Assembly (NCBI GenBank): GCA_965649265.1
Contig: CBFGKC010000010.1
Span: 1,292 to 65,291, forward strand
DNA from: a candidate division WOR-3 bacterium
GTDB taxonomy: Bacteria; Hydrothermota; Tepidihabitantia; B3-TA06
Length of the DNA: 64,000 bases
Direction of reading: 5' to 3'
The notes under the pieces were generated by a model, which saw only the letters and a program-made list of their open reading frames with translations, was not told the DNA's origin and ran no database searches. This document shows positions 1-64,000 of the stretch, in pieces; the stretch's first letter is position 1; each line of letters opens with the position of its first letter. A program made the translations under genes and the position numbers.

Positions 1-591
1 GCGGGGGGGACCCCCTACCGCGAAAGCGATGAGACCTACCTTAATCCCGTTAACCGTGAATGACGCAAAACTTTCGTCCTTGCCTGAATACTTGATTCCC
101 AGGCTGTCGAGTATCTTTTTCGTCTCCCACATTCCCTGGCCGCCGAAATCCATCGAGTGATTGTTGGCAAGTCCCATGACATCAAAACCGGCATCCCCTA
201 GATTCCAGGCAAGTGAGGGGGGACAGCGAAATGCAAAGGTCTTACCGGAACCGAGAGCCTTGGCACATCCCTGGGATGTCGTGATAGGACCTTCGAGATT
301 GCCAAAAGCGATGTCGGCCGCTCGAAGTATAGGTGCCGCGTCTTTAAAGAGAAGTGCACCGTCCTGCTGCGGAAGTCTTGGCGAAGGGAAATCGGTGCCC
401 ATCATTATATCTCCGACCGCAGCTATGGTGAGCGTGCGAGGAGGAGGGGGAGGAGGCAACGTATCAAGCTTGCCCTGGGAATTTTTGAAAATTTTTCCAA
501 CCACACCTGTCGAAGCAAGAACTATGCCGGTAATGCAAAGCACTGCGACAACAATCACACCCACAAGAAACGAGACGCTGCGTTTGCTCAT
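1..591 (-). CDS. CapA-family (poly-gamma-glutamate synthesis / metallophosphoesterase-like) protein, C-terminally truncated by the window edge. Not in the ORF track.
   Basis: Manual translation of the minus strand gives MSKRSVSFLVGVIVVAVLCITGIVLAS (signal peptide or TM) ...TIAAVGDIMMGTDFP...ADIAFGNLEGPIT...GFDVMGLANNHSMDFG, which are the hallmark CapA motifs. The ATG is at 591-589 and the reading frame runs off position 1. The + strand ORF 161..634 is its antisense artefact. Confidence 0.75.
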   Translation of the reverse strand, partial: MSKRSVSFLVGVIVVAVLCITGIVLASTGVVGKIFKNSQGKLDTLPPPPPPRTLTIAAVGDIMMGTDFPSPRLPQQDGALLFKDAAPILRAADIAFGNLEGPITTSQGCAKALGSGKTFAFRCPPSLAWNLGDAGFDVMGLANNHSMDFGGQGMWETKKILDSLGIKYSGKDESFASFTVNGIKVGLIAFAVGGPPR

Positions 592-593
592 CT

Positions 594-1424
594 TCAAAAA
601 TGCTCCTTTCTTTCAAGCCAGAATAATGGGTTGACCGGGACTCCACGCACGTAAACGCTCATGTGCAGATGAGGGCCGGTGGAGAGCCCTGTAGAACCGA
701 CGAATCCTAAAGTGTCTCCGCTTTTTACCTCCATACCTTCTTCGACCATCCTCTTCTTCATGTGACAGAACATTGTCTTGAGACCGGCTCCATGATCGAG
801 TAATACGAACGTGCCATCAAGGATAAACGTATCCCTGGCCATAACGACCTTTCCCGGACAGGGTGCGAGTATCGGGGTATCCTCCCAGACTGCAAAGTCA
901 ACCCCGGAGTGATTCCAAAGTTTTCGGCCTCCTGACCACCGCTCGTCGCCATAAGTACTTGATAACACATCATCACAAGGAAAAATTAACGATGTCAAGG
1001 AGTAAAACCCGCATGAAGGGGCGTTGATCGCGTCATGAGCCTCCCTGTACTCCTTCTCCTTGCGAGCTTGATTAGTTGTATCCAGCGCCGACTGTTTTGA
1101 AGCAGGAAAGTTGATGACGGATTTCTTGAAATCGGACGCGAGGACGTATATCGCGGTATCAACAGTCTCTTCTATATAACTGGCGCCTTTGAAGCTTATC
1201 TTCAAGGATTTCCTTCCTGGATCGGTATTATATGAAGTCCCGATCAATGACAGCCATAGTGAATCGGCAAAAATAACAGGTATGGGCTCCCCCCTGTATT
1301 CGCAGGACAGTATTCCCTGATCCGGGGTCTTGACCTCGAGGTAAACAATCTCACCCTGTTGAATGGTATCATTTGAGAACCTGACGGCCAGTGCGGCCCA
1401 AAATACAAACAAGAACTCAATCAT
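594..1424 (-). CDS. M23 family metallopeptidase (LytM / lysostaphin-like) with an N-terminal non-catalytic region
   Basis: The C-terminal region carries the M23 signature GVDFAV...GKVV...GFVGSTGLSTGPHLHMSVY (HxH metal ligands). Its stop lies 2 bp from the start of the capA-like gene, so the two are probably co-transcribed. Confidence 0.8.
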   Translation of the reverse strand: MIEFLFVFWAALAVRFSNDTIQQGEIVYLEVKTPDQGILSCEYRGEPIPVIFADSLWLSLIGTSYNTDPGRKSLKISFKGASYIEETVDTAIYVLASDFKKSVINFPASKQSALDTTNQARKEKEYREAHDAINAPSCGFYSLTSLIFPCDDVLSSTYGDERWSGGRKLWNHSGVDFAVWEDTPILAPCPGKVVMARDTFILDGTFVLLDHGAGLKTMFCHMKKRMVEEGMEVKSGDTLGFVGSTGLSTGPHLHMSVYVRGVPVNPLFWLERKEHF

Positions 1425-1565
1425 ACCCTAAGTTTACCTGCCGAACGAATTTAGTCAAGTAATCTCTTGCTTTACGCGACTTAACGCATAAATTAAATCT
1501 ATTAAAACTATAAGAATACAGGTAACTCCCATCATCTACTCTTAATACAATAGAGTTAGGACTCC

Positions 1566-1596
1566 TTGACAAAGGCCTTTTTTTCCCTATTATAAT
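1566..1596 (+). promoter_or_regulatory. Sigma-70-like promoter (TTGACA ... TATAAT) followed by an AGGAGG ribosome-binding site
   Basis: TTGACA at 1566-1571 and TATAAT at 1591-1596 (alternatively TATTAT at 1588-1593 with a 16-nt spacer). AGGAGG sits at 1602-1607. Confidence 0.5.
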
Positions 1597-1613
1597 ACCA
1601 AAGGAGGATGTAC

Positions 1614-2171
1614 ATGACTAAGAACTTAAGATTTGTATCATCCATGTTTTTTGCATTCCTCCTCGGATGTTCCGTGGTCAATGTCGGTGGAAATGCAGAA
1701 GATTTTTTCCCTATAAAGGGTGGAAATACGTGGGTTTATGAGGTAACAGAAGGATCAAGGGTAGATACGCTTAGTTGGAAATTCTCTCAGCTTCAGCAAG
1801 ATATTTATATCTGGGAGAATAACAGCAAATTCAATGGAGAAAACACCACTATGGGAGCAACCATAGTCGATGGTATTGAACCATTCGATGATAGCGTCAT
1901 AGTGATTGTTGATTCCATTTTGATTTGGTCAGGAGCCAATACCATTATTCCCCTTGATCCAGAAAACACCAATCAGATCAGCTTACCTCAAGTTAAAACG
2001 AAATATGCGGTTTATGATGATTGTATTTTTGTACAAGGTACTGAGAACGCTGACGGAAAAAGATTCGATGTATGGCTGGCACGAGACATAGGACCTGTAA
2101 AGGTAGAAGAAAAAGAACATGGAAAGCTGGTCAAAGAATTTCATCTACTCGATTTCTATTCAGTAAAATAA
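1614..2171 (+). CDS. Hypothetical secreted protein or lipoprotein
   Basis: N-terminal signal peptide MFFAFLLGCSVVNV with a lipobox-like LGCS. The second ATG (1614) has better spacing from the ribosome-binding site than the track start at 1608. No recognisable domain. Confidence 0.5.
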   Translation: MTKNLRFVSSMFFAFLLGCSVVNVGGNAEDFFPIKGGNTWVYEVTEGSRVDTLSWKFSQLQQDIYIWENNSKFNGENTTMGATIVDGIEPFDDSVIVIVDSILIWSGANTIIPLDPENTNQISLPQVKTKYAVYDDCIFVQGTENADGKRFDVWLARDIGPVKVEEKEHGKLVKEFHLLDFYSVK

Positions 2172-2284
2172 AAAGCCGTTTTAAACTTTCGCATTAAGAA
2201 AGAAGGACAGAGGGAATTTCTGGAGTAACGGGGAATCCTACTTGACGTTGCCTGTCTTATTCCTATAGTAAGTGTATTAAGTAA

Positions 2285-2761
2285 TTGGAGGCGTACATGA
2301 AAAACTGTGATATCCTTAGAAATAGTGAGGTTTTCAATCTGCTTGATGATACCGAGTGTCAGGCAGTGGCCAATCTTGCAGAGATGAGACACATAAATGC
2401 AGGAACTATTCTTGGTCGAGAAGGAGACAAAGGCTTAGAATTCTATCTGGTTACCGACGGTCAACTCGAAATATCTATCAATGCCGCTCTTACCGAACAC
2501 ATGCCTCTAACCATATCTACTGTCGGACCTGGTCAGGTTTCAGGGTGGTCATCAATGTACAGAGATGGAAAACTAACCGCTTCAATAAAGGCAAGTACCG
2601 ACACAACTCTTATGGTCTGGAATGCCTTAAAACTTCATGATTTTCTTATGAAAAACTGTGGCATGGGTTACCGGATCCTGCAACAAATCCTTTCGGTGGT
2701 TTCTCGTCGACTTGTCGATACACGAGTGGCTCTGATGAGTTGCGTCATGGATAACAAGTAA
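2285..2761 (+). CDS. Stand-alone cyclic nucleotide-binding (cNMP / Crp-like effector) domain protein with no DNA-binding domain
   Basis: GTILGREGDKGLEFYLVTDGQLEI ... beta-roll pattern typical of the cNMP-binding fold. The protein is 158 aa and has no helix-turn-helix. Confidence 0.6.
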   Translation: MEAYMKNCDILRNSEVFNLLDDTECQAVANLAEMRHINAGTILGREGDKGLEFYLVTDGQLEISINAALTEHMPLTISTVGPGQVSGWSSMYRDGKLTASIKASTDTTLMVWNALKLHDFLMKNCGMGYRILQQILSVVSRRLVDTRVALMSCVMDNK

Positions 2762-2898
2762 AAGCTGGCTCTTTATCAACACCCTACACTAAACAGCTGT
2801 AGAATATAATTTTTGCAGATAAAAAATTGCTATTTGCCGCAATGCGAAGTAACAAGTGTTACGTTGACAAATTCCTACCTCGTCGTTAAACTTTAATC

Positions 2899-4206
2899 AT
2901 GATATGGATAGAAGAACTCAAGAAACACATCGGTGAAGAAGTAACCCTTAAAGGATGGATTTACAACAGAAGAGACTCCGGTAAGATACGATTTCTATTG
3001 TTAAGAGATGGTACCGGTTTACTCCAGTGCGTTTTTGTCGGTTCTGAGGTAGAAAAAGAAGTATTTGACCTCGCGGATTCGTTGAACCAGGAGGCTGTGG
3101 TTGAGATCAAAGGCAAGGTGAGAGATGATAAAAGGGCTCCTGGTGGAGTAGAACTTACCGCCACATCATTGAAACTCCTGGCCGATTCAATAGACTATCC
3201 CATAACCCCCAAGGAACACGGCATAGATTTTCTTCTATCCCACAGGCATCTCTGGTTTCGTTCACGAAGACAACACGCGCTCCTGAGATGTCGGGATACC
3301 ATGATTCGCGCTTTTCATGATTTTTTCGAAAGTCGCGGATTTACGTTGATAGACCCGCCTATAATCACCCCCACTTCCTGTGAAGGAACAACCGAGCTTT
3401 TTGAGGTTCAGTATTTCGACAGCAAGGCCTACCTTTCACAATCCGGCCAGCTCTACATGGAACCAGCAGCTGCGGCCTTTGGCAAGGTCTACTGCCTTGC
3501 GCCTTCCTTCAGAGCCGAGAAATCCAAGACCCGTCGCCACCTGACTGAGTTCTGGCATCTTGAACCTGAGGTTGCCTTCTTGGATCTTGACGGCGATATG
3601 GAACTCGCGGAGGATATGCTTTTGTTTGTGGTCAAGAGGTTGCTCGAAAAGAGGCAGGAGGAGCTAAAACTCCTCGGGGATAAAGTGGAAGAGTTCAAGA
3701 GACATATGGACTTACTTACCAATCTCGATACCCCCTTCTATAGACTTTCTTATTCGCAAGCGATCGAACTACTCAATCGAAAAGGTATAATGATGGAATG
3801 GGGTGAGAAGTTCGGAGCCGATGAGGAAGCTGTAATCTCCAGGGAATTCGACAGGCCCGTATTTGTCCATCACTACCCTAAGGCCTCCGCTCCCTTTTAC
3901 ATGAAGGAGGATCCGGACGACCCTAAGGTCGTTAAAAACTTCGACCTGCTCGCACCGGAAGGGTACGGTGAAATCATTGGAGGCTCTCAACGAGAGGATG
4001 ATCTCGGCAAGCTCGAGAAATCGATTGAGCATCACAAACTTCCAAAGGAACCTCTAGAGTGGTATCTTGACTTGAGAAGATACGGAACCTTTGAACACTC
4101 GGGATTCGGCATCGGTATGGAACGTACGCTAGCCTGGATAACCGGGATTCACCATATCCGCGAAACCATCCCATATCCGAGATTGATGGACAGAATCAAT
4201 CCATAG
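2899..4206 (+). CDS. asnS: Asparaginyl-tRNA synthetase (class IIb)
   Basis: [24 protein letters not shown] closely matches the AsnRS motif 2 (E. coli [24 protein letters not shown]). GGSQRED and the motif 3 segment [27 protein letters not shown] are also present. The 435-aa length fits AsnRS or archaeal-type AspRS, and the motif 2 wording favours AsnRS. Confidence 0.75.
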
Positions 4207-4342
4207 ATCCTCTAAACAATCGACTGGACCGATCAAATCATGAATTAATTGCGTTTGATTTGGTTCGCAAAAATATTTTGATATTTAAAATGTCTGCTTT
4301 GCGAATCGTATGCTTGACTAACTACGTTGCACCGGCAAATAC

Positions 4343-4370
4343 TTGACATGACTTCCATGGGGCTTATAAT
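4343..4370 (+). promoter_or_regulatory. Strong sigma-70-like promoter for the ABC / G3E / Fe-S operon
   Basis: TTGACA at 4343-4348, a 16-nt spacer, then TATAAT at 4365-4370. A GAGGTGA ribosome-binding site sits 6 nt before the ATG at 4408. Confidence 0.6.
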
Positions 4371-4407
4371 TCTTGCATTGAATTCGACTAATCCTGAGGT
4401 GAAATTT

Positions 4408-5178
4408 ATGCAAGACATCAGAGAGATGACAATTTTGTGCGGTATTGATAAGAATGGGAACATGGAGGATGTTGAAAAAATTAGCATTTGCCAAGGTGAA
4501 ATTATCGGCATCGTTGGTCCGACCGGGTCCGGAAAAACAACCCTGATATCTGATATCGAACAACTGGCACAGGGGGATACCCCTTCCAGACGCAAAATCC
4601 TAATTAACGGGAACGAACCTGATAGAATCATGCGAACCGATCCTAGAAAAAAAAGAATTGCGCAGCTCTCGCAGAATATGCATTTCCTTGCGGACATGAC
4701 TGTCGAAGAATTTATTAAAATGCATGCCAAGAGCAGAAATCGCAACTCGGATACCGTTGACAGGGTAATCAGCATCGCGAACACTCTTACTGGCGAGGCC
4801 ATACATCCCAATCATCAACTTACGATATTGAGTGGAGGACAATCACGGGCCCTGATGGTCGCAGACATCGCAGTTGTCAGCAATTCCCCTATCGTTCTGA
4901 TTGACGAAATCGAAAATGCCGGGATAAAAAAACACGAGGCGCTGAAGCTATTGACCGCAGAGGGAAAGATAGTTCTCGTCGTGACGCATGACCCGTTGCT
5001 CGCGCTTATGACAAAACGCAGGATTGTCATGCGGAACGGTGGAATTCGCAAGGTTATTACGACTTCCACACGCGAAACGAACGTGTGTGCAGAACTAGCA
5101 AAACTTGATAATTACATGATGTCCTTGAGGAATACTATCCGTCACGGTGGATTGGTAGAGGAAACGGGCGCGGCGTGA
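4408..5178 (+). CDS. Divergent stand-alone ABC-type ATPase (nucleotide-binding domain only, no transmembrane domain)
   Basis: Walker [11 protein letters not shown]-loop, signature LSGGQ, Walker B LIDE and the H-loop VVTHD are all present. The segment after LSGGQ ([11 protein letters not shown]) departs from the transporter consensus. The track ORF start at 4327 would run through the promoter, so the start is placed at 4408. Confidence 0.75.
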
Positions 5179-5873
5179 AGCTCGTAGTGGTAGCGGGAAC
5201 TCCGGGGTCAGGAAAAACGTCAGTACTAATGCATACCATTAAATCTCTAAAAACCTGTGGAATTTCCCCTGCCGTTGTCAAGATTGACTGTCTCTGGACT
5301 GACGACGATAAAAGATTTAACCGGCTCGGAATACCGGTTCGCACCGGGCTGGCCAAGGATATGTGCCCCGATCACTTCGCGATATACAATACCGACAATA
5401 TGCTCAAATGGGCCGAAAGTCTTGACGCTAATGTGCTTTTCAACGAAACGGCCGGACTTTGTCTGAGGTGTGCCCCTTACCCGGATGGTTGCATCGCCGT
5501 TTGCGTAATAGATGTAACTACAGGACCAAATACACCCTTGAAGGTCGGACCCATGCTGACTACTGCCGACGTTGTTGTCGCCACAAAAGGAGATATCGTC
5601 TCCCAGGCCGAACGTGAAGTCTTCAGAGAACGTGTGCATGAAGTAAACCAAAAATGCAGGATAATTGAAGCTAATGGGCTTTCAGGGCAGGGAGCAGCTG
5701 AACTCGCCGAGGTTATTATGGAATTACCTGACCTTCCGAAGGAACTGTCTTTGAGACACAATGCTCCGCTCGCCATATGTACTCTTTGCACCGGCGAGAC
5801 AAGATTGGCAAAAGAACACCACATTGGTGTTCTTCGGCATATCGACGGTTTCACCGAATACAAAGGCGAATGA
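5175..5873 (+). CDS. HypB / UreG-like G3E-family P-loop GTPase, divergent, with a Cys-containing C-terminal tail
   Basis: P-loop GTPGSGKTS. The pattern matches HypB: [14 protein letters not shown] (compare IEGDQQT.NDA.RI), LAKDMCPDH (compare GKGCHLDAH) and [10 protein letters not shown] (compare ENVGNLVCP). G4 reads TKGD rather than NKxD. The tail contains CTLCTGE. The start overlaps the ABC ATPase stop in an ATGA arrangement. Confidence 0.65.
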
Positions 5874-6514
5874 TGCCTGATATAATCGATCTTCTTCCTG
5901 GATACAACTGCGGCGAGTGTGGTTCGCGGCAGTGCAGGGATTTCAGGGACGAGTTATTTGAAGGCAAGGCCAGCCTTTCCGACTGCCCGCATCTCGAATC
6001 AGAAAGGTTCAGGGCGAATACCCCGGAAATTCTCAAACTGCTTGGTTCGCAACGAACCACGGACAAAACAATTCGAGGAGTAATAGACGGCCTTGTGGCC
6101 GATTTCACTATTGCCCCCCTCCCTGGTGAATCTTCGTGCCGCGAGGATCTCTATCCTTTCGACCGGAATGTGGATGTTGATGCCTTGAAGGGAAAATTCG
6201 TACGCTACAGACCGCTTGGCTGCCCGGTTACCCATTTTGCTAAAGTCATCGAGGCAAGGAAAGGAATCCTGACCGTTCATCTTGTAGGCCCAATAAACAG
6301 GTTACGGGAGGACAAGGTAGAGCTTGTGGATATAGGAATCTGCATGGTTGCCGCCTTCGACGGTGTCGTTGGAAAGGGTAAGATACCCAGGGTAGGCCAG
6401 ACGGTGAAATTTGTGCCCGAACACTGCATGATGCAGAAGGTTCATTCAGGAGTCATAGTACATTCTGAGGGTTCAAGGGTGAGAATAGAGGGGATAGACC
6501 TGAAAGTCTTCTAG
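5870..6514 (+). CDS. RnfB-type N-terminal 4Cys Fe-S domain protein with an uncharacterised C-terminal domain
   Basis: [14 protein letters not shown]-x16-C reproduces the C-x2-C-x4-C-x16-C spacing of the Fe-S domain found at the N-terminus of RnfB (LPQSQCGQCGYPGC...). The ATG overlaps the TGA of the upstream GTPase. The track start at 5777 is an upstream over-extension. Confidence 0.6.
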
Positions 6515-6560
6515 GCCAACATCACCTTTCAAGTAAAATCGGACACCGTTTGAAAAGAGG

Positions 6561-6616
6561 GGCGATTCCTTGACGGTTTTGAGTCAATCGCCTCCCAGCG
6601 CCGGGCGGTTTTTTTA
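6561..6616 (+). terminator. Candidate rho-independent terminator after the Fe-S gene: GC-rich hairpins followed by T7
   Basis: ggcgatt...aatcgcc stem, then ccagcgccgggcgg followed by ttttttt (6609-6615). Confidence 0.4.
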
Positions 6617-6771
6617 CTGGAATCTAATCACATGGATATTTCCAATATTGTTTTCTGAAAGATACGGATGAGGATTGCTTGCAATAAATCCCAGGCGAAG
6701 CGGAGGGTTGCCAAATCCGGATTGAGGCTTATAGTTAGTAAGAATTTAAAACTTTGATATTGAGGAGTTCT

Positions 6772-7140
6772 ATGACCTGGCTTGCATATCTCGGGATAGG
6801 GGCGGTGGGACTTGCTGCAGGTGTACTTTCAGGGCTTTTCGGAATTGGCGGCGGAACCGTAATAATACCGGCCCTGGTAATGATTCTGGGGTTTTCTCAA
6901 CACAAGGCCCAGGGGACATCTCTTGCAGCGCTCGTTTTACCCGTTGGAATACTCGGTGTCATTCGCTACTGGAAAGCGGGCGAGGTTGATCTAATCGCAG
7001 GCATCATTATTGCGGCAGGTTTGTTTGTTGGAGCGTATTTCGGTGCAGGATGGGCCGTTGAAATAAGTGATATCTGGCTTAAACGAGCTTTTGGAATTTT
7101 TTTCATCCTTCTGGGTCTCAAGTACATAATCTTTCCATAA
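6772..7140 (+). CDS. TSUP (TauE/SafE-like) small membrane protein, a half-size 4-TM unit
   Basis: GIGGGTVIIPALV motif and four predicted hydrophobic helices. A GAGGAG ribosome-binding site precedes the ATG at 6772. Confidence 0.6.
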   Translation: MTWLAYLGIGAVGLAAGVLSGLFGIGGGTVIIPALVMILGFSQHKAQGTSLAALVLPVGILGVIRYWKAGEVDLIAGIIIAAGLFVGAYFGAGWAVEISDIWLKRAFGIFFILLGLKYIIFP

Positions 7141-7149
7141 GATCAAAGG

Positions 7150-7188
7150 TAAAGAAAAAGGGGAGACGTTTGAACAACGTCTCCCCTA
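7150..7188 (-). terminator. Hairpin terminator between the convergent TSUP and ctp genes
   Basis: ggggagacgtt-tgaac-aacgtctcccc forms a perfect 11-bp stem. The flanking A-run on the + strand gives a T-run for the minus-strand transcript. Confidence 0.55.
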
Positions 7189-7203
7189 CATCCTATTAAT
7201 CTT

Positions 7204-8733
7204 CTACTTTGCGTAGCTGAAAAGCTCGGATGCCTTCTGGGTCTTTGAAAGTATCTCGAGCGCCTTTTTGACCACAGGATCCTCGGAAAGTATTATCTTG
7301 TACTCACCGTCGGTTCCCCATTTTTGTGCGGCCATCTCTATTTTCAAGCGCAGGGTCATCTGGTCCTTGGCCTTTTGGTACTCCTCATCGGTAAATTCCA
7401 CTTCCCGCTTGCGGGCTTCCGCCGCCAGACCCTTGAGCATCTCATCATCCACAACGAAATCCTGTTCGATATCGGGATGCTTGGAGAAGTAATCAACCGC
7501 ATAGAAGAAGAATATCCTCTTACCGAGGAATTTCGCAACCAGGGAATTCACGGATTCACCCGTAACGTAGACGTCCGGAGCTATTCCGCCGCCGCCGTAA
7601 ATCGGTCGCTTCTGTTTTCCGAGCGTTTTATAGGTGGCAGAGACATTCTTCTTGTCATTCGTGGTATCCTGCTCCTGGCTCTTGTTGATGCAACGACCAG
7701 AGGGTGTATACCAGTAGGCGGTCGTCAATTTGAGGTAACCGGAATCAGGGAGGGGGTGGATTGTCTGAACCGAACCCTTGCCGTAAGTCGTGTCGCCGAC
7801 GATGAGGGCGCGTTCCCAATCCTGCAGGGCGCCTGCAAGGATCTCGGCCGCCGAGGCCGATCCCCTGTCTGTGAGAACCACGAGAGGGTAGTCGGAACCG
7901 TAAAGAGGATCATCGTGCGAGCGATATGTCCTGAAGCTCTGGGGCACGCGACCCCTGGTTTGAACTATCTCCAGGTCACGGGGAAGGAAAAGACTTGATA
8001 CGTCAACACCCTCGCCAAGATAGCCGCCGCCGTTTGAACGGATGTCGAGAATGACCTTCTTCGCACCCTCTTTCTCGAAGAGAGAATCAAGTGCACCTTT
8101 CATCTCGTCCAGGGCCGTGCGAGAGAATTTGATGAAGCGAATGTAGCCGACGTCAGGGGATAGCTTGCTGACGTTGTTTACCGCATTTAGTTTGATTAGA
8201 TCCCTAGTGATAGTGAGCTTCATGGGCTCATCCATGCCGTGTCTCATTATCTTGATGGTGACCTGGGTACCCGGGGTACCGCGCAGCTTGGAAATTGCCT
8301 TGTCGGTGGTTATGCCTTCGGTGGATTCGCCGTTTATTTCGATTATCCAATCGCCCGACTGAAGACCCGCTCTCGCCGCCGGGGTTCCTTCCATGGGCGA
8401 GATGACGGTCAGCCAGCCGTCCGTCATGCCTATCTCTATTCCCAGTCCGCCGAACTCACCTTCCATTGTTATGCTGAGTCCTTCATACTCTTTGGGACTC
8501 ATGTACATGCTGTAAGGATCAAGTTCCTGAAGCATTCCGTTCATGGCGTCCTGGATCATCTGATTAAGATCAACGTCCTTGACGTATGTGTCTCTCGTAA
8601 TTTGAAGGACGCGTTGAAAGACTTCAAGCGAGGTATAGATGTTTGTCTTATCCGCCCACAGACGCGATCCGACCCACGTGGCTGAAAGCAGTACTATTGA
8701 AAGTATGCCTATGGTAAGTCTGCCTTTTTTCAT
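7204..8733 (-). CDS. ctpA: Carboxy-terminal processing (tail-specific) protease, S41 family, with a PDZ domain
   Basis: PDZ segment GIEIGMTDGWLTVISPMEGTPAARAGLQSGDWIIEINGE. S41 catalytic region TDRGSASAAEILAGALQDW...GDTTYGKGSVQ (Ser/Lys dyad context). Confidence 0.85.
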   Translation of the reverse strand: MKKGRLTIGILSIVLLSATWVGSRLWADKTNIYTSLEVFQRVLQITRDTYVKDVDLNQMIQDAMNGMLQELDPYSMYMSPKEYEGLSITMEGEFGGLGIEIGMTDGWLTVISPMEGTPAARAGLQSGDWIIEINGESTEGITTDKAISKLRGTPGTQVTIKIMRHGMDEPMKLTITRDLIKLNAVNNVSKLSPDVGYIRFIKFSRTALDEMKGALDSLFEKEGAKKVILDIRSNGGGYLGEGVDVSSLFLPRDLEIVQTRGRVPQSFRTYRSHDDPLYGSDYPLVVLTDRGSASAAEILAGALQDWERALIVGDTTYGKGSVQTIHPLPDSGYLKLTTAYWYTPSGRCINKSQEQDTTNDKKNVSATYKTLGKQKRPIYGGGGIAPDVYVTGESVNSLVAKFLGKRIFFFYAVDYFSKHPDIEQDFVVDDEMLKGLAAEARKREVEFTDEEYQKAKDQMTLRLKIEMAAQKWGTDGEYKIILSEDPVVKKALEILSKTQKASELFSYAK

Positions 8734-9365
8734 AAAATCCCCTTTCCGGCCAGAAATTTCTTTACCGCCTTATTTATTTCTTCGTGAAGCATCATTTTCT
8801 CCTTTGCGCCGTCATAGACGCTGATCCTTGAAGGTGCGCGCCGTGCGTAGTAGAGATAGGTTTCGCGCACCCTCTTGTGAAATTCCAACCCTGCCTTCTC
8901 CAACCTGTCGAAAGGCCTGTCCAATCTCCTGAAGGCGTCTTCGACATCAAGATCGACAAGTATGTTCAAATCAGGTTCAAGACCTCCTGTTGCAAACTTG
9001 ACGAGCCTGGCTACGGTCTTTGCATCTAATTTCCTGCCGCCGGTTTGATATGCCAGCGTTGAAAGGGTAAAACGATCGCAAATGACGACCGCTTTCTCCT
9101 CAAAGAGCTTACGCCTGATCCGCTTATTCACATGCTCCGCACGAGAAGCAAGATAAAGCAGAAGCTCGGTCCGCGGATGCATCTCTTCGAGAGACGCATC
9201 AAGCAGAAGCTTGCGTATGCGCTCGGCAACCTCCGTTCCTCCGGGTTCTCTCGTAAAATCGACGTTAAGGCCTTCTCCCGATAGTGACTCTCTAAGGAGC
9301 TCGGCCTGCGTAGTCTTGCCCGATCCTTCAATCCCTTCGAACGCAATAAAAACTCCCCTCTTCAA
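8730..9365 (-). CDS. tmk: Thymidylate kinase
   Basis: IAFEGIEGSGKTTQAELL P-loop and DRFTLSTLAYQ. There is a 4-bp overlap with ctpA. Confidence 0.9.
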   Translation of the reverse strand: MKRGVFIAFEGIEGSGKTTQAELLRESLSGEGLNVDFTREPGGTEVAERIRKLLLDASLEEMHPRTELLLYLASRAEHVNKRIRRKLFEEKAVVICDRFTLSTLAYQTGGRKLDAKTVARLVKFATGGLEPDLNILVDLDVEDAFRRLDRPFDRLEKAGLEFHKRVRETYLYYARRAPSRISVYDGAKEKMMLHEEINKAVKKFLAGKGIL

Positions 9366-9462
9366 TCTTTCCTCTTGAATGAGTTAATTATGGAATGAAA
9401 GAGCCGACGGTCAAGGCGAATCTCGGAAAAAGGACGCAAAGAAAGACCACAAGGAGAATTCA

Positions 9463-10557
9463 TCAGCCTTTTTTGGAGGCCTTATGACCGTATCTTGCGA
9501 TGTAAGCCTCGGTTTTGCGCCGGGCGATATAGTCGGGATACTGATGAGGAGGAGACTTGAAGAAGTAACTCGAAGGATCGACGATTGCACCTTTAAGGCC
9601 GTGATCGAGTGCGAGTTTGGCGCAGCGGATGGCATCAATCATCACCCCGGCGGAATTCGGCGAATCCCATACCTCAAGCTTGAGTTCGAGATTGAGTGGA
9701 ACGTCTCCGAAGGTCTGGCCTTCCATGCGGAGATGGCACCATTTGCGGTCCTTGAGCCAGGCGACGTAGTCGGAGGGACCCACGTGGACGTTGTCGGCGC
9801 CCATGTCGTATGGAAGCATGGACGTAACGGCGCGCGTCTTGGATATTTTTTTGGATTCAAGCCTCTCCCGCTCCAGCATGTTTAGAAAATCCGTATTGCC
9901 CCCCACATTGAGCTGACTTGTGTGGAGGAGTTTTACCCCGCGTTCGTAAAACAGAGTCGTGAGGACACGGTGAACGATTGTCGCTCCCACCTGGGACTTG
10001 ACGTCGTCACCTAGCACGGGCAGTCCCTTTGATCGAAAACGCTTCGGCCAGTAACCGCCGGATGCGATGAAGACAGGGATGCCGTTGACAAAGGCGCATC
10101 CTGCATCCAAGACCTGCTCAACGTACCACTTAGTCGCTTCCTCGGAACCTACAGGAAGGAAATTTACGACCACGTCGGCCTTCTGCTCACGAAGAAGTCT
10201 TGGGATATCGGCAGTAGGACCGGGAGCTTTTTTGATAATCTGGGAAAGATACTTACCAAGACCATCATGGGTCATGCCGCGAACGACTCGTACCCCAAGC
10301 TTGGGAACTTTTGAAAAAACGAAGGTATTGTTGGGGATCGTGTAAATAGCCTGGGCTAAATCCTTACCAACCTTGTTTTTATCAATATCAATACCCAATA
10401 CAAACTCGATATCGGAAACGTGGTAGCCGCCCAGGTTCACGTGCATAAGACCGGGAATAACTTCGTTTACCTTTGCGTTGCGGTAAAAGTGAACTCCCTG
10501 AACTAGCGAACTGGCGCAATTTCCTACACCTATGATTGCTACTCTTATCTTACCCAT
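9463..10557 (-). CDS. ino1: myo-Inositol-1-phosphate synthase (Ino1 family, bacterial/archaeal short type)
   Basis: N-terminal Rossmann segment [20 protein letters not shown] is almost identical to the mycobacterial and archaeal MIPS motif ([19 protein letters not shown]). The protein is 364 aa. Confidence 0.8.
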
Positions 10558-10620
10558 TGCGGCTCCTTCAACTTGATTATTTAGACGTATAGTCTATGTA
10601 TAGGGTCAAGGATGTCAAGG

Positions 10621-11985
10621 CTAATCGGCGCGACCAGTGTTCAAGTTATCGTGGTGAAATCTCGGCCACGCTGAGGAAGCAAGCCCTTTCGATGAGCCGT
10701 AGACGGCGTAGACGTAACCGTCATATGAAGCAAAGTATACTGTTCCGTCATAGCCTATGGCCGGTCCTGATTTGATGCTGGTACCGGATTTTGTGTCATA
10801 CTCCCACTTCAGAGTCCCGTCTGAATTGATTGCATAAAAAATCCCGAAAGGCGTACCGAAATAAATCACACCGTCCGCCCCGACGGCAGGAGTAGAGGAA
10901 ACAAAGAATTCAGAGGTGGCGTCAAATCCCCAAAGCTTGCTTCCGTTCGCTGGATTTAAAGCATACAAATAACCTTCTGAAGAACCCAGATATACTGTGC
11001 CATCTTCAGCTATTGCCACCGAGGTCGTCACCGGTCCTGAGGTTTTGAACTCCCACTTCTTTTGACCCTGTGGACTATACGCATAGAGATAGGTATCATC
11101 TGAACCTACGTAAACGGTCCCATCTGATGCTATTGCCGGAGTCGTCTCAATTGACTCCTGCGTTTTCTCCGACCATTTTTTAGTTCCATTGGACGCACTC
11201 ACCGCGTAAAGATAACCTGCATCATCTCCAACGTAAACAGTCCCATCGGACGAGATGGATGGAGAACTCATAATCCTGTCGGTGGTTTTAAACTTCCATT
11301 TTACGCTGCCGTCCGACGGGTTAAGGGCGTAAAGATAATCTTCATACTCCTCAGTAACGGGCAAACGTTCCCTGCCTCCAAAGTATACCGTACCGTCCGC
11401 AGCAATTGCCGGCGAAGTGTGCACGTTGCTCGCGGTACCGAACTTCCACTTCAGAGTCCCGTCTGAATTGATGGCATAAAGGAAGTAGTCGTAAGATCCT
11501 ATATAGATGGTTCCATCCTCGGCAATCGCCGGTGATGAATGGAAAAAGGATCCGCTCGCATAGGCCCATAACAGGTTCCCGTCTGGATCGAACGCGTAAA
11601 GCGAATCCGAATATGAACCTATATACATCGTACCGGCAGAAGATATGGCAGGAGAGGATGCGACGAACGATTTTGTTCTGTACTTCCATTTCAATGTTCC
11701 AAGCATACCAAGTGTGGCTTCGACAATAAGTGTATCACCCATATCGACATTGACCTTTTTTTGCCATAAGCCGTAGCCTGATAGTTCGAGAGAAAGATCA
11801 TGTTCGCCTTTGGACACGTTTTCTAGAACGCAAGGAGTCTTGAGGGAGGTGAGACTGTCATCAATCGTGACCTGAGCCCCGGAGGGGGTCGAGATAATTG
11901 ATATTGCACCGGGCTTGTTTACGACACTGCAACTTGAGATTATCGCTAAACATACGAAGCAGATGAAAACCATTAAAACACGCAT
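10621..11985 (-). CDS. Lipoprotein with an N-terminal PEGA domain and a PQQ-like (BamB-like) beta-propeller
   Basis: Signal peptide with a Cys lipobox (AIISSCSV). PEGA-like segment STPSGAQVTIDD...GEHDLSLELSGYG. Repeated blade motifs of the type 'GTVY.GS.DG.LYA...G...W.F'. C-terminal WPRFHHDNLNTGRA. Confidence 0.7.
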   Translation of the reverse strand: MRVLMVFICFVCLAIISSCSVVNKPGAISIISTPSGAQVTIDDSLTSLKTPCVLENVSKGEHDLSLELSGYGLWQKKVNVDMGDTLIVEATLGMLGTLKWKYRTKSFVASSPAISSAGTMYIGSYSDSLYAFDPDGNLLWAYASGSFFHSSPAIAEDGTIYIGSYDYFLYAINSDGTLKWKFGTASNVHTSPAIAADGTVYFGGRERLPVTEEYEDYLYALNPSDGSVKWKFKTTDRIMSSPSISSDGTVYVGDDAGYLYAVSASNGTKKWSEKTQESIETTPAIASDGTVYVGSDDTYLYAYSPQGQKKWEFKTSGPVTTSVAIAEDGTVYLGSSEGYLYALNPANGSKLWGFDATSEFFVSSTPAVGADGVIYFGTPFGIFYAINSDGTLKWEYDTKSGTSIKSGPAIGYDGTVYFASYDGYVYAVYGSSKGLASSAWPRFHHDNLNTGRAD

Positions 11986-12082
11986 AACTCTCCTTGTTTA
12001 TGTCTGAGGCTACTCAGGGATTTGAAGATGTCAATAATGAGTTATACCTACTGACAGTCTCGGACACGCTTTTTTGCACAGT

Positions 12083-13858
12083 TCAATTAGCTCGTCCTGT
12101 ATTACCGTTATCGTGATGAAACCGGGGCCACGGACTCAAAGCAAGACCGTTGGAAGTACATCGAAGGGCGTAAAGCAACCCGTCACTTGATCCCACGATC
12201 AATGTCCCATCAGGAGCTATTGCCGGAGAGGACTTAACACTTCCGCCTGTCTTGTATCTCCAACATAATTCTCCGTTCGAACCTACAGCATAAACGTATC
12301 CCTCGGTCGAACCGAAATAAACGATGCCGTCTAAACCCAGGGTTACGGACGATTGAATGGGGCTTTGCGTAGAGTAACGCCATTTAAGCTCACCCGACGA
12401 CGAAAGAGCGTACAGGAAGGAATCGTTTGAACCGAAATAGACAGTGCCGTCCACGCCTATTGCAGGAGAACCCAGAATGCTTCCCCCCGTCTCATAGCTC
12501 CATTTTTTGACCCCATCGGACGTCAATGCGTACAAACAGCCGTCGTCGCATCCAAAGTAGATATTACCCTGACCGTCAATGGCAGGCGACGAGTTTAGAG
12601 CACCCTGCGCCTTGAATCGCCATTTCAAGCTTCCCTGGGGAGTCAGCGCATAGATATATTCATCCTGGCATCCAAAGAGTATCGTACCGTCCACAGCAAT
12701 GCAGGGGGATGCCGTGACCTTAGTCATATCCTCCTCACCTATCTCAAAAGCCCACTTCATGGTGCTGTCAGGATTTAGAGCGTAAAGATAATCAACCATT
12801 TCCAACGTCACGATTCTGCGAGCGCTGGCGCCTATATAGATGGTGCCGTCTACACCAATGGCGGGGGAGGTACTTATGTCGGTCGAGGAGCCGTATCTCC
12901 ATTCCAATGCACCGGAAGGATCGATGGAGTAAATGTAGTTGTCGCAAGAACCGAAGTAGATAGTGCCATCGGAAGCCACTGCAGGCGACGATTGAATGAA
13001 GAGACCTGTAGCATAGCTCCACTTTATATTGCCACCCTGGTTCAAGGCATAGGTGGAATTCGATAAGGAAGTTACGTACACTGTACCGTCGTCGGCTATC
13101 GCAGGCGAGGATTCAACTATACCGGCCGTATTGAAGGACCATAATTTTCTATTATCAAGATTAGCCTGAACTTCAGCAGTATCGTCGGTTTTGACTTCGA
13201 CCGTCGTATAATAATCCAGATAGTTCTCAAGGACTAACTTGATCGTATATGTTCCAGGTTTAAGTGAAGCAAAAGTGACGTTTGTGGTGCGACCGGTAAG
13301 ACTATCGTTGAGGTAGATGCTTGCTTTTTCAGGAGTCGATTTTATGGAGATCGCCCCCTGGTCCGGCCTGAGATTCAATTTAACCGTTTTCGTTTCACCC
13401 TTTACGAGAACGACGCTCGTATCGGCGTCAATGTACCCGTCAAGGACCAGGTGGATATTGTGGCTGCCCTCGCTGAGACTCGTAAAAAAGTAGTTCGTTT
13501 TGCGACCCGAGTCGGTTCCGTCTATCCATATCGTCGCTCCGCGCGGTTCGGATTGAACACTAAGACCTGTACTGTCTATTTTGAGTTTAGCCTCAACCAG
13601 TGCAGTGTCTCCCTCCTGGACATTGACGGTATCTGCGACAGATATGTAACCCGGATACTCTAAACGAATGATGTGTTCGCCTGGAGGTACATTTTCCAAG
13701 ATGCAGTTCGTCTGAAATCCTGTAAGACTGTCATCCATTATTACTTCCAACCCCTGGGGGGTCGATCTGACATCTATCCAACCAATGGTTTCTGTATCAA
13801 TACAATTCGATAACCCAAGGATAACGTAAACAATCAACAAGAACTTTTTAAGGTTCAC
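12083..13858 (-). CDS. Lipoprotein with three PEGA domains and a PQQ-like beta-propeller. It is a paralog of the preceding gene.
   Basis: Three segments of the form 'S.P.GA.I.IDG......T......L..G.H.I.L...GY' are followed by propeller blades. The C-terminus WPRFHHDNGNTGRAN is shared with the neighbouring gene. Confidence 0.7.
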   Translation of the reverse strand: MNLKKFLLIVYVILGLSNCIDTETIGWIDVRSTPQGLEVIMDDSLTGFQTNCILENVPPGEHIIRLEYPGYISVADTVNVQEGDTALVEAKLKIDSTGLSVQSEPRGATIWIDGTDSGRKTNYFFTSLSEGSHNIHLVLDGYIDADTSVVLVKGETKTVKLNLRPDQGAISIKSTPEKASIYLNDSLTGRTTNVTFASLKPGTYTIKLVLENYLDYYTTVEVKTDDTAEVQANLDNRKLWSFNTAGIVESSPAIADDGTVYVTSLSNSTYALNQGGNIKWSYATGLFIQSSPAVASDGTIYFGSCDNYIYSIDPSGALEWRYGSSTDISTSPAIGVDGTIYIGASARRIVTLEMVDYLYALNPDSTMKWAFEIGEEDMTKVTASPCIAVDGTILFGCQDEYIYALTPQGSLKWRFKAQGALNSSPAIDGQGNIYFGCDDGCLYALTSDGVKKWSYETGGSILGSPAIGVDGTVYFGSNDSFLYALSSSGELKWRYSTQSPIQSSVTLGLDGIVYFGSTEGYVYAVGSNGELCWRYKTGGSVKSSPAIAPDGTLIVGSSDGLLYALRCTSNGLALSPWPRFHHDNGNTGRAN

Positions 13859-14138
13859 TATATCTCCTGTTGCTTAGACTATAGGTTTAAATGGAGAATA
13901 CTTATCTAGACCGCACAAGTCAATAAAGAATTTGCCCTATACGATTCAACTGAGATATAATAATTAGCCTTGTGATTGCAAATAAGCATTTTAAATATCG
14001 ACAGAGCAACCATACTAAGGCCTTTTTCCGAACCCAGTAAATCTTCGCTCCTTGTATATTTCTCCCCAAAAGGGAATATATCCTGTGACTAATGGTATTA
14101 AAGGGCATGAAAGCAAACCTAAACTCAAGGAGGCTGGA

Positions 14139-16571
14139 ATGAAGCTCTCTAAACTTTCACTGATACTGCCTGCAGCGGCCGCACTGATGCTGAACTGCGG
14201 CAAGCTCCAGGCACAGGAGAATGGAGCGCAGGAAATCGCCTCTGGTGATATAACCCAGGGATCGCTTCGTCTCGTAAAGGACGGCAAGACATTAGAACTG
14301 CCGTTAAAGCATACAGATGTGGACGCGAAGATTACCGGCTACATCGCACGCGTAAAGGTAGTCCAGCACTACACCAACCCATACGACAAGCCTATCGAGG
14401 CCGTGTACGTCTTCCCGTTGCCCGAGAATTCGGCGGTGGACGACATGACCATGAAGATAGGTGATAAGATCATCAAGGGCGTCATAAAGAAACGCGAAGA
14501 GGCCAAACAAATATACGAACAGGCCAAACAGCAGGGCAAGACCGCAAGCCTCCTTGAACAGGAGAGGCCCAACATCTTCACGCAGTCGGTGGCCAACATT
14601 CTGCCCGGCGATGATATATATATAGAGATAAGTTACGTGCAGGATCTGAGGTACGATCACGGCACGTACGAATACCAGTTCCCGATGGTCGTGGGCCCCC
14701 GCTATATCCCGGGCGAGCAGTCCGGCAAGAACACAGGCGGCGGATGGTCGGACAACACCGACAGGGTGCCTGACGCGTCGAGGATCACTCCTCCCGTACT
14801 CAAGCCCGAATACCGTTCAGGCCACGACATAAGCCTGAAGCTGACGGTGGACGCCGGCGTTCCTATCCAGAACTTCACCTGCCCCTCCCACAAGATAAAG
14901 GAACTCTCAAAGACCGAGTCGAGCGTGACAGTTGAGATTGAGCAAGGTGACCAGATACCCAACAAGGATTTCATCTTCAGATACGACGTCGCCGGCAAGA
15001 AGCCGGAGTATGCGCTTCTGACACATGCCACTGCCGAAGGTGACGGCTACTTCATGCTCATGATCCAGCCCAAGGCCGAGTTCAAGATTGACGAGATCAC
15101 GCCGCGTGACCTGATCTTCGTACTCGACTGCTCGGGCTCAATGTCGGGCGAACCCATTGAGAAGGTCAAGGAAGCGATGCGGATGACCATCGAGAACATG
15201 CATCCCAAGGATTATTTCCAGATAATCAAGTTCTCGAACCAGCCCGAAAGCTTTGCCGAGGCGCCTGTCCCCAACACCCCGGAGAACGTAAAAAAGGCTC
15301 TTGCCTACATAGACCAGATTGACGGCAACGGCGGAACCGAGATGCTTTTGGGGGTGAATAAAGCATTAAGCTATCCCCGCAACCCCGAGCGCCGCAGGTT
15401 CGTGTTCTTCATGTCCGACGGCTACGTAGGCAACGAAGCCGAGATCGTCGCGGCCGTCGAACAGAACCGCGGAGACGCAAGGGTATTCTCAATGGGCGTC
15501 GGTTCGAGTCCCAACCGGTTCCTCATCAGCAAAATAGCGGAAGCAGGTCGTGGCTACGCCGTTTACTGCCGCCAGGACGAAGATCCCAAGAAGGCCGTGA
15601 CACTCTTCTACGAGAGAATAGCCAAGCCCTTCCTCATGGATATCGAAATTGACTGGGGCGGTCTCCAGGTCGCCGAGGTCTTCCCCAAGGAAGTACCCGA
15701 TCTTTTCGCGGGCCAGCCCGTCATCATCCACGGTCGCTACACTAAATCGGGTCAGGCCACGATAAAGATAAAGGGCAAGATCGCGGGCAAGCCCGTAGTC
15801 CAGGAAATTCCGGTCGTATTCCCTGCGGTTCAAAATGAGCATGATGTAATCGCAACGCTCTGGGCAAGAACCAAGATCGAGAAGCTCATGGATGACAGCT
15901 ACAACCAGGGCGAGACCGAGGACATCGTGAACGCGGTCACCGAACTGGCACTCAAGTACAAGATAATGAGCAAGTACACGTCCTTCGTTGCCGTTTCCGA
16001 GGAAGTCCGCAACGTCGGCGGCAAGCAAGAGACCGTACAGGTGCCGATCCCGATGCCCGAAGGCGTCTCCTATGAAGGCGTTTTCGGCGAGGAAGCCGAG
16101 ATGAGCCGCAGCATGGGCGGGATGGGCTACGCTCCTGTGCCTGCAAACGGCAAGCTCGCATCAAAGCAATACTATATCTCGCCAAGTACCACTGCGACCA
16201 AGACCAAGGACGAGAGTGATGACAAACCGCAAGAGATACCTGTATCGGGAACAGCTTCCTACGAAAATCTGACCATACTCGGCGGTCTCGATGAGGCTTC
16301 AGCAACCCAGGTCCTGGATGCGGCAAAGACGAAGATAGAATCGATGTACCTGCAGCACCTTCACCTGGATGCCTCGCTTGCGGGCCGGGTCGTCCTAAGC
16401 ATAACCCTCAAGGCTGACGGCTCCATAGATGACGTAACAGTAAAGTCCTCAACTACAGGAAACGACAAGTTTGACAAGGCCTTAAAGGCCGAAGTAAAGA
16501 AGCTGCGCTTCCCCGCTTCGTCGGACGGCGGCAAGGTAATAATCACCGTCGCATGGGTGTTTAATATCTAG
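14139..16571 (+). CDS. VIT domain + von Willebrand factor A domain protein with a C-terminal TonB_C-like domain, secreted
   Basis: Signal peptide MKLSKLSLILPAAAALMLNCG, with AGGAGG at the right distance before 14139. VIT region (TGYIARVKVVQHYTNPYDKPIEAVYVFPLPENSAV...). vWA MIDAS segment LIFVLDCSGSMSGEPI. The C-terminal region LAGRVVLSITLKADGSIDDVTVKSS...FDKALKAEVKKLRFP...VIITVAWVFNI has the TonB C-terminal-domain pattern. Confidence 0.75.
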   Translation: MKLSKLSLILPAAAALMLNCGKLQAQENGAQEIASGDITQGSLRLVKDGKTLELPLKHTDVDAKITGYIARVKVVQHYTNPYDKPIEAVYVFPLPENSAVDDMTMKIGDKIIKGVIKKREEAKQIYEQAKQQGKTASLLEQERPNIFTQSVANILPGDDIYIEISYVQDLRYDHGTYEYQFPMVVGPRYIPGEQSGKNTGGGWSDNTDRVPDASRITPPVLKPEYRSGHDISLKLTVDAGVPIQNFTCPSHKIKELSKTESSVTVEIEQGDQIPNKDFIFRYDVAGKKPEYALLTHATAEGDGYFMLMIQPKAEFKIDEITPRDLIFVLDCSGSMSGEPIEKVKEAMRMTIENMHPKDYFQIIKFSNQPESFAEAPVPNTPENVKKALAYIDQIDGNGGTEMLLGVNKALSYPRNPERRRFVFFMSDGYVGNEAEIVAAVEQNRGDARVFSMGVGSSPNRFLISKIAEAGRGYAVYCRQDEDPKKAVTLFYERIAKPFLMDIEIDWGGLQVAEVFPKEVPDLFAGQPVIIHGRYTKSGQATIKIKGKIAGKPVVQEIPVVFPAVQNEHDVIATLWARTKIEKLMDDSYNQGETEDIVNAVTELALKYKIMSKYTSFVAVSEEVRNVGGKQETVQVPIPMPEGVSYEGVFGEEAEMSRSMGGMGYAPVPANGKLASKQYYISPSTTATKTKDESDDKPQEIPVSGTASYENLTILGGLDEASATQVLDAAKTKIESMYLQHLHLDASLAGRVVLSITLKADGSIDDVTVKSSTTGNDKFDKALKAEVKKLRFPASSDGGKVIITVAWVFNI

Positions 16572-16585
16572 CCTCCCTCCTCGGC

Positions 16586-16697
16586 ATTGGCGCTAGAGCG
16601 CCGATGCCCGCGAAGTATAGCGCCGGAAGGTCAATCGGTGGCACCTTCCGGCGCTAATTTTTTAACCCCGAAGAATCACAGAGTGATTCTTCGGGGA
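16586..16697 (+). terminator. Cluster of three hairpins after the VIT-vWA gene. The middle one is a canonical rho-independent terminator.
   Basis: A perfect 14-nt palindrome GGCGCTAGAGCGCC at 16590-16603. A 13-bp stem hairpin AGCGCCGGAAGGT / ACCTTCCGGCGCT (16619-16655) followed by TTTTTT. A third hairpin CCCCGAAGAATCAC / GTGATTCTTCGGGG at 16666-16697. Confidence 0.6.
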
Positions 16698-16780
16698 CCC
16701 ATTTCATGGATTTTTAATTGCTTGACACTTCGCACTATCGGTTTATTATGAATACAGGAAAACTTGACTCGGAGGTTAGG

Positions 16781-17119
16781 ATGCGTTTTTCAAAAATCCA
16801 GGTGGCCTTGAGTGTACTCGTCGTAACTTCAGCTTGCATCACAACGAAAAATATTGAATCAACACCGGCCAACGGCTCAATTTCTGGCAAGGTTGTTGAT
16901 GCTTTAAACGGTCAACCATTACCAGGTGTTGGTGTGTACCTTATCGGAACAGATATTGGAATAGCCACTGACGATGAAGGTTATTATTTCTTACCTAACG
17001 TTCCTGTCGGAAACTATGATGTTGAATACTCTTTAATCGGATATGAAACTTCAATACTTAAAGTTGCCAAAGCTTCCGTAAAAAAAGGGACGACGGTTAA
17101 TGTGAGACTTATGCACTGA
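16781..17119 (+). CDS. Small secreted protein consisting only of a carboxypeptidase-regulatory-like (CarboxypepD_reg) domain
   Basis: GKVVDALNGQPLPGVGVYLIGTDIGIATDDEGYYFLPNVPVGNYDVEYSLIGYE matches the CarbopepD_reg beta-sandwich that is normally N-terminal in SusC-like TonB-dependent receptors. N-terminal hydrophobic segment ALSVLVVTSACIT. Confidence 0.65.
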   Translation: MRFSKIQVALSVLVVTSACITTKNIESTPANGSISGKVVDALNGQPLPGVGVYLIGTDIGIATDDEGYYFLPNVPVGNYDVEYSLIGYETSILKVAKASVKKGTTVNVRLMH

Positions 17120-17284
17120 GAAGTTGAGATAAGAATCCAAAACATAGGATCCAGGTAAGAAACCCCTTTTGCTTATCAGGTAATACAACTTTATTGAGGT
17201 TTAAGCGTTCACATACACTTAAAATAGAGGGAATAATCCTCCTTCCAACGGGTATTTACAGGTATAAAGTCAAAGGAGGAAGCC

Positions 17285-18229
17285 ATGAAAACCTTGACTC
17301 TTACCTTGAACCCCAGGGGGTGGGTGCAAACGCTGGGTGTGGCCACGCGAAACACTTTTCTTGGAATAGTCGACACGTTACGCAACCCCCGATTGCTCAT
17401 TGGAATCGGGGTATCGGTGTTGCTCCACGCCTCGCTTTTGTTATTCCTCGTGATTAACAAGGCCGGCAAAGCAATTGACGACAACGGTGATGAAGAACAA
17501 TGGATACCGGTGGTAGTCGGCGGCAATGAAAACCCCAAGGTAACAAGGATGCTGAAAGAACAAGGGGGATCTCCCTTCACAACACCTGATGATGTGGTGA
17601 ACAGACCTCTCCTTACGCCCACGAACCCGGAGTTTCAGGCAATGGTAAATATCCCCAAGGATGCAACCGACCTCAAAGAAATCATCACGGGCGACATGCT
17701 GGTCATAAACATCTCAAAGCAGAAAACGACGGAGGAAATACTCGCTTCAGAACCGGTGATCACGCTCCGCAAGGGCGTGGGCACCACAGGCAACACGCCC
17801 TTTATGATTCCGACGGACAACTCGGCGATAAAGGATTTGTCTTTGAACAACCCCCTTTCAAACACAAAGCCGATAATAAAGAATATTGGAACAGCCAACG
17901 ATAACAATACCGTTAACCAGAACAACGTCGTAACGAAAGGCGGAAGCTTCTCCATTGAAGGTGACCTTTCCGCCTCCGATATCGTCTCCTCAGTGATGCC
18001 AGAGTATCCCTACGTTGCCCGGGTAAAAGGACTGAGCAACGTCTATGTGAGCGTGGATTTCACGGTCAATTCACAGGGTAAGGTTTCTCAAACGATGATT
18101 GTCTCGCGCTCCTCCGGTTATCCGGAATGGGATGCAAACGTGAAGCAAGCTCTGTCAAAATGGATCTTCAAACCGACAGAAATACAAAGGCGCTCGGGCA
18201 GGATTACTTTCAGGTTCGTTCTGACTTAA
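17285..18229 (+). CDS. TonB-family energy transducer (N-terminal TM anchor, Pro-rich linker, C-terminal TonB_C domain)
   Basis: AGGAGG ribosome-binding site. TM segment LLIGIGVSVLLHASLLLFLVI. C-terminal region PEYPYVARVKGLSNVYVSVDFTVNSQGKVSQTMIVSRSSGYPEWDANVKQALSKWIFKP matches the TonB_C consensus. Confidence 0.75.
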   Translation: MKTLTLTLNPRGWVQTLGVATRNTFLGIVDTLRNPRLLIGIGVSVLLHASLLLFLVINKAGKAIDDNGDEEQWIPVVVGGNENPKVTRMLKEQGGSPFTTPDDVVNRPLLTPTNPEFQAMVNIPKDATDLKEIITGDMLVINISKQKTTEEILASEPVITLRKGVGTTGNTPFMIPTDNSAIKDLSLNNPLSNTKPIIKNIGTANDNNTVNQNNVVTKGGSFSIEGDLSASDIVSSVMPEYPYVARVKGLSNVYVSVDFTVNSQGKVSQTMIVSRSSGYPEWDANVKQALSKWIFKPTEIQRRSGRITFRFVLT

Positions 18230-18248
18230 CATGCAGAGTTCGGTTCGG

Positions 18249-18282
18249 ATAAGGCGGCATCTTGAATGCCGCCTTATTGTTA
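18249..18282 (+). terminator. Hairpin terminator after tonB
   Basis: aaggcggcat-cttga-atgccgcctt forms a 10-bp stem and is followed by attgtt. Confidence 0.45.
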
Positions 18283-18490
18283 CCCCCTCCCCTATACTCC
18301 AGCCGAAACCAAGAGCAAAAGACGAATTTAAAGGATAATAGGGATAGGGCAAGAAGAGGCCATTTGCTCTAGCTGTAATTATCCGAAGCACAAGGTCGTG
18401 TTTTCTTTGAAGCTCAAGAAAGGATAGCTACAGACTAATTAAAGAAGCACTCGAATGCCCACGCTTAAGGGAAGATTGACGAACCAGGTA

Positions 18491-19339
18491 TTAATCTTCG
18501 TCCAGCTTGAAGAGCTTGATAGCGTTATTTGTAGTTATCTCGCGAAGCTTTTCCGGATCCATTCCCCTGAGTTCGGCAAGTCCTTTGACAACATCAACTA
18601 CAAAAGAAGGTTCGTTGTGTTCTTTGCGCCTGGATTTAGGCGGAGCCAGCATCGGCGAATCAGTCTCGACAAGCAGATATTCCAGCTGCACGGATTTCAC
18701 CAGATCAATAAGCGGCCTTGCATACGTATGAGGGCCACCGAAGGAAACTGAGAAACCCAGTTCCATAGCGCGTGATGCCTGTTTTTGATTGCCGGTAAAG
18801 AAATGGATCATGCCGCCTACGTCGCTTGCCGCTTCCTCATCGAGAATGGCTAAAATATCTTCAGTGGCCTTGCCATCGTGTATGACGAGGGGAAGATTGA
18901 CCTCACGGGCTACGTGAACGTGCTCCCGAAGCTGATCCTTACGTTTTGCGAGATCGGCAGGCTTGCCCTGCCTGTAGTCAAGTCCTATCTCTCCAATACC
19001 GACAATACCTGGCTCTTCCTTGCATAAACGAACAAGACGCTCAAAAGTCTCGAGTTTGGCCGCCTCGGAATGCGACACCCCGAGAACTGCGAATATGTTA
19101 TCGTAATCGGAAATCAACTTAAGAGTCGGATCCCACAATCTCGGAACCTGGGCTATGGTAATAATCGCAACACCTAAGTTAGCAGCCCTCTCAAGACGAG
19201 GCTTCAGGTATCTGTCGTTTTCATGCTCCCTCCCAATTAAATGGGCATGCGAATCGACATAACGTATATCACTCAATCTATCTCCAATCGTTTTGTCCTT
19301 CTCTACACCCTTAGGGTTGATATCAAAATTTCTGTACAA
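18491..19339 (-). CDS. tatD: TatD-family metal-dependent hydrolase / DNase
   Basis: YVDSHAHL near the N-terminus, GEIGLDY, and a later VIHD ... ETDSP pattern typical of the TatD TIM-barrel hydrolases. Confidence 0.8.
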   Translation of the reverse strand: MYRNFDINPKGVEKDKTIGDRLSDIRYVDSHAHLIGREHENDRYLKPRLERAANLGVAIITIAQVPRLWDPTLKLISDYDNIFAVLGVSHSEAAKLETFERLVRLCKEEPGIVGIGEIGLDYRQGKPADLAKRKDQLREHVHVAREVNLPLVIHDGKATEDILAILDEEAASDVGGMIHFFTGNQKQASRAMELGFSVSFGGPHTYARPLIDLVKSVQLEYLLVETDSPMLAPPKSRRKEHNEPSFVVDVVKGLAELRGMDPEKLREITTNNAIKLFKLDED

Positions 19340-19529
19340 TTCTAACTAATATAGTCCGGAGTGTCAAGCTGTAGTTTTCAAGCAATGCAGGGAACTCACT
19401 TCAATGCTTAGTTGATCTGCTATCCGGGAAAGGGTCCGTTAAATGAATATCTCGTATTTATGACCCATATGAACAGACTGGCAGCTTTCAATATGATTGA
19501 CATAGGAGAGATTTTACTTAGACTAATAT

Positions 19530-20456
19530 ATGTCCTCATTATCTAAATCAATATTCCTTGCTTTCAGCAAGTCGAAACTAACAAAAGAGATTGAGGTTCG
19601 AGCCGATTTCAACAAAGCGAAGAACCTGCTCGTTAGACTCGCGGAAAGACCACCTTATACCGTTTTCTCTATATTTACCGCGCTTGTTTTAAAAAAATGC
19701 AAGAGAGACAGACGCCTGACAGTTATTGCGCCAAAGGATAGCCAAATTCTCTTTTCCGTTTTTCCCGGTCTGTTTGATGAGAAGATAGAAGTCGACGATA
19801 CACCGACTTATGGTTCAAAGGCATATAAAGCCTTCAGGGAAAGATTACCCAAACAAAACTTCGACGTTATGTTGGATTTAGATTCTACCCCTTTACCCGA
19901 GCTTGCCGTCACATCCTCGGCAAAAATAAGAATAGCTTGCAGTGAAAAGGATCTTTTCCCTTTCTTCAATATTATGTTTCGAACAAAGGAAAGTTCCGAC
20001 CTCGCACAGCGTTCCTTGCTGGTTGTCCGATCTCTGACCGGAGAAGAATCGATTGAAAGAGCGATGCCGCGTCCTCAAACACAACAACTAAAGGCTGCAG
20101 CATGGCTCAAGGACAAAGGAAACAATAGCAAGAAGAGTCCTTACTTGTTATCATCACTGCCTATCCCTTCAGAATACCTGGGTCAAATAAAAGTGTACCC
20201 ACCCGATATCTGGCAGTCTGAACCTGATGACACAAAAGCTGCACTGCTGGCATCTGCAGCCGCTTACATCGGCGGAATAGATACATTTTTTGAATTGGCA
20301 TACCTTCTTAATGTTCCTTCAATAGTGCCGGTCGAAAACGAAGCACTGAAATTCCTTATCCCCCCATCCCATCTTGTTAGATACGTCCCCACCACAGCGC
20401 GTCAGATGCCTTCAACAGAATTATTAATAAAATCCCTGGCCGATCTTTCTCTTTGA
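19530..20456 (+). CDS. Hypothetical protein with a possible degenerate GT9-like (heptosyltransferase) fold
   Basis: Weak resemblance to the GT9 N-terminal region (FDVMLDLDSTPLPELAVTSSAKIRI). No catalytic motif could be verified. There is a 4-bp overlap with the downstream histidine kinase gene. Confidence 0.3.
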   Translation: MSSLSKSIFLAFSKSKLTKEIEVRADFNKAKNLLVRLAERPPYTVFSIFTALVLKKCKRDRRLTVIAPKDSQILFSVFPGLFDEKIEVDDTPTYGSKAYKAFRERLPKQNFDVMLDLDSTPLPELAVTSSAKIRIACSEKDLFPFFNIMFRTKESSDLAQRSLLVVRSLTGEESIERAMPRPQTQQLKAAAWLKDKGNNSKKSPYLLSSLPIPSEYLGQIKVYPPDIWQSEPDDTKAALLASAAAYIGGIDTFFELAYLLNVPSIVPVENEALKFLIPPSHLVRYVPTTARQMPSTELLIKSLADLSL

Positions 20457-21616
20457 ATTTGCGCCGTTTTCTACAGATATACGCGGTAGCCGGGCTTATA
20501 GTCCTGGCTGGTCTCTGGGCATTTTATTCCCAGAGACTTCTGAAGCAACTGGAGGGAGAAACACTACTGCGTTCAAAACTCTACGCAAGTTACGTAACTA
20601 GTCCGGAAAGCTCAGCGGCCCTTGAAAACGTCATATTTGAAGAGATTGTCAGCAAAATCGATTTCCCTGTGGTAATTACCGACACCTCCGGAACTCCCCA
20701 GAGTTACCGCAACGTACCCTCAAGGGACACCACCCCGGAAAACCTCCCTGCTTTTGTAGAAAAACTCGACCGGGAACGTTCTCCGATACCTATAAGAGCT
20801 GTGATCGATCTTGACAGTTTAAAAAAGGATACGCTGATCTTGAGCGTGCTCCATTACGGACTCCCTGAATCGTGGACAATGCTGCGTTATTTCCCCGTGA
20901 TTCAAGCTTTTTTCATTGTTTTATTTGTTATTCTCGGTTTTATATACATTTTCGCTTCAGCCAGGCGCGATCAGGACAGGTTATGGGTCGCACTGGCCCG
21001 GGAGGCCGCACATCAGCTTGGCACCCCTGTTTCGTCCCTTCTTGGGTGGAATGAATTGACAAGAGCCCGGCTGGACAAAGAGGTATCAAGCGAGATACAA
21101 GCCGATCTTGAACGAATAAAGGAAATACTTGACCGCTTCGCGAGGATCGGTGATAAACCTCGCCTTGAACCTCACGATATTGCCCCCCTAATAACTCATA
21201 CCGTTGATTTTATGAGGCACCGTGCGCCATCAAAGATTGATTTGTCCTGTAAAATCGAGGTGAACTGCAGATTACTTATAGATCCAACTCTCATATCATG
21301 GGCTCTTGAAAACTTGATTCGAAACGGAATAGACGCAATCGGGCGCAAGCAAGGAAGCATAACGGTAGCCGCGGGCAAGATTGAAGGAAATAAGATGTAT
21401 GAGATAACCGTAACGGACTCAGGAATAGGGATACCGCCGGGACAAACCAAGGACATCTTTCGTACAGGATTCTCCACCAAGCAGCACGGCTGGGGAATTG
21501 GTCTTGCGCTTTCAAGAAGAGTAATAGAACAGCTGCATCGTGGAAAATTAAGGGTTAAATCTTCAAAGGCAGGTAAAACCGTCATGTCTATCGTATTACC
21601 TTTATGGCACGAATAA
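20453..21616 (+). CDS. Sensor histidine kinase with two N-terminal TM segments and a HisKA + HATPase_c core. No response regulator in the neighbourhood.
   Basis: H-box HQLGTPVSSLLGWNELT. N-box NLIRNGIDAI. G1/G2 boxes DSGIGIPP...GWGIGLALS. Confidence 0.85.
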   Translation: MNLRRFLQIYAVAGLIVLAGLWAFYSQRLLKQLEGETLLRSKLYASYVTSPESSAALENVIFEEIVSKIDFPVVITDTSGTPQSYRNVPSRDTTPENLPAFVEKLDRERSPIPIRAVIDLDSLKKDTLILSVLHYGLPESWTMLRYFPVIQAFFIVLFVILGFIYIFASARRDQDRLWVALAREAAHQLGTPVSSLLGWNELTRARLDKEVSSEIQADLERIKEILDRFARIGDKPRLEPHDIAPLITHTVDFMRHRAPSKIDLSCKIEVNCRLLIDPTLISWALENLIRNGIDAIGRKQGSITVAAGKIEGNKMYEITVTDSGIGIPPGQTKDIFRTGFSTKQHGWGIGLALSRRVIEQLHRGKLRVKSSKAGKTVMSIVLPLWHE

Positions 21617-22476
21617 TTTTAGGAGATAACTTATTATTTTACCATGACGAGCGCTTGAGTTATCTACGCAGGGTTCAGGAGAAAGGCGATTTTGAATGCC
21701 ATAAAGGGAGAATACCCTGGAATACCATACTTGGAATGGAGTATGGAGATGAGGTCAAAACTCACATGGGTGTGAGTTTTATGTTACTCAAACCTTCGAT
21801 AGTCGACTTAATGAAGGGGGTCGAGCGCCGCACGACAATAGCCTACCCCAAGGATGCAGGTTACATGCTTCTCAGGGCTTCTATTATTCCCGGGACACGA
21901 ATTGCGGAGGTAGGCTCAGGATCTGGGGCACTTACGTTTATACTTGCAAGTTACGTAAAACCTGACGGCCATGTCTTTTCATTTGAACGCAGACCTGAAT
22001 TTCTTGAGATAGCGAAAAAGAATGCCGAACGATTAAAGGTCAAGGATTATGTGACTTTCGAGATAAGAGACGTCGAGAGGGATGGATTTGGAGTGGAAGG
22101 AATTGATGTATGCATAGTAGACGTTCCAGAACCATGGACAATGGTTCCGCACGCTGTCAAAGCACTGTGCGCAGGTGGAAGATGGGTCTCTTTGAGTCCT
22201 ACCACGGAGCAGCTGCAAGAGACAAGAAAAGCTCTTGAAATAGCTGGTTTTGTGCGTTTTGAGGTAATTGAGGTTCTTCTGCGTGAGATGAAAATACGTC
22301 CACAGGGTTCCAGACCCAACGAGAGAATGATATCACACACAGTTTACATGGCATTCGCCGATTTGCCGGCTAAAACGAAAACACTCGATGAGTCATCGCT
22401 GGAAAACGACAGTGTTGACAATTCGTCTCCTAAAGATAAACTTGGAGAAGAAATTATTAAAGCTCAGGAGGAATAA
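21604..22476 (+). CDS. trmI: tRNA (adenine-N1) methyltransferase, TrmI / GCD14 family
   Basis: SAM-binding segment GTRIAEVGSGSGALTFILASYV...VFSFERRPEF and a GCD14-type N-terminal beta domain. Its start overlaps the 3' end of the histidine kinase gene. Confidence 0.65.
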   Translation: MARIILGDNLLFYHDERLSYLRRVQEKGDFECHKGRIPWNTILGMEYGDEVKTHMGVSFMLLKPSIVDLMKGVERRTTIAYPKDAGYMLLRASIIPGTRIAEVGSGSGALTFILASYVKPDGHVFSFERRPEFLEIAKKNAERLKVKDYVTFEIRDVERDGFGVEGIDVCIVDVPEPWTMVPHAVKALCAGGRWVSLSPTTEQLQETRKALEIAGFVRFEVIEVLLREMKIRPQGSRPNERMISHTVYMAFADLPAKTKTLDESSLENDSVDNSSPKDKLGEEIIKAQEE

Positions 22477-23736
22477 ATGAAACGAGCTTTTGGTCTTTTA
22501 GGTTTCGGATTACTTGTGTCGCTTGCTTTTGGAGTAAGCAAAGACCCCGATCTGGAAGGTGGAAAAATACATTACAGGGATGGACGCTTTGGGAAGGCTG
22601 ATACGCTTTTCTTAAAAGCTATTAAGAAAGGCATTGTCCTTGATGAAGCTTACATGTGGCACGGAATGGCAAGCGTTAGACTCAACAATCCGGTGGAAGC
22701 GGCACGAGCATTCCTCCATGTTTTAAACAGCGATTCGACCGGAAAAATCATTCGTGCCGATGAGGAAGCCCCAGGATTGGCTACAATCGCCTTTAGATAT
22801 GGCGCAATAGAGCTTTTCGACGATACGACCAAGTCTGATACAGTAGTCCTCTTCCTGAAGAAGGGTATCAGTTTCGATCCCAAGGACCATTATAACTATG
22901 TATTACTAGGACGCTATTATCTCCAGGATAACAAGTTCGACGAAGCCTTGGGTGTTGCCAAGGAGTTGGAGAAGGTCCTCCCGGAGTCTCCTCAGATATT
23001 TTATATCACGGCCCGCGTTTCACTGGCAAAAGAGGATTACCAAAAATCTATCGATGACTTCAACAAATCGATTAAACTGTATAAGGATGAGTTGGCCAAA
23101 CAAGAGGAGAATCTTGCGTCGCAACTAGAAGTAAATACAGATGAAGTTACAAAAATTATCGGCGCTCTTGACAGTCTTGAAGCAAAAGATAGCATTCCCC
23201 CCGCTGAGAAGGAAAACTTCCTGACCTCGACCTTTAAATTACCTCCACCACAGGCCAAGCTTGTGTTGCGCTGGAGGTCGGGATACAAGGCAGAAAAGAA
23301 AGAAACTTCCGTGGCTTGCACATATCTCGGACAAGCATACTTCTGGAATAAAATGTTTCCTCAAGCGGATACAGCCTTGACAGAGGCGCTAAAACTCGAC
23401 CCCGCGAGTCTGGACGCGATATGGTTCAAAGGCTTCAATTACTACTATCTTAGAGACTACCCAAAAGCGATTGAATACTTTGAGAAGTCGTACAAAATAG
23501 ACACCTTGAATCCCAACCCTACAATTTGTCTTTACCTTGGAATCTGTTATCTTCAGAAAGAAACTAAGAATCTTGACAAGGCCGGTAATTACCTCTCCTT
23601 AGCAGAGAAACTTGATCCAAACAACCCGGACGTCTACATTAACTTAACGGTATATTGGCGCGAGAAGGGAGATATGCAAAAAGCTTCGGAATGTTACAAA
23701 AAAGCACAAGAATTGAGTAAAGGAGAGAACCAATGA
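22477..23736 (+). CDS. Secreted TPR-repeat protein
   Basis: Signal peptide LLGFGLLVSLAFG and multiple 34-aa TPR-like units (W/LG/Y/A/F/A/P pattern, for example AIEYFEKSYKIDTLNPNP). Confidence 0.7.
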   Translation: MKRAFGLLGFGLLVSLAFGVSKDPDLEGGKIHYRDGRFGKADTLFLKAIKKGIVLDEAYMWHGMASVRLNNPVEAARAFLHVLNSDSTGKIIRADEEAPGLATIAFRYGAIELFDDTTKSDTVVLFLKKGISFDPKDHYNYVLLGRYYLQDNKFDEALGVAKELEKVLPESPQIFYITARVSLAKEDYQKSIDDFNKSIKLYKDELAKQEENLASQLEVNTDEVTKIIGALDSLEAKDSIPPAEKENFLTSTFKLPPPQAKLVLRWRSGYKAEKKETSVACTYLGQAYFWNKMFPQADTALTEALKLDPASLDAIWFKGFNYYYLRDYPKAIEYFEKSYKIDTLNPNPTICLYLGICYLQKETKNLDKAGNYLSLAEKLDPNNPDVYINLTVYWREKGDMQKASECYKKAQELSKGENQ

Positions 23737-24716
23737 AGCATGTTCTGACTGCAATAATAATAGTTTTGATTGCTGTTCTTGCTGCGGTACTAATCATTCC
23801 TATGGTTCAAAGCGCCCGACCGGTAGACGTGACAATTGCCGTAGAACGTTCACTTTCAGCAGCACCAGTCATATATGCAAAGCAAGCAAGTATCTTTCCG
23901 AATAACAATGTCAAGATAAATGCAACTATCGTTATCATGGACAACCCTGCGCAGGCTTTTGACGACCTCGCCTCCGGCAAGATCCAGTTTGCCCTTATGC
24001 CTTGGCCCGAGGCTCTGCGCTGGGCGGAAGAACATCCTAAGGATACGCTTCGCTGTTTTCTTTCCGAGGAATTCAAGGTTGCCTCCCCCCAGGATGGCAT
24101 CTTTGCAAAAAAGGGCCTGGTTCTTAAAAGTATAACCGATCTTGAAGGAAAAAAGATAGGCGTATCTACTCTAACGTCGCTCCCTATGAAAGCCATTGTC
24201 GGTTCTGCTCAACTCGACACCTCCAAGATAACTCTCAAGGTCTACAATCCTGACCAGCTAATACCCGCTCTTGAAAAGGGTGAAGTCGATCTGATTTACG
24301 TAACAGAACCTTATATGACAATGGCCATGGCTAAGTTTGGCAGTCCCTTTGAGGATGGGGGATCCATGCCGAAGTGGATCAAAACACCGTACTGGGGCTC
24401 GGGGTTGTTTACAACATCAAAGTATTTCGGTAAAAACAGGGTGGCCGTAATAAGAGCAAGTAAGGCCATGGATCTTACCTACATTGAATTAGGCAAAAAT
24501 AGCGATTCAGCCAGGATATTCGTTTCAAAAACACTCGGAATCAGCGATTCTGCAACAACCTGGAATATGAATCTCCCTGAGATCATTCGACCTCAAGACA
24601 TGGATGTAGCTACGATTCAGGACCTTTCGGACAAATTCGAGATATACGGGGTAATGAGAAGTGCAAACCTTAAGGAAAAACAAATCTTGATCCCGAAAGA
24701 GGATCTTCGCGAGTAG
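23733..24716 (+). CDS. Periplasmic substrate-binding protein, NMT1/THI5-like (SsuA/TauA-type). No adjacent permease or ATPase.
   Basis: N-terminal TM or signal segment. The two-lobe type II SBP pattern resembles the NitT/TauT-family binding proteins. There is a 4-bp overlap with the TPR gene. Confidence 0.5.
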   Translation: MKHVLTAIIIVLIAVLAAVLIIPMVQSARPVDVTIAVERSLSAAPVIYAKQASIFPNNNVKINATIVIMDNPAQAFDDLASGKIQFALMPWPEALRWAEEHPKDTLRCFLSEEFKVASPQDGIFAKKGLVLKSITDLEGKKIGVSTLTSLPMKAIVGSAQLDTSKITLKVYNPDQLIPALEKGEVDLIYVTEPYMTMAMAKFGSPFEDGGSMPKWIKTPYWGSGLFTTSKYFGKNRVAVIRASKAMDLTYIELGKNSDSARIFVSKTLGISDSATTWNMNLPEIIRPQDMDVATIQDLSDKFEIYGVMRSANLKEKQILIPKEDLRE

Positions 24717-24724
24717 TGAGATTT

Positions 24725-24996
24725 GGCCGTGCTAGGCGGGAGGCTGGCGGTCTCCTGAACTCGAAACCCGCCATATGCGAGGCTGAAGGACACGATGAGA
24801 TCGGTAAAATGGGGATGCCGTTCGGAAAGGAAGACGATGAAGATCGGGTCTTTGTTCGTTCGGTTCTATGAATCCCGCCAGGTCCGGAAGGAAGCAACGG
24901 TAAGTAGTTTATCCAACGGTGCAAAGGGCGCCTGGTTGGAGCCTGACCTAGCCGACGGCCCTCGTGGTCCCGAGCGAAGGTGCCGCACGGCCGCTT
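24725..24996 (+). ncRNA. ffs: Signal recognition particle RNA, long Bacillus-type with an Alu domain
   Basis: The 5' end GGCCGUGCUAGGCGGGAGGCUGGCGGUCUCCUG aligns with B. subtilis scRNA GCCGUGCUAAGCGGGGAGGUAGCGGUGCCCUG. The domain IV motif CAGGUCCGGAAGGAAGCAAC is conserved. The 3' end GAAGGUGCCGCACGGCC pairs with the 5' end. The gene sits immediately upstream of dnaX, which is a conserved location. Confidence 0.85.
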
Positions 24997-25016
24997 AATT
25001 TTTAAGGATATTTAAG

Positions 25017-26639
25017 ATGCAGCCACGAACTTTTTCCTTGCGTTACCGACCTCAGACTTTTGAGGAACTTTTTGATCAGGAGCACGTAAAGCGGACTCTG
25101 ACCAATGCCATTGAGCGCAATCGACTTGCTCATGCCTATCTCTTCGCCGGTCCGCGAGGTGTCGGCAAAACCACCACAGCAAGGATACTGGCAAAAAGCC
25201 TTAACTGTGAGCAAGGCCCCACCTCCCGCCCATGCAATACGTGTTCCGCTTGTCTTGATATCAAGTCGACAAGAAGTCTGGATGTTCTCGAGATAGACGG
25301 CGCCTCAAACAGAGGGATAGACCAGATCAGGGATCTTAGGGAAAACATACGCTACTTGCCTACCAGTGGAAGATACCGGATATACATTATCGATGAAGTT
25401 CATATGCTCACCACAGAGGCTTTCAACGCATTACTCAAGACGCTTGAGGAACCGCCAAGGCATGTGATCTTTATTTTCGCCACTACCGAACCTCACAAGG
25501 TTCCTGCAACAATACTTTCAAGATGCCAGCGATTTGATTTCAGGCGCATCCCCCCGGGGGTAATTAACAAACGCCTCAAGATGATTGTCGAAATGGAAAA
25601 ACTTGAGGTCGATGATGCGGCACTCTCCCTCATATCCGAGATCGCCGACGGTGGATTGAGAGACGCCGAAAGCATCCTGGAACAAATCACGACCTTCAAG
25701 GAAGGTTTAGTAAGCGCCGCAGACATCACCGAATTACTTGGGATTGTACCCCAGGAGCGTTTTACACGCTTTCTCGAACTTAAAAGAGAAAACGATGAGA
25801 AAGGACTCCTCGAATTCATTGACGAAACCTTGAAGGAAGGTTACGATGTAGCCGAGTTCTACTTTGGGCTCATCAGGTTCCTTAGGGCGCTGCTTTTTAT
25901 CAAACTCGGTATTGGAAAGGAAGAAAACTTTTCGATCCCCCCCACTGCTCTTAATGAAGCTTCCAATCATTCGAATAAATCCCTCGTTAAAATGCTTGAG
26001 ATTTTTCTGAAATCGGAGGAAGCCTTTAAGCGGAGTATTGAAAAGAATACACTTCTTGAAACCCTTTCCTTATCATTACTGGACATGGGTCCTGAAATCC
26101 CCTCTGCTCTGCAGAACAAGCAGAATCCACTTGAACCTGTCAATAATTTTTCCAACCCCGACGGCAGCAACGTAAAAAGGTCTACTACCGTTGCCAATGA
26201 ATCCAAGGCATCCTCTTCCGGGGAAAATACACCTGCTTCAGATATTGAAAAAGATCCTTCTTGTCTTGCCAGCGAGAATGATAACATAAAGGCACCAGGA
26301 ATTCAAGATGCTTCGTCCTTGTGGAACAGGTTTCTGGATGAGATATCGGCTGAACATTCGTTTCTCTCTCTTGCCCTTAAAACATCCTTCCCGATAGAAG
26401 AGCAAGGAAACGTTCTTAAAATTGGGATCAGCGCGGAATCGAAGCTGCATCTTGGCCTGATAGAACAAGGCAGGGACGAACTTGAAAAACGTTTAGCCGG
26501 TATTGCCGGAAGACGTATACGTCTTTCTTTCGAAGTCATTACGGAAGAGTCGAAAACCAAGCTCTCGCTCGAATCTAAGGCAAAAGGCAGAACCCCGGTT
26601 GAGGACGTATTGGATATTTTCAAAGGAGAAATAATTTAA
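25017..26639 (+). CDS. dnaX: DNA polymerase III subunit gamma/tau
   Basis: AAA+ clamp-loader motifs: GPRGVGKTT, DEVHML, the zinc module CNTCSACLDIKS, and SRC (FDFRRI). Confidence 0.9.
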   Translation: MQPRTFSLRYRPQTFEELFDQEHVKRTLTNAIERNRLAHAYLFAGPRGVGKTTTARILAKSLNCEQGPTSRPCNTCSACLDIKSTRSLDVLEIDGASNRGIDQIRDLRENIRYLPTSGRYRIYIIDEVHMLTTEAFNALLKTLEEPPRHVIFIFATTEPHKVPATILSRCQRFDFRRIPPGVINKRLKMIVEMEKLEVDDAALSLISEIADGGLRDAESILEQITTFKEGLVSAADITELLGIVPQERFTRFLELKRENDEKGLLEFIDETLKEGYDVAEFYFGLIRFLRALLFIKLGIGKEENFSIPPTALNEASNHSNKSLVKMLEIFLKSEEAFKRSIEKNTLLETLSLSLLDMGPEIPSALQNKQNPLEPVNNFSNPDGSNVKRSTTVANESKASSSGENTPASDIEKDPSCLASENDNIKAPGIQDASSLWNRFLDEISAEHSFLSLALKTSFPIEEQGNVLKIGISAESKLHLGLIEQGRDELEKRLAGIAGRRIRLSFEVITEESKTKLSLESKAKGRTPVEDVLDIFKGEII

Positions 26640-26935
26640 TGAAACAAGCTGATCTTATGCGAAAAGCGCAAGAGCTCCAGGAACGAATGGCTGAAATCAT
26701 GTCTTCGGCACGAGGCGAAGCCACGTCAGGAGGAGGGATGGTGACGGCAACTGCGGATGGAAACGGAGTAATACTCAAGTTGAATATTGAACCTGAGGTA
26801 ATTGTGGCTGCCGAAAAAGAAATGCTTGAGGACCTTGTTATTGCCGCAGTTAATGAGGCTAAACGCAAGGCTCAAGAAAAGGCCAAAGAAGAGATGCAAA
26901 AGGTCGTAGGTATACCGATGCCTGGCCTCTTCTAA
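26639..26935 (+). CDS. ybaB: Nucleoid-associated protein YbaB/EbfC
   Basis: 98 aa with the typical MKQADLMRKAQELQERM... start. Conserved dnaX-ybaB-recR synteny. Confidence 0.85.
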   Translation: MKQADLMRKAQELQERMAEIMSSARGEATSGGGMVTATADGNGVILKLNIEPEVIVAAEKEMLEDLVIAAVNEAKRKAQEKAKEEMQKVVGIPMPGLF

Positions 26936-26953
26936 ATTCATCGCTTCCATTTC

Positions 26954-27562
26954 ATGACACAGGCACTTGGCGAGCTTATAAACCAGCTCAAAGAACTTCC
27001 CGGGATAGGAGAAAAAAGCGCTCAGCGTATTGCGCGGTATATATTGAGACTAAAGGATGATGAGGCGAAGAGATTGAGTGAGGCGATTCTTTCCGCCCGC
27101 GGCAGGACCCGGTTATGCATACGATGTGGAAACCTTACCGAAAATGAACTGTGCTCTATTTGCACTGACCGCATGCGTACGCAGACAGAGATTTGCGTGG
27201 TGGAAGATTCATTCGATATACCGGTAATAGAACGCTCAGGAGTCTACAAAGGACTTTACCACGTTCTGGGTGGGGTTCTCTCACCTCTTGAAGACGTCTC
27301 ACCAGACGAACTAAGAATAGCCGAACTCCTGGCCAGGGTTAAGGAAGAGAACACAAAGGAGGTAATCCTTGCTACATCGGCTACTACCGAAGGCGAAGCC
27401 ACCTCGTCATACATCGCTGAAAGGCTGCAGGCCAGCGGCGTCAGGATAAGCAGAATAGCCAGAGGAATCCCGGTAGGCACGGATCTGGGACTTGCTGACG
27501 AAGTAACCATCGGTAAAGCCCTTAGAGGCAGGGAACGTATAGGCGGCTGGGAGCGTGATTGA
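26954..27562 (+). CDS. recR: Recombination protein RecR
   Basis: HhH segment LPGIGEKSAQRIA. C4 zinc finger CIRCGNLTENELCSIC. C-terminal Toprim domain. Confidence 0.9.
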   Translation: MTQALGELINQLKELPGIGEKSAQRIARYILRLKDDEAKRLSEAILSARGRTRLCIRCGNLTENELCSICTDRMRTQTEICVVEDSFDIPVIERSGVYKGLYHVLGGVLSPLEDVSPDELRIAELLARVKEENTKEVILATSATTEGEATSSYIAERLQASGVRISRIARGIPVGTDLGLADEVTIGKALRGRERIGGWERD

Positions 27563-28413
27563 AATTCGGCTTTCACATAAGCATCTCAAATGGTTTCCTT
27601 GCCGCAGTTGAGACCGCAAAGGCTTTAGGATGCGAAACTGTGCAGATATTCACCGGTTCCCAGCAGCAGTGGAGACGCTCCAGCATTGACCCTGCGATTG
27701 CTGAAGCGTTCAGGACACAAACAAGCATCGAAGGCATTTCTCCCGTTGTGGTCCATCTTTTCTACCTGCCGAATCTGGCAACGCAAGATCGTGAGCTTTT
27801 TGAAAAATCGCGTACGTCCCTTGGCGTCGAGCTTGAACGCTCGGCTCTACTCGGCGCAGATTTACTTGTCCTGCATCCTGGCGCATATAAAACCGGCAGC
27901 AAAGACCAGGGCATCAGAAATGTCGCTTCGGCGCTGGATTATGTAATGGGAAAAACTGCAGGGTCCAAGGCGGATAAGGTCAAGATTCTGATCGAGAATA
28001 CATCCGGAGGCGGAACGAGGTTGGGAGCCGAGTTCGAAGAACTAGCCAGGATATTCGATTTGCTCAAGCAGACATATAAAGTAGGGATATGTCTCGACAC
28101 GTCGCATGCCTTCCAGGCCGGATATCCCCTGCATACAAACGAAGGCCTGGAAAGTACTCTCGGCGAGTTCGACAAACTGATTGGACTCGAGAAACTTTTA
28201 TTACTGCATTTGAATGATTCGAAAACGCCCTTTGGAAGCTGCCTTGACCGCCACTGGCATATAGGAGAAGGAGAGATGGGACTTGAAGCATTCAGAAGAA
28301 TAATAAATCATCCGCATCTCAAGCACCTGCCCGCAATAATGGAAACCCCGACGAGTATGGAAGGTGACCTGCGGAATATGAAAAGAGCACGGGAGTTAAG
28401 GAATATCACATGA
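27559..28413 (+). CDS. nfo: Endonuclease IV (AP endonuclease family 2)
   Basis: The start MKFGFHISISNGF and the later HAPYLINL-like and HLNDSK motifs fit the xylose-isomerase-like TIM barrel of Nfo. Confidence 0.8.
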   Translation: MKFGFHISISNGFLAAVETAKALGCETVQIFTGSQQQWRRSSIDPAIAEAFRTQTSIEGISPVVVHLFYLPNLATQDRELFEKSRTSLGVELERSALLGADLLVLHPGAYKTGSKDQGIRNVASALDYVMGKTAGSKADKVKILIENTSGGGTRLGAEFEELARIFDLLKQTYKVGICLDTSHAFQAGYPLHTNEGLESTLGEFDKLIGLEKLLLLHLNDSKTPFGSCLDRHWHIGEGEMGLEAFRRIINHPHLKHLPAIMETPTSMEGDLRNMKRARELRNIT

Positions 28414-29090
28414 TACCTCTGGAGAAAGTTGCAATATTAATCCCGGCATACGAAGCTGCAGATACTCTCGAGAAGGTACTAACGGGATGGTTCGAATTCG
28501 GAGCTCAGCCTGAACAAATCTGGGTCGTTGACGACGGCTCTCCTGATGGAACAAGCGATGTAGCAGCCAGGATGGGAGTTAATCTGGTCGCGCACAAGAA
28601 AAACCTGGGTAAAGGTGCGGCTCACAAAACCGGCTTCAAGGTAATTCTTGAAAAGGGATATAAATGGATAATGACTATAGACGCCGACACCCAACATGAT
28701 CCGGGCGAAGCTACACGGTTTCTTTCACTTGAAGGGAATTTCGATTTGGTAATTGGTTCACGACGTTATAATATGGTCGGGATGCCTTTCGACCGCTGGT
28801 TTGTCAACCGGTTAACGTCCATGGTCCTTTCCATATACGGAGGAAAAGTGGTGACGGATTCCCAATGCGGTTACAGACTTATTTCCGCTGAAGTTGTGAA
28901 AAAAATTCCTCTCGTGACCGTCAGATTCGATACGGAATCCGAGCTTGTGGCCAAAGCCATGTGGGCCGGATTCAGACTCGTGGAGGTTCCGATAACAACC
29001 CTCTACACATCTCCCCGGTCACACATAAATAAGCTCCTTGATACCCTCCGTTTCGTCAAACTCTGCGTCTTTCACTTGTTCTGGCGCTAG
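28410..29090 (+). CDS. GT2-family glycosyltransferase (DPM1-like polyprenyl-phosphate sugar transferase)
   Basis: ILIPAYEAADTL...VVDDGSPDGT...IDADTQHDP (DxD motif). 226 aa, soluble type. Confidence 0.75.
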   Translation: MIPLEKVAILIPAYEAADTLEKVLTGWFEFGAQPEQIWVVDDGSPDGTSDVAARMGVNLVAHKKNLGKGAAHKTGFKVILEKGYKWIMTIDADTQHDPGEATRFLSLEGNFDLVIGSRRYNMVGMPFDRWFVNRLTSMVLSIYGGKVVTDSQCGYRLISAEVVKKIPLVTVRFDTESELVAKAMWAGFRLVEVPITTLYTSPRSHINKLLDTLRFVKLCVFHLFWR

Positions 29091-29265
29091 ATTTTTTTGA
29101 TGCCCCCCTCCCCTTAAGCGACCGTAAGGTTGCCTGATTGCTTCTTCTTGAGATTTTTTCATACCATCTGAATGTTGTCCGTATAATCAGAGACCTTAAC
29201 CTTTATCTTTAATACTTCAAAGATATTTGCCCATCCGGACATCTTAACCAAAACATGTGAATCTG

Positions 29266-29294
29266 CCAAAAAAAGCCGCCCCAGAAGGGGCGGC
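29266..29294 (-). terminator. Rho-independent terminator for the minus-strand repeat protein
   Basis: The minus-strand transcript reads GCCGCCCC-TTCT-GGGGCGGC followed by TTTTTTT. Confidence 0.7.
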
Positions 29295-29314
29295 CGTACT
29301 TTATTTGAGCAAAG

Positions 29315-30988
29315 TTAATGAACTAGTATCGTCTTACGGGTCAGACTGACCTGAGCGGATGTAAATTTCACAAAGTATACACCGTCAGGTAAATCACTCT
29401 TATCAAACGTGTATACGTGCATGCCTGCTTCGAGTTTGCCTTTGTCCAGAGACAATTTTCGGCTCCCTGTCACATCATACAGTACAACCTGACCGTCCAC
29501 ATCCTTTGGAAGCGATAGAAGAATCTTTGATCCTGTAACGGACAGATCCAGTTTCAGAGGAACAACTTTTTCCTCGATTCCGGCTTTTACGGCATGGATC
29601 GAATCAGTGATCATATCGTTGGCAGGAACAGAGTCATCGGGCAGCCACGTTTTGAAAGCAATATGATACCAGGCATTCTCATAAGAAAGAACCTTCCAGG
29701 GCACAAAGCTTACCTGGGCTTCTTCATCTACATTAAGAGGGCCAACATTAGCCACCCCGTGGTAGACGTCAAGACCTGAGTATGTAATGGCACAAGTGAC
29801 AGAGCAAGCGGCAACAGTGTTGCCCTGATTGAGGACCGTCACGGCAGGAATATATGATGAATCCGGATTGACGTTTTTGGGCGGAGCCACTATAACCGTC
29901 GGCAACACATCCTTGATAATACGAGAAGCATACTTGAGATTTCCGTTTGTGACATCATAGTACGAAATGTGGGGATATGTCAAAGCCTTTTTGTAAGTCA
30001 AAGCAATTGAGGTATACTGACCTACATCTGCCGTAGTGTCCACGGTTTCCGTATGCCAGCCCAGATAGTCCTGCGAGTAGCCATATTTAAGATTTCCATT
30101 GGAAGCGTCGTAATAGCTAACATAGGTCGATCCCAGTTGTTGTGATCCGTATTGACCAACCCCGGGAGTGTTGTCTATAACATCGATAGCCCAGGCTGAT
30201 CCGGTCCAGCGAGCATACTTAAAGTAGGTATGAGTCCTATCGTAGTAGCTGATAAAAGGAACATTGCCGTTTGCAGTATCAATAGCTATATCCGGCCAAA
30301 GCCCAACGTCGCCTGTCGTATCGACACTGGCTACAACCCATGCACCTGAAACAAGATGCGCGTACTTCAAATTGCCGTTAGTCGAATCGTAGTAAGCGAT
30401 ATGTGGATTTCCGGCTGGATCGAGGGCTATTGAGGTGTATGTTCCGACGCCGCCTGTATCGACGGTGTCACGGGACCATTGAGTACCCAGCGGCCTTGCG
30501 TATAAAAGCATGCCCGCCGTGGCATCAAAATAAGATATGTGGGCTATGTCCTGATTGTTTTGCACGCCTAAAACGATGTCACAGCCCAACCCGACGTTAT
30601 CAGGACCGGGATGCGGAATACCCACAACCCAGTCTCCTGTAGTATTCTTGGTCGCCCACTTGAGATGGCCGTTCAACGCGTCGTAGTAAACAATCTGCGG
30701 AAGCCCGGTCACTGAACCAATAGCAAGAGAACTAAAAGAGCCCACACCGCCAAGACCGCTGTTTTTGTCGGCAAACTCGGAGACCCATGCAGAACCATTC
30801 CATGTGGCGTATTTCAAATATCCGCTGTCGGCATAGAAATAAGCTACATGCGGCATGTTCTTTGAATCAATCACGAGAGAGGAATATTGTCCTACATCAC
30901 CTGTTGTATCAACATCTTCCAAGTACCAAGCCTGGCCAAATGCGGCTACAACAGTCACTGCGATAATAAAACCTATCCACTTTTTCAC
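29315..30988 (-). CDS. Secreted repeat protein with a T9SS-type C-terminal sorting domain
   Basis: Signal peptide. At least six units of about 40 aa of the form '..YTSIALD..GNPHIAYYD.TNGNLKYA....G.W'. The C-terminal 80 aa end ...DGVYFVKFTSAQVSLTRKTILVH, which matches the Por_Secre_tail pattern. Confidence 0.7.
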   Translation of the reverse strand: MKKWIGFIIAVTVVAAFGQAWYLEDVDTTGDVGQYSSLVIDSKNMPHVAYFYADSGYLKYATWNGSAWVSEFADKNSGLGGVGSFSSLAIGSVTGLPQIVYYDALNGHLKWATKNTTGDWVVGIPHPGPDNVGLGCDIVLGVQNNQDIAHISYFDATAGMLLYARPLGTQWSRDTVDTGGVGTYTSIALDPAGNPHIAYYDSTNGNLKYAHLVSGAWVVASVDTTGDVGLWPDIAIDTANGNVPFISYYDRTHTYFKYARWTGSAWAIDVIDNTPGVGQYGSQQLGSTYVSYYDASNGNLKYGYSQDYLGWHTETVDTTADVGQYTSIALTYKKALTYPHISYYDVTNGNLKYASRIIKDVLPTVIVAPPKNVNPDSSYIPAVTVLNQGNTVAACSVTCAITYSGLDVYHGVANVGPLNVDEEAQVSFVPWKVLSYENAWYHIAFKTWLPDDSVPANDMITDSIHAVKAGIEEKVVPLKLDLSVTGSKILLSLPKDVDGQVVLYDVTGSRKLSLDKGKLEAGMHVYTFDKSDLPDGVYFVKFTSAQVSLTRKTILVH

Positions 30989-31135
30989 TAATACCTCCTA
31001 GGTCTAAGGTCTAAAAGTTTTCAATCCAAAATTTTAGTATATTAATCTTAAAGATTTTAGAGTGTTTGTCAAGGGGGGGTAATTAACAAAGAACGATTCT
31101 AATAAATGAGGCAAGAAGGCTATAAATAAGGCTTT

Positions 31136-33250
31136 TCATTGTTGAGGATTAAACTTGACGAACTTCCGATACCATCCTGTACCCACCAGGAAGTACGTTC
31201 CCGGCTCCAATTTCACCACGTCGTATGACAGACCGTTTACGAAATCCTTGTACCTTCCGCTTTCATCATAGATTGCGGCTTTAACCGGTGTCGAAAAATA
31301 CAGGATTCTCGAACACGGGTTGGGCCAGGCAAAAATATCCGGAACCTTACTTGGGTAAGATTCATTTGAACCAAGCTTGAGAAATAACGCTCGCTCGAGC
31401 CCGTCATAACCGTCGGCAAGAATGACCGTATCCAAGACGACCACGAGTGCCCGGGCTTCTCCACCGGTATTAAGACGACCGACAAGATGGGGCAAGTAAG
31501 GGTCAGAAATATCGAAGGCACTGATACCTTCAGAACCCTCGGCAAGAAAAAGGGTATTACCAACCAAATCCATGGAAAACGCAACGTGCCTGGTAGGAGT
31601 AAGGGATAATCTCGTCCATTGAATTCCGGACAAACCATATATACCTAATCCTCTATCGAATTCGGCAAGATAAATGATACTGTCTTCTCTGATAATATCC
31701 GTGACGACCCCTGAAACTGTATGCCTGGCTACAACCAATGGTTCAGCAGGGTTACTTACATTGACTTCGGCAACGCTGGCATCTTCAAGACCCATATAAA
31801 GGGTCTCCCCATAAAGACTTACCGTAAATGCCCTGACTCCAAAAGCAATACTCGAAACCCTCTTTATTTCTTTAGGATCAGAAACTTCCGCGATTATGAG
31901 ACCGGAATCTCCGCAAGCGAGATAGGCATAAGGTGAATCGAGAGCCAGCCCCCATACGTGCACCTGTTCGGGATTAAATCGAGAGATAAGCTCGACACCT
32001 GACAATGGATCACTGATATCGTAAAGTGAAAGCCCCGACCAGCTTTCGGCGATATAAAGCGTATCATTGATTATTGCCGCATCCCTCGGCCAGTCCTTCG
32101 TCGAAAACGTAACTTTCGGCGAAAGAGGATCACCTCGTTCAAAAATCGCGATCTTCGATCCCTGCATCCCTAGAACTATCCAGCGCTCGCTCACCGAAAC
32201 TACGTCGGAAAGCCCCCCCCTGGCCTGCCCGTCCTTGATATCGGGATTTGAAGGATCGGAGTTGTCAAACACCCACCAGGAGCCCGAAAATCCGGCTACC
32301 GCCCCGAATCCTTGAGAACAGGAAACATCGTAGGCCCAGATGCCTGCTGAATCCAGATTGTAAAGATTGGTCGAAGAGATCTCGTCGTATGTATCGAGGC
32401 CGATGATGTGGAGGGAATCATTCCAGGTTACTACGTAAGCATAGGGGGGTACAATATCCACAGCCCACGCGACAAAAATTGGGATTGTAGAAGCAAGGCC
32501 GGGGCTTGCCGGATTGGAAATGTCCACAATGTGAAGTCCGCCGTCAAAGGAGCAAATCCATGCCTTATCGCTAAGGGTATCTAGTGCAAGTCCATAATGC
32601 TGGCCCGGGAGTTTAAGACTCTTGATTAAACTCGGCGACGACGGGTTGGATACGTCAATTGTAATCAAACCGATTGAGGCATCGGTGGCAAAAATGCGCC
32701 CCTCATAGAGCGACAAAGAACGAAGATTGAATCCTGTGAGTGTACCCAGAAGCTTGGGATTCGAACCGTCACTGCAGTCGTATATCTCAAGGCCGGCGTT
32801 TCCGAGAGCCCCGTAGACCGTATCGCCGCGAACTTCAAGTCCGAACGTCCTGCCGCCCGTCGGGAAAAGTTTTATTTCTTTCGGGGCGTCAGGCGATGAG
32901 ATGTCAATTATCGCTATCCCCTGGTCGTCAACGGCGACGTAGAGGCGATTTTCCCATCGGGCCAAGGTATACGCAAGCCCGGGAAAGATTAGCTCGGACA
33001 GCCAGGAGACCTTGCCTTGTGCGTTCAGGCGTCCAATCTGAAGAACAGCTCCATTGGTGTAGTAAAGGATGTTCGAATCGAGAAGGACGGAAAATCCCGA
33101 TCCGTAAGGCCAGCGGTCGAGAACCTTGAAGTTGTAGTCGGTGGTGGACAAAGAGGATGCAGGCATATCGCAGTATCCCTCCCCCCATGTTGCACTCGTT
33201 GAGTACCCTCCCCCCCATACCGCGAGGATAAGATATAATGTAACCATCAC
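31136..33250 (-). CDS. LVIVD-repeat beta-propeller protein, secreted, with a C-terminal beta-sandwich sorting-like domain
   Basis: Repeated '...GG.L.I.DIS.P..P' LVIVD-type units (YVAVDDQGIAIIDISSPDAP, GGLHIVDISNPASP, LITIDVSNPSSP, LSLYDISDPLSG). N-terminal signal sequence. Confidence 0.65.
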   Translation of the reverse strand: MMVTLYLILAVWGGGYSTSATWGEGYCDMPASSLSTTDYNFKVLDRWPYGSGFSVLLDSNILYYTNGAVLQIGRLNAQGKVSWLSELIFPGLAYTLARWENRLYVAVDDQGIAIIDISSPDAPKEIKLFPTGGRTFGLEVRGDTVYGALGNAGLEIYDCSDGSNPKLLGTLTGFNLRSLSLYEGRIFATDASIGLITIDVSNPSSPSLIKSLKLPGQHYGLALDTLSDKAWICSFDGGLHIVDISNPASPGLASTIPIFVAWAVDIVPPYAYVVTWNDSLHIIGLDTYDEISSTNLYNLDSAGIWAYDVSCSQGFGAVAGFSGSWWVFDNSDPSNPDIKDGQARGGLSDVVSVSERWIVLGMQGSKIAIFERGDPLSPKVTFSTKDWPRDAAIINDTLYIAESWSGLSLYDISDPLSGVELISRFNPEQVHVWGLALDSPYAYLACGDSGLIIAEVSDPKEIKRVSSIAFGVRAFTVSLYGETLYMGLEDASVAEVNVSNPAEPLVVARHTVSGVVTDIIREDSIIYLAEFDRGLGIYGLSGIQWTRLSLTPTRHVAFSMDLVGNTLFLAEGSEGISAFDISDPYLPHLVGRLNTGGEARALVVVLDTVILADGYDGLERALFLKLGSNESYPSKVPDIFAWPNPCSRILYFSTPVKAAIYDESGRYKDFVNGLSYDVVKLEPGTYFLVGTGWYRKFVKFNPQQ

Positions 33251-33324
33251 GCCTTTATAATAACCCCCAAGGTGACGTTGTCAATTGAAACCTGACGCGA
33301 ATCTTTATGCCGTCTTTTTAGTCG

Positions 33325-33978
33325 TCAGCCGGGTTTCTGGATTATCATCCTTCGCATCTCACTTGAGAGAATCCATCCATTTAGACTCGTCGTTATCCAC
33401 CACGAATAGCTTCCGTTCGCGAGGATGTGGAACGAATCCACAGGCATCTCATAGATCGTGTCTTCGGATGATTTAAACGTGATAAGGGAATCAGCCAGAT
33501 TCATAAAGTTTACGAGAAAACCATTTGTACAGGTATCCGAACTCCAGATGAAAGTCGGGGGAAGGGTATCGAACACCGCGCCGTCCGACGGTGCAATTGA
33601 TCTTGGACCTGTTATTCCTCTATCGACCGTGAATGTTCTCGTCTCGCTCCATAGTTCCACGGAGTCGAATACTGCCGCTACCGACCAGGAGAAGTCAAAA
33701 GCCAGAGGACAGGTAAACTGCTCGCCCGTAATCTCGTAACAGGTGTCTTGAAGTGAATAACCAAAAAAAGTGTCCTGGTGCACTCCAACGGTTATATAAA
33801 GCCTCCAGATATAGCGATCCAAAACCGGGGATGGGTTCCAAACCAGAGTCACTGGTAACTTTTCGAATTTTGCACTATCCGCTGGGTATACGAGTTGCGG
33901 AGCCTGCGGTTCATCTTTCTGACACCCGATCTGGATCATAAGAAATGAGACTATAACGATTAAGGAAAGTTTCTTCAC
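33325..33978 (-). CDS. Hypothetical lipoprotein with two Fn3/Ig-like repeats
   Basis: Lipobox IQIGCQ. Duplicated motif P.D.A.F..LP.T..W. Confidence 0.45.
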   Translation of the reverse strand: MKKLSLIVIVSFLMIQIGCQKDEPQAPQLVYPADSAKFEKLPVTLVWNPSPVLDRYIWRLYITVGVHQDTFFGYSLQDTCYEITGEQFTCPLAFDFSWSVAAVFDSVELWSETRTFTVDRGITGPRSIAPSDGAVFDTLPPTFIWSSDTCTNGFLVNFMNLADSLITFKSSEDTIYEMPVDSFHILANGSYSWWITTSLNGWILSSEMRRMIIQKPG

Positions 33979-34073
33979 AATGCAGACCTCCTTGTTGAAA
34001 TTTAAGCTGAATATCTATCTTGTCAACTCATCAAAACCGTTGACGGAGGTCTAAATCCGGCTAAAATCGGCAG

Positions 34074-35267
34074 ATGATCAAACCTGCAATAGAAGGTGGA
34101 AAACCAGTCAGGGAGGAGTTTCTTGTTTTCGGAAAACCCGATATCAGGGAGGCCGATATTGCCGAGGTCGTTGATACGCTCCGCTCCGGCTGGATTGGCC
34201 ACGGACCCAAAACCGAACTTTTCGAGGAGATGTTTAAGGAATACACCGGTGCAAGACACGCGATAGCTGTAAGCTCCTGCACGGCGGCCCTTTACCTCTC
34301 ACTGGGGATGCTCGAACTAAAACCGGAGGATGAGGTTATCACTTCTCCCCTGACTTACCCGGCAACGGCAAACGTCATTCTCCACCACGGCGCTAAAGTA
34401 GTTTTCGCCGATGTTGATGAGGAGACGGGCAACATCGATCCGAAGAAGATTGCGGAAAAGATATCGAAAAAAACGAAAGCGGTCATCCCTGTTCATCTCT
34501 ACGGATATCCCTGCCGGATGGATGAGATATTGAGTCTGGCCGAATATTCCAGTATTGACGTGGTCGGAGACGCAGCACACGCTATTGAGACTCGATTCAA
34601 AGACAAGCATGTCGGAGTGCTGGGTGGCGCTGCCTGCTTCAGCTTTTATGCGACCAAGAATATTACAACGGCTGACGGCGGCATGATAACCACTAATAAC
34701 GAAACCTGGGCTGAGCGTTTCAAACTGATGCGGATGCACGGTGTAACACGCTCGGCATGGACAAGATTCAAGGCGGAGGGATTCAAGTTTTACGACACAC
34801 TTGCACCTGGATACAAATTGAATCTTACCGATTTGCAGTCGGCATTGGCAATTCATCAGATGGAAAGGATTGAAGAAAGCTGGCAGCACCGAAGCCAGGT
34901 CTGGCGAAAGTATTGCGACGGAATGAACGATCTCAGGGGAATTATACTACCCCCGGAACCCCAAACGGGCAAACACGCTCATCATTTGTACCCTATCAGA
35001 CTCGAACTCGATGCCCTCAGGATAGATCGCGATCACTTCCTTGAAGCCCTGAAAGCCGAGGGTATAGGCGCCGGGATTCAATTCATTTCACTGCACTTGC
35101 AGAATTACTACCGCAGTGCAATGGGGTTTAAGCCGGAAGACTTCCCTGTCGCGGCAACAATTTCTGAATCGACACTCTCGCTGCCCATTTCACCAGCGCT
35201 CTCGGATTCGGACGTAGAGGACGTCATATCCGCAGTCCGTAAGCTCCTTGAATATTATGCCCGTTGA
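34074..35267 (+). CDS. DegT/DnrJ/EryC1/StrS-family PLP-dependent sugar aminotransferase
   Basis: Whole-length similarity pattern, including the PLP-Lys region FSFYATKNITTADGGM and the N-terminal GKPDIREADIAEV. Confidence 0.85.
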   Translation: MIKPAIEGGKPVREEFLVFGKPDIREADIAEVVDTLRSGWIGHGPKTELFEEMFKEYTGARHAIAVSSCTAALYLSLGMLELKPEDEVITSPLTYPATANVILHHGAKVVFADVDEETGNIDPKKIAEKISKKTKAVIPVHLYGYPCRMDEILSLAEYSSIDVVGDAAHAIETRFKDKHVGVLGGAACFSFYATKNITTADGGMITTNNETWAERFKLMRMHGVTRSAWTRFKAEGFKFYDTLAPGYKLNLTDLQSALAIHQMERIEESWQHRSQVWRKYCDGMNDLRGIILPPEPQTGKHAHHLYPIRLELDALRIDRDHFLEALKAEGIGAGIQFISLHLQNYYRSAMGFKPEDFPVAATISESTLSLPISPALSDSDVEDVISAVRKLLEYYAR

Positions 35268-36168
35268 TCCGACATTCTGGGTGGACGTGTTTCACAAATC
35301 GGCGTGGAGTACGGCATTTTCTTCACCCATATGGCATAAGGTAACTGAGGAACTCGGCGAAGACGCAAGCTTCGAATTTGAAGGAATAATTACCCCCTTA
35401 AGGGAGATTCGCCTGGCAAGGGGACTTCTCAAAGGGTATGAGTCTACCGTCCCCGGCGTTCCTTGCGGGCCGATTGCTCTGACGATACCCGATTCGACAT
35501 CAATTGATAGATACTGGAATGAACTGAACAAAAGAACCGGAGGAAGATTCCTTGTGCACCTAAGACCTGATTCTCCCTTCACTGCCGCGCCTTTCAGGAA
35601 AATGGAGGTTAAAACGCATTTGCTCCGTATCGAGGAGAAGGAAAAAAAATTGAGTGAACACCATAAAAGACAGCTCCGGAAAGCGCAAGACGCGGGAGTC
35701 ACTGTTACAGAGGCAAGACGACGTGAGGATTTTGAAGCCTGCCGGGAGATGTACGAGATGTCCCTGAAACGCTGGAAAAGACGTCCTGCATGGGTTTATT
35801 CTGAAAGATTCTTTGAGAATATCCATGATTACATAATCCCTGCCGGTGAAGGTTGTTTCTTTATCGCGTGGATGTCAGGAACTCCACAAGCCTCGGCCCT
35901 GGTTCTCTACGAGCGCAAACGCGCCATATACTGGCACGGCTCGAGCGCAGACGAGCCCGCCCAGGGCGCAGGACACATGCTTCACTGGAAGATCATGGAC
36001 GAGTTGGAAAGGAGGGGGATAGAAACGTATGATTTCGGGCCGAGCGCCGGCCTTGAGGGTGTACGGCGATTCAAGGAAGGATTCGGAGCGGAAATCGAGA
36101 TTCAAACAACGATAATCGGACCCGCGAGATTATTCGGGTCGTACTTTTCGAAAAAGGCAGGGAGATGA
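35248..36168 (+). CDS. FemAB-like / BioF2-like acyl-CoA N-acyltransferase (GNAT fold)
   Basis: The C-terminal half FFIAWMSGTPQASALVLYERKRAIYWHGSSAD...GAGHMLHWKIMDEL...YDFG matches the Acetyltransf_6/FemAB pattern. Confidence 0.55.
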   Translation: MNIMPVDPTFWVDVFHKSAWSTAFSSPIWHKVTEELGEDASFEFEGIITPLREIRLARGLLKGYESTVPGVPCGPIALTIPDSTSIDRYWNELNKRTGGRFLVHLRPDSPFTAAPFRKMEVKTHLLRIEEKEKKLSEHHKRQLRKAQDAGVTVTEARRREDFEACREMYEMSLKRWKRRPAWVYSERFFENIHDYIIPAGEGCFFIAWMSGTPQASALVLYERKRAIYWHGSSADEPAQGAGHMLHWKIMDELERRGIETYDFGPSAGLEGVRRFKEGFGAEIEIQTTIIGPARLFGSYFSKKAGR

Positions 36169-37286
36169 TTTCAGTCGGACATTTTCATTACTGTTTCTTT
36201 GAATCATCGGAAACCTTCATCTACCACCAGTTAACGGCACTCAAACGATACCGCCCTGTGGCCGTATCGTTACTGTCAAGGAATCTGGATAAATTTCCGA
36301 TGCCCAACGGATCGCTCTACGATATCGGAATACCCCTTCCAAGACCGGGTCTCCAGTTCGCCGCTCCCTTGAGATATTACTCGCTGAAATTATCGGCTGA
36401 GCTTTTCAGGCGGGAAAAGGTTTCACTCATCCACGCTCACTTCGGAACATGGGGAGCATATGCGATTCCTCTAAAGAAAAGCCTGAGGGTTCCTATGGTC
36501 GTGACCTTTTACGGACAGGACGTCTCCCTGCTCCCCAAAAGGACGATCTGGAGAAACCGCTACGCTAAATTGTTCAAGAAGGCGGATCTTTTACTTGCCG
36601 AAGGTCCACATATGATGAAGGAACTACTGAAACTTGGCGCACCGGCAGAAAAGGTTGCCCTTCAGAGGATCGGCATTCCGCTTGACAGAATTCGTTTCCG
36701 ACCGCAAAAACAGATCTCGGATCCACCCAAAGCCCTGTGGGCCGGAAGGATGATTGAAAAGAAGGGGCTTCTGGACGCATTGATGGCACTGGATATACTG
36801 AGAAGCGAGGGAACGAATATAGAGCTTCGTGTAATCGGAGACGGACCGGAAAGACCGCTCGCAGAGGATTTCGTCCGGGAACGAAACATGGGGAACGTGC
36901 GCTTTCTCGGATTCCTTTCGTATGAGGAATATCTTGAAGAATTCGAACACGCCGATTTCTTTCTTGTGCCCTCCAGGACTTCGCGTAAAGGAGAAACAGA
37001 GGGGGGGGCTCCCACGACATTGATAGAAGCCCAGGCACGAGGTATACCGGTTGTTACGACAAGGCATGCGGACATACCCTTCGTTTTACCTGAAAATTAC
37101 CCTTATCTGGCAAACGAGGCCGACCCTGGAGATCTCGCCCGTAAAATATCTTCCTTCATTGACGACTACGCAAACTGGCCGGACCTGGCCCTGAAATGCA
37201 GAAAGCATGTGGAACGTTTCCACAATCTGGATACAACCATAGATTCCCTTGAAAAACACTACGACAGGCTTCTAACCAGGGTTTGA
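36165..37286 (+). CDS. GT4-family glycosyltransferase
   Basis: C-terminal GT-B motif E..G..LIEAQARGIPVVTT and the EX7E region. Confidence 0.8.
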   Translation: MISVGHFHYCFFESSETFIYHQLTALKRYRPVAVSLLSRNLDKFPMPNGSLYDIGIPLPRPGLQFAAPLRYYSLKLSAELFRREKVSLIHAHFGTWGAYAIPLKKSLRVPMVVTFYGQDVSLLPKRTIWRNRYAKLFKKADLLLAEGPHMMKELLKLGAPAEKVALQRIGIPLDRIRFRPQKQISDPPKALWAGRMIEKKGLLDALMALDILRSEGTNIELRVIGDGPERPLAEDFVRERNMGNVRFLGFLSYEEYLEEFEHADFFLVPSRTSRKGETEGGAPTTLIEAQARGIPVVTTRHADIPFVLPENYPYLANEADPGDLARKISSFIDDYANWPDLALKCRKHVERFHNLDTTIDSLEKHYDRLLTRV

Positions 37287-37290
37287 CAGG

Positions 37291-38589
37291 ATGAAAAAAG
37301 AGGGCGGGTTTACTTCTAAAGCTGCAGGTACTTTCATAACACTCGGTACGGTCGCCGTTCTTAATTTCGTCGTCAATCTCGTAATGGCAAGGGTGTTGGG
37401 ACCTCTTGGGAAAGGAATCATTACCCCGTCATTGAACATAGCAACAATCGCAATTACCCTGGGGACCCTTGGACTCGGCACATCCATTGCTTTTCACCTC
37501 GACAAGAAGCCTTTCAGGGCTAAAGACGTGATGCTGACTTCTTTGCTTGTTTCTTTGTTATCAGGTCTGATCTCCGCCGCCGCAACATACTTTATCATAT
37601 CGGCATCGGTTCCTGAGACTTCTCTTTACTCGAGAATCCTTTTCTCTTCCGGAACGCTTTTCACCGTCGTCTACTCCGTAATGCACGGCGGACTTCTTGG
37701 ACGTAATCGCATCGGCTGGATGAATCTGGCCACTCTTGCATCAACCATATTCCGGACGCTATTGTGCATTCTTTTACTGTACTTCTTGTGGCCTTCAGTA
37801 GAAGGATTCGCCTTATCCTATGCAACCGCACAGCTCATGAATTCCATACTCGTCATTGCGCTTTCATTTAAAGAGACCGGATTTAAACACGCACGAATCG
37901 ATCTTTCTTTCATGAAACAAGCGATAGTTTTCAGCATAGCCGTGTATCTCGGAATGATCGCTCTTGAAGCGACCTCTGCCATCGGCATGATTCTTCTGAA
38001 GCAGTTTCGATCACCCCAGGAGGTCGGAATCGTATCGCAAGCTCAAACCGTAACCAGGCTCTTAATGCTCATTCCGCAAGCGCTCGCCACCGCACTTTAC
38101 GGAGCCGTAATCGGCGAGACCGGAAAGGAACAATTTGCCGCAAGGGCAATAAGACTATCCTTTTTTGCCACGCTCTTGATCGGAATACTCCTTGCTGTTC
38201 TGGCGCCGTGGCTTATTCCTTTTCTCTTCAAAAAGGCCTTTACACCAAGCGTTCCTTATCTTTGGGGTCTCCTGCCTGCAACCGTCTTATATACGATCCC
38301 GCAGCTTTACACATCTCTTGTCATAGCCAGCTGGGGAAAACCCTGGCATTTCTTTATTTCAAGCGCCGTTTCTCTGGTGATTACCGTTGTATTGAACGTT
38401 TTTCTCATCCCCGTCTACGGCGGCTGGGGAACCGTCATTGCCTATGCGGCATCAGTGATTTTCATGACGGCTTATTACATAGTGTTACTCTTAAAGAAGG
38501 GCGGCTTAAGCATGGAAGATATTTTTATTCCGAAGGTCGAAGATTTCAACGTGTTAATGAGAAGATTGGGCCTGAAACGAGGGAGTTAA
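37291..38589 (+). CDS. wzx: Wzx-type oligosaccharide flippase (MOP superfamily polysaccharide biosynthesis protein)
   Basis: About 12 to 14 hydrophobic helices. 432 aa. Sits in a glycosyltransferase context. Confidence 0.7.
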   Translation: MKKEGGFTSKAAGTFITLGTVAVLNFVVNLVMARVLGPLGKGIITPSLNIATIAITLGTLGLGTSIAFHLDKKPFRAKDVMLTSLLVSLLSGLISAAATYFIISASVPETSLYSRILFSSGTLFTVVYSVMHGGLLGRNRIGWMNLATLASTIFRTLLCILLLYFLWPSVEGFALSYATAQLMNSILVIALSFKETGFKHARIDLSFMKQAIVFSIAVYLGMIALEATSAIGMILLKQFRSPQEVGIVSQAQTVTRLLMLIPQALATALYGAVIGETGKEQFAARAIRLSFFATLLIGILLAVLAPWLIPFLFKKAFTPSVPYLWGLLPATVLYTIPQLYTSLVIASWGKPWHFFISSAVSLVITVVLNVFLIPVYGGWGTVIAYAASVIFMTAYYIVLLLKKGGLSMEDIFIPKVEDFNVLMRRLGLKRGS

Positions 38590-38644
38590 GATTAATTAAA
38601 CTTACCACAACCGGAGAGGTTGTTTTCTCAGGACTTCACGGGTT

Positions 38645-39826
38645 TCAAGTGGTTTTGAATCTTTTGTAAATTGAAGCTTCCTCTTTTACCCGCTCCGGCC
38701 ATGGCTTGAAGAATTCCTTTGAGAATAACCGTGCGTTTGAACCTAACCGATTTCTGAATTCATCGTCCTTCATGAGCGTTTCGATTCCACGAGCAGCACC
38801 CTGAATATCGTGCGATGGAAATAACAATGATGTATTCTCATGGCGAAGGAACATGGCTGAGCATCCTGTGTCAAAGGCAACAACCGGCTTACCCATGACA
38901 AGAGCTTCTATGACGGTGTTTGTTATATTTGAAAGATCCTGGGTCGAAAGAACAATCGAGGCATCGTAAAGGTATTCGTACATCCTGGTTCGCGGCACGC
39001 TTCCTGCAAAATTGACGTTCGAGGATACCCCGAGCTTATCTGCCAATTTCCTGAGCGAATCGCGTTCGGGGCCATCCCCCAGAATTACGAACTGTAATTC
39101 CGGCAGGTTTTGACACACAATTGCGGCGATGCTGACCACTTTGTCCATCCTCTTCCAGTCAACGAGTCGACCTGCAGTAAGAACGTAAGGCGCAGTTCGG
39201 CCGGATGGTTTCATGTCGAGAATCGACGGTTCGTAACCATTTACAAGGAAATCGTATTTGCTTTTCGGGATTCTAAAAAGACTGCATATTACATCACCGC
39301 ATGTTCCGTCGTCTGTTATAACAAGATGGTCAGGAGGATTGCGCAAAAGGGATAACAGATCAAAATAAAGCTCCTTTCGAATACCCCTCGACAAACGTTC
39401 ATGAGTCGCACTGACTCCATAAAGCCTTGTTACGGCAGGTACCCGAAGACGACGAGCAACCCTTCTCAGCGCAAATATTGTCTCAGAGGAATGACCGACT
39501 ACAAGATCGAATTTCTCCCCGGACTTCGTTACCCAGCACGATACAAGCTCTGTCCATAAAGAGATTGCTGGAAGCCGGTAAAGAAATGCGAAGCCGGTAT
39601 TCAAAACGAACCGCAAACTCTCGAATGGATTATGCTTGATACGCACAAAACGGACGTTCTCACTTTCTTCGAGCAAGGGCAGACCGTTAGAAAATGGAGA
39701 AACGTGCGTTACATGAAAACCGGCTTGGGTCATGGCCTGGATCGCGTACGTCTCGGATGGCGATCCACCTCCCCCTCCCTGCGACCAGACGGACGGCCAC
39801 GGCGATATGGAAAGGATTTTATTCAA
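38645..39826 (-). CDS. GT4-family glycosyltransferase. A TTG start at 39826 is proposed; the track ORF extends to 39982 and overlaps tal.
   Basis: The N-terminal GT4 pattern (L)NKILSISPWPSVWSQGGGGGSPSETYAIQAMTQAGFHVTHV matches M-KIL.vS..fPP..GG....v..LA..L...GH.V.V and begins at a TTG codon. The C-terminal GT-B catalytic domain is present. Confidence 0.7.
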   Translation of the reverse strand: MNKILSISPWPSVWSQGGGGGSPSETYAIQAMTQAGFHVTHVSPFSNGLPLLEESENVRFVRIKHNPFESLRFVLNTGFAFLYRLPAISLWTELVSCWVTKSGEKFDLVVGHSSETIFALRRVARRLRVPAVTRLYGVSATHERLSRGIRKELYFDLLSLLRNPPDHLVITDDGTCGDVICSLFRIPKSKYDFLVNGYEPSILDMKPSGRTAPYVLTAGRLVDWKRMDKVVSIAAIVCQNLPELQFVILGDGPERDSLRKLADKLGVSSNVNFAGSVPRTRMYEYLYDASIVLSTQDLSNITNTVIEALVMGKPVVAFDTGCSAMFLRHENTSLLFPSHDIQGAARGIETLMKDDEFRNRLGSNARLFSKEFFKPWPERVKEEASIYKRFKTT

Positions 39827-39870
39827 GCCTTTGCCCGGTCTTTCGATTTCTAAGGACCAGCCGTATACAA

Positions 39871-40530
39871 CTAGTCTATTGAGAACCCTGTCTTCTGCCA
39901 GTCTTCGAGAAAGCGCTTCAAACCGATATCGGTCAGCGGATGCTTGATCATCTGACGAAAAACCGCAGCCGGCATGGTGCAAATATCGGCCCCAATGAGC
40001 GCGGCCTGCAAGACGTGTTCAGGATGACGTGTACTGGCGAATATTATCTGAGTGTCTATGCCGTAGTTATCGTAGATTTCCTTGATTTTGGAGACTTCAT
40101 CCACGCCTTCATGACCGACGTCGTCAAGCCTGCCGACAAAGGGGGATACGTAGGAAGCACCTGCGTTAGCCGCCATAAGGGCCTGTAATGGAGAAAACAC
40201 GAGTGTCATGTTGACCGGGATCCCTTCCTCGAAAAGGAGCGTCGTAGCCGTGAGTCCTTCGGGAACGCAAGGCACCTTTACAACGACGTGTTCGGAGATT
40301 TCTGAGAGTGACTTTGCCTGCTTTACCATGCCTTGCGCGTCGAGAGCGGTTACTTCAGCAGAAACCGGGCCCTGGACGATATCGCATATCTCCTTGATCA
40401 ACTTGCGGTAGTCGGTACAGTCCTTCTCCTTTGCAAGAAGCGATGGGTTCGTTGTCACACCGTCGAGAATGCCCCATTCGGCTATCTCGCGTATCTCTTT
40501 TATATTTCCAGTATCCAGGTATAGCTGCAT
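39871..40530 (-). CDS. tal: Transaldolase, short Fsa/TalC type
   Basis: MQLYLDTGNIKEIREIAEWGILDGVTTNPSL. The Schiff-base Lys lies in the VKVP region. Confidence 0.9.
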   Translation of the reverse strand: MQLYLDTGNIKEIREIAEWGILDGVTTNPSLLAKEKDCTDYRKLIKEICDIVQGPVSAEVTALDAQGMVKQAKSLSEISEHVVVKVPCVPEGLTATTLLFEEGIPVNMTLVFSPLQALMAANAGASYVSPFVGRLDDVGHEGVDEVSKIKEIYDNYGIDTQIIFASTRHPEHVLQAALIGADICTMPAAVFRQMIKHPLTDIGLKRFLEDWQKTGFSID

Positions 40531-40572
40531 TCATCCTCCTTAGACCAGCATCCATATCGCGGATGACGATCG

Positions 40573-41295
40573 TTACTTTTCATAGTTTACTTTTACAAGC
40601 ACCAGCCCGTTGGCAGGGGCGGTAATCACCTGCAACGGTTTTGTGCGGCTGAACAAAAGAGGTATTATGTCCTTTTCAATACGCCCCCTCCCGCAATCGG
40701 TAATTATACCAACGATTCTCCGAACCATCTTGTATAAAAACCCGGGAGCGCTGACATCTATAATAATCTCACTCCCGTTTTCCTTAAGATCAATGCAATC
40801 AACAGTGATTGTCGGCCTTGGATCATCTACTTCACAAAGAGCTACGTAGTCGTGTTCACCGGCAAGAAGTTCTACGGCTTCTTTCATTCTTTCAAAATCA
40901 AGCTTGTAATGATATTCCCAAGCGCGCACGCGGCGAAGAGGTGAGCGACCCCTGATTATGGTATAACGATACAGCTTCGACAATGCGTCTCTCCTTGCAT
41001 CAAAGGAAGGATATACTTCCTCGAGATTCTGCAAGCATATGGATCTGGGTAAAACGGAATTTAATGCGAAAATTAGCCTGTAAAGTTCCAACGATCCATA
41101 GTAATCGAAGGAAATAACCTGTCCGAGAGCGTGAACTCCGGCGTCGGTGCGTCCGGCGCCCGTGATTCTCGTGGACCTTCCCGTTATCTTTTCCAGGGCG
41201 GCCTCAATGTTCCCCTGAATCGTTATCTTATCCGGTTGAACCTGCCAGCCGTAGTAATCGGTACCTTCATATTCAACGATGCCCCTAAGCCTCAT
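40573..41295 (-). CDS. truA: tRNA pseudouridine(38-40) synthase
   Basis: YEGTDYYGWQ ... catalytic Asp in RTDAGVHAL. Confidence 0.9.
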   Translation of the reverse strand: MRLRGIVEYEGTDYYGWQVQPDKITIQGNIEAALEKITGRSTRITGAGRTDAGVHALGQVISFDYYGSLELYRLIFALNSVLPRSICLQNLEEVYPSFDARRDALSKLYRYTIIRGRSPLRRVRAWEYHYKLDFERMKEAVELLAGEHDYVALCEVDDPRPTITVDCIDLKENGSEIIIDVSAPGFLYKMVRRIVGIITDCGRGRIEKDIIPLLFSRTKPLQVITAPANGLVLVKVNYEK

Positions 41296-41954
41296 CTGTA
41301 TACCACCGCAACAACGAGTAATGCGACGCTAATGGGAAAAAGTACAAAACCCGGTCTTTTGCCGGTGATTTGAACAGGATGAGTTGTTATTGAACGCGAC
41401 TCATCAAAAACCCGCGCAACCGAACGAGGTACGTCGGCCCATCGTTTAACCCTGGACAGGGAATCCAGAAAGAAGGGAACCGAAAGTAATGACAGCGCAA
41501 GAATCTCCCCGACAACCGGCTTGTGGAATATTTTGTCCGAGATCCTGGCAAGCCCCCACACAAGCTCATCGTGAGTGCAGATGTGGACGAGCAGAAAGGA
41601 AAAGAACAAAGCCAGCGCCAGACGACCTCCTACAATTAACGCCTTCCAAAGTACATCGAGATTTTGACTGGAAACGAAAAGCGCAGGATCGACCAGTGAT
41701 TTGAAGCCGTGCGGGAGATAAAGAATCCAATTAAAAAAAACACTAAGCACTATAATAGGCAGCGAAAGCTTCATGTATCGGCTCCAGAACGGCAATCCGG
41801 TTCTTCCGAAAAGAGAGGATACAACCAAAAGGACTGCTGCGGCACAGAATTCCTCCATGCGATTCAGAAAAGGCACGGCAGCAATAAACACAACAGTCAG
41901 AACTATGAGCATTGCCGGAGAAACTCTTGAAAGCAACGAACGTCTATCTCCCAT
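41292..41954 (-). CDS. Polytopic membrane protein, possibly an ECF-transporter T component (EcfT/CbiQ-like)
   Basis: About 5 hydrophobic helices. Located immediately upstream of truA with a 4-bp overlap, which is the typical position of ecfT. The sequence match to EcfT is weak. Confidence 0.4.
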   Translation of the reverse strand: MGDRRSLLSRVSPAMLIVLTVVFIAAVPFLNRMEEFCAAAVLLVVSSLFGRTGLPFWSRYMKLSLPIIVLSVFFNWILYLPHGFKSLVDPALFVSSQNLDVLWKALIVGGRLALALFFSFLLVHICTHDELVWGLARISDKIFHKPVVGEILALSLLSVPFFLDSLSRVKRWADVPRSVARVFDESRSITTHPVQITGKRPGFVLFPISVALLVVAVVYR

Positions 41955-41983
41955 GGGCTAGAATAAATAATTCCCAAGTGTTG

Positions 41984-42742
41984 TCAAGATTTCTGATCAT
42001 ACTCCGATCGACTAAGAATGATCCCCCAGTTCCTGCCCTTTTCAGGCTCACGTCTGTGGGAATAAAAGCGCTTGGTTTCACAATGAGTACAGAGATTCAG
42101 CGAACATATCTCCGTCGCACCTATAGAGTTCAAAAGGAATCTGTTTGCAGCCCGCAAATCAAGAAAAAGGCCGTGACGATTTTTTTCAAAAAAAACAAGT
42201 GCCTCCGGCCAAAGACTCCTGAAATCGTCCATAACATCGTTTTGAACCTTATAGCACCTGCCCCCTATCGAGGGACCAAGCGAATAATTCAACTCGCCTG
42301 GTTTGATTCCCATCTCTTTCTCAACCTTCTCGGCAAATCTCAATACAATCTTTGCAAGCGTCCCCCGCCAGCCGGCATGAACTACTCCCGTCAACGAACC
42401 TTTCTTGCTCCATAAGAAAACCGGTACGCAGTCGGCAACCCTTACAATCAAAGCGATATTCCGGCTCGTTGTAAAACATCCATCAGCCTCGAGTTCACAT
42501 GGACGTTCCACCCGCAATATCTTGTCGGAATGGGTCTGTTTCATGGTAACGAGAGAGTCTGATAATTTCAACGCGTTTATCTGATCTGCAACGGACAGGT
42601 TGTGATCATCTTCAAAGTCAGTTTTGCGCCTTGTGGTGAAGTAAATCTCTATGTTCTTGAAAGGGTTTATCGTGTAAAATCTCAAGCCCCCACGTTCAAA
42701 AATCGTCCACGTATTATTTGGAGTTGAAGGAGATTCATTCAT
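41984..42742 (-). CDS. pgeF: YfiH/PgeF (LACC1-family) purine nucleoside phosphorylase / peptidoglycan editing factor
   Basis: ...DGCFT...VADCVPVFLW...GVVHAGWRG conserved His/Cys/His motifs. Confidence 0.85.
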   Translation of the reverse strand: MNESPSTPNNTWTIFERGGLRFYTINPFKNIEIYFTTRRKTDFEDDHNLSVADQINALKLSDSLVTMKQTHSDKILRVERPCELEADGCFTTSRNIALIVRVADCVPVFLWSKKGSLTGVVHAGWRGTLAKIVLRFAEKVEKEMGIKPGELNYSLGPSIGGRCYKVQNDVMDDFRSLWPEALVFFEKNRHGLFLDLRAANRFLLNSIGATEICSLNLCTHCETKRFYSHRREPEKGRNWGIILSRSEYDQKS

Positions 42743-44475
42743 TGTGACTCCGGTGTTTTGACTAACTTGATATCTCGAGCGACAAGCTTCAGCATCTTTT
42801 TGCCCCAGTAATTGTCTTCGTTTATCCTGTACACAATGTCCAGAGCGTCTTTTAAACCCGACTCCAGAGAAAGAACGAGTTCGGCTCCACCGAATGCCAT
42901 CACCGGCATTATTGTTTCTCCCTTGCGAACGGTAAAAGTCAGGTGATCCTTGCCGAATACCCTGGGGGTACCCACAACCTCAAGCCCCCTGGTAGCGAAA
43001 CAAGGCTCCGGGTTACCCACCCCATAAGGTTTGAAAACCTCCAATGCGTCTTTAAGCTCACCTGCAAGCTCATTCAATTCAACAAAGGCATCAAGACGAA
43101 GCTTCGGCTCAAACAAGTCTTGAGGATAGGAAAGCGCACATTCATTTATGGCGCCGGTAAAGGATTTCAACTCGTTCCTTTCCATTACAAGCCCGGCTGC
43201 GGCGGCATGCCCGCCGAAACTCTCGAGATGACTGCGAACGGAAAAGAGGGCATCGTGCAGGTTAAAACCGGGTATGCTTCTGCCCGAACCCTTTAATTTT
43301 CCATCCTTATCGGCAAAAAGAATAACCGGCCTGTAATAGTCGTCTACAAGACGCGAGGCAACTATCCCTATGACACCCTCATGCCAGCCGGACCGGTGCA
43401 GTACAAGCACTCTCGGGTTTCTTTCCATTATTTCACGTTCGGCAAGAATTCTTGCAGTTTCGAGAATTGCGCTCTCGGTTTCTTTCCTTACGGTATTGTG
43501 TTTATCCAGTTCCAGGGCAAGGATTCCAGCTTCCTCCTCATCGCGAGTAATTAAAAGCTTCAAGGCAGAAAGGGCATCGGACATTCTGCCCGATGCGTTC
43601 AGCCTCGGCGCGAGAGCGAAAGCAACGTTCTGGGAAGTCACTGTTTTTCCTTTAAGATTGGAGATATCGAGAAGCGCCTTGATGCCCGGATTGATTGCTT
43701 GCGTGATTTTTCCGAGGCCAAATCGAGCAAAAACCCGGTTTTCGCCGATCAACGGTGCTACGTCCGCGATCGTGCCGAGCGCCACAAGATCCAAGTCCTC
43801 ATAGACGAGATCGAGAGAGCCTTTCAGAGAGGTCGTCAAAGCCGCAAGGAGCTTGAAAGCGACTCCTACACCGGCGAGTTCACTGAACGGATACTTCGAA
43901 TCCGCTCTTTTGGGATCAATAACCGCGAGGGCTTCGGGCAGTTGTTCACCGGGTTCGTGGTGATCGGTCACGATCAGGTCTATGCCGGCTCTTAAAGCAA
44001 GCTGTGCTTCTTCAATAGCGGTGACGCCGCAGTCCACGGTCAGTATGAGCGAGGCGTTTATCCTTTTGGCCTCTTCAATAGCCCTTGCGGAAAGACCGTA
44101 TCCCTCCTCGATGCGGCGAGGTAGATAATACTCGGCGCCGATGCCGATTCGTTCGAAACCCTTTATCAGAAGTGCGGTTGCGGAAACCCCGTCCACATCG
44201 TAATCGCCGTGAATCAATACCTTCTCCCCTCTCTCCTTCGCCTTCACTAATCTCTCGACCGCGGGCTTCATTCCTTCAAGCAGGAAGGGGTCGTGAAGAT
44301 GGTCCAGGGATGGGTTCCGGAATCGCTCCACGGATATAATGTCACGGTATCCGCGCCTGTACAAAACGAGCGCGGCAAGAAAAGGAAGCCTGGCCTCGGA
44401 CGAGAGTCTGGAAATGGCGTCCTCATCCACAGGTTCCAGAATCCATAAAGGTTTTTTTAATTCTATTCGGGTCAT
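42739..44475 (-). CDS. recJ: Single-stranded-DNA-specific 5'-3' exonuclease RecJ
   Basis: DHH motifs HGDYDVDGVSA and LIVTDHH, a DHHA1 domain and a C-terminal OB region. 578 aa. Confidence 0.9.
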   Translation of the reverse strand: MTRIELKKPLWILEPVDEDAISRLSSEARLPFLAALVLYRRGYRDIISVERFRNPSLDHLHDPFLLEGMKPAVERLVKAKERGEKVLIHGDYDVDGVSATALLIKGFERIGIGAEYYLPRRIEEGYGLSARAIEEAKRINASLILTVDCGVTAIEEAQLALRAGIDLIVTDHHEPGEQLPEALAVIDPKRADSKYPFSELAGVGVAFKLLAALTTSLKGSLDLVYEDLDLVALGTIADVAPLIGENRVFARFGLGKITQAINPGIKALLDISNLKGKTVTSQNVAFALAPRLNASGRMSDALSALKLLITRDEEEAGILALELDKHNTVRKETESAILETARILAEREIMERNPRVLVLHRSGWHEGVIGIVASRLVDDYYRPVILFADKDGKLKGSGRSIPGFNLHDALFSVRSHLESFGGHAAAAGLVMERNELKSFTGAINECALSYPQDLFEPKLRLDAFVELNELAGELKDALEVFKPYGVGNPEPCFATRGLEVVGTPRVFGKDHLTFTVRKGETIMPVMAFGGAELVLSLESGLKDALDIVYRINEDNYWGKKMLKLVARDIKLVKTPESQ

Positions 44476-44484
44476 CCTGGATGA

Positions 44485-45339
44485 TTACTTTTTTATAGAC
44501 ATTATGTCGAGTGATATGTCAAGGGCAGGCGCGGAATGCGTCAAAGCGCCTATCGAAATGAAATCGACCCCGGTCTCTGCAATTGATTTCACACTGCGAA
44601 GATTAACACCTCCCGACGCTTCCAACTCCACCCGTCCCGAAGCCATTTTCACCGCCCTCCGCATCTGAGCCAGGGTCATGTTGTCCAGCATTATCCTGTC
44701 GACCCCGGCTACACCGAGCGCTTCACTCACGTCTTCGAGGCTCTTGCATTCGACTTCGACCTTCAGACCGGGATTCGACCGCACGGTTGCTTCGACGGCG
44801 CTTGTTATCGAGCCACAGGCGGCCTCGTGGTTGTCCTTGATGAGAATCATGTCGTAAAGACCCATCCGGTGATTTACCCCTCCCCCCATGCGAACCGCAT
44901 ACTTTTCCAGTATCCTGAGACCCGGCGTCGTCTTGCGGGTATCCGTTATGACAGCCTTAGTTCCCTTTACCGCCTCGACGAATCTGGTGGCAAGGGTCGC
45001 GATACCGGAGAGTCTTTGCAGAAAGTTGAGGGCCGTGCGCTCAGCGGTCAATATCCCTCTAGTGGGACCCGACAAGTAAGCGATCACGCGGCCAGCCTTG
45101 ATCTTGTCCCCGTCATCGGCCTCGAATTTTACTACGATCTCTGAATTCACCTGGTGAAACACCTCTACTGCGACATCTGAGCCCGCAAGAACGCCGTCCT
45201 GCTTGCAAAGGATTACGGCCTCCGACTTTGAAGACGAAGGTATCGTGGCCTTTGTCGTGACGTCGCCCGGACCAACGTCCTCGGAAAGCGCTCTTTTAAC
45301 AATCTCGCCGATTGTCCGACTGAAACTCGCATCCGTCAT
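44485..45339 (-). CDS. nadC: Nicotinate-nucleotide (quinolinate) phosphoribosyltransferase, carboxylating
   Basis: Typical QPRTase motifs: RTALNFLQRLSGIAT, TRKTTPGLR, IMLDN. Confidence 0.9.
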   Translation of the reverse strand: MTDASFSRTIGEIVKRALSEDVGPGDVTTKATIPSSSKSEAVILCKQDGVLAGSDVAVEVFHQVNSEIVVKFEADDGDKIKAGRVIAYLSGPTRGILTAERTALNFLQRLSGIATLATRFVEAVKGTKAVITDTRKTTPGLRILEKYAVRMGGGVNHRMGLYDMILIKDNHEAACGSITSAVEATVRSNPGLKVEVECKSLEDVSEALGVAGVDRIMLDNMTLAQMRRAVKMASGRVELEASGGVNLRSVKSIAETGVDFISIGALTHSAPALDISLDIMSIKK

Positions 45340-45644
45340 TGAGTTATTTTAGGCCGATAAAACACCAGGTCAACTGCCTTAAGGTTGACGAACCGCCGTA
45401 TGCCGCTATACTCGAACAGATGAAACGCTTTAAAGTGATACTGCGACCCGAGCCTGAAGGCGGCTATACCTTTCTTGTCCCCTCCCTCCCTGGATGCATA
45501 AGCTACGGCGAAAGCCTGGAGGAAGCGCGCAGAAACGGCAAGGAAGCCGCAAAGGCATATCTAGCATGCCTTAAGGAACATAACGAGTGCTGCAAGGATG
45601 ACTCAGATTGCCTATTTGAGGAGATTGAGGTCGAGGATGAGTGA
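45339..45644 (+). CDS. hicB: HicB-family antitoxin (UPF0150 / RNase H-like fold)
   Basis: YTFLVPSLPGCISYGESLEEARRNGKEAAKAYL. Confidence 0.7.
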   Translation: MSYFRPIKHQVNCLKVDEPPYAAILEQMKRFKVILRPEPEGGYTFLVPSLPGCISYGESLEEARRNGKEAAKAYLACLKEHNECCKDDSDCLFEEIEVEDE

Positions 45645-45867
45645 CATACCGGTCATGAAGCCTTCGGAGATCATGGACATTCTCAGGAAGGCGGGCTTTC
45701 ACGTTGACCATCAATCCGGCAGCCACGTAGTTTTTCACAACGACAAGACCGGCGCGCGAGTAGTGGTTCCTTTTCATCACAAGGACCTTCCGAAAGGGAC
45801 CCTGATGGCTATCCTGAGAGCTTCGGGCATCTCGAGAAACTTTATGACGGAGCTTCTTTATGCCTGA
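45637..45867 (+). CDS. hicA: HicA-family mRNA interferase toxin
   Basis: MKPSEIMDILRKAGFHVDHQSGSHVVF..., with the dsRBD-like fold signature and catalytic His in GSH. The start overlaps the hicB stop by 8 nt; an alternative start lies at 45655. Confidence 0.75.
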   Translation: MSDIPVMKPSEIMDILRKAGFHVDHQSGSHVVFHNDKTGARVVVPFHHKDLPKGTLMAILRASGISRNFMTELLYA

Positions 45868-47872
45868 GTTCCAGCTGATCTCGGACATGACGCCTAAAGG
45901 CGATCAGCCCGGGGCGATCAAGGAACTCGTGGAGGGACTGAGGAAGGGTGATAAACACCAGACCCTTCTGGGAGTGACCGGATCGGGTAAAACCTTCGTC
46001 ATGGCCAACGTGATAGCCCAGGTTCAGAGGCCCACGCTCGTCATGAGTCCTAATAAGACACTTGCCGCGCAGCTTTACGGCGAGTACAGGCAGTTCTTTC
46101 CGAATAACGCGGTCGAGTATTTCATCTCGTATTACGATTACTACCAGCCCGAGGCCTACGTCCCGGAGTACGATCTTTATATCGAGAAGGAAGCCGACAT
46201 CAACGAGGAGATCGAGCGCCTTCGGCTCCGGACGACGGCATCTTTACTCGAACGCAAGGACGTTATAATCGTCGCGTCGGTCTCGTGCATATATAACATC
46301 GGCGAACCGGCGGAATTCAAGGACAGGGTCAAGCTCATCAAGAGGGGCGAGATGATGGACAGGGATAACCTGCTCTCCGACCTGGTAAGGGAGCAGTACT
46401 CGCGAAACGATTACGAACTCAAGCGCTCTTCCTTCAGGGTAAAGGGCGATGTGGTGGAGGTCTGGCCCGCGCACGAGGACATCGCATTAAGGATCGAGTT
46501 CTTCGGCGACGAGGTGACTTCTTTAAGACGATTTGAGCCTGTATCGGGCAAGACGAAGGATGAACCCGAGGCCGTGATGATCTTCCCGGCCCGCCACTTC
46601 ATGGTCTCGGAGGTTACCCTCAAAGATGCACTAAAGGGCATCCACGACGAGATGATCGAAAGGGTAGCCGAACTTGAAAAAGAAGGCAAGCTTCTGGAGG
46701 CGCAGAGGCTTAAGACGCGAACAAAATACGACATAGAGATGCTTCGCGAGGTCGGCTACTGCCCCGGAATCGAGAACTATTCAAGACACCTGTCTGCGAG
46801 ACCTGCAGGTACGCGTCCGTGGTGCCTTCTGGACTACTTTCCAAGGGATTTCGTAACTATCATCGACGAGTCTCACGTCGCCGTGCCCCAGATTGACGGC
46901 ATGTACAAGGGCGACCGCTTCCGCAAGGAAAACCTGGTCACGCACGGATTCCGCCTGCCCTCGGCGCTCGATAACAGACCACTGAAGTTTACCGAGTTCG
47001 AGGAACTCGTCGGCCAGCGAATATACACATCCGCGACGCCGGGCGAATACGAACTCCTGAATTCGCAAAAGAGGGTAATCGAACTCGTCGTGAGACCGAC
47101 CGGACTCGTTGACCCGCCCATGGTCATAAGACCGACCGCCAACCAGGTAGACGATCTTATCGAGGAGATACGCACGAGGGTCGAGCGCAGGGAAAGAACA
47201 CTGGTCACGACACTTACGAAGAGAATGGCCGAGGATCTCGCAACCTATCTCGCCGAGATGGGCCTGAAGGTCCATTATATGCATTCGGAGATAAACGCCC
47301 TCGAGCGAGTGGACCTTTTGAGGGGACTGAGGTTAGGCGATTTCGACGTGCTCGTGGGGATAAATTTGCTGAGGGAGGGGCTCGATCTGCCCGAAGTTTC
47401 GTTAGTTGCGGTTCTGGACGCCGATAAGGAGGGCTTTTTGCGTGACGCGCGATCTTTAATCCAGACCTCAGGCCGCGCCGCAAGGAACGTTAACGGCCTC
47501 GTGATTCTTTATGCGGATAAGGTAACTAAGTCCATGAAAGCCGCGATCGACGAGGCAGAACGTCGAAGAAAAAAACAGGTGAAGCACAACGAGGAACACG
47601 GTATCACGCCCCAGACCATCATCAAGTCGATAGAACAGGTCATTGCAACAACCGGTGTTGCGGACGGAAAGAAACAGGTCGATGTGGATCTCGGGCACGA
47701 GCCGAAGGATGAGGAGGACAGGGTGGCGATGATTTCCGAACTTCAAGGTCTGATGAAGGAGGCGGTCGAGAAGCTCGATTTCGAGTCCGCAGCCCTTTAC
47801 CGCGACCGTATAACCGAACTCAAGCTGAAGATAGACAAGGAGATTTTGAAAAGGGTCCGGGGTAAGAAATAA
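45860..47872 (+). CDS. uvrB: Excinuclease ABC subunit B
   Basis: GVTGSGKTF. The beta-hairpin region YYDYYQPEAY. Helicase motifs. C-terminal UVR domain. Confidence 0.95.
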   Translation: MPEFQLISDMTPKGDQPGAIKELVEGLRKGDKHQTLLGVTGSGKTFVMANVIAQVQRPTLVMSPNKTLAAQLYGEYRQFFPNNAVEYFISYYDYYQPEAYVPEYDLYIEKEADINEEIERLRLRTTASLLERKDVIIVASVSCIYNIGEPAEFKDRVKLIKRGEMMDRDNLLSDLVREQYSRNDYELKRSSFRVKGDVVEVWPAHEDIALRIEFFGDEVTSLRRFEPVSGKTKDEPEAVMIFPARHFMVSEVTLKDALKGIHDEMIERVAELEKEGKLLEAQRLKTRTKYDIEMLREVGYCPGIENYSRHLSARPAGTRPWCLLDYFPRDFVTIIDESHVAVPQIDGMYKGDRFRKENLVTHGFRLPSALDNRPLKFTEFEELVGQRIYTSATPGEYELLNSQKRVIELVVRPTGLVDPPMVIRPTANQVDDLIEEIRTRVERRERTLVTTLTKRMAEDLATYLAEMGLKVHYMHSEINALERVDLLRGLRLGDFDVLVGINLLREGLDLPEVSLVAVLDADKEGFLRDARSLIQTSGRAARNVNGLVILYADKVTKSMKAAIDEAERRRKKQVKHNEEHGITPQTIIKSIEQVIATTGVADGKKQVDVDLGHEPKDEEDRVAMISELQGLMKEAVEKLDFESAALYRDRITELKLKIDKEILKRVRGKK

Positions 47873-48069
47873 TTTTCAATAAAAACATCCAAAATCGAAA
47901 TCATTGATAAAGAATTCAACGGCACCAATGCAACGCATTCACGATCTTTAACCTCACTTGTTTATGCGTCAACTTTTCGATTGTGAAGAAATTGTTTTTT
48001 TCTAAATCAAGCTTGACCCTTAGTTTTTTTTGCATAAACTTTCTTTCAAAATCCGCCAAGGAGGCAGCG

Positions 48070-50391
48070 ATGTTCAAAAAAATGTTTTTCATTATAGGGT
48101 GTTTAACCCTGCTCATCCCATTTGTATTAGGCGCACAAGTGTGGGAGCATGAACAGAGATTGACCAATGAACCGTCGGCATCTTACACAGGCTCCAACAA
48201 CGCCTGGGGCGTTGCGGCATCGGGCGATACCGTACACGTCGTATTCTACGACTACCGCGACGGCGACAACGAAATATTCTACAAGCGCTCATTTAATTGC
48301 GGCGCCACGTGGAGCCCGGACACCCAGCTCACCAGCGCGGACAGAACGTCTGAGAGACCGTCGGTAGCTGTAAAAGGGCCGAACGTTCATATCGTGTGGC
48401 TTGATAACCGCGACTATAATTTTGATATATATTACAAGCGTTCCACAAGCGCGGGCGCAAGCTGGGGACCGGATACAAGACTGACAACCCATGACAGCAT
48501 CTCGGCATATCCTTCGATGGCCGTACAGGATACCATACTCCATGTTGTGTGGTTCGACGACCGCGACTCCAGCTATGAAATATACTACAAGCGCTCCCTT
48601 AACAACGGGACGACATGGGGCTCCGATATAAGACTGACCGCAGATGACAACGACACATCGAATTTTGCCAGTGTAGCGGCACAGGGAACGAACGTCCACG
48701 TCGTATGGTTCGATACCCGTGACGGAAACAGCGAGATATATTATAAGCGCTCGGCAAATAACGGGACAGACTGGAGCGTGGATACGAGGCTCACCACCGA
48801 CAACGCCGTATCCCAATTCCCTTCGATAGCCGCGGAAGGCTCAAGCGTTCATGTCGTCTGGCAGGACAATCGCGACGGCAACCGTGAGATATACTACAAG
48901 CGCTCCCTCGACGGTGGCACAACGTGGGGACAAGACGTAAGATTGACCAATGCCGCACAGGAATCGGTTTATCCTTCAATAGCAGTACGAGACTCTAACG
49001 TTTATATCGTCTGGAAGGATCAGCGTGACGGCAACGAGGAGATATACTACAAATGTTCGACCGACAACGGGACAACGTGGCGTTCTGACACCAACCTTAC
49101 CAGCGATGCAGGTAGTTCGAAATCCTCCTCGATAGCGGCAGATGGCCCGAACGTCCACGTAATCTGGCAGGACAATCGCGACGGGAACCCTGAGATATAC
49201 TACAAGCTTGGCGGCCTGATGCAGCCCGACAACATGGTCAAGAACTCGTATGAGTCTACCTATACTGGCGACGGGGTATACAATGAGGATGGATCAGACC
49301 AGACTAGCATCCAGACCGTTAGCGCGGGCGATACAGCCGTCTACCACATAAGGATAGAAAACGACGGAGGTTTGGTAGATACGATAACGGTTACAGGCGA
49401 CACCGGCGCAGACGGCTGGGAGGTCAAATACTACGATGCCTTGACCGCCGGGGCTGAAATCACGTCGGACATCACAGGTGCAGGCTGGTCCACCGGCGAA
49501 CTAAACCCCGGGGAGTACATGGAGATAAGAGTAGAAGTTATTACGGACGACAGCCTACCGGGCGATTCAACATACGATGTGCTGATTACTTCAAAATCGG
49601 ACCGCGATACAACAAAGCTCGATGCGGTTCTGACCCGGACAGTCATCCAGTCGGGCTTTCAACCGGACAACCAGATAAAAAACATGGAGGAAACAACTTA
49701 CATCGGCGACGGCGTATATAATCTGGACGGTACAGACCAGACGAAGTCACAAACTGCCGGGGCCGGCGATACCGTGGTCTACCACATAAAGATAGAAAAC
49801 GACGGCAACCTCCCGGATACATTCATCCTAGTGGGAACTGCCGGTAACGCAGGCTGGACGATTCGCTACTTCAATACCCTGACTGCCGGGACCGAGATAA
49901 CGTCCGACATCACAGGCTCGGGCTGGAACAGCGGCGAACTCGATCCTGAGGACACGACCGATATAAGGGTAGAGGTTACCTCCCCCTCCTCTGCGACAAC
50001 AGGCACTTCCTATGACGTACTGCTAACGACGACATCCGCTTCCGACAATACACGCAAGGACGCGGTCAAGGCTACGTCAACAGTAGGAACCAGTAATGTG
50101 GAAGAAAAGATTGAGCCGTTCATCAATTCGTTAAACGTGCATCCCCTTTCGGATGTCAAGATAACAGTCTCCTGCACCCTTGCCGAAATGGGAACTATTG
50201 AGCTTTCCGTATACGATGCATCCGGACGACTGGTCAAGACCCTCGCAACGGGCAATGAGAACCAGGGCAGGCACGAGTATATATGGAACGGACTTGATGA
50301 TTCAGGAAAGAAGGTCGCGAATGGTGTCTACTTTATACACCTGTCAGCTGAGAAAGAAGTGTTAAAAGGGCGAATCACGATAGTTAAATAA
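48070..50391 (+). CDS. Secreted protein with an 8-repeat BNR/Asp-box beta-propeller, two CARDB-like domains and a T9SS C-terminal sorting domain
   Basis: A ribosome-binding site AAGGAGG and the signal peptide MFKKMFFIIGCLTLLIPFVLGA. Eight repeats of about 52 aa each carry S-x-D-x-G-x-T-W (RSLDGGTTWG, CSTDNGTTWR and others) and the segment 'VHVVW.D.RDGN.EIYYKRS'. Two segments of the form 'GDTAVYHIRIENDG.L.DT..V.G' follow. The C-terminus reads ...GVYFIHLSAEKEVLKGRITIVK. Confidence 0.75.
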   Translation: MFKKMFFIIGCLTLLIPFVLGAQVWEHEQRLTNEPSASYTGSNNAWGVAASGDTVHVVFYDYRDGDNEIFYKRSFNCGATWSPDTQLTSADRTSERPSVAVKGPNVHIVWLDNRDYNFDIYYKRSTSAGASWGPDTRLTTHDSISAYPSMAVQDTILHVVWFDDRDSSYEIYYKRSLNNGTTWGSDIRLTADDNDTSNFASVAAQGTNVHVVWFDTRDGNSEIYYKRSANNGTDWSVDTRLTTDNAVSQFPSIAAEGSSVHVVWQDNRDGNREIYYKRSLDGGTTWGQDVRLTNAAQESVYPSIAVRDSNVYIVWKDQRDGNEEIYYKCSTDNGTTWRSDTNLTSDAGSSKSSSIAADGPNVHVIWQDNRDGNPEIYYKLGGLMQPDNMVKNSYESTYTGDGVYNEDGSDQTSIQTVSAGDTAVYHIRIENDGGLVDTITVTGDTGADGWEVKYYDALTAGAEITSDITGAGWSTGELNPGEYMEIRVEVITDDSLPGDSTYDVLITSKSDRDTTKLDAVLTRTVIQSGFQPDNQIKNMEETTYIGDGVYNLDGTDQTKSQTAGAGDTVVYHIKIENDGNLPDTFILVGTAGNAGWTIRYFNTLTAGTEITSDITGSGWNSGELDPEDTTDIRVEVTSPSSATTGTSYDVLLTTTSASDNTRKDAVKATSTVGTSNVEEKIEPFINSLNVHPLSDVKITVSCTLAEMGTIELSVYDASGRLVKTLATGNENQGRHEYIWNGLDDSGKKVANGVYFIHLSAEKEVLKGRITIVK
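48180..49210 (+). repeat. Intragenic tandem repeat with a period of about 156 bp, encoding the BNR blades
   Basis: Recurrent ...gatatactacaagcgctc... segments, and the protein-level repeat. Confidence 0.5.
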
Positions 50392-50505
50392 ATAAAAAAA
50401 CGGAGAAGAGACAAAACTGTTCCTTAAATGCATCGATGTGACCGGCCGATGGACGTTCTCTTTTGACTTGACAATACGCGGAATTCGTGTTATTCTTATA
50501 TCTTC

Positions 50506-51078
50506 TTGGAGGAAGCGATCGCAAGTACACGTGGAAATTCTTTTAAAACTATCAACAACTGGGTACAAAAACAGATATCGGAAGAGGAATACGAGGTTTT
50601 CCTTGCCAGGATGCAGCCCGATGTGGCGCATTCGTTATCACGGGCCGAATCACGATTGTGGTACCCCCTGGAACATCTTACGGCGATATACGAACACATC
50701 GTCAGTAATATAGGCAAGGGCGATTCGTCGGTGTTGTCAGGTTTGGGTAGCTATCTTGCTGATATTGACCTGGGCGGGGTTTTGAGGCCTCTTGTTGCTT
50801 TTGTTTCCGTCCCGAGCGCAATCCGCCGCACCCCCCACCTTTGGCCAAGGTACGATGATTCAGGCGATTTCCGGGTCATATCGCTTGACGAGCATAACAA
50901 GCAAGCTCTGCTTGAACTAGCCGATTACGAAGGCGGTGACTTGCACTGCGTGATAATAAACGCCTGGCTCAAACGCGGATGCGAGATACTCGGCGGCAAG
51001 AACGTATCAGTCAAGGAAACACAATGCCGCTGGGAGGACGGCGGCAAAGTCTGCCGCTGGGAATTAAAGTGGCACTAA
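50506..51078 (+). CDS. Hypothetical cytoplasmic protein of 190 aa
   Basis: The ORF has normal codon usage. The C-terminus reads C-x7-C-R-W-E (CRWEDGGKVCRWE). No family could be assigned. Confidence 0.4.
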   Translation: MEEAIASTRGNSFKTINNWVQKQISEEEYEVFLARMQPDVAHSLSRAESRLWYPLEHLTAIYEHIVSNIGKGDSSVLSGLGSYLADIDLGGVLRPLVAFVSVPSAIRRTPHLWPRYDDSGDFRVISLDEHNKQALLELADYEGGDLHCVIINAWLKRGCEILGGKNVSVKETQCRWEDGGKVCRWELKWH

Positions 51079-51119
51079 GACCCTGTCGGTAGGATTCTTA
51101 AGAACTGATCTCTGTGATG

Positions 51120-51464
51120 TCAATCCTTCTTGTGCGGAATTAAACACAAGAACCGCAACAAATCTTTACCCGTGTTTCGGAACTGGTGTAGTTCATCTGG
51201 AGGAATAAAAACGACCGTTCCCGGGCGAAGGATTCTTTCCTCATCTCCACCCCTGACCTTGCCTTCTCCACTAATCACATAGACCTCGTGTTCCCAAGGA
51301 TGCCGGTGAAGAGGTGTACATCCTTCAATATCCAGTTGGAGTTCACGCATAGCGAAGGTCGACGCACCTTCCTCCTTTGTAACAAGCCACCTGATACTGG
51401 CACCCTGAGCACCACTTTCTTCAACTTTACTTTGTGAGACCTCTTCGATTTTTTTTGCAATCAT
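51120..51464 (-). CDS. Cupin-domain protein
   Basis: HRHPWEHEVYVISGEG...G.VVFIPPDELHQFRN cupin motifs 1 and 2. Confidence 0.75.
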   Translation of the reverse strand: MIAKKIEEVSQSKVEESGAQGASIRWLVTKEEGASTFAMRELQLDIEGCTPLHRHPWEHEVYVISGEGKVRGGDEERILRPGTVVFIPPDELHQFRNTGKDLLRFLCLIPHKKD

Positions 51465-51506
51465 ATCTTCTCCTTTAGGAAGAGAATAGTTGTCGCCAGT
51501 TTTTTG

Positions 51507-52292
51507 TCAAACGCAATTGCCCAGAAGAATATCCAGTTCATCGGAAAGAACCAATCGGTACGATGGTTTTATCCTCTCCCTGTATGATGACGAGTGCCTG
51601 GGCGGATTGACAGGAACCGTATCTGGCTCAAAACCAGCGGATAGAGCCTGAGGTAGTATCCTTTCAATGCGTCTGGGCAGATCGAGCGAGACATTGGCTG
51701 CAGAACGCAAGGCTGCATCGAAAAGAACTTCAGGCCTGATGCCCAGATATTTGGCCGCACGAAGATTAATCCTGTAAAGATCACCCTCTGGGGATATCCG
51801 TTCAGCAAGGGGCTCATCCGTCAAAGATTCGATGGAATTCCACTCTGCAAGAAGATAGTCCCACGCCGCAGCGGTGTCCTCGAGCATATGTGCTCCACCG
51901 TACACAGCTTGAGCAATCAATTTGAGTTTATCCTTCTCCGGTAGTCCGCCGTAAAGAAGTTCCTGGTCTTTAATGATCTCATTGAACGAAGTAAGATTTA
52001 CGATATCGTCCGGATAGGAGGGAGGGGGAGGGTAAATGTCCCCAGGGAAAGCGGAGGTGCAAATCTTGAGGGAAATGCCTGTGTGTTTTACTGAAACCTC
52101 TTCAGCCGCAACGGTTTCGATTCTTTTGAAAAGCGCTTTTACAATACGTTCATATGCCGACCCTCGCCGCAAGGTGTCCAATGTTCCCAAAACGTATGTC
52201 GAGGGAACAAAACCGTCACTGGAAAGGAAAAGGCTCGATAAGGGCAGGACACCCTTGCGTGTCGGCTCAAGCCATAAGATCAAGCCAGACAT
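51507..52292 (-). CDS. Hypothetical protein
   Basis: An ORF of 261 aa with no recognisable motif. The start is uncertain. Confidence 0.35.
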   Translation of the reverse strand: MSGLILWLEPTRKGVLPLSSLFLSSDGFVPSTYVLGTLDTLRRGSAYERIVKALFKRIETVAAEEVSVKHTGISLKICTSAFPGDIYPPPPSYPDDIVNLTSFNEIIKDQELLYGGLPEKDKLKLIAQAVYGGAHMLEDTAAAWDYLLAEWNSIESLTDEPLAERISPEGDLYRINLRAAKYLGIRPEVLFDAALRSAANVSLDLPRRIERILPQALSAGFEPDTVPVNPPRHSSSYRERIKPSYRLVLSDELDILLGNCV

Positions 52293-52314
52293 ATTGATTA
52301 GAGACTCTGGCGAG

Positions 52315-55300
52315 TCAATGGACTATTATGAATTTCTCGTTAACCGACGTCATCGTCTCGGTCATGGTCGCATCAAGACTCTTGGCGGTCAAACGGTAGA
52401 TGTAAACACCGTTTGGAAGGGGCGTTCCGTCTGCGTCAAGACCGTTCCACGAATATGAGGAAAAACCAGCGGCGAACGACTGAGCGGGCAGTTTTCTTAC
52501 AAGACGACCGCTTACGGTGAATATCTGTATCGAGACCTCGGCCGCCGTATTCAATTCAAAAGTGAAATCTGCGGAACTCGAAACCGGGTTAGGATATACG
52601 AGAGGGGTAATAATTTCCGGCCTCGAAACGAATGAGGTATGAAGTGTCAATTCATATTTTGTCGTATTTCGAAGGTTATCCACGGCATACAGAGTGAGGG
52701 CGTTATCCTCTTTCGAGAACTTGATTGGCAAACTCGCCATTCCTGTCGAGGCAATTGAACTGTCGGTAACATCATAACTGAAATAAGATGAAAGACTTAT
52801 TGCGTCCTCATCGTTAATGACGAGACTCAAGGGATGCCCGCCGCCAAGGCCCACTCCGGGAAGCCCCGTAAGATTGATTCCGGAAGGATCTTCAAGCTCT
52901 ATCTCAAGATCGAACGATGGAGTCGGAATGGTATCTCCATCGAATATTTCTTCTCCTGCGACGTAAAACCTCGCGGAAGGACCCTTGTGATCACTTGATG
53001 AGGTTGACCCGGCGACAACGCCTAAAGAGTCAAACCGGAAGGTGTACAACGAATCTTCATCACGGCAAGAAATATACCAGTAAGCCGAATCTCCTTCTGC
53101 GATGCCGGTCGGAACTATGAACTTCAAGATAGTTTGACCTGCGTCAAGCTCACCTGAGGCCTCGTAAAGTGGTTCGCCCTTGGCGTAATAAATTCTGTAA
53201 TCATAAACTTGAGGTATTTTTTTAACCCAGCTTCCATATGCGGATGCAAACCATTTACCCTGGGAAAGGCCGGCGTCAAAGGTTATCTGAGCCGTGTCAC
53301 CCGTAACGAAATCTGGAGGTATCGAAGTCACATTCTTCGCCGTGGGAAACAGGAGTTCAACCCCAGGGTCGCCGAAAAGTGTATACAGGGGATCTAAAGG
53401 CAATACGGCAAAAAGAAGGTCGCCGGTATTTGCATTTTTAAGATATCTGAAGGTATTCGCCAGCGTGTTAGCCACGTTTTGGTTGTTGGATGCGCTCGTT
53501 CCTTTGGTCGCTGCGATTGTCGCTATGGCACCTCCAGAGCCGCGCACGAGTTCTTCCGCAATGCATTCCCACCGCGTGTCCTCGAATCGGCCTACGCCGC
53601 ATGAACAGAAGAGACCGAACGGAAGCCTGTTTTCATTATTAACGTACGTGACGTCGGTATTTCTGAAAACAGCTTCATGAGTCAGCTGGCTGCCATTCCC
53701 ATGCCCGAAGAAAAGCCACAAATAGGCTCCCTGATCGAGAGCGGAAATCAAGGCGTCGTGCGCGCCCGGCTTAGTGCTTCCAACGAAGGAGTAATCGCTC
53801 AAATAGACCTTTACCGGATCGTACTCAGGATATAAAAGCGTAGCGAAACTCTCACATGCCGAGATGTGATTATCTATACCGTCCTCTTTAGCCGGCGAGC
53901 CCTCGTAATAATCGTCGGACAGCAGAAGAAGCCTTGAGGCCCAGGCTTCCTTGGGGGTCGATTCATATTTTTTTATCTTGTCAAGAATATCAGATGCCTC
54001 ATGAGCGTCCCTCGCCGTAATCCGGGCGATTGACATTTCAGGATGGTATGTGACAGGGTTATCGAAGTCAACAAACCACGAATCCAGCGCGGGTCCACGC
54101 ACTTCGGTAACATTAGGGTCAAGCAGGTAATCCTGGGTGTGAACTAGGAAATACTCCGGAACAGTAAGTTTCAAATTGTTTTTGTAATCGTAAGTGCCGT
54201 CACCCAGAATGAGCGCATACCGCGGTCTCGAGTCACCTTTTTTGTACGCATAAGATAGAAAATGTCTTACGGCCTGGGGCTCGGCAAGACCGAATCCGAA
54301 ATCTCGAATTATGTCCTTAAGGTTCACTGTCTTGATCGCGGTAGCGGAAACGCCGGATATCTTGAGGTTTTGACTTCTGTAACTCTCGTATGCCTTTGCG
54401 GCACTCATATTTTCGTCGGTGGAAAGAATGATGTAGTCCACGGACCAGTCTTCGGTCCATAATTCGCCGGGCTGCTCTTTTTCCAGGGCGGGGGTCTTGA
54501 GACGACGCTCATCCGCGACCCACAAAGGAAGATCCTTCGTAATTCTCGGATTAAGGAAAAGATTCCCGTTCTTTGTTTCCCAATTCGTCAACAGAATTGG
54601 ATTTGCCGGATCACTCACGTCAAAGAGGTAAGGAGTAGTTTTGAGGCCGCTAAAGCGGTACGAAAGATTTCCCTTTAATTCTACCCAGTAGGGATTCTGA
54701 TCAAAGGAAAGCTCTCTTTCAACAACAAGCCGCATCCAGTCCGGGTAAAAATCCTGCTGCCCCTCCCCCGTCACTTCGATGACCAAAGGCAATTCATCCT
54801 GCAACACAACATCCGGATCGATAGTGGTATATCTCGGATTCGCGATCACGCCGGAAGGCACCAAGGGTACGTAAAGAAGTGTATCTGTATTCGCCAGCGC
54901 GCGAAATCCCGCACCTGTATTAATGGAGTAGGCTTGCAGGGTAAAGGTATCTATCTTTGTTACACCCTCAAGGTCTAAAATAAATGTATCGGAGGCGATC
55001 GTCGAACTCTTTTGGATATCTTCCCAAAGCCACAAAAGACCCGAGCGCGAAGGGCACTCGTGATCTTCTTCAAAATGAAGAACGCTCATCCCTTCGGTCA
55101 AAGGAGTATCCTGAGAAGGATATGCAGGTCTTGTTTGAAGCCTTTTTCCTTTTCCCGCGCCCCAAGTAAGCCAGTAAACATTTTCCTTTACATAAGGATT
55201 CACCTCAAAGGTCCGTTCGGAGAAATTCCAGTGGTTTGCACCCTGCGCGAAAAGAATTATGTAGTCAACCCCGGATAACCTGCCGTCATCCTCGCCCTGG

Positions 55301-56127
55301 ACGAAACAAGGCAGCTCGGAAAGAGTATCGGGAAAAGTATCCTCCGGGGTCAACCTTGAAGGGTAAAGGATCCTTATTGTTGAAGGATCAATCTGGGTAG
55401 GATCTACACCGATTTTCTTGAGATCACCCACACCTATCCTGTATACCCCGTCCTCTGGTATGGAAATCTTTACCCAATTCGAAGACTGGGCAAAAGGATT
55501 TGCCCCTGCGGCAAAAGTCGATGAGGAGAGTTTCCACCCCATACACTGATCATAATTGATGATACTGTTTTTGTAAATTTCGCTGAATTGATCATTTGAG
55601 ATGTCATGGTAACCTTCATATGGCTCGAACGAGATGTTGAGCGTAACCCCATCATAGAGAACGAGGGTCTGGTTACCGGAGGAGTATTTAAGCGGCGTAA
55701 CCTCTATCACCGCTACCCTGAAATCGCGCCATGTCGTTACATGGTAATAAACCGGCTTCAGAGTGTCAGCCCACTGAGGAAATGAATTTGCGCCCGTCCC
55801 AATACCAGGAATCTCGTAATTCTCAGGAATCACACCTTTTAACTCCCTTGAAGTTCCCAGGGTGTAACTGATTTTGACATCGCCCTCGGGCGGTAGCCCC
55901 ACAACCATCCTGTAGCGCGGCAGTGCAGGTCCACCCGGTTCGCCTATCATATAGGCGTCGCTGAAAAGCTCGGCAAGATTCGCTTTTGCATAAGATTGCA
56001 GAAGATTTGTACCTTGAGGAGCACTTAACTTTATCTGAACCCCTCGGTTACTCTGACTTGTAATACTGGGTCCTGCAAAAGCTGCAGTTGCAGCAAGTAA
56101 GATAAGGGTTTGAAACCTTCTCATCAT
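52315..56127 (-). CDS. Large secreted protein of 1270 aa, a probable gingipain-like (C25/clostripain-like) cysteine peptidase, with a T9SS C-terminal sorting domain
   Basis: Signal peptide MMRRFQTLILLAATAAFA. Central His...Cys arrangement LWLFFGHGNGSQL ... FGLFCSCGVG, consistent with a caspase-like CD-clan peptidase. The C-terminal region GVYIYRLTAKSLDATM...KFIIVH fits the T9SS CTD pattern. Confidence 0.5.
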   Translation of the reverse strand: MMRRFQTLILLAATAAFAGPSITSQSNRGVQIKLSAPQGTNLLQSYAKANLAELFSDAYMIGEPGGPALPRYRMVVGLPPEGDVKISYTLGTSRELKGVIPENYEIPGIGTGANSFPQWADTLKPVYYHVTTWRDFRVAVIEVTPLKYSSGNQTLVLYDGVTLNISFEPYEGYHDISNDQFSEIYKNSIINYDQCMGWKLSSSTFAAGANPFAQSSNWVKISIPEDGVYRIGVGDLKKIGVDPTQIDPSTIRILYPSRLTPEDTFPDTLSELPCFVQGEDDGRLSGVDYIILFAQGANHWNFSERTFEVNPYVKENVYWLTWGAGKGKRLQTRPAYPSQDTPLTEGMSVLHFEEDHECPSRSGLLWLWEDIQKSSTIASDTFILDLEGVTKIDTFTLQAYSINTGAGFRALANTDTLLYVPLVPSGVIANPRYTTIDPDVVLQDELPLVIEVTGEGQQDFYPDWMRLVVERELSFDQNPYWVELKGNLSYRFSGLKTTPYLFDVSDPANPILLTNWETKNGNLFLNPRITKDLPLWVADERRLKTPALEKEQPGELWTEDWSVDYIILSTDENMSAAKAYESYRSQNLKISGVSATAIKTVNLKDIIRDFGFGLAEPQAVRHFLSYAYKKGDSRPRYALILGDGTYDYKNNLKLTVPEYFLVHTQDYLLDPNVTEVRGPALDSWFVDFDNPVTYHPEMSIARITARDAHEASDILDKIKKYESTPKEAWASRLLLLSDDYYEGSPAKEDGIDNHISACESFATLLYPEYDPVKVYLSDYSFVGSTKPGAHDALISALDQGAYLWLFFGHGNGSQLTHEAVFRNTDVTYVNNENRLPFGLFCSCGVGRFEDTRWECIAEELVRGSGGAIATIAATKGTSASNNQNVANTLANTFRYLKNANTGDLLFAVLPLDPLYTLFGDPGVELLFPTAKNVTSIPPDFVTGDTAQITFDAGLSQGKWFASAYGSWVKKIPQVYDYRIYYAKGEPLYEASGELDAGQTILKFIVPTGIAEGDSAYWYISCRDEDSLYTFRFDSLGVVAGSTSSSDHKGPSARFYVAGEEIFDGDTIPTPSFDLEIELEDPSGINLTGLPGVGLGGGHPLSLVINDEDAISLSSYFSYDVTDSSIASTGMASLPIKFSKEDNALTLYAVDNLRNTTKYELTLHTSFVSRPEIITPLVYPNPVSSSADFTFELNTAAEVSIQIFTVSGRLVRKLPAQSFAAGFSSYSWNGLDADGTPLPNGVYIYRLTAKSLDATMTETMTSVNEKFIIVH

Positions 56128-56292
56128 ACTCCCTTCGACTTACCTGATTGTGCTGACTGGTCCCTTAGATTCAAAGCACAGGCAAGTCATTACGTATTTC
56201 ATAAATATTGAGACGGATTCTGCAGGAATCCGTCAACTTTTATTGAAAAAGACAATTTGTCGTAAATCCCTGATAGTCTTTCGATTATTTGG

Positions 56293-57792
56293 TCAGGTGA
56301 TTTTAGCTTTATCATACACAGGTTCCCCAACACCCACCTCATCCTTTTTGAGTGCCGCAGCAATGGATGAAAAACTGAAGGACAGGAATCCCACGGAGTA
56401 AAGTATAATGAAAGGCAGAATTGCATACTGCATGGTTATGAGCGAATATACGGCAGTGGCGGCAAGATAAAGACCGAGCGCCAACTCAATGAAAGTAGAA
56501 ACCTTCAACTTGGCCTTGTACACTTTAGAGTCTTTTGCATCCTTGCGGCCCTTGACGTTGTATTTCGGAGTGCGAACGAACTCGGACGCCTTCCCCATAA
56601 AACCTTCCAATACTGCAAGGCTGTTGTTAACCGAAAGTGCCATAACCGATGAAATTACGAAAGGTATTGCAAGTATCCTCGTTTTCCAGTTAGGGTAGGA
56701 ATCCATCTGCGCAAGGATGTAAAGCCCGAAGTATGCTATTCCGCCGATAGAGATGACGCTCATGAACGCAAAGTAGGGACGATAGTCAATCCCTGAGTTG
56801 CGGACAAGGAGGAGGGGGGCGATAAGAATGGCAAGAAGGAACATCATGGGATACACGAGATGGGCAGTAAGGTGCATAATGGCTTCAAACTTGCCGATAA
56901 GGCTGAGCTTCGAGGTGAGTATATCAGGCAGGAGTTTGCGTCCGGCCTGGATGGTCCCTTTTGCCCAGCGGAACTGCTGCGACTTGAATCCCGCAACGTC
57001 TATTGGCAGCTCCGACGGACTTCTTAAGTCGTTTATGTATATAAACTTCCAACCCTTGAGTTGGGCGCGAAAACTCAAATCGACGTCCTCGGCAAGGCAG
57101 TCGCCGTCCCAACCGCCGGCATCTTCTATAGCTTTCTTACGCCACACACCCGCGGTCCCGTTGAACGTCATAAAATGGTTAAAACGGCAGCGCATATCTT
57201 GCTCGACCGCGAAATGCTGGTCTAAAAGAATCGCCTGAGCTCTTGTAAGAATCGAGTAATCGTAATTTATATGTTCCCAGCGCGACTGAACAACCGCGAT
57301 CTTCGGGTTCGAAAAGAAGGGGATAGTGCGCTTTAGAAAGTCTTCGGGAGGAAGGAAGTCGGCGTCAAAAACGGCAACGTACTCGGCCTTGGTTTTCGCA
57401 AGTCCAGCTGTAAGTGCACCACCCTTGTATCCCTTGCGGTCAACTCTGTGAAAAAGCCTGATTCGGAAGCCTTCAGCTTTGTACTTTGCGACGAGACGTT
57501 CGCAAAGCTCTGTGGTCTCGTCGGTGGAATCATCAAGTACCTGGATTTCGAATTTCTGGCGCGGCCAATCCATCTTCACAACCTGCTCCAGCAAACGCTC
57601 CACGACGAACTTTTCGTTAAACATGGGCAGCTGAACACAGACAAGCGGGTATTCGGAAAGCGGATCCGCCTTGGGTCTTGGTTTTTTGCGCGCTCTCAAA
57701 TAGTAAATGCACATAATCCATGCATGCAGTGCGTAGATTGTAAGCACTATCATTACGAATGCATACAGCGCCAGAACGAAATCAAACTTCAT
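56293..57792 (-). CDS. Processive GT2 polysaccharide synthase (CesA / PgaC / CslA-like), integral membrane
   Basis: N-terminal TM segment. LPMFNEKFVV (DD-type), FDADF (DxD), LAEDVD (TED) and QQFRWAKG (QxxRW). The C-terminal region has 4 to 5 TM helices. Confidence 0.85.
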   Translation of the reverse strand: MKFDFVLALYAFVMIVLTIYALHAWIMCIYYLRARKKPRPKADPLSEYPLVCVQLPMFNEKFVVERLLEQVVKMDWPRQKFEIQVLDDSTDETTELCERLVAKYKAEGFRIRLFHRVDRKGYKGGALTAGLAKTKAEYVAVFDADFLPPEDFLKRTIPFFSNPKIAVVQSRWEHINYDYSILTRAQAILLDQHFAVEQDMRCRFNHFMTFNGTAGVWRKKAIEDAGGWDGDCLAEDVDLSFRAQLKGWKFIYINDLRSPSELPIDVAGFKSQQFRWAKGTIQAGRKLLPDILTSKLSLIGKFEAIMHLTAHLVYPMMFLLAILIAPLLLVRNSGIDYRPYFAFMSVISIGGIAYFGLYILAQMDSYPNWKTRILAIPFVISSVMALSVNNSLAVLEGFMGKASEFVRTPKYNVKGRKDAKDSKVYKAKLKVSTFIELALGLYLAATAVYSLITMQYAILPFIILYSVGFLSFSFSSIAAALKKDEVGVGEPVYDKAKIT

Positions 57793-59018
57793 TTAAGTTT
57801 CTCCTCGCTCTCAAAAACTAGTTTTCCTTTTAAAGGCTTTCGTAATTTTACAGCCAGGGCCAATGCCTCCTGATATGTAGGCACATTCGCAATTTTAACT
57901 AATTCCGTCTTGCTGTCAATCGGAAGTACTTCGTACAAAATGCCGTCCACCACTACACCAACGTAGTCGGCAAAAAGTTGGGAAGATGATATCTCCGAAT
58001 TCTTAAGCGAGATTTCGACCCACGGCCTTGAGAGCGAATCGAACCTCAGTTCGGCTGAACGAACCTTCGGTCTTGCGAGGGTATCGGTTATGTAAAAGAT
58101 GTCTGTGGCTTGCCCCCTGGTGTTGATGCGCTGCCCGCCTGCCTTGAGCGAGAGAGAGACAAGGTAAAGTCTGCCCTCACCCGCGATGTTTTTTGCCACA
58201 ACCTCGTCCAGCGGAAGCGTAAGAGTGACCTTGAGCCTCTCCTGATCCGTGCGTATTCGCGCTTCCCGTCCGAGATCGGCAAAACGAGCCCGCATTGCCG
58301 ATCTAGCTCTCATTACGCTTGTCGATCCTGACGAATACGAAATAAGAAAGTTGGGTGCAAAAGGCATGTCTATTCCGCGTTTCTGATTGAAAGCCTTTAT
58401 CTTGAAGTTGAAAACTATGTCGGAATCGTCCGAAATCCCTTTTATCTCCTTGGCAAGCAGGGTTCTTCCGTCTACGATCAACTCACCCGAAAATTTCTTT
58501 TGGAAAGCAGGATCAAGAAAAGCTATATTAGGTTTGAAGGAGTATTTAAGAACCCGGCCCTCATCGGCAAGAAGCTTAAAACCCTTGTTGTTGCGAATGA
58601 GAAGCGCATCCCGAACGATGCGGTCGACCTGTTCCATAACGCGTCCCTCCTCACTGCGCTGCCTGGGAATCCACTCACCGTCCTCCTTGTCGAGTTCATA
58701 GTCACCGGCCGCAACAAGATCGAGCAACCGGACTTCTTCATCAAGTTTCCACGTTCCCCTGAAACGAAGCGCATCCGGCAGAACAACACTGCCCTTGCCT
58801 TGTACGGAGAATGCGAGAGATTTGCGGCTGATAAAATAATCGAACATGAAGGAGTGCTGGTTCTTGATTCCCTCCCACGAGTAGGAGGGAATCTGTTCGT
58901 AAGCCAATCCTTCCGGTGGTCTTGTAACCGGCATGCACGCGGCCGAGGCGAGTACCGTGAGAAAAAAGGATAAGCCTATAAGCGAATGGAGATCATGTCT
59001 GGAGAAGCCATACCTCAT
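57789..59018 (-). CDS. Hypothetical lipoprotein, operon partner of the GT2 synthase
   Basis: Signal peptide with Cys (FFLTVLASAACMP). 409 aa. No CE4, GH or TPR motifs were found. There is a 4-bp overlap with the synthase start. Confidence 0.45.
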   Translation of the reverse strand: MRYGFSRHDLHSLIGLSFFLTVLASAACMPVTRPPEGLAYEQIPSYSWEGIKNQHSFMFDYFISRKSLAFSVQGKGSVVLPDALRFRGTWKLDEEVRLLDLVAAGDYELDKEDGEWIPRQRSEEGRVMEQVDRIVRDALLIRNNKGFKLLADEGRVLKYSFKPNIAFLDPAFQKKFSGELIVDGRTLLAKEIKGISDDSDIVFNFKIKAFNQKRGIDMPFAPNFLISYSSGSTSVMRARSAMRARFADLGREARIRTDQERLKVTLTLPLDEVVAKNIAGEGRLYLVSLSLKAGGQRINTRGQATDIFYITDTLARPKVRSAELRFDSLSRPWVEISLKNSEISSSQLFADYVGVVVDGILYEVLPIDSKTELVKIANVPTYQEALALAVKLRKPLKGKLVFESEEKLK

Positions 59019-59116
59019 TTAAGCATCCTCTCTTTTTGAGTTTAAGAGGTACCTCAGACTTCCTGAAAAAGTCGGTGTCTGAGGGAAAGTGTCTGACAAG
59101 GGACGAGGAGGGCTCA

Positions 59117-61972
59117 TCAGAAATCGGCTCCAATCCTGAAGTGCGCGCGCCACACGTCCCAGCCGTAAAGGCTGGGGTCGGATTTTATGTAGGGCCGGGC
59201 AAAATCGAGTTTCAGCATCCAGTAGCCGAAGAGATATCGCAGACCGAACCCGAAACCGGCCTTGAGGTCCACGAGCTGCCCTGTGGAATCCCAGAACACA
59301 GGCGGGGTCGAGTCCCATGTGAACCCGGCGTCCGTGAAAACCACACCCCTTAAATCGCTCAATCTCAGGGGGAGGGGGAAAGCCAGGTTCAAGAGATCGA
59401 CGAACGGAACCCTTAGCTCGAGGTTAGAGAAAACTATCTTTGAACCGATGGAGGGCGTGTAGGGACTGTACCCCCTGACGTCGTAAGGTCCTCCCAGTGT
59501 AAACCACTCGTGATCTGCTCCAAAGCTCGCCGCGCCGAGAAGCCTGAGTGCGAGCGCCGAACGCTTGGTTAAAGAGACATAGCCCCTCATGTCGGCAATG
59601 ACGGACTGGTAGGAAAGCCTTGAGATTGCCGGAATGGACGAGTAACCCTCAAGACGCAGCCTCAGCCCACGCATCGGTGTAGAGTACTTCCACAGGGCGT
59701 TGTCGAATACGAGCGCTCCGGAACCCTGGAAAAGTGGATACGTCGAAGTGCTGCTGTCTTGATAGACAATATACCCGTTTTCATCGTACTTGCAGTTAAG
59801 TAAAGCCTTGTCGGTTACGGCCATGCCGTCTACGCCCGTTTCAAAACGGAAGAATTTCGTAAAGGGGAAAGCGAGAAGCGCACTCGCTCCCCTTCTGGCT
59901 TCTTTGATGTAGTCGAAGGTCGAATCCGTAAGCCAGTAGCGGTAAAAATCGGCCAGCTGATAGGCTCCTACCGCCCAGTCAACGCGGCGCTTGAAATTCC
60001 AGTAAGTGAAAACGATATCGGAGTAAAGTATATCTCCATAGAGTTCGGCATCCACGTAGAAACGGTGGTCGCCGAGCATGTCGCTTATGCCCAGGCTGAA
60101 ACTTCCCTGCGCTCCGTAAAGAGAAGAATACGCACCGGTGCCGTAGATGTAATCGGCGGAAAAGGTCGGCTTGTAGGGTTTCATCTCCTCGGGCGTAAGT
60201 TCAACGTTCTTGTACGAATAGGGAGCGGCCTCAACGGCGAGAACGGTGTCCTTGTTTTCGGGAACGGGTTCGAGACTGCCGAGCGTCCCGTTGAGCATGC
60301 ATACGTCCCAGCCTGAGTTATTGTAAAGAAGGAATGAGGTCTTCCCCGAAGAAGCAGGTGAAAACTCTTCTATTTTGTCGAACCAGTCCGTCATTCGCAG
60401 CGGTACGGAATCGGAAGGCGTCATGCGGTAGAGTTGGTAGCCTGCACCGACGAAGTAAAGATTTTCGTTGACCACATGCGGGGAAGACAGGAATCCATAT
60501 CTTCCGGTGACCCTCTTCACGCGACCCGACGGCAGAAGTGACCATACGGCATAGCTTCCGACGTTCCACGTCGAGTCCTGATCGGGTCTGTCGGAGGCGA
60601 AATAGATGGTATCACCACTGAAAGAAGGGTCCTTTTCTTCATAAAGGTCGAACGTGAGACGGTTAGTCTTGCCGGTCTTGAGATCGAGCGAATAAAGATC
60701 GCTTTCCCCTTCATTCACTCCGACATAGATGACCTGGCTTCCGTCGGACGAGACCGCAGGTGAATACGCATCATCCACCTTAAGCTGGTATCGCCTGGTC
60801 ACTTTTGCGCTTGCGTAATCGACCCATAGGAGCACCGGCCTTTCCTTGGAAAACCCTATAACGGCAAGTGCAGACTCGTCGCCTGACCAGCACATGGTAT
60901 TGCGAAGAAGAGGCAGACGTTCGAAGGTAGCCGACTGACCCGCGCGAAGCAGTCTCTTTAAAGGCTTGCCGTCGAATCCGCTTATGACGTTTATGGCAAT
61001 GTAGTCGTCCTTGCTCGTTGCGTAGGCAATCTTCGCGCCTGTAGGCGAGAGCGCGACGCTGCCGTTGTAATATGAAAAATCCTTCTCGTGATCGGTCAGG
61101 AGCCGTGCCTGGATGGAACGGTTGTTGAGCCTTGCGACCCCGGGCCAGTACCGCATCCTGAGCCAGTTGAGCCACTCCTTTCCTAAATCCTTGACGTTCA
61201 TGCCGAAAACCTTGTCGAATGCCGCGTTCATGTCCCGCCTGACCTGAAGTTCGTTAAGAAGTTCAAAAACCTTCTTGCGTCCGTAGCGCTCTTCGATAAA
61301 GAGAAAAACCGACTCTCCCTGCCTGTAAACGAGATAACCGCTCCAGTATCCAAGTTCCTCGAGAGGGATGACGTTATTGTTGAGAAGCAAGTCTTGCATG
61401 AATGGGTCCTCCTCTCCTGAGCCGTGGGAGGAGCAAAACTCCGCCGCTCCCTCCATTATCCAGTCAGGAGGCGTAAAACCCGGGATTAGAGAAAACAAGT
61501 TGGAGAGGGTTAGAGAGTAGTAGAGCTCGAACTCGAATATGTGCGTGAGTTCGTGCTCAAGAACGTGCTTCAGGTCCGAATAAGAACCCGTGAATGGAAC
61601 TACCACGCGATTCTTGAAAAGCTCGGAAAACCCGCCGACGGATTCCTCAATAGGTTCCAATATTATGTTGGTTGCGGCAAAATCGGGCTGTGATTTGTAT
61701 ATGATGACAGGGATCTTTACACCAAGCGTGACCCCGAAATCCGCCGTCCTTTGTTTATAGGATTCTTCGAGAATCCCTCCTGCAAAACGCGCAAGGGGCT
61801 CCCCCCCCTCTTCTATATAGATAGAAAAATGTTCGGTTTCATACGTATATGTGGGAGTCACCTCCCGCTGAATCTTGTTCTTTTCGTAATAATACTGGCC
61901 GAACAGAGGAAGAGATACTCCCAGGACAAAAACAACAACCCGGATCGTTTTAGACCACACAAGTTCCTCCAA
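59117..61972 (-). CDS. Outer-membrane protein with three parts: an N-terminal HExxH (peptidase MA-like) domain, a PD40 / TolB-like beta-propeller, and a C-terminal Omp85 (bacterial surface antigen) beta-barrel
   Basis: Signal peptide. VLEHELTHIFEFE (HExxH). TolB-like repeats (SPAVSSDGSQVIYVGVNEGESDLYSLDLKTGKTNRLT...DPSFSGDTIYFASDR). C-terminus ...GFGFGLRYLFGYWMLKLDFARPYIKSDPSLYGWDVWRAHFRIGADF, which matches the BamA/TamA barrel C-terminus (G.G.R...P.G.L..D.A.P......FHF.IG..F, with a terminal Phe). Confidence 0.7.
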   Translation of the reverse strand: MEELVWSKTIRVVVFVLGVSLPLFGQYYYEKNKIQREVTPTYTYETEHFSIYIEEGGEPLARFAGGILEESYKQRTADFGVTLGVKIPVIIYKSQPDFAATNIILEPIEESVGGFSELFKNRVVVPFTGSYSDLKHVLEHELTHIFEFELYYSLTLSNLFSLIPGFTPPDWIMEGAAEFCSSHGSGEEDPFMQDLLLNNNVIPLEELGYWSGYLVYRQGESVFLFIEERYGRKKVFELLNELQVRRDMNAAFDKVFGMNVKDLGKEWLNWLRMRYWPGVARLNNRSIQARLLTDHEKDFSYYNGSVALSPTGAKIAYATSKDDYIAINVISGFDGKPLKRLLRAGQSATFERLPLLRNTMCWSGDESALAVIGFSKERPVLLWVDYASAKVTRRYQLKVDDAYSPAVSSDGSQVIYVGVNEGESDLYSLDLKTGKTNRLTFDLYEEKDPSFSGDTIYFASDRPDQDSTWNVGSYAVWSLLPSGRVKRVTGRYGFLSSPHVVNENLYFVGAGYQLYRMTPSDSVPLRMTDWFDKIEEFSPASSGKTSFLLYNNSGWDVCMLNGTLGSLEPVPENKDTVLAVEAAPYSYKNVELTPEEMKPYKPTFSADYIYGTGAYSSLYGAQGSFSLGISDMLGDHRFYVDAELYGDILYSDIVFTYWNFKRRVDWAVGAYQLADFYRYWLTDSTFDYIKEARRGASALLAFPFTKFFRFETGVDGMAVTDKALLNCKYDENGYIVYQDSSTSTYPLFQGSGALVFDNALWKYSTPMRGLRLRLEGYSSIPAISRLSYQSVIADMRGYVSLTKRSALALRLLGAASFGADHEWFTLGGPYDVRGYSPYTPSIGSKIVFSNLELRVPFVDLLNLAFPLPLRLSDLRGVVFTDAGFTWDSTPPVFWDSTGQLVDLKAGFGFGLRYLFGYWMLKLDFARPYIKSDPSLYGWDVWRAHFRIGADF

Positions 61973-62072
61973 TCTTCAATTCAGATATGAATATAAATCC
62001 GACACTTTTCGAAAGAAAAGGTTTAAGCAAGTTCCCTTTTTTGTGAGTCGAATCTATTTCGGACATACACTT

Positions 62073-63881
62073 TTAATCGACGGTAATAGTCTTTGATATG
62101 TTTCGCGGCCTGTCCGGATTGCAGCCCTTGCCGACGGCGGTCCGGTACGCAATCATGTACAAGGGAACGGTGGCAAGAATCGGCATAAGTGCCGGGCTTG
62201 CATCCGGCATGGTGTAATAGAGATCGCTGTCCGCCTCAAGCTCCGCATCATGGGGACCAATGGTCAAAACCCTCCCCTTGCGGGTGCGAACCTCGTTTAC
62301 GTGAGAAAGGATGTAGTACTTTTCGGGCGCGGAAACGACGAAGAGCACCGGATACCCCTCCTCCAGACGAGAAATTGGCCCATGCTTGAATTCACCCGAA
62401 TACATGCCCTCGACATGAAGGTAGGTTATTTCTTTCATCTTGAGCGCCCCTTCCATCACAACAGGGTAACTCATCCCATAACCCAGGTAGTACGCATCAG
62501 GCGACTTGGAGAGCTCGTCCGCAAACGCCCGCACCTTGCTCTCGTCCTGCAGAACCCTTTGCAGGAGACCGGGCAGCGAAAGGAACTCCCTTGCCGATAG
62601 CCCGTTACTTCCTCTGTCGTGTCCTATTCTCAGGGCAAGATAAAGGAGAGCGATAACCTGATTCACGTAGGTCTTGGTCGCAGGAACGGCAATCTCGAGG
62701 TCGGAAGCGATAGGCAGCACGTAGCGGGAACGCATGGCAAGTGTAGAACCTATGTTGTTTACGAGCGAGATGACCTGTGTGCGGTTCTCTATAACGTCGA
62801 GAACGTTCTTTATGTCCTTGGTCTCGCCGCTCTGGGAGATGAGGAGGACCACGTCGCGCTCGTCAACGCAATCAGGGTATTTTTCAAGAAACTCGGACCC
62901 GAAGGACGCCGTTACCGGGATCCGGGCAAGCCTTCCGAAGTAGAAAGACCCGAGAAGTCCGGCGAAATGCGAGGAGCCGGCGCCCACAAAAAAGACACGA
63001 CGAGCAATTGCCAGCTTCTCGACAACCGTGGAGGTATGCTCGGCCTTAGGTAAATAACGTATAACCTCCTGCGCTTTCGAGGGAATCTCGTGAATCTCCT
63101 TGAGCATGAAATGCGGGAAATCACCCTTGGAAACCTCCTCCGGGGTCAGTGTGAGTTCTTCTATCTCTCTTTCGACCGGCACTGACAAGTCGGAGAGAGA
63201 GTAAACGTCGTGATTAGATGAGGTGAAGTGAACCATCTCGCCGTCTTGCAGCTGTACAACGTTGCGCGTGAGATCAAGAATGGCCACGAGGTCGCTCGAG
63301 ACGCAGCGAAAACCCTCTCCTACACCAAAGAAAAGTGATGAGCCGTTTTTGACCGACACGAACCCGTCGCCGTCAAGTGTCGTGGCTACGTAGGCATAGG
63401 AACCCTTCATCCGCGAAGATGCCTCGCGAGCGGCATGGCGCAGGTTCTTGGTTTCGTAGAAAGGCGCTTCGAGCAGATGCAGTATCACCTCACCGTCGTT
63501 CTCACCTATAAGCGCATGACCGCCCGCTGAAAGCTCTTCGCGCAGGTTACGGGTGTTGATTATGTTGCCGTTGTGCGCGCCTACAAGAAAGCGCTTGCAG
63601 TCATGGTGGGGCTGGGAATTTTCCTTGTTCGGGAAACCGAAGGTCGCCCATCGAAGCTGTATTATGCCGCGCTGACCGGTCATATCCGAAAAACCTAAAA
63701 TCTCGTTAAGCTCCTCCACCTCGCCCGCGTCCTTGCGGAGATCGAGTTTTCCCGAGGCCGAGATTGTCGCAACACCCGCGGTGTCGTAGCCGCGGTAAGC
63801 AAGACGCGTGCCCGCCCGGTAGAGAATCTCGCCGAGATCGGAACGCTCCTTGTCAAAGGAAATCGCAAAGAATCCACACAT
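62073..63881 (-). CDS. glmS: Glutamine--fructose-6-phosphate aminotransferase, isomerising
   Basis: The N-terminal nucleophile MCGFFAI (Cys2). Two SIS domains. C-terminus ...PDRPRNISKTITVD. The track ORF begins 17 codons upstream, but the MCG start at 63881 is the conserved one. Confidence 0.9.
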   Translation of the reverse strand: MCGFFAISFDKERSDLGEILYRAGTRLAYRGYDTAGVATISASGKLDLRKDAGEVEELNEILGFSDMTGQRGIIQLRWATFGFPNKENSQPHHDCKRFLVGAHNGNIINTRNLREELSAGGHALIGENDGEVILHLLEAPFYETKNLRHAAREASSRMKGSYAYVATTLDGDGFVSVKNGSSLFFGVGEGFRCVSSDLVAILDLTRNVVQLQDGEMVHFTSSNHDVYSLSDLSVPVEREIEELTLTPEEVSKGDFPHFMLKEIHEIPSKAQEVIRYLPKAEHTSTVVEKLAIARRVFFVGAGSSHFAGLLGSFYFGRLARIPVTASFGSEFLEKYPDCVDERDVVLLISQSGETKDIKNVLDVIENRTQVISLVNNIGSTLAMRSRYVLPIASDLEIAVPATKTYVNQVIALLYLALRIGHDRGSNGLSAREFLSLPGLLQRVLQDESKVRAFADELSKSPDAYYLGYGMSYPVVMEGALKMKEITYLHVEGMYSGEFKHGPISRLEEGYPVLFVVSAPEKYYILSHVNEVRTRKGRVLTIGPHDAELEADSDLYYTMPDASPALMPILATVPLYMIAYRTAVGKGCNPDRPRNISKTITVD

Positions 63882-64000
63882 TGAACTTAATGATAGCCAC
63901 CAAGGTTTGAATGTCAAGACAAGATCAATCATGACCGAAGTCAGGTTTAATTTTATGAGGTCACGTTTTATGAAAAAAAGTGGACAAAAGATGGACAGAA

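Follow-up and report, generated by a model that had tools for sequence, protein, structure and literature searches.

A Secreted VIT-vWA Protein With a TonB C-Terminal-Domain-Type Tail, Encoded Beside a TonB Paralog in a Candidate Division WOR-3 Bacterium

Introduction

A contig of a candidate division WOR-3 bacterium encodes a secreted VIT-vWA protein that ends in a domain of the TonB C-terminal (CTD) type (gene 1), a stand-alone CarboxypepD_reg domain protein (gene 2), and a TonB paralog (gene 3). The reading that we lean toward, with a modest degree of confidence, is that the gene 1 product serves as a periplasmic scaffold resembling inter-alpha-inhibitor heavy chains (ITIH) and is docked through its TonB-CTD-type tail, with coupling to the neighboring TonB as a possible extension. 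The window referred to throughout is the entire 64,000-nucleotide stretch of this contig that was analyzed, and features lie on its forward strand unless otherwise indicated. The three ORFs (14139..16571, 16781..17119, and 17285..18229) are on the same strand where the first-pass annotation had placed them, each with a Shine-Dalgarno-like sequence upstream, and hidden Markov model (HMM) searches bore out its domain calls, i.e., VIT, vWA with a metal-ion-dependent adhesion site (MIDAS), TonB-like tail, CarboxypepD_reg, and full TonB.

The VIT-vWA Body of Gene 1

The 810-aa gene 1 product begins with a signal peptide, predicted by reading the sequence (MKLSKLSLILPAAAALMLNCGKLQA|QE; 14139..14216), which is inferred to be of the signal-peptidase-I type because its Cys residue is not conserved among homologs. 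A VIT domain (aa 56–166; 14304..14636; PF08487, 141 bits) is followed by a vWA domain (aa 324–476; 15108..15566; PF13768, VWA_3, and PF00092, VWA) with a complete MIDAS (D330-x-S-x-S334, T400, D427), in which D330, S332, S334, T400, and D427 are invariant among 45 homologs. The full AlphaFold2 (AF2) model has a mean pLDDT of 78.7, and a disordered linker of ~60 residues (aa 640–699; 16056..16235), with pLDDT values below 50 at aa 640–644 and 652–699, joins this body to the tail.

The top structural match of the body is human inter-alpha-inhibitor heavy chain 1 (ITIH1; 6fpy; E 3e-34, TMt 0.67), which it resembles over ~620 residues, intact MIDAS included, at a sequence identity of ~17%. ITIH proteins are eukaryotic and extracellular and carry a glycosaminoglycan covalently at the C-terminus, whereas the gene 1 tail is a domain of a noncovalent, TonB-CTD type. 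The body also just reaches the cut-off of TIGR03788 (552.2 bits, cut-off 551.65, model positions 3–597), the marine proteobacterial sortase target protein family, in which a VIT-vWA head is likewise paired with an anchoring device at the C-terminus. Unlike members of that family, gene 1 comes from a host that is not proteobacterial, its C-terminus (...VAWVFNI) contains neither an LPXTG motif nor a hydrophobic tail, and no sortase gene lies near it.

Gene 1 contains no lipobox, transmembrane segment, membrane anchor, or type IX secretion (T9SS) CTD. Other secreted proteins encoded in the window bear T9SS CTDs (Por_Secre_tail or FlgD_ig domains), and a role of gene 1 as a vWA adhesin at the cell surface is therefore unlikely; we infer instead that the protein is soluble and periplasmic. 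Since its signal peptide is cleavable and it has no membrane anchor, it cannot act as an energy transducer or couple to ExbBD, which argues against the suggestion that it mimics TonB.

The TonB-CTD-Type Tail

The tail (aa 705–809; 16251..16565) was delimited with HMMs, a domain model, and Foldseek. Its core (aa 717–809) exceeds the cut-offs of TonB_C (PF03544; 26.3 versus 24.6 bits), upholding the first-pass assignment as a TonB C-terminal-like domain, and of TIGR01352 (33.9 versus 27.1 bits). Its best family is NF033768, the NCBIfam AgmX/PglI C-terminal domain (62.3 bits, cut-off 40), and by these scores the tail is closer to the AgmX/PglI subtype than to canonical TonB_C. The domain model (pLDDT 95.1) has a β-α-β-β-α-β topology, and its best 17 Foldseek matches in the PDB are all C-terminal domains of TonB, TolA, FusB, or HasB, led by the Helicobacter pylori TonB-CTD (6sly; TMq 0.63), with modest E-values of 1e-3 to 1e-2. 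A profile search with the tail matched Salmonella and E. coli TonB CTDs (E 4e-7 to 1e-5), and of the 46 highest-scoring library proteins scanned, 44 belong to Pfam TonB_C. The tail has neither the YP motif of TonB nor the Cys pair that its nearest relatives typically carry, and it may therefore bind a different ligand. A predicted extra N-terminal strand (aa 705–714) could itself fill the edge that is used for strand addition.

The fusion had been considered unusual. However, the tail is present in 33 of 45 full-length gene 1 homologs from several candidate phyla, and its family, which combines with many other domains, comprises about 17,000 representative clusters; as judged from these sequences, the combination of a VIT-vWA body with a TonB-CTD-type tail is real and widespread in uncultured bacteria rather than rare. 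Close VIT-vWA homologs bear SLH, DUF4159, HEAT, or DUF1559 tails instead, and the tail therefore looks like a swappable localization module.

The closest known counterparts are GltG (AgmX) and GltJ (PglI) of the Agl-Glt gliding system of Myxococcus xanthus. They share the C-terminal family NF033768 and a TonB-CTD-like fold with gene 1, the tail of which matches the template reported for GltJ (6sly), and in all three proteins a long disordered segment ends in this module, for which a docking role in gene 1 is suggested by analogy. The TonB-CTD-like domains of GltG and GltJ have been modeled with GltD bound, and the GltG sheet is extended by a parallel strand from GltF (PMC11761067). A vWA adhesin, CglB, is also part of the Agl-Glt system, whereas in gene 1 the vWA domain resides within the same polypeptide as the tail. 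GltG and GltJ further differ in residing in the inner membrane, in having FHA or ZnR/GYF domains on the cytoplasmic side, and in being coupled to a TolQR-like motor, while gene 1 is unanchored, scores only 49.6 against the cut-off of 650 of the GltG equivalog model, and departs from the AgmX/PglI consensus in its Cys pair. The window yielded no glt or agl genes.

The behavior of TonB, TolA, and GltG suggests by analogy that the tail most likely engages an envelope partner through strand addition, taking up a short β-strand motif similar to a Ton box; such docking would hold the MIDAS head within the periplasm.

Gene 3 Encodes a TonB and Gene 2 a Receptor N-Terminal Extension

Gene 3 encodes a 314-aa TonB paralog (TIGR01352, 50.5 bits; PF03544, 35.8 bits) that is conserved in seven lineages. 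Comparison of seven orthologs located a membrane helix (17393..17455) with an invariant S44 and H48 in the SxxxH motif of TonB (S44-x3-H48), residues that we take to correspond to E. coli TonB S16 and H20. Its TonB_C domain (17999..18223), defined by HMMs and the ortholog comparison, contains an invariant YP motif and matches the Pseudomonas aeruginosa TonB CTD (6fip; E 3.7e-5). Gene 1 shares the TonB CTD fold with a typical TonB next door but is without the N-terminal membrane helix, the SxxxH motif, and the Pro-rich spacer. The gene 3 product is a genuine inner-membrane TonB paralog and would need an ExbBD encoded elsewhere in the genome to power it. In agreement with the first-pass annotation, which saw no TonB-dependent barrel or ExbBD nearby, Pfam scans of the large ORFs that lie between 7.2 and 64 kb in the window found no match to ExbB, ExbD, or TonB-dependent receptor (TBDT) families; the first 7 kb were covered indirectly, through apparent synteny with an annotated region of the relative L001, which has no such genes.

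Gene 2 encodes 112 aa that amount to the N-terminal extension (NTE) of SusC/RagA receptors (CarbopepD_reg_2, PF13715, 62.3 bits; CarboxypepD_reg, PF13620, 60.6 bits). It matches positions 3–62 of TIGR04056 (score 36.7 versus a cut-off of 368), and its best PDB sequence match is the NTE of a TonB-linked receptor (9gbc; E 4.5e-6), with the Bt1763 NTE (6ytc) matching as well. Unlike SusC, it has no plug body or 22-strand barrel, and it is probably a lipoprotein, as a Cys residue follows the h-region (VVTSAC, against a canonical VVSGC in the L001 counterpart). The gene 2 product is a small stand-alone copy of this extension. SusC-type NTEs have been suggested to give TonB-paralog specificity (PMC7782687).

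In the relatives L003, L088, L111, P0122, and P0123, the middle gene continues from a SusC-type NTE through a linker into a C-terminal peptide that resembles the start of a plug. This 32-aa peptide is near-invariant, whereas the NTE domains are only ~30% identical; the Plug-domain matches are below threshold (E 0.014–0.064). The common theme of TonB/TBDT pieces that had been noticed at the locus is strengthened by these genes.

Transcription Signals and Gene Order

Each gene has its own promoter-like site: a sigma-70-like candidate upstream of gene 1 (TTGCCC-18-TATAAT; 13932..13961), whose consensus may not be that of this phylum, a site matching 11 of 12 consensus positions upstream of gene 2 (TTGACA-16-TATTAT; 16722..16749), and one matching 10 of 12 upstream of gene 3 (17208..17237). 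Three strong hairpins, identified by folding energy, follow gene 1 in series (16583–16608, 16612–16661, and 16666–16696), giving its spacer an MFE of -76.6 kcal/mol (z = -10.2). The second is followed by a U-run (TAATTTTTT) and is a candidate intrinsic terminator of gene 1, the hairpin core of which (16620–16654, including the loop) is identical in L001, the 79%-identity relative; the hairpins had no Rfam match. A 13-bp hairpin between gene 3 and a convergent TatD gene (18248..18278, either strand; spacer z = -2.5) is a candidate bidirectional terminator. Hence, the hairpins that had been described between the genes stand after genes 1 and 3, while the gene 2/gene 3 spacer contains no significant structure (z = -0.12).

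Genes 1 and 3 lie together in seven WOR-3/TA06-like lineages (the window, L001/2, L108/9, L088, L003/4, L111, and L110), across which gene 1 is 65–79% identical, and the complete trio is kept in L001, L003, and L110, so that conservation of the arrangement in relatives is confirmed. Gene 1 orthologs of 63% identity or less stand alone, and among 85 ORFs neighboring nine distant gene 1 loci no TonB, Exb, or TBDT family recurs. On this sampling of gene orders, the gene 1/gene 3 linkage is confined to one clade. As a group, the three genes are conserved within this clade, and the view of them as one set is weakened by the conserved terminator between genes 1 and 2 and by the absence of the trio at greater distance.

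Alternative Interpretations

A rather unlikely alternative is a coincidental neighborhood, in which gene 1 encodes a periplasmic vWA protein that stands by itself, the gene 3 TonB has a housekeeping role, and gene 2 is the decaying remnant of a former TBDT gene. It is consistent with the isolation of distant gene 1 orthologs, with the retention by different lineages of differing receptor N-terminus pieces, or of none, and with the dN/dS of ~0.4 between gene 2 and its L001 counterpart, from which the gene in the window is judged to evolve under relaxed constraint. In addition, L001 and L003, the most similar relatives, also have unrelated genes of the flanks in common (TatD, kinase, methyltransferase, and TPR), and part of the conservation is therefore simple inheritance. 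However, the gene 1/gene 3 pair survives changed flanks in three lineages (L108, L110, and L111), gene 2 retains a promoter-like site, a ribosome binding site, a lipobox-like Cys, and a dN/dS below 1, and the far better conservation of the relatives' peptide than of their NTE favors selection over decay.

The persistence of the pair would also fit a barrel-less, envelope-spanning TonB-type complex, in which the gene 3 TonB and gene 1 both engage gene 2 and pass on force or signal. This elaboration of the envelope-spanning complex first proposed for genes 1–3 is speculative, and we consider it improbable. Its appeal lies in a middle gene that in every case stems from a TBDT N-terminus, with the near-invariant peptide of the relatives, and in two other loci: L050 (Aegiribacteria) encodes a VIT-vWA-tail protein with a CarboxypepD_reg domain fused at its N-terminus, and in L013 a VIT-vWA-tail gene is followed by a gene for an ECF sigma factor and by one for a TonB_C-like membrane protein. 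Against it, the genes are set apart by a terminator and by promoter-like sites of their own, the middle gene varies between lineages and is missing in L108, the peptide is missing from gene 2 of the window and from its L001 counterpart, the Plug matches are sub-threshold, the ORFs scanned in the window include no ExbBD, distant gene 1 orthologs are solitary, and CarboxypepD_reg is a promiscuous domain.

Least probable of all is that the tail is a noncovalent peptidoglycan anchor, the counterpart of SLH and sortase/LPXTG tails, and the adjoining TonB is irrelevant: homologs with the same body bear wall-anchoring tails (SLH and the TIGR03788 family) and peptidoglycan binding has been proposed for TonB CTDs, but the CTDs of TonB, TolA, and GltG are documented as binding protein strands, and such an anchor would not account for the clade's gene 1/gene 3 linkage.

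For the docked periplasmic scaffold that we prefer, physical contact among the products of genes 1, 2, and 3 may be envisaged, and coupling of gene 1 to the gene 3 TonB is possible. Membership of two further genes in the group is uncertain. These PEGA and BamB-like β-propeller genes (10621..13858, reverse strand; Pfam) lie divergently upstream of gene 1; genes of this type are absent from L001, occur nearby in L003, and adjoin the gene 1 ortholog in L110.

A TonB-CTD-Type Tail on a Probably Soluble VIT-vWA Protein

The three genes combine known kinds of component: a docking domain of the TonB C-terminal domain (CTD) type is carried by a soluble VIT-vWA protein, which is encoded beside a stand-alone N-terminal extension (NTE) of the SusC type and a TonB paralog. 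The genes and domains described in the first-pass annotation were recovered by ORF calling and by Pfam and NCBIfam scores. Gene 1 (14139-16571, 810 aa) is co-directional with genes 2 and 3, is preceded by a Shine-Dalgarno-like sequence and begins with a signal-peptide-like N-terminus, the Cys of which is not conserved in homologs. A VIT domain follows (aa 56-166, 141 bits), and then a vWA domain (aa 324-476) with the MIDAS residues D330, S332, S334, T400, and D427, none of which varies among 45 homologs. In the AlphaFold2 model, for which 45 homologs were used (mean pLDDT 78.7), an ordered body (aa 44-635) and a disordered linker (aa 640-699) precede a confident C-terminal domain; neither the sequence nor the model contains a further hydrophobic helix beyond the N-terminus. 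The body resembles the inter-alpha-inhibitor heavy chains (ITIH), with VIT followed by a MIDAS-containing vWA and an ITIH1-like overall fold, and its top PDB match is human ITIH1 (6fpy, E 3e-34, TMt 0.67). Other exported proteins of the window bear Por_Secre_tail or FlgD_ig domains, and gene 1 has neither. Because its product has a signal peptide and is without a lipobox, membrane helix, or type IX secretion system (T9SS) sorting domain, we infer that it is a soluble periplasmic protein.

The last ~100 residues pass the PF03544 TonB_C cut-off marginally (26.3 versus 24.6) and that of TIGR01352 as well (33.9 versus 27.1), while the best family by far is NCBIfam NF033768, 'AgmX/PglI C-terminal domain,' matched over the full model (positions 1-92) at 62.3 bits versus 40. 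Modeled alone, this tail has a pLDDT of 95.1 and a β-α-β-β-α-β topology, with the three-stranded sheet set against two helices that defines the TonB/TolA CTD fold. The best 17 Foldseek matches in the PDB are all CTDs of TonB, TolA, FusB, or HasB (E 1e-3 to 5e-2); the best coverage is that of the Helicobacter pylori TonB-CTD 6sly (TMq 0.63), which is also the template reported for Myxococcus GltJ (PMC11761067). Comparison of the tail sequence profile with the PDB retrieved the Salmonella and Escherichia coli TonB CTDs at E 4e-7 to 1e-5. Profile and predicted fold place the tail in the TonB_C/AgmX-PglI domain family. The YP motif that marks the start of the TonB CTD is absent in gene 1 and its orthologs. 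Also absent from the tail is a Cys pair (CYE...C), the consensus of the 46 top-scoring library matches to the tail profile, the corresponding positions being MYL...KAL. The possibility that the tail is a recent copy of the gene 3 CTD was rejected (hhalign probability 74%, identity 19%).

Occurrence of the Fusion and of the Tail Domain

The VIT-vWA-TonB-CTD fusion is real and not rare. The closest named relatives of gene 1 come from MAGs of candidate division WOR-3, TA06, and Stahlbacteria, and among near-full-length homologs NF033768 is found in 33 of 45 and TIGR01352 in 27 of 45; the fusion occurs in Aegiribacteria, Fermentibacteria, and Myxococcota as well. A HMMER profile search placed 17,004 representative clusters in the tail domain family at E ≤ 1e-3 and 1,964 at E ≤ 1e-10. 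With the tail in so many homologs and its family so widespread, the fusion can no longer be called unusual, as it first had been. The best matches to the tail profile (library proteins P0124-P0272) contain two to seven tandem copies of the domain, unlike the classical TonB with its single CTD, and partner domains within the family include BlaR1-type M56 peptidases, TPR, protein kinases, and ExbD. Close VIT-vWA homologs end in alternative tails (DUF4159, SLH, HEAT repeats, DUF1559), and the pattern read from these domain assignments is one of a conserved VIT-vWA head whose C-terminal modules are exchanged; several of these modules are known to anchor proteins in the envelope. None of the papers found on VIT, vWA, and TonB together describes the architecture.

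Comparison With Known Systems

Most work on CTDs of the TonB type treats them as the distal end of an energy transducer in the inner membrane. In gene 1 this fold is attached to a soluble ITIH-like MIDAS protein, as one instance of a very widespread modular docking domain that is often found in tandem. The proposal that gene 1 mimics TonB as an energy transducer was rejected because the protein has no membrane anchor; it also lacks an N-terminal helix with SxxxH and the YP motif. Its reading as a vWA adhesin, exported to the surface by the T9SS, failed likewise, since it has no T9SS CTD while other proteins of the window have one. The gliding proteins GltG and GltJ (NF033760, NF033761) differ from gene 1 in possessing FHA or ZnR/GYF domains and a transmembrane helix, and gene 1 scores 49.6 versus 650 against NF033760, with the tail alone matched.

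Members of the TIGR03788 family (marine proteobacterial sortase target) carry a C-terminal LPXTG signal and are encoded next to a sortase gene. The body of gene 1 stands at the threshold of this model (552.2 versus 551.65); its C-terminus is the TonB-like domain and no sortase is found among the neighboring genes, so this identity was set aside. BatA-E are membrane-anchored vWA proteins whose operon also encodes TPR and MoxR-type partners. Gene 1 shares with them only a vWA fold resembling that of BatB (3ibs), with no transmembrane helix and no Bat-like neighbors. Gene 1 is thus assigned neither to TonB nor to GltG/GltJ, the sortase targets, or the Bat proteins, because it lacks the defining features of each.

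A TonB Paralog With No ExbBD or Receptor Found Nearby

Gene 3 (17285-18229, 314 aa; co-directional, with a Shine-Dalgarno-like sequence) encodes one N-terminal membrane helix and a canonical TonB_C domain (TIGR01352, 50.5 versus 27.1). No substitution is seen among seven orthologs at S44 and H48, which form the SxxxH motif within the helix, or in the YP motif. By its TonB_C domain, single transmembrane helix with SxxxH, and YP motif, the predicted product is a TonB. As the first-pass annotation had stated, no TonB-dependent barrel or ExbBD lies nearby: Pfam scans of the large ORFs between 7.2 and 64 kb of the window found no ExbB, ExbD, or TonB-dependent receptor. The first 7 kb apparently match an annotated syntenic stretch of L001, the locus of a relative, which is without ExbB, ExbD, or a receptor.

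A Stand-Alone SusC-Type Extension and a Plug-Start-Like Peptide

Gene 2 (16781-17119, 112 aa) is an ORF in the same direction, again with a Shine-Dalgarno-like sequence, and encodes a single CarboxypepD_reg/CarbopepD_reg_2 domain (PF13715, 62.3 bits) behind a signal peptide that carries a lipobox-like Cys. Its best solved sequence relatives are the NTEs of TonB-dependent transporters (TBDTs) in 9gbc, 6ytc, and 6sli (RagA). Against the full SusC/RagA model TIGR04056 it scores 36.7 versus 368, with the match confined to positions 3-62, and the Ton box, plug, and 22-strand barrel are absent from its 112 residues. Deletion of the NTE in Bacteroides reportedly abolishes growth on levan.

The gene that occupies the middle position varies among relatives. 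In the window and in L001 it encodes the NTE alone; in locus L003 (10652-11356) it encodes an NTE and a linker, then 'NTTITGEEIERMPVDDIEQVLENLVPGAVSTSP' and a stop. In two library proteins, P0122 and P0123, the NTE is only ~30% identical to that of L003 and the same terminal peptide is present, while in loci L088 and L111 the peptide is kept and the NTE is gone. The middle gene is missing altogether in locus L108. A small secreted family (~125-234 aa) is thereby delineated, with or without a CarboxypepD_reg domain ahead, that ends near-identically in ITxTGEEIExMPVDxIEQVLENLVPGxVxTSP (L003:10652-11356, L088:9582-9962, L111:5136-5513, P0122, P0123). This terminus resembles the start of a TBDT plug, and in three proteins it aligns with positions 7-36 of the Pfam Plug model, below threshold (E 0.014-0.064). 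The peptide-bearing gene sits between the VIT-vWA-tail gene and the TonB gene in L003, L088, and L111. No remnant of the peptide was found in the window by tblastn, nor in or after gene 2 in any frame.

Between the window and L001, dN/dS is ~0.4 for gene 2 versus ~0.08 for gene 1. The pS of gene 2 relative to L001 (12645-13004) is 0.40, versus 0.65 for gene 1 and 0.78 for gene 3, values that come from a small sample. The non-synonymous divergence of gene 2 exceeds that of gene 1, though its pS is lower.

Conservation and Transcription of the Locus

In relatives the arrangement is conserved for the gene 1/gene 3 pair, which adjoins in seven lineages (the window, L001/2, L108/9, L088, L003/4, L111, and L110) with gene 1 identities of 65-79%. 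The pair is absent around orthologs at 63% (L005) and ~50% identity (L006, L090, L092), and no recurrent TonB, Exb, or receptor family was found among 85 neighboring ORFs at nine distant loci. Linkage is partly a matter of inheritance, since unrelated flanking genes are also syntenic in L001 and L003. Elsewhere the flanks are rearranged: in L110 TatD is encoded on the opposite side and CinA downstream, both flanks are changed in L111, and four genes are inserted after gene 3 in L108; the pair therefore persists through rearrangement. A rival reading, that the genes are mere neighbors and gene 2 is a relic, we consider somewhat doubtful.

Several related arrangements were seen. In L110, the gene 1 ortholog is separated from the CarboxypepD_reg and TonB genes by a second VIT-vWA paralog (9761-12643, 960 aa), which also has a TonB-like tail. 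A single ORF in an Aegiribacteria MAG (L050:6560-9337) comprises a signal peptide, CarboxypepD_reg, VIT, vWA, and a TonB-like tail, and so unites the domain types of genes 2 and 1. At L013 (6989-10808), downstream of a VIT-vWA-tail gene come first an ECF-type sigma factor (Sigma70_r2) and then a 294-aa protein with a Cys-rich, anti-sigma-like N-terminal segment, a transmembrane helix, and a TonB_C-like C-terminus. Two paralogous genes encoding PEGA and BamB/PQQ-like β-propeller domains (10621-11985 and 12083-13858, both on the minus strand) are divergent from gene 1 in the window; genes of this type adjoin the gene 1 ortholog in L110 and lie near it in L003, and PEGA was found twice among the neighbors of distant gene 1 orthologs.

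Hairpins had been proposed to separate the three genes. This applies to the gene 1/gene 2 spacer, which contains three strong hairpins in series (16583-16696, z = -10.2) with a U-run after the second, and to the region after gene 3, where a hairpin is also present, but folding analysis found the gene 2/gene 3 spacer unstructured. A 35-nt terminator hairpin, GCGCCGGAAGGTcaatcggtggcACCTTCCGGCGC (within 16612-16661), is identical, loop included, at L001:12482-12516; the relative concerned is 79% identical in protein, with synonymous sites that are otherwise saturated. Because this hairpin is kept identical at such divergence, gene 1 is probably its own transcription unit. Each of the three genes is preceded by a sigma-70-like consensus match, and an Rfam search of the hairpin-rich gene 1/gene 2 spacer found no known RNA.

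Probable Mechanism and Significance

The MIDAS head of gene 1 would bind an acidic ligand, and the tail would dock by adding a short strand of a partner to its sheet, by analogy with TonB, TolA, and GltG. Since SLH and sortase-type tails are found on the same head, localization is the most plausible task of the tail. Gene 3 could be an energy transducer but would need ExbBD from another part of the genome. The three products may be physically coupled, and the conserved peptide of the relatives is suggestive in this respect. That the products form a true TonB-type complex without a barrel, as first envisaged for an envelope-spanning assembly built from TonB/TBDT pieces, seems unlikely; the persistent gene 1/gene 3 pair and the missing middle gene of L108 bear on it from opposite sides. 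That the tail is instead a peptidoglycan-binding anchor, in line with the envelope anchors borne by related heads, is quite unlikely.

A fuller proposal, which we put forward as very improbable, is that a TonB paralog, a periplasmic vWA protein with a TonB-CTD tail, and a barrel-less mini-receptor constitute in the WOR-3/TA06 clade a TonB module without an outer-membrane barrel. The mini-receptor would consist of the SusC NTE with or without the conserved plug-start/Ton-box-like peptide, and the two TonB-type domains would act on the peptide of this small protein in competition or in cooperation. If so, an orphan SusC NTE would have gained a TonB-directed function.

The locus is also a natural experiment on the SusC NTE, which here forms a small protein by itself, its gene lying immediately upstream of one for TonB, and so bears on the published suggestion that the NTE gives specificity for TonB paralogs (PMC7782687). 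Interaction of the three products would support the idea that the NTE helps to choose among these paralogs and would reveal the anchoring partners of bacterial VIT-vWA proteins. Without such interaction, the genes amount to an ordinary envelope set of an uncultured lineage.

Other Exported Proteins

Large exported proteins with T9SS-type CTDs (FlgD_ig or Por_Secre_tail) are encoded at 52315-56127 (-), 47983-50391 (+), and 29315-30988 (-); a C25 gingipain-like peptidase (1270 aa) and a BNR/DUF11 protein are among them. Because large exported proteins of the window carry such domains, a type IX secretion system is indicated in this WOR-3-like organism. A 951-aa protein at 59117-61972 (-) combines a Peptidase_MA_2-like region and a PD40 repeat with a C-terminal Omp85 barrel, an architecture that is unusual for the Omp85 family.

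Follow-up and report, generated by a model that had tools for sequence, protein, structure and literature searches.

A WD40-like Omp85 protein and a SecD-P1-like lipoprotein as a conserved gene pair in a WOR-3-type cell-envelope locus

Genes for an outer-membrane protein (OMP), a lipoprotein and a membrane glycosyltransferase that lie side by side raise the question whether their products export a glycan or handle proteins. Three co-oriented minus-strand genes in the stretch of DNA analyzed here (64,000 nucleotides, denoted the window) pose this question. Their order superficially mirrors pgaA-pgaB-pgaC (OMP, lipoprotein, synthase), and a first-pass annotation proposed a novel polysaccharide secretion and modification system. 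All three were retrieved by ORF listing, and homologues at E = 0 or close to it for each of them mark them as genuine genes rather than chance ORFs. They form part of a conserved string of cell-envelope genes in a WOR-3-type (FCB-group) host, which consists of:

62073-63932, minus strand: glmS, glutamine--fructose-6-phosphate transaminase (NCBIfam NF001484, 494 bits, cut-off 381)
59117-61972, minus strand: WD40-like Omp85 outer-membrane protein, 951 aa (Pfam Omp85, 6e-16; AlphaFold2 model; homologues)
57789-59018, minus strand: 409-aa lipoprotein, lipobox Cys28 at nt 58935-58937
56293-57792, minus strand: membrane-embedded family 2 glycosyltransferase (GT2; BcsA/PgaC/CslA-like), 499 aa
52315-56127, minus strand: PorU-type T9SS sortase (NCBIfam T9SS_sortase, 434 bits, cut-off 420; Pfam Peptidase_C25, 2e-55)
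51507-52292, minus strand: conserved 261-aa protein, following PorU

The glmS gene lies immediately upstream of the OMP gene, and PorU, a C25 peptidase that itself ends in a C-terminal sorting domain, is encoded downstream of the GT2. The 261-aa protein gave no match in Pfam or NCBIfam; among the loci of related lineages used for comparison (numbered L), homologues lie at the corresponding place in L001, L088, L090-L093, and L095, and in L098 and L099 this place is taken by genes of 257 and 259 aa. A T9SS-type cargo gene is located close by, at 47983-50391. The three central genes had been described as overlapping. This applies to the junction of lipoprotein and GT2, where start and stop overlap by 4 bp (57789-57792), and not to the OMP and lipoprotein genes, which are 98 bp apart in the window, yet have overlapping reading frames in relatives.

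The OMP harbors a signal peptide followed by these domains:

61103-61855, minus strand: N-terminal HExxH gluzincin-like (Peptidase_MA_2 / M1-like) domain, about aa 40-290 (weak Pfam score, invariant residues)
60293-61075, minus strand: TolB-like beta-propeller, about aa 300-560
59120-60184, minus strand: 16-strand Omp85 (BamA/TamA-type) barrel, about aa 597-951

The barrel proposed in the first-pass annotation was confirmed by the Pfam Omp85 profile (59.3 bits, cut-off 24) and by the AlphaFold2 model (pLDDT 82, pTM 0.78), on which 16 strands were counted; it displays a VRGY loop-6 motif (832-835) and an FxDxG motif (879-883). The TolB-like PD40 propeller and the HExxH domain were likewise recovered. 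The propeller is six-bladed, and PD40 exceeds its cut-off (26.7 bits against 20.9), with no individual repeat significant alone. Peptidase_MA_2 stays below its Pfam cut-off (26.2 bits against 32.4), and the profile search gave weak matches (E 0.5-0.7) to M9 collagenase (EGxAEY) and to an M1 aminopeptidase. The two histidines and the glutamate of the HELTH motif (H140, E141, and H144; aa 140-144, nt 61541-61555), together with the putative third ligand E174, are invariant across 22 homologues of 31-76% identity.

The suggestion that this architecture is unprecedented did not hold, as it corresponds to the WD40-like Omp85 subfamily, which was defined bioinformatically and for which a BamA-BamB-fusion-like role was proposed (Heinz and Lithgow, 2014, Front Microbiol 5:370; PMC4104836). 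Subfamily members share with the 951-aa protein an aminopeptidase-like region, a TolB-like propeller and an Omp85 barrel without POTRA domains, as well as the Pfam combination PF01103 + PF07676; Table S3 gives Phyre structural matches to TolB and to M1 aminopeptidase or collagenase for members from Caldithrix, Rhodothermus, Chloroherpeton, Cloacimonas, Sorangium, and others. Such proteins already bear the NCBI name 'BamA/TamA family outer membrane protein'. Homologues number more than 236, and a relative is encoded in no fewer than 572 species genomes. In contrast to BamA and TamA, the periplasmic part consists of peptidase and propeller instead of POTRA domains, the scores remain under the NCBIfam cut-offs for BamA (49.6 bits, cut-off 297) and TamL (24 bits, cut-off 400), and the partner is a P1-like lipoprotein rather than BamB-E or TamB.

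The nature of this partner bears directly on the question of glycan or protein. Searched as a single sequence, the 409-aa protein had no match in Pfam, NCBIfam or PDB, and its AlphaFold2 model is poor (pLDDT 49). It belongs to a small family: at 50% identity, 86 clusters were obtained from 1.84 billion representatives, and the lipobox Cys28 is invariant among the homologues. The N-terminal domain is beta-rich; the C-terminal half contains the following domain:

57804-58337, minus strand: SecDF P1-like domain, about aa 228-405 (profile matches to SecD/SecDF)

The family profile A3 matches the isolated P1 domain of Thermus thermophilus SecDF (PDB 3aqo) with E 2e-13, its best five PDB matches are all SecD/SecDF, and family member P0259 reaches 33.5 bits with Pfam SecDF_P1_head (cut-off 27). 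For the window's own clade, the assignment goes through intermediate sequences: the alignment to 3aqo is weak and collinear (hhalign E 0.019), and one direct search of this clade for the P1 signal gave no match. Compared with SecDF (3aqo/3aqp), the C-terminal half aligns over nearly the whole of P1, pairing FDSLSRP with FDQFGRP, VVVDG.LY with IVLDGRVY, and EA..LA..L with EASEIALVL; it differs in a shorter head subdomain and in its fusion to the beta-rich N-terminal domain. Judged by these profiles, the C-terminal half shares ancestry with the P1 domain of SecDF, which binds preproteins, and not with a deacetylase or hydrolase. In agreement with the earlier observation that CE4 and glycoside hydrolase (GH) signatures are missing, the Pfam and NCBIfam searches gave neither. 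The P1 domain of SecDF binds unfolded secretory polypeptides, and a protein-binding domain of this type therefore indicates handling of polypeptides, not of glycans. The 12-TM, RND-type body of SecDF is absent from the lipoprotein, which is soluble and lipid-anchored, so that proton-driven movement is impossible.

The GT2, product of the third gene, is recognized by Pfam profiles for GT2 families (1e-21 to 1e-23), and its best PDB match is BcsA (5e-22; aligned motifs DAD, FFCGS/FNGT, (T)ED, and QxxRW). Its motifs are DDS87, DAD143, FNGT210, EDVD at 235, and QQFRW272; of the previously listed DxD, TED and QxxRW, the first and last are present, while the sequence reads AED in place of TED. One N-terminal and about five C-terminal TM helices (about 6 in all) are present, and the domain architecture agrees with the first-pass annotation, as it does for the other two proteins. 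The motifs DDS, DAD, FNGTAGVWR, ED, and QQxRW, the length of roughly 500 aa and the arrangement of one N-terminal and several C-terminal helices are common to BcsA-type and, as we presume, plant CslA/CslC-type synthases, and the enzyme is probably a processive membrane glycosyltransferase of BcsA/CslA-like type. It lacks the PilZ domain of cellulose synthase and falls far below the NCBIfam equivalog cut-offs for CelA (108 bits, cut-off 699) and PgaC (104 bits, cut-off 422). At least 7998 homologues were found. In other phyla, orthologues of 48-49% identity are isolated genes with housekeeping neighbors, as in a genome of the Vicinamibacterales, where the GT2 lies between purE and citrate synthase; in L089 the order is LptE-GT2-TPR. 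Such stand-alone orthologues would also fit a glycolipid synthase.

A synthase-dependent exopolysaccharide system would have the GT2 polymerize the glycan and move it across the inner membrane, the lipoprotein act in the periplasm as scaffold or modifier, and the Omp85 barrel or its lateral gate serve as exit through the outer membrane. As in the PgaABCD, BcsABC, and alginate systems, there is a membrane GT2 with D, DxD, ED, and QxxRW motifs, here with the full set of BcsA-type catalytic motifs and TM helices, and it is translationally coupled to the lipoprotein. The triad does recur elsewhere: OMP-lipoprotein-GT2-PorU is found in at least eight related metagenomic lineages, in which OMP identity goes down to 36%, with the 4-bp overlap kept over this range and mostly with glmS in front, which could feed a GlcNAc-containing polymer. 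However, PgaA, BcsC, and AlgE are of TPR + porin type, the OMP here is of Omp85 type, and Omp85 proteins are not known to conduct glycans; the barrel of the OMP bears the lid-lock motifs VRGY and FxDxG of protein insertases. Pfam and NCBIfam searches detected no PilZ, CE4, GH, or TPR domain in the three proteins, and neither a PgaD-like partner, a TPR porin nor a glycan-modifying enzyme is present. The one recognizable lipoprotein domain is of the protein-binding kind.

Gene neighborhoods weigh further against this reading. Synteny was compared in 80 OMP genome loci and about 15 lipoprotein loci spanning about 13 lineages. A GT2 occurs within 10 kb of the OMP gene in none of the 80 loci from other species, and its place between lipoprotein and PorU genes is confined to one WOR-3 subclade. 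In L001 (OMP 62% identical) the order is OMP-lipoprotein-PorU without GT2, and the pair is also kept without it in L005/L097, L009, L011, and L013. Synthase and OMP are thus not co-inherited outside one subclade, and in general the two are not coupled. We regard an exopolysaccharide system as highly improbable and export of a glycan through the Omp85 barrel as unlikely; the evidence agrees better with the fallback offered by the first-pass annotation, an Omp85 protein translocator beside a glycan gene.

The same comparison shows what is stable. The lipoprotein gene directly follows an OMP homologue in all of the approximately 15 loci, with frames overlapping or nearly abutting, even where lipoprotein identity drops to about 20%. 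Outside WOR-3, the downstream gene comes from unrelated families (a GWxTD protein; a 224-aa lipoprotein) in which homology to the 409-aa protein is not detectable, and this partner is therefore not universal. The best reading is that synteny splits the triad into a stable functional unit of OMP and lipoprotein and a secondarily recruited GT2. Alternatively, glmS, an Omp85 paralogue, the lipoprotein, GT2, and porU might be co-transcribed, independent housekeeping genes of the envelope that share no pathway. The OMP neighborhood indeed varies by phylum (MurA, RNase R/TamB-like, CtpA, mreBCD), and GT2 and glmS come and go between loci (glmS upstream of the OMP in L003, L087, L088, L090-L092, L095, and L098, not in L001, L099, and L005). 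We consider this doubtful, since adjacency held at every locus examined at such low identity makes a functional link of the pair hard to avoid.

The frequent presence of PorU suggests a further possibility, an accessory module of the T9SS in which the Omp85 protein and the P1-like lipoprotein would act late with PorU (and PorV), and a glmS-fed GT2 would build the anchor for PorU cargo. In Porphyromonas gingivalis, PorU reportedly attaches cargo to anionic LPS, and A-LPS attachment would be the parallel for such a glycan or glycolipid anchor. PorU adjoins the OMP locus in about 12 lineages: it directly follows OMP-lipoprotein(-GT2) in L001, L003, L009, L011, L013, L087, L088, L090-L095, L098, and L099, follows the OMP itself in L019 and lies upstream in L068; PorV comes next in L009, L011, L013, and L019, and the nearby cargo gene would fit as well. 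Against this, most of the 80 OMP loci lack PorU, and in L005/L097 the pair lies beside mreBCD/PBP2/rodA without it. The OMP family also extends to lineages labelled Poribacteria, Leptospiraceae, Spirochaetota, and Moduliflexus/Vecturithrix and to myxobacteria. The T9SS is not known in any of these groups, and none of its known components is an Omp85 protein. We regard an accessory T9SS role as unlikely.

A protein-handling outer-membrane module of Omp85 protein and P1-like lipoprotein, often linked to PorU and with the GT2 added secondarily, is given about an even chance on the basis of domain analogy and gene adjacency. By the usual Omp85 rule, we infer that the barrel resides in the outer membrane and the N-terminal part, a predicted and probably active HExxH...E zinc peptidase domain with a TolB-like propeller, faces the periplasm. 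The pair would capture unfolded or emerging envelope proteins there, which may then be assembled, translocated, or proteolytically processed and culled at the outer membrane. Functionally, it would be analogous to BAM with the BepA protease, or to TamA/TamB. BepA, a periplasmic M48 HExxH protease of Escherichia coli, has a TPR domain and operates at the BAM complex; it thus also joins a zinc peptidase and a protein-interaction scaffold, acting on stalled OMPs at an Omp85 machine. It belongs to another peptidase family, uses another scaffold and is not fused to a barrel, and the likeness is meant as one of function. In the WOR-3 lineage, the clients of the pair are probably surface proteins that the neighboring sortase PorU handles. 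The GT2 belongs to a very large orthologous group whose genes mostly stand alone, and it would make an envelope glycan or glycolipid; in one subclade its gene was inserted between those for the lipoprotein and PorU, and it is co-translated there. The conserved 4-bp overlap with the lipoprotein gene favors genuine co-expression and may reflect a functional link to a glycan, counter to a protein-only reading. The recurrence of glmS next to the locus also counts against protein handling.

The WD40-like Omp85 subfamily, for which the consulted portions of PMC4104836 name no partner gene, is extended in the WOR-3 clade by a dedicated SecD-P1-like lipoprotein and frequent adjacency to PorU, and in one subclade by a GT2. 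The new element is the SecD-P1-like lipoprotein as partner of a WD40-like Omp85 protein.

The cluster lies on the minus strand of the window, where the three open reading frames of the first-pass annotation were found exactly as claimed, together with further co-oriented genes.

Genes of the cluster in the window, in 5' to 3' order of the minus strand (OMP, LP and GT2 from the ORF listing)
62073-63932, minus strand: glmS, upstream of OMP on the same strand
59117-61972, minus strand: OMP, the 951-aa Omp85-family protein
57789-59018, minus strand: LP, the 409-aa lipoprotein
56293-57792, minus strand: GT2, the 499-aa family-2 glycosyltransferase
52315-56127, minus strand: PorU-type T9SS sortase, downstream of GT2, carrying its own C-terminal sorting domain
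51507-52292, minus strand: P261, conserved 261-aa gene product after PorU, without signal peptide, transmembrane (TM) segment or family match

OMP, LP and GT2 are considered real genes because homologues of all three were retrieved at or near E = 0. They had been described as overlapping, which holds for the LP/GT2 junction (4 bp) and fails for the OMP/LP junction, where 98 bp separate the genes; in relatives, unlike in the window, the OMP and LP genes do overlap. Between the genes, the window ORF listing shows no small membrane ORF on their strand, and the 165-nt gap between GT2 and PorU holds no ORF of at least 80 aa. At this position two relatives encode tiny ORFs, one of 58 aa resembling a Trm112p-like zinc ribbon (L003, 12758-12934) and one of 41 aa (L099, 11680-11805). 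P261 keeps its place after PorU in several relatives. Promoter and terminator scans of the window did not rise above shuffled expectation. A sigma-70-like candidate (57892-57919, minus strand; TTGACA, 16 nt, TAAAAT; 11/12 matches), from a scan that as a whole stayed at or below that expectation and in a lineage whose promoters may differ, lies within the 3' end of the LP gene, some 100 nt before GT2 begins.

Pfam assigns OMP an Omp85 domain (59.3 bits, cut-off 24) and PD40 (26.7 bits, cut-off 20.9, with no individual repeat significant), and Peptidase_MA_2 scores under its threshold (26.2 bits, E 8e-6, cut-off 32.4). Modelled with AlphaFold2 from 22 homologues, at good confidence (pLDDT 82, pTM 0.78), OMP comprises a signal peptide, an alpha/beta-plus-helical domain (~40-290), a propeller (~300-560) and 16 long barrel strands (604-948). 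The strand count, proposed as a test of the Omp85 assignment, thus corresponds to a C-terminal barrel of the BamA/TamA/FhaC type, preceded, as predicted, by a TolB-like beta-propeller in place of POTRA domains, none of which were detected with Pfam. Both Omp85 lid-lock motifs, defined as loop-6 (V/L)RG(Y/F) and strand-13 FxDxG (PMC11358297), are present as VRGY (832-835) and FTDAG (879-883); R833, G834, F879 and D881 are invariant and Y835 nearly so among the 22 homologues. Since H140, E141, H144 and the downstream E174 are invariant across homologues of 31-76% identity, the predicted metallopeptidase site is probably functional. Against PDB, the profile of this N-terminal HExxH domain reached an M9 collagenase and an M1 aminopeptidase without significance (E 0.5-0.7), and some OMP homologues bear PF13485 at E 1e-5 or better.

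Assignment to better known Omp85 types failed. OMP is not BamA, for which five POTRA domains are expected and whose model TIGR03303 it matches with 49.6 bits against a cut-off of 297, and it misses the NCBIfam equivalog cut-off for TamL by a wide margin. Nor is it the TpsB of a two-partner secretion system, a likeness suggested in the first-pass annotation: the two POTRA domains expected of a TpsB are absent, and the adjacent 409-aa protein is a P1-like lipoprotein with no Pfam match, not a TPS-domain TpsA exoprotein. Nor is the architecture unprecedented, as had been stated, since it is that of the WD40-like Omp85 subfamily defined in 2014 (Heinz and Lithgow, 2014; PMC4104836). For the aminopeptidase-like (MA clan) region that this subfamily carries ahead of the propeller, the HExxH domain of OMP is a putative counterpart. 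According to the supplementary table of that paper, TolB was the best template for the propeller and M1 aminopeptidases or collagenase for the N-terminal domain; the members it names include Caldithrix, Rhodothermus, Chloroherpeton, Cloacimonas and Sorangium. A 2024 paper on Leptospira terms the WD40 and peptidase domains of this subfamily "divergent". More than 236 full-length OMP homologues were found in the databases searched, several annotated as "BamA/TamA family outer membrane protein" (WOR-3, Latescibacteria, TA06, Eisenbacteria, Stahlbacteria). Relatives are encoded by at least 572 species-representative genomes and span WOR-3, Zixibacteria, KSB1, Calditrichia, Ignavibacteria, Marinimicrobia, Gemmatimonadota, Fibrobacterota, Bacteroidota, Poribacteria, Leptospiraceae and others. 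To our knowledge, function has been demonstrated for no member. OMP is therefore a new member of a known, functionally uncharacterised Omp85 subfamily.

Neighbourhoods of close and distant relatives (numbered L001-L100, from genomes and metagenomes) were scored with phmmer and iterated HMMs.

Gene arrangements around OMP homologues (brackets mark genes not always present)
(glmS)-OMP-LP-GT2-PorU-(P261): window, L003/4, L087, L088/93, L090-L095, L098, L099; OMP identity 36-94%
OMP-LP-PorU-P261 without GT2: L001; OMP 62% identical to that of the window
OMP-LP-PorU without GT2: L009, L011, L013
OMP-LP only, beside mreBCD-PBP2-rodA: L005/6, L097
OMP-PorU: L019

The three genes proposed as a unit do recur together in other genomes, within the WOR-3 subclade of the window; among the loci examined, this is the only subclade in which OMP and GT2 co-occur, so the triad as such is not co-inherited beyond it. 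GT2 is missing from the OMP clusters of L001, L005, L009, L011, L013 and L097, and no GT2 homologue lies within 10 kb of OMP in any of the 80 genome loci from other species. Every placed member of the LP family (~13 lineages, some of ~20% identity) is encoded directly downstream of an OMP homologue; a metagenome scan with the alignment of the close LP clade yielded 6 loci. Since LP always directly follows an OMP homologue while GT2 varies, OMP and LP form the stable module. Within WOR-3, PorU often joins them as a third member. GT2 was inserted in one subclade and can disappear again.

LP belongs to a small family, with 86 clusters (50% identity) in a set of 1.84 billion representatives; its lipobox Cys28 is invariant. 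The single sequence matched nothing in Pfam, NCBIfam or PDB, and the close-clade profile (A2) matched nothing in PDB; SecDF was reached solely by the wider profile including distant members (A3). This profile matches 3aqo, a structure of the Thermus thermophilus SecDF P1 domain (periplasmic) on its own, with E 2e-13 across 179 profile positions; the five PDB matches it gives at E <=0.001 are SecD/SecDF without exception. The match spans base and head of P1 and covers the C-terminal half of LP. Aligned motifs of LP and P1 (FDSLSRP/FDQFGRP, VVVDG.LY/IVLDGRVY and EAL.LA.KL/EASEIALVL) are those invariant in the window's own LP clade. The full-length family member P0259 clears the Pfam SecDF_P1_head threshold (33.5 bits, cut-off 27), and when the close clade is compared directly with the sequence of 3aqo, hhalign gives a weak match (E 0.019) in collinear order. 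On these profile comparisons we accept homology of the C-terminal half of LP to SecDF P1 as transitive via distant family members. The P1 domain of SecDF binds emerging unfolded preprotein. The N-terminal half of LP is beta-rich; an AlphaFold2 model from a 12-sequence alignment (pLDDT 49) was too poor for a fold search. Searches with the LP family up to E 10 returned no CE4 deacetylase, glycoside hydrolase, epimerase, lyase or other carbohydrate-active signature, which bears out the first-pass remark that LP lacks the first two.

GT2 aligns with BcsA across all catalytic motifs (DDS87, DAD143, FNGT210 for FFCGS, ED235 for TED, QQFRW272). A TM scan gave an N-terminal segment (5-23), hydrophobic segments at 312-330 and 342-360 and an overlapping block at 434-479, corresponding to one N-terminal and about five C-terminal TM helices, the latter count being read from the sequence. 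Because all BcsA motifs align and TM helices are present, GT2 is plausibly a processive, membrane-embedded beta-glycosyltransferase, in agreement with the original call and not with a non-processive enzyme lacking a channel. It is neither a PgaC orthologue (PgaC_IcaA 103.9 bits, cut-off 422) nor a BcsA orthologue (CelA 107.7 bits, cut-off 699; PRK11498 84, cut-off 992). Its orthologous group is very large (at least 7998 matches, proteins of ~485-510 aa), matches listed outside WOR-3 still being 46-49% identical over nearly full length, and source names read "cellulose synthase family protein" or "cellulose synthase/PNAG synthase-like". An orthologue lies between lptE and a TPR gene in a Sphingobacteriales-labelled genome (L089), and another stands alone between purE and citrate synthase in a genome of Vicinamibacterales, Acidobacteria (L100). 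As a strongly conserved stand-alone enzyme elsewhere, GT2 fits an envelope glycan or glycolipid synthase needing no dedicated outer-membrane exporter. Its motifs presumably resemble those of plant CslA, and a glycolipid synthase is possible; literature on monoglucosyldiacylglycerol synthase and CslA offered nothing decisive for its placement.

The cluster had originally been read as a pga-like operon for exopolysaccharide export. With the Pga, Bcs and Alg systems it shares an inner-membrane family-2 synthase with the D, DxD, (T)ED and QxxRW motifs. The remaining parts differ: instead of a porin with a periplasmic TPR scaffold (PgaA, BcsC, AlgK/AlgE), OMP combines an Omp85-type barrel with peptidase and propeller and matches no TPR domain, as had been recognised from the start; instead of a periplasmic polymer-modifying enzyme, LP carries a SecDF P1-like domain; and no c-di-GMP receptor (PilZ, PgaD-like subunit, Alg44) was found at the window locus. 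GT2 ends at 499 aa, Pfam detected no PilZ domain on it or its neighbours, and the PgaD-like partner sought among the window genes was likewise absent. Lacking TPR porin, PilZ/PgaD, modifying enzyme and co-inheritance of OMP with GT2, exopolysaccharide secretion is not supported, and we regard it as very improbable. The strongest case for some link to glycans, one that keeps us from dismissing it, comes from the conserved 4-bp LP-GT2 overlap and the recurrence of glmS.

The sortase of the window qualifies as PorU (NCBIfam NF033707 434.4 bits, cut-off 420; Peptidase_C25 at 2e-55; FlgD_ig/Por_Secre_tail at the C-terminus). About 2 kb from porU, an 802-aa protein (47983-50391, plus strand) carries BNR repeats, DUF11 and a C-terminal FlgD_ig/T9SS-type sorting domain, making it a likely T9SS cargo. 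A PorV homologue (Pfam PorV, 80 bits) is encoded a few kb past PorU in L009, L011, L013, L019 and L072; none lies beside the window PorU. The frequent PorU linkage, together with GT2, could be read as a T9SS accessory or anchor-glycan system; with OMP and LP standing without PorU beside mreBCD-PBP2-rodA in L005/6 and L097, this is quite unlikely.

Outside WOR-3, OMP is flanked by differing envelope and housekeeping genes (MurA, RNase R with a DUF748/TamB-like giant, CtpA), and the gene after it belongs to other families. A secreted GWxTD protein (~435 aa, PF20094, 65 bits) follows directly in KSB1-like and other genomes (L017, L020, L028, L029, L032, L036, L063, L073). Ignavibacteria/Bacteroidota-labelled MAGs (L050, L055, L067, L074, L076, L079, L081, L086) encode RNase R and a ~1500-aa DUF748/TamB-like protein before OMP and a 224-aa lipoprotein without family match 370-470 nt after it, and murA lies immediately upstream in Zixibacteria and related MAGs (L016, L021, L033, L049, L065, L075, L085). 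Neither the GWxTD protein (435 aa) nor the 224-aa lipoprotein is a remote LP homologue (hhalign probability <=0.5%). That the genes are joined by synteny alone and share no pathway would suit such changing flanks; set against the position of LP behind OMP in every lineage placed, it is rather unlikely.

The reading we prefer, with about an even chance of being right, is that OMP and the P1-like LP constitute an outer-membrane protein-handling module. Characterised relatives of all four domains act on polypeptides: the BamA-type barrel with lateral-gate motifs, the TolB/Tricorn-like propeller, the gluzincin-like peptidase and the SecDF-P1-like domain. With the N-terminal domains of OMP periplasmic, as standard Omp85 topology suggests, the module would capture unfolded envelope proteins and then assemble, export or cull them, in functional terms perhaps resembling BAM with the BepA protease, or TamA/TamB. 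In WOR-3 it plausibly serves surface proteins processed by PorU, and in one subclade GT2 would be co-translated with it; as GT2 was lost in L001, the module does not depend on it. A bolder version is highly doubtful: an unrecognised machine would take unfolded periplasmic polypeptides through P1-like domain and propeller, process them at the HExxH site and insert or export them through the barrel, in WOR-3 with PorU and with GT2 making a glycan or glycolipid anchor. If true, it would amount to a new pathway that couples the surface display of proteins to the synthesis of a glycan.

The function suggested for the OMP-LP pair derives from comparison throughout. Among the literature matches listed, none evidently reports an Omp85 protein with a SecDF-P1-like lipoprotein as its partner; this pairing, obligate in the WOR-3 clade, and its frequent PorU linkage are believed to be new. 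The analysis sets aside the attractive but poorly grounded proposal of a new route for polysaccharide export, and it draws attention to a very large family of ~495-aa BcsA/CslA-like glycosyltransferases that is still unassigned. For an orphan Omp85 subfamily present in hundreds of species of the FCB superphylum and beyond, the pairing with LP is the first concrete, testable hint; together with the frequent T9SS sortase neighbour, it suggests polypeptide handling at the outer membrane, be it assembly, surface export or quality control.
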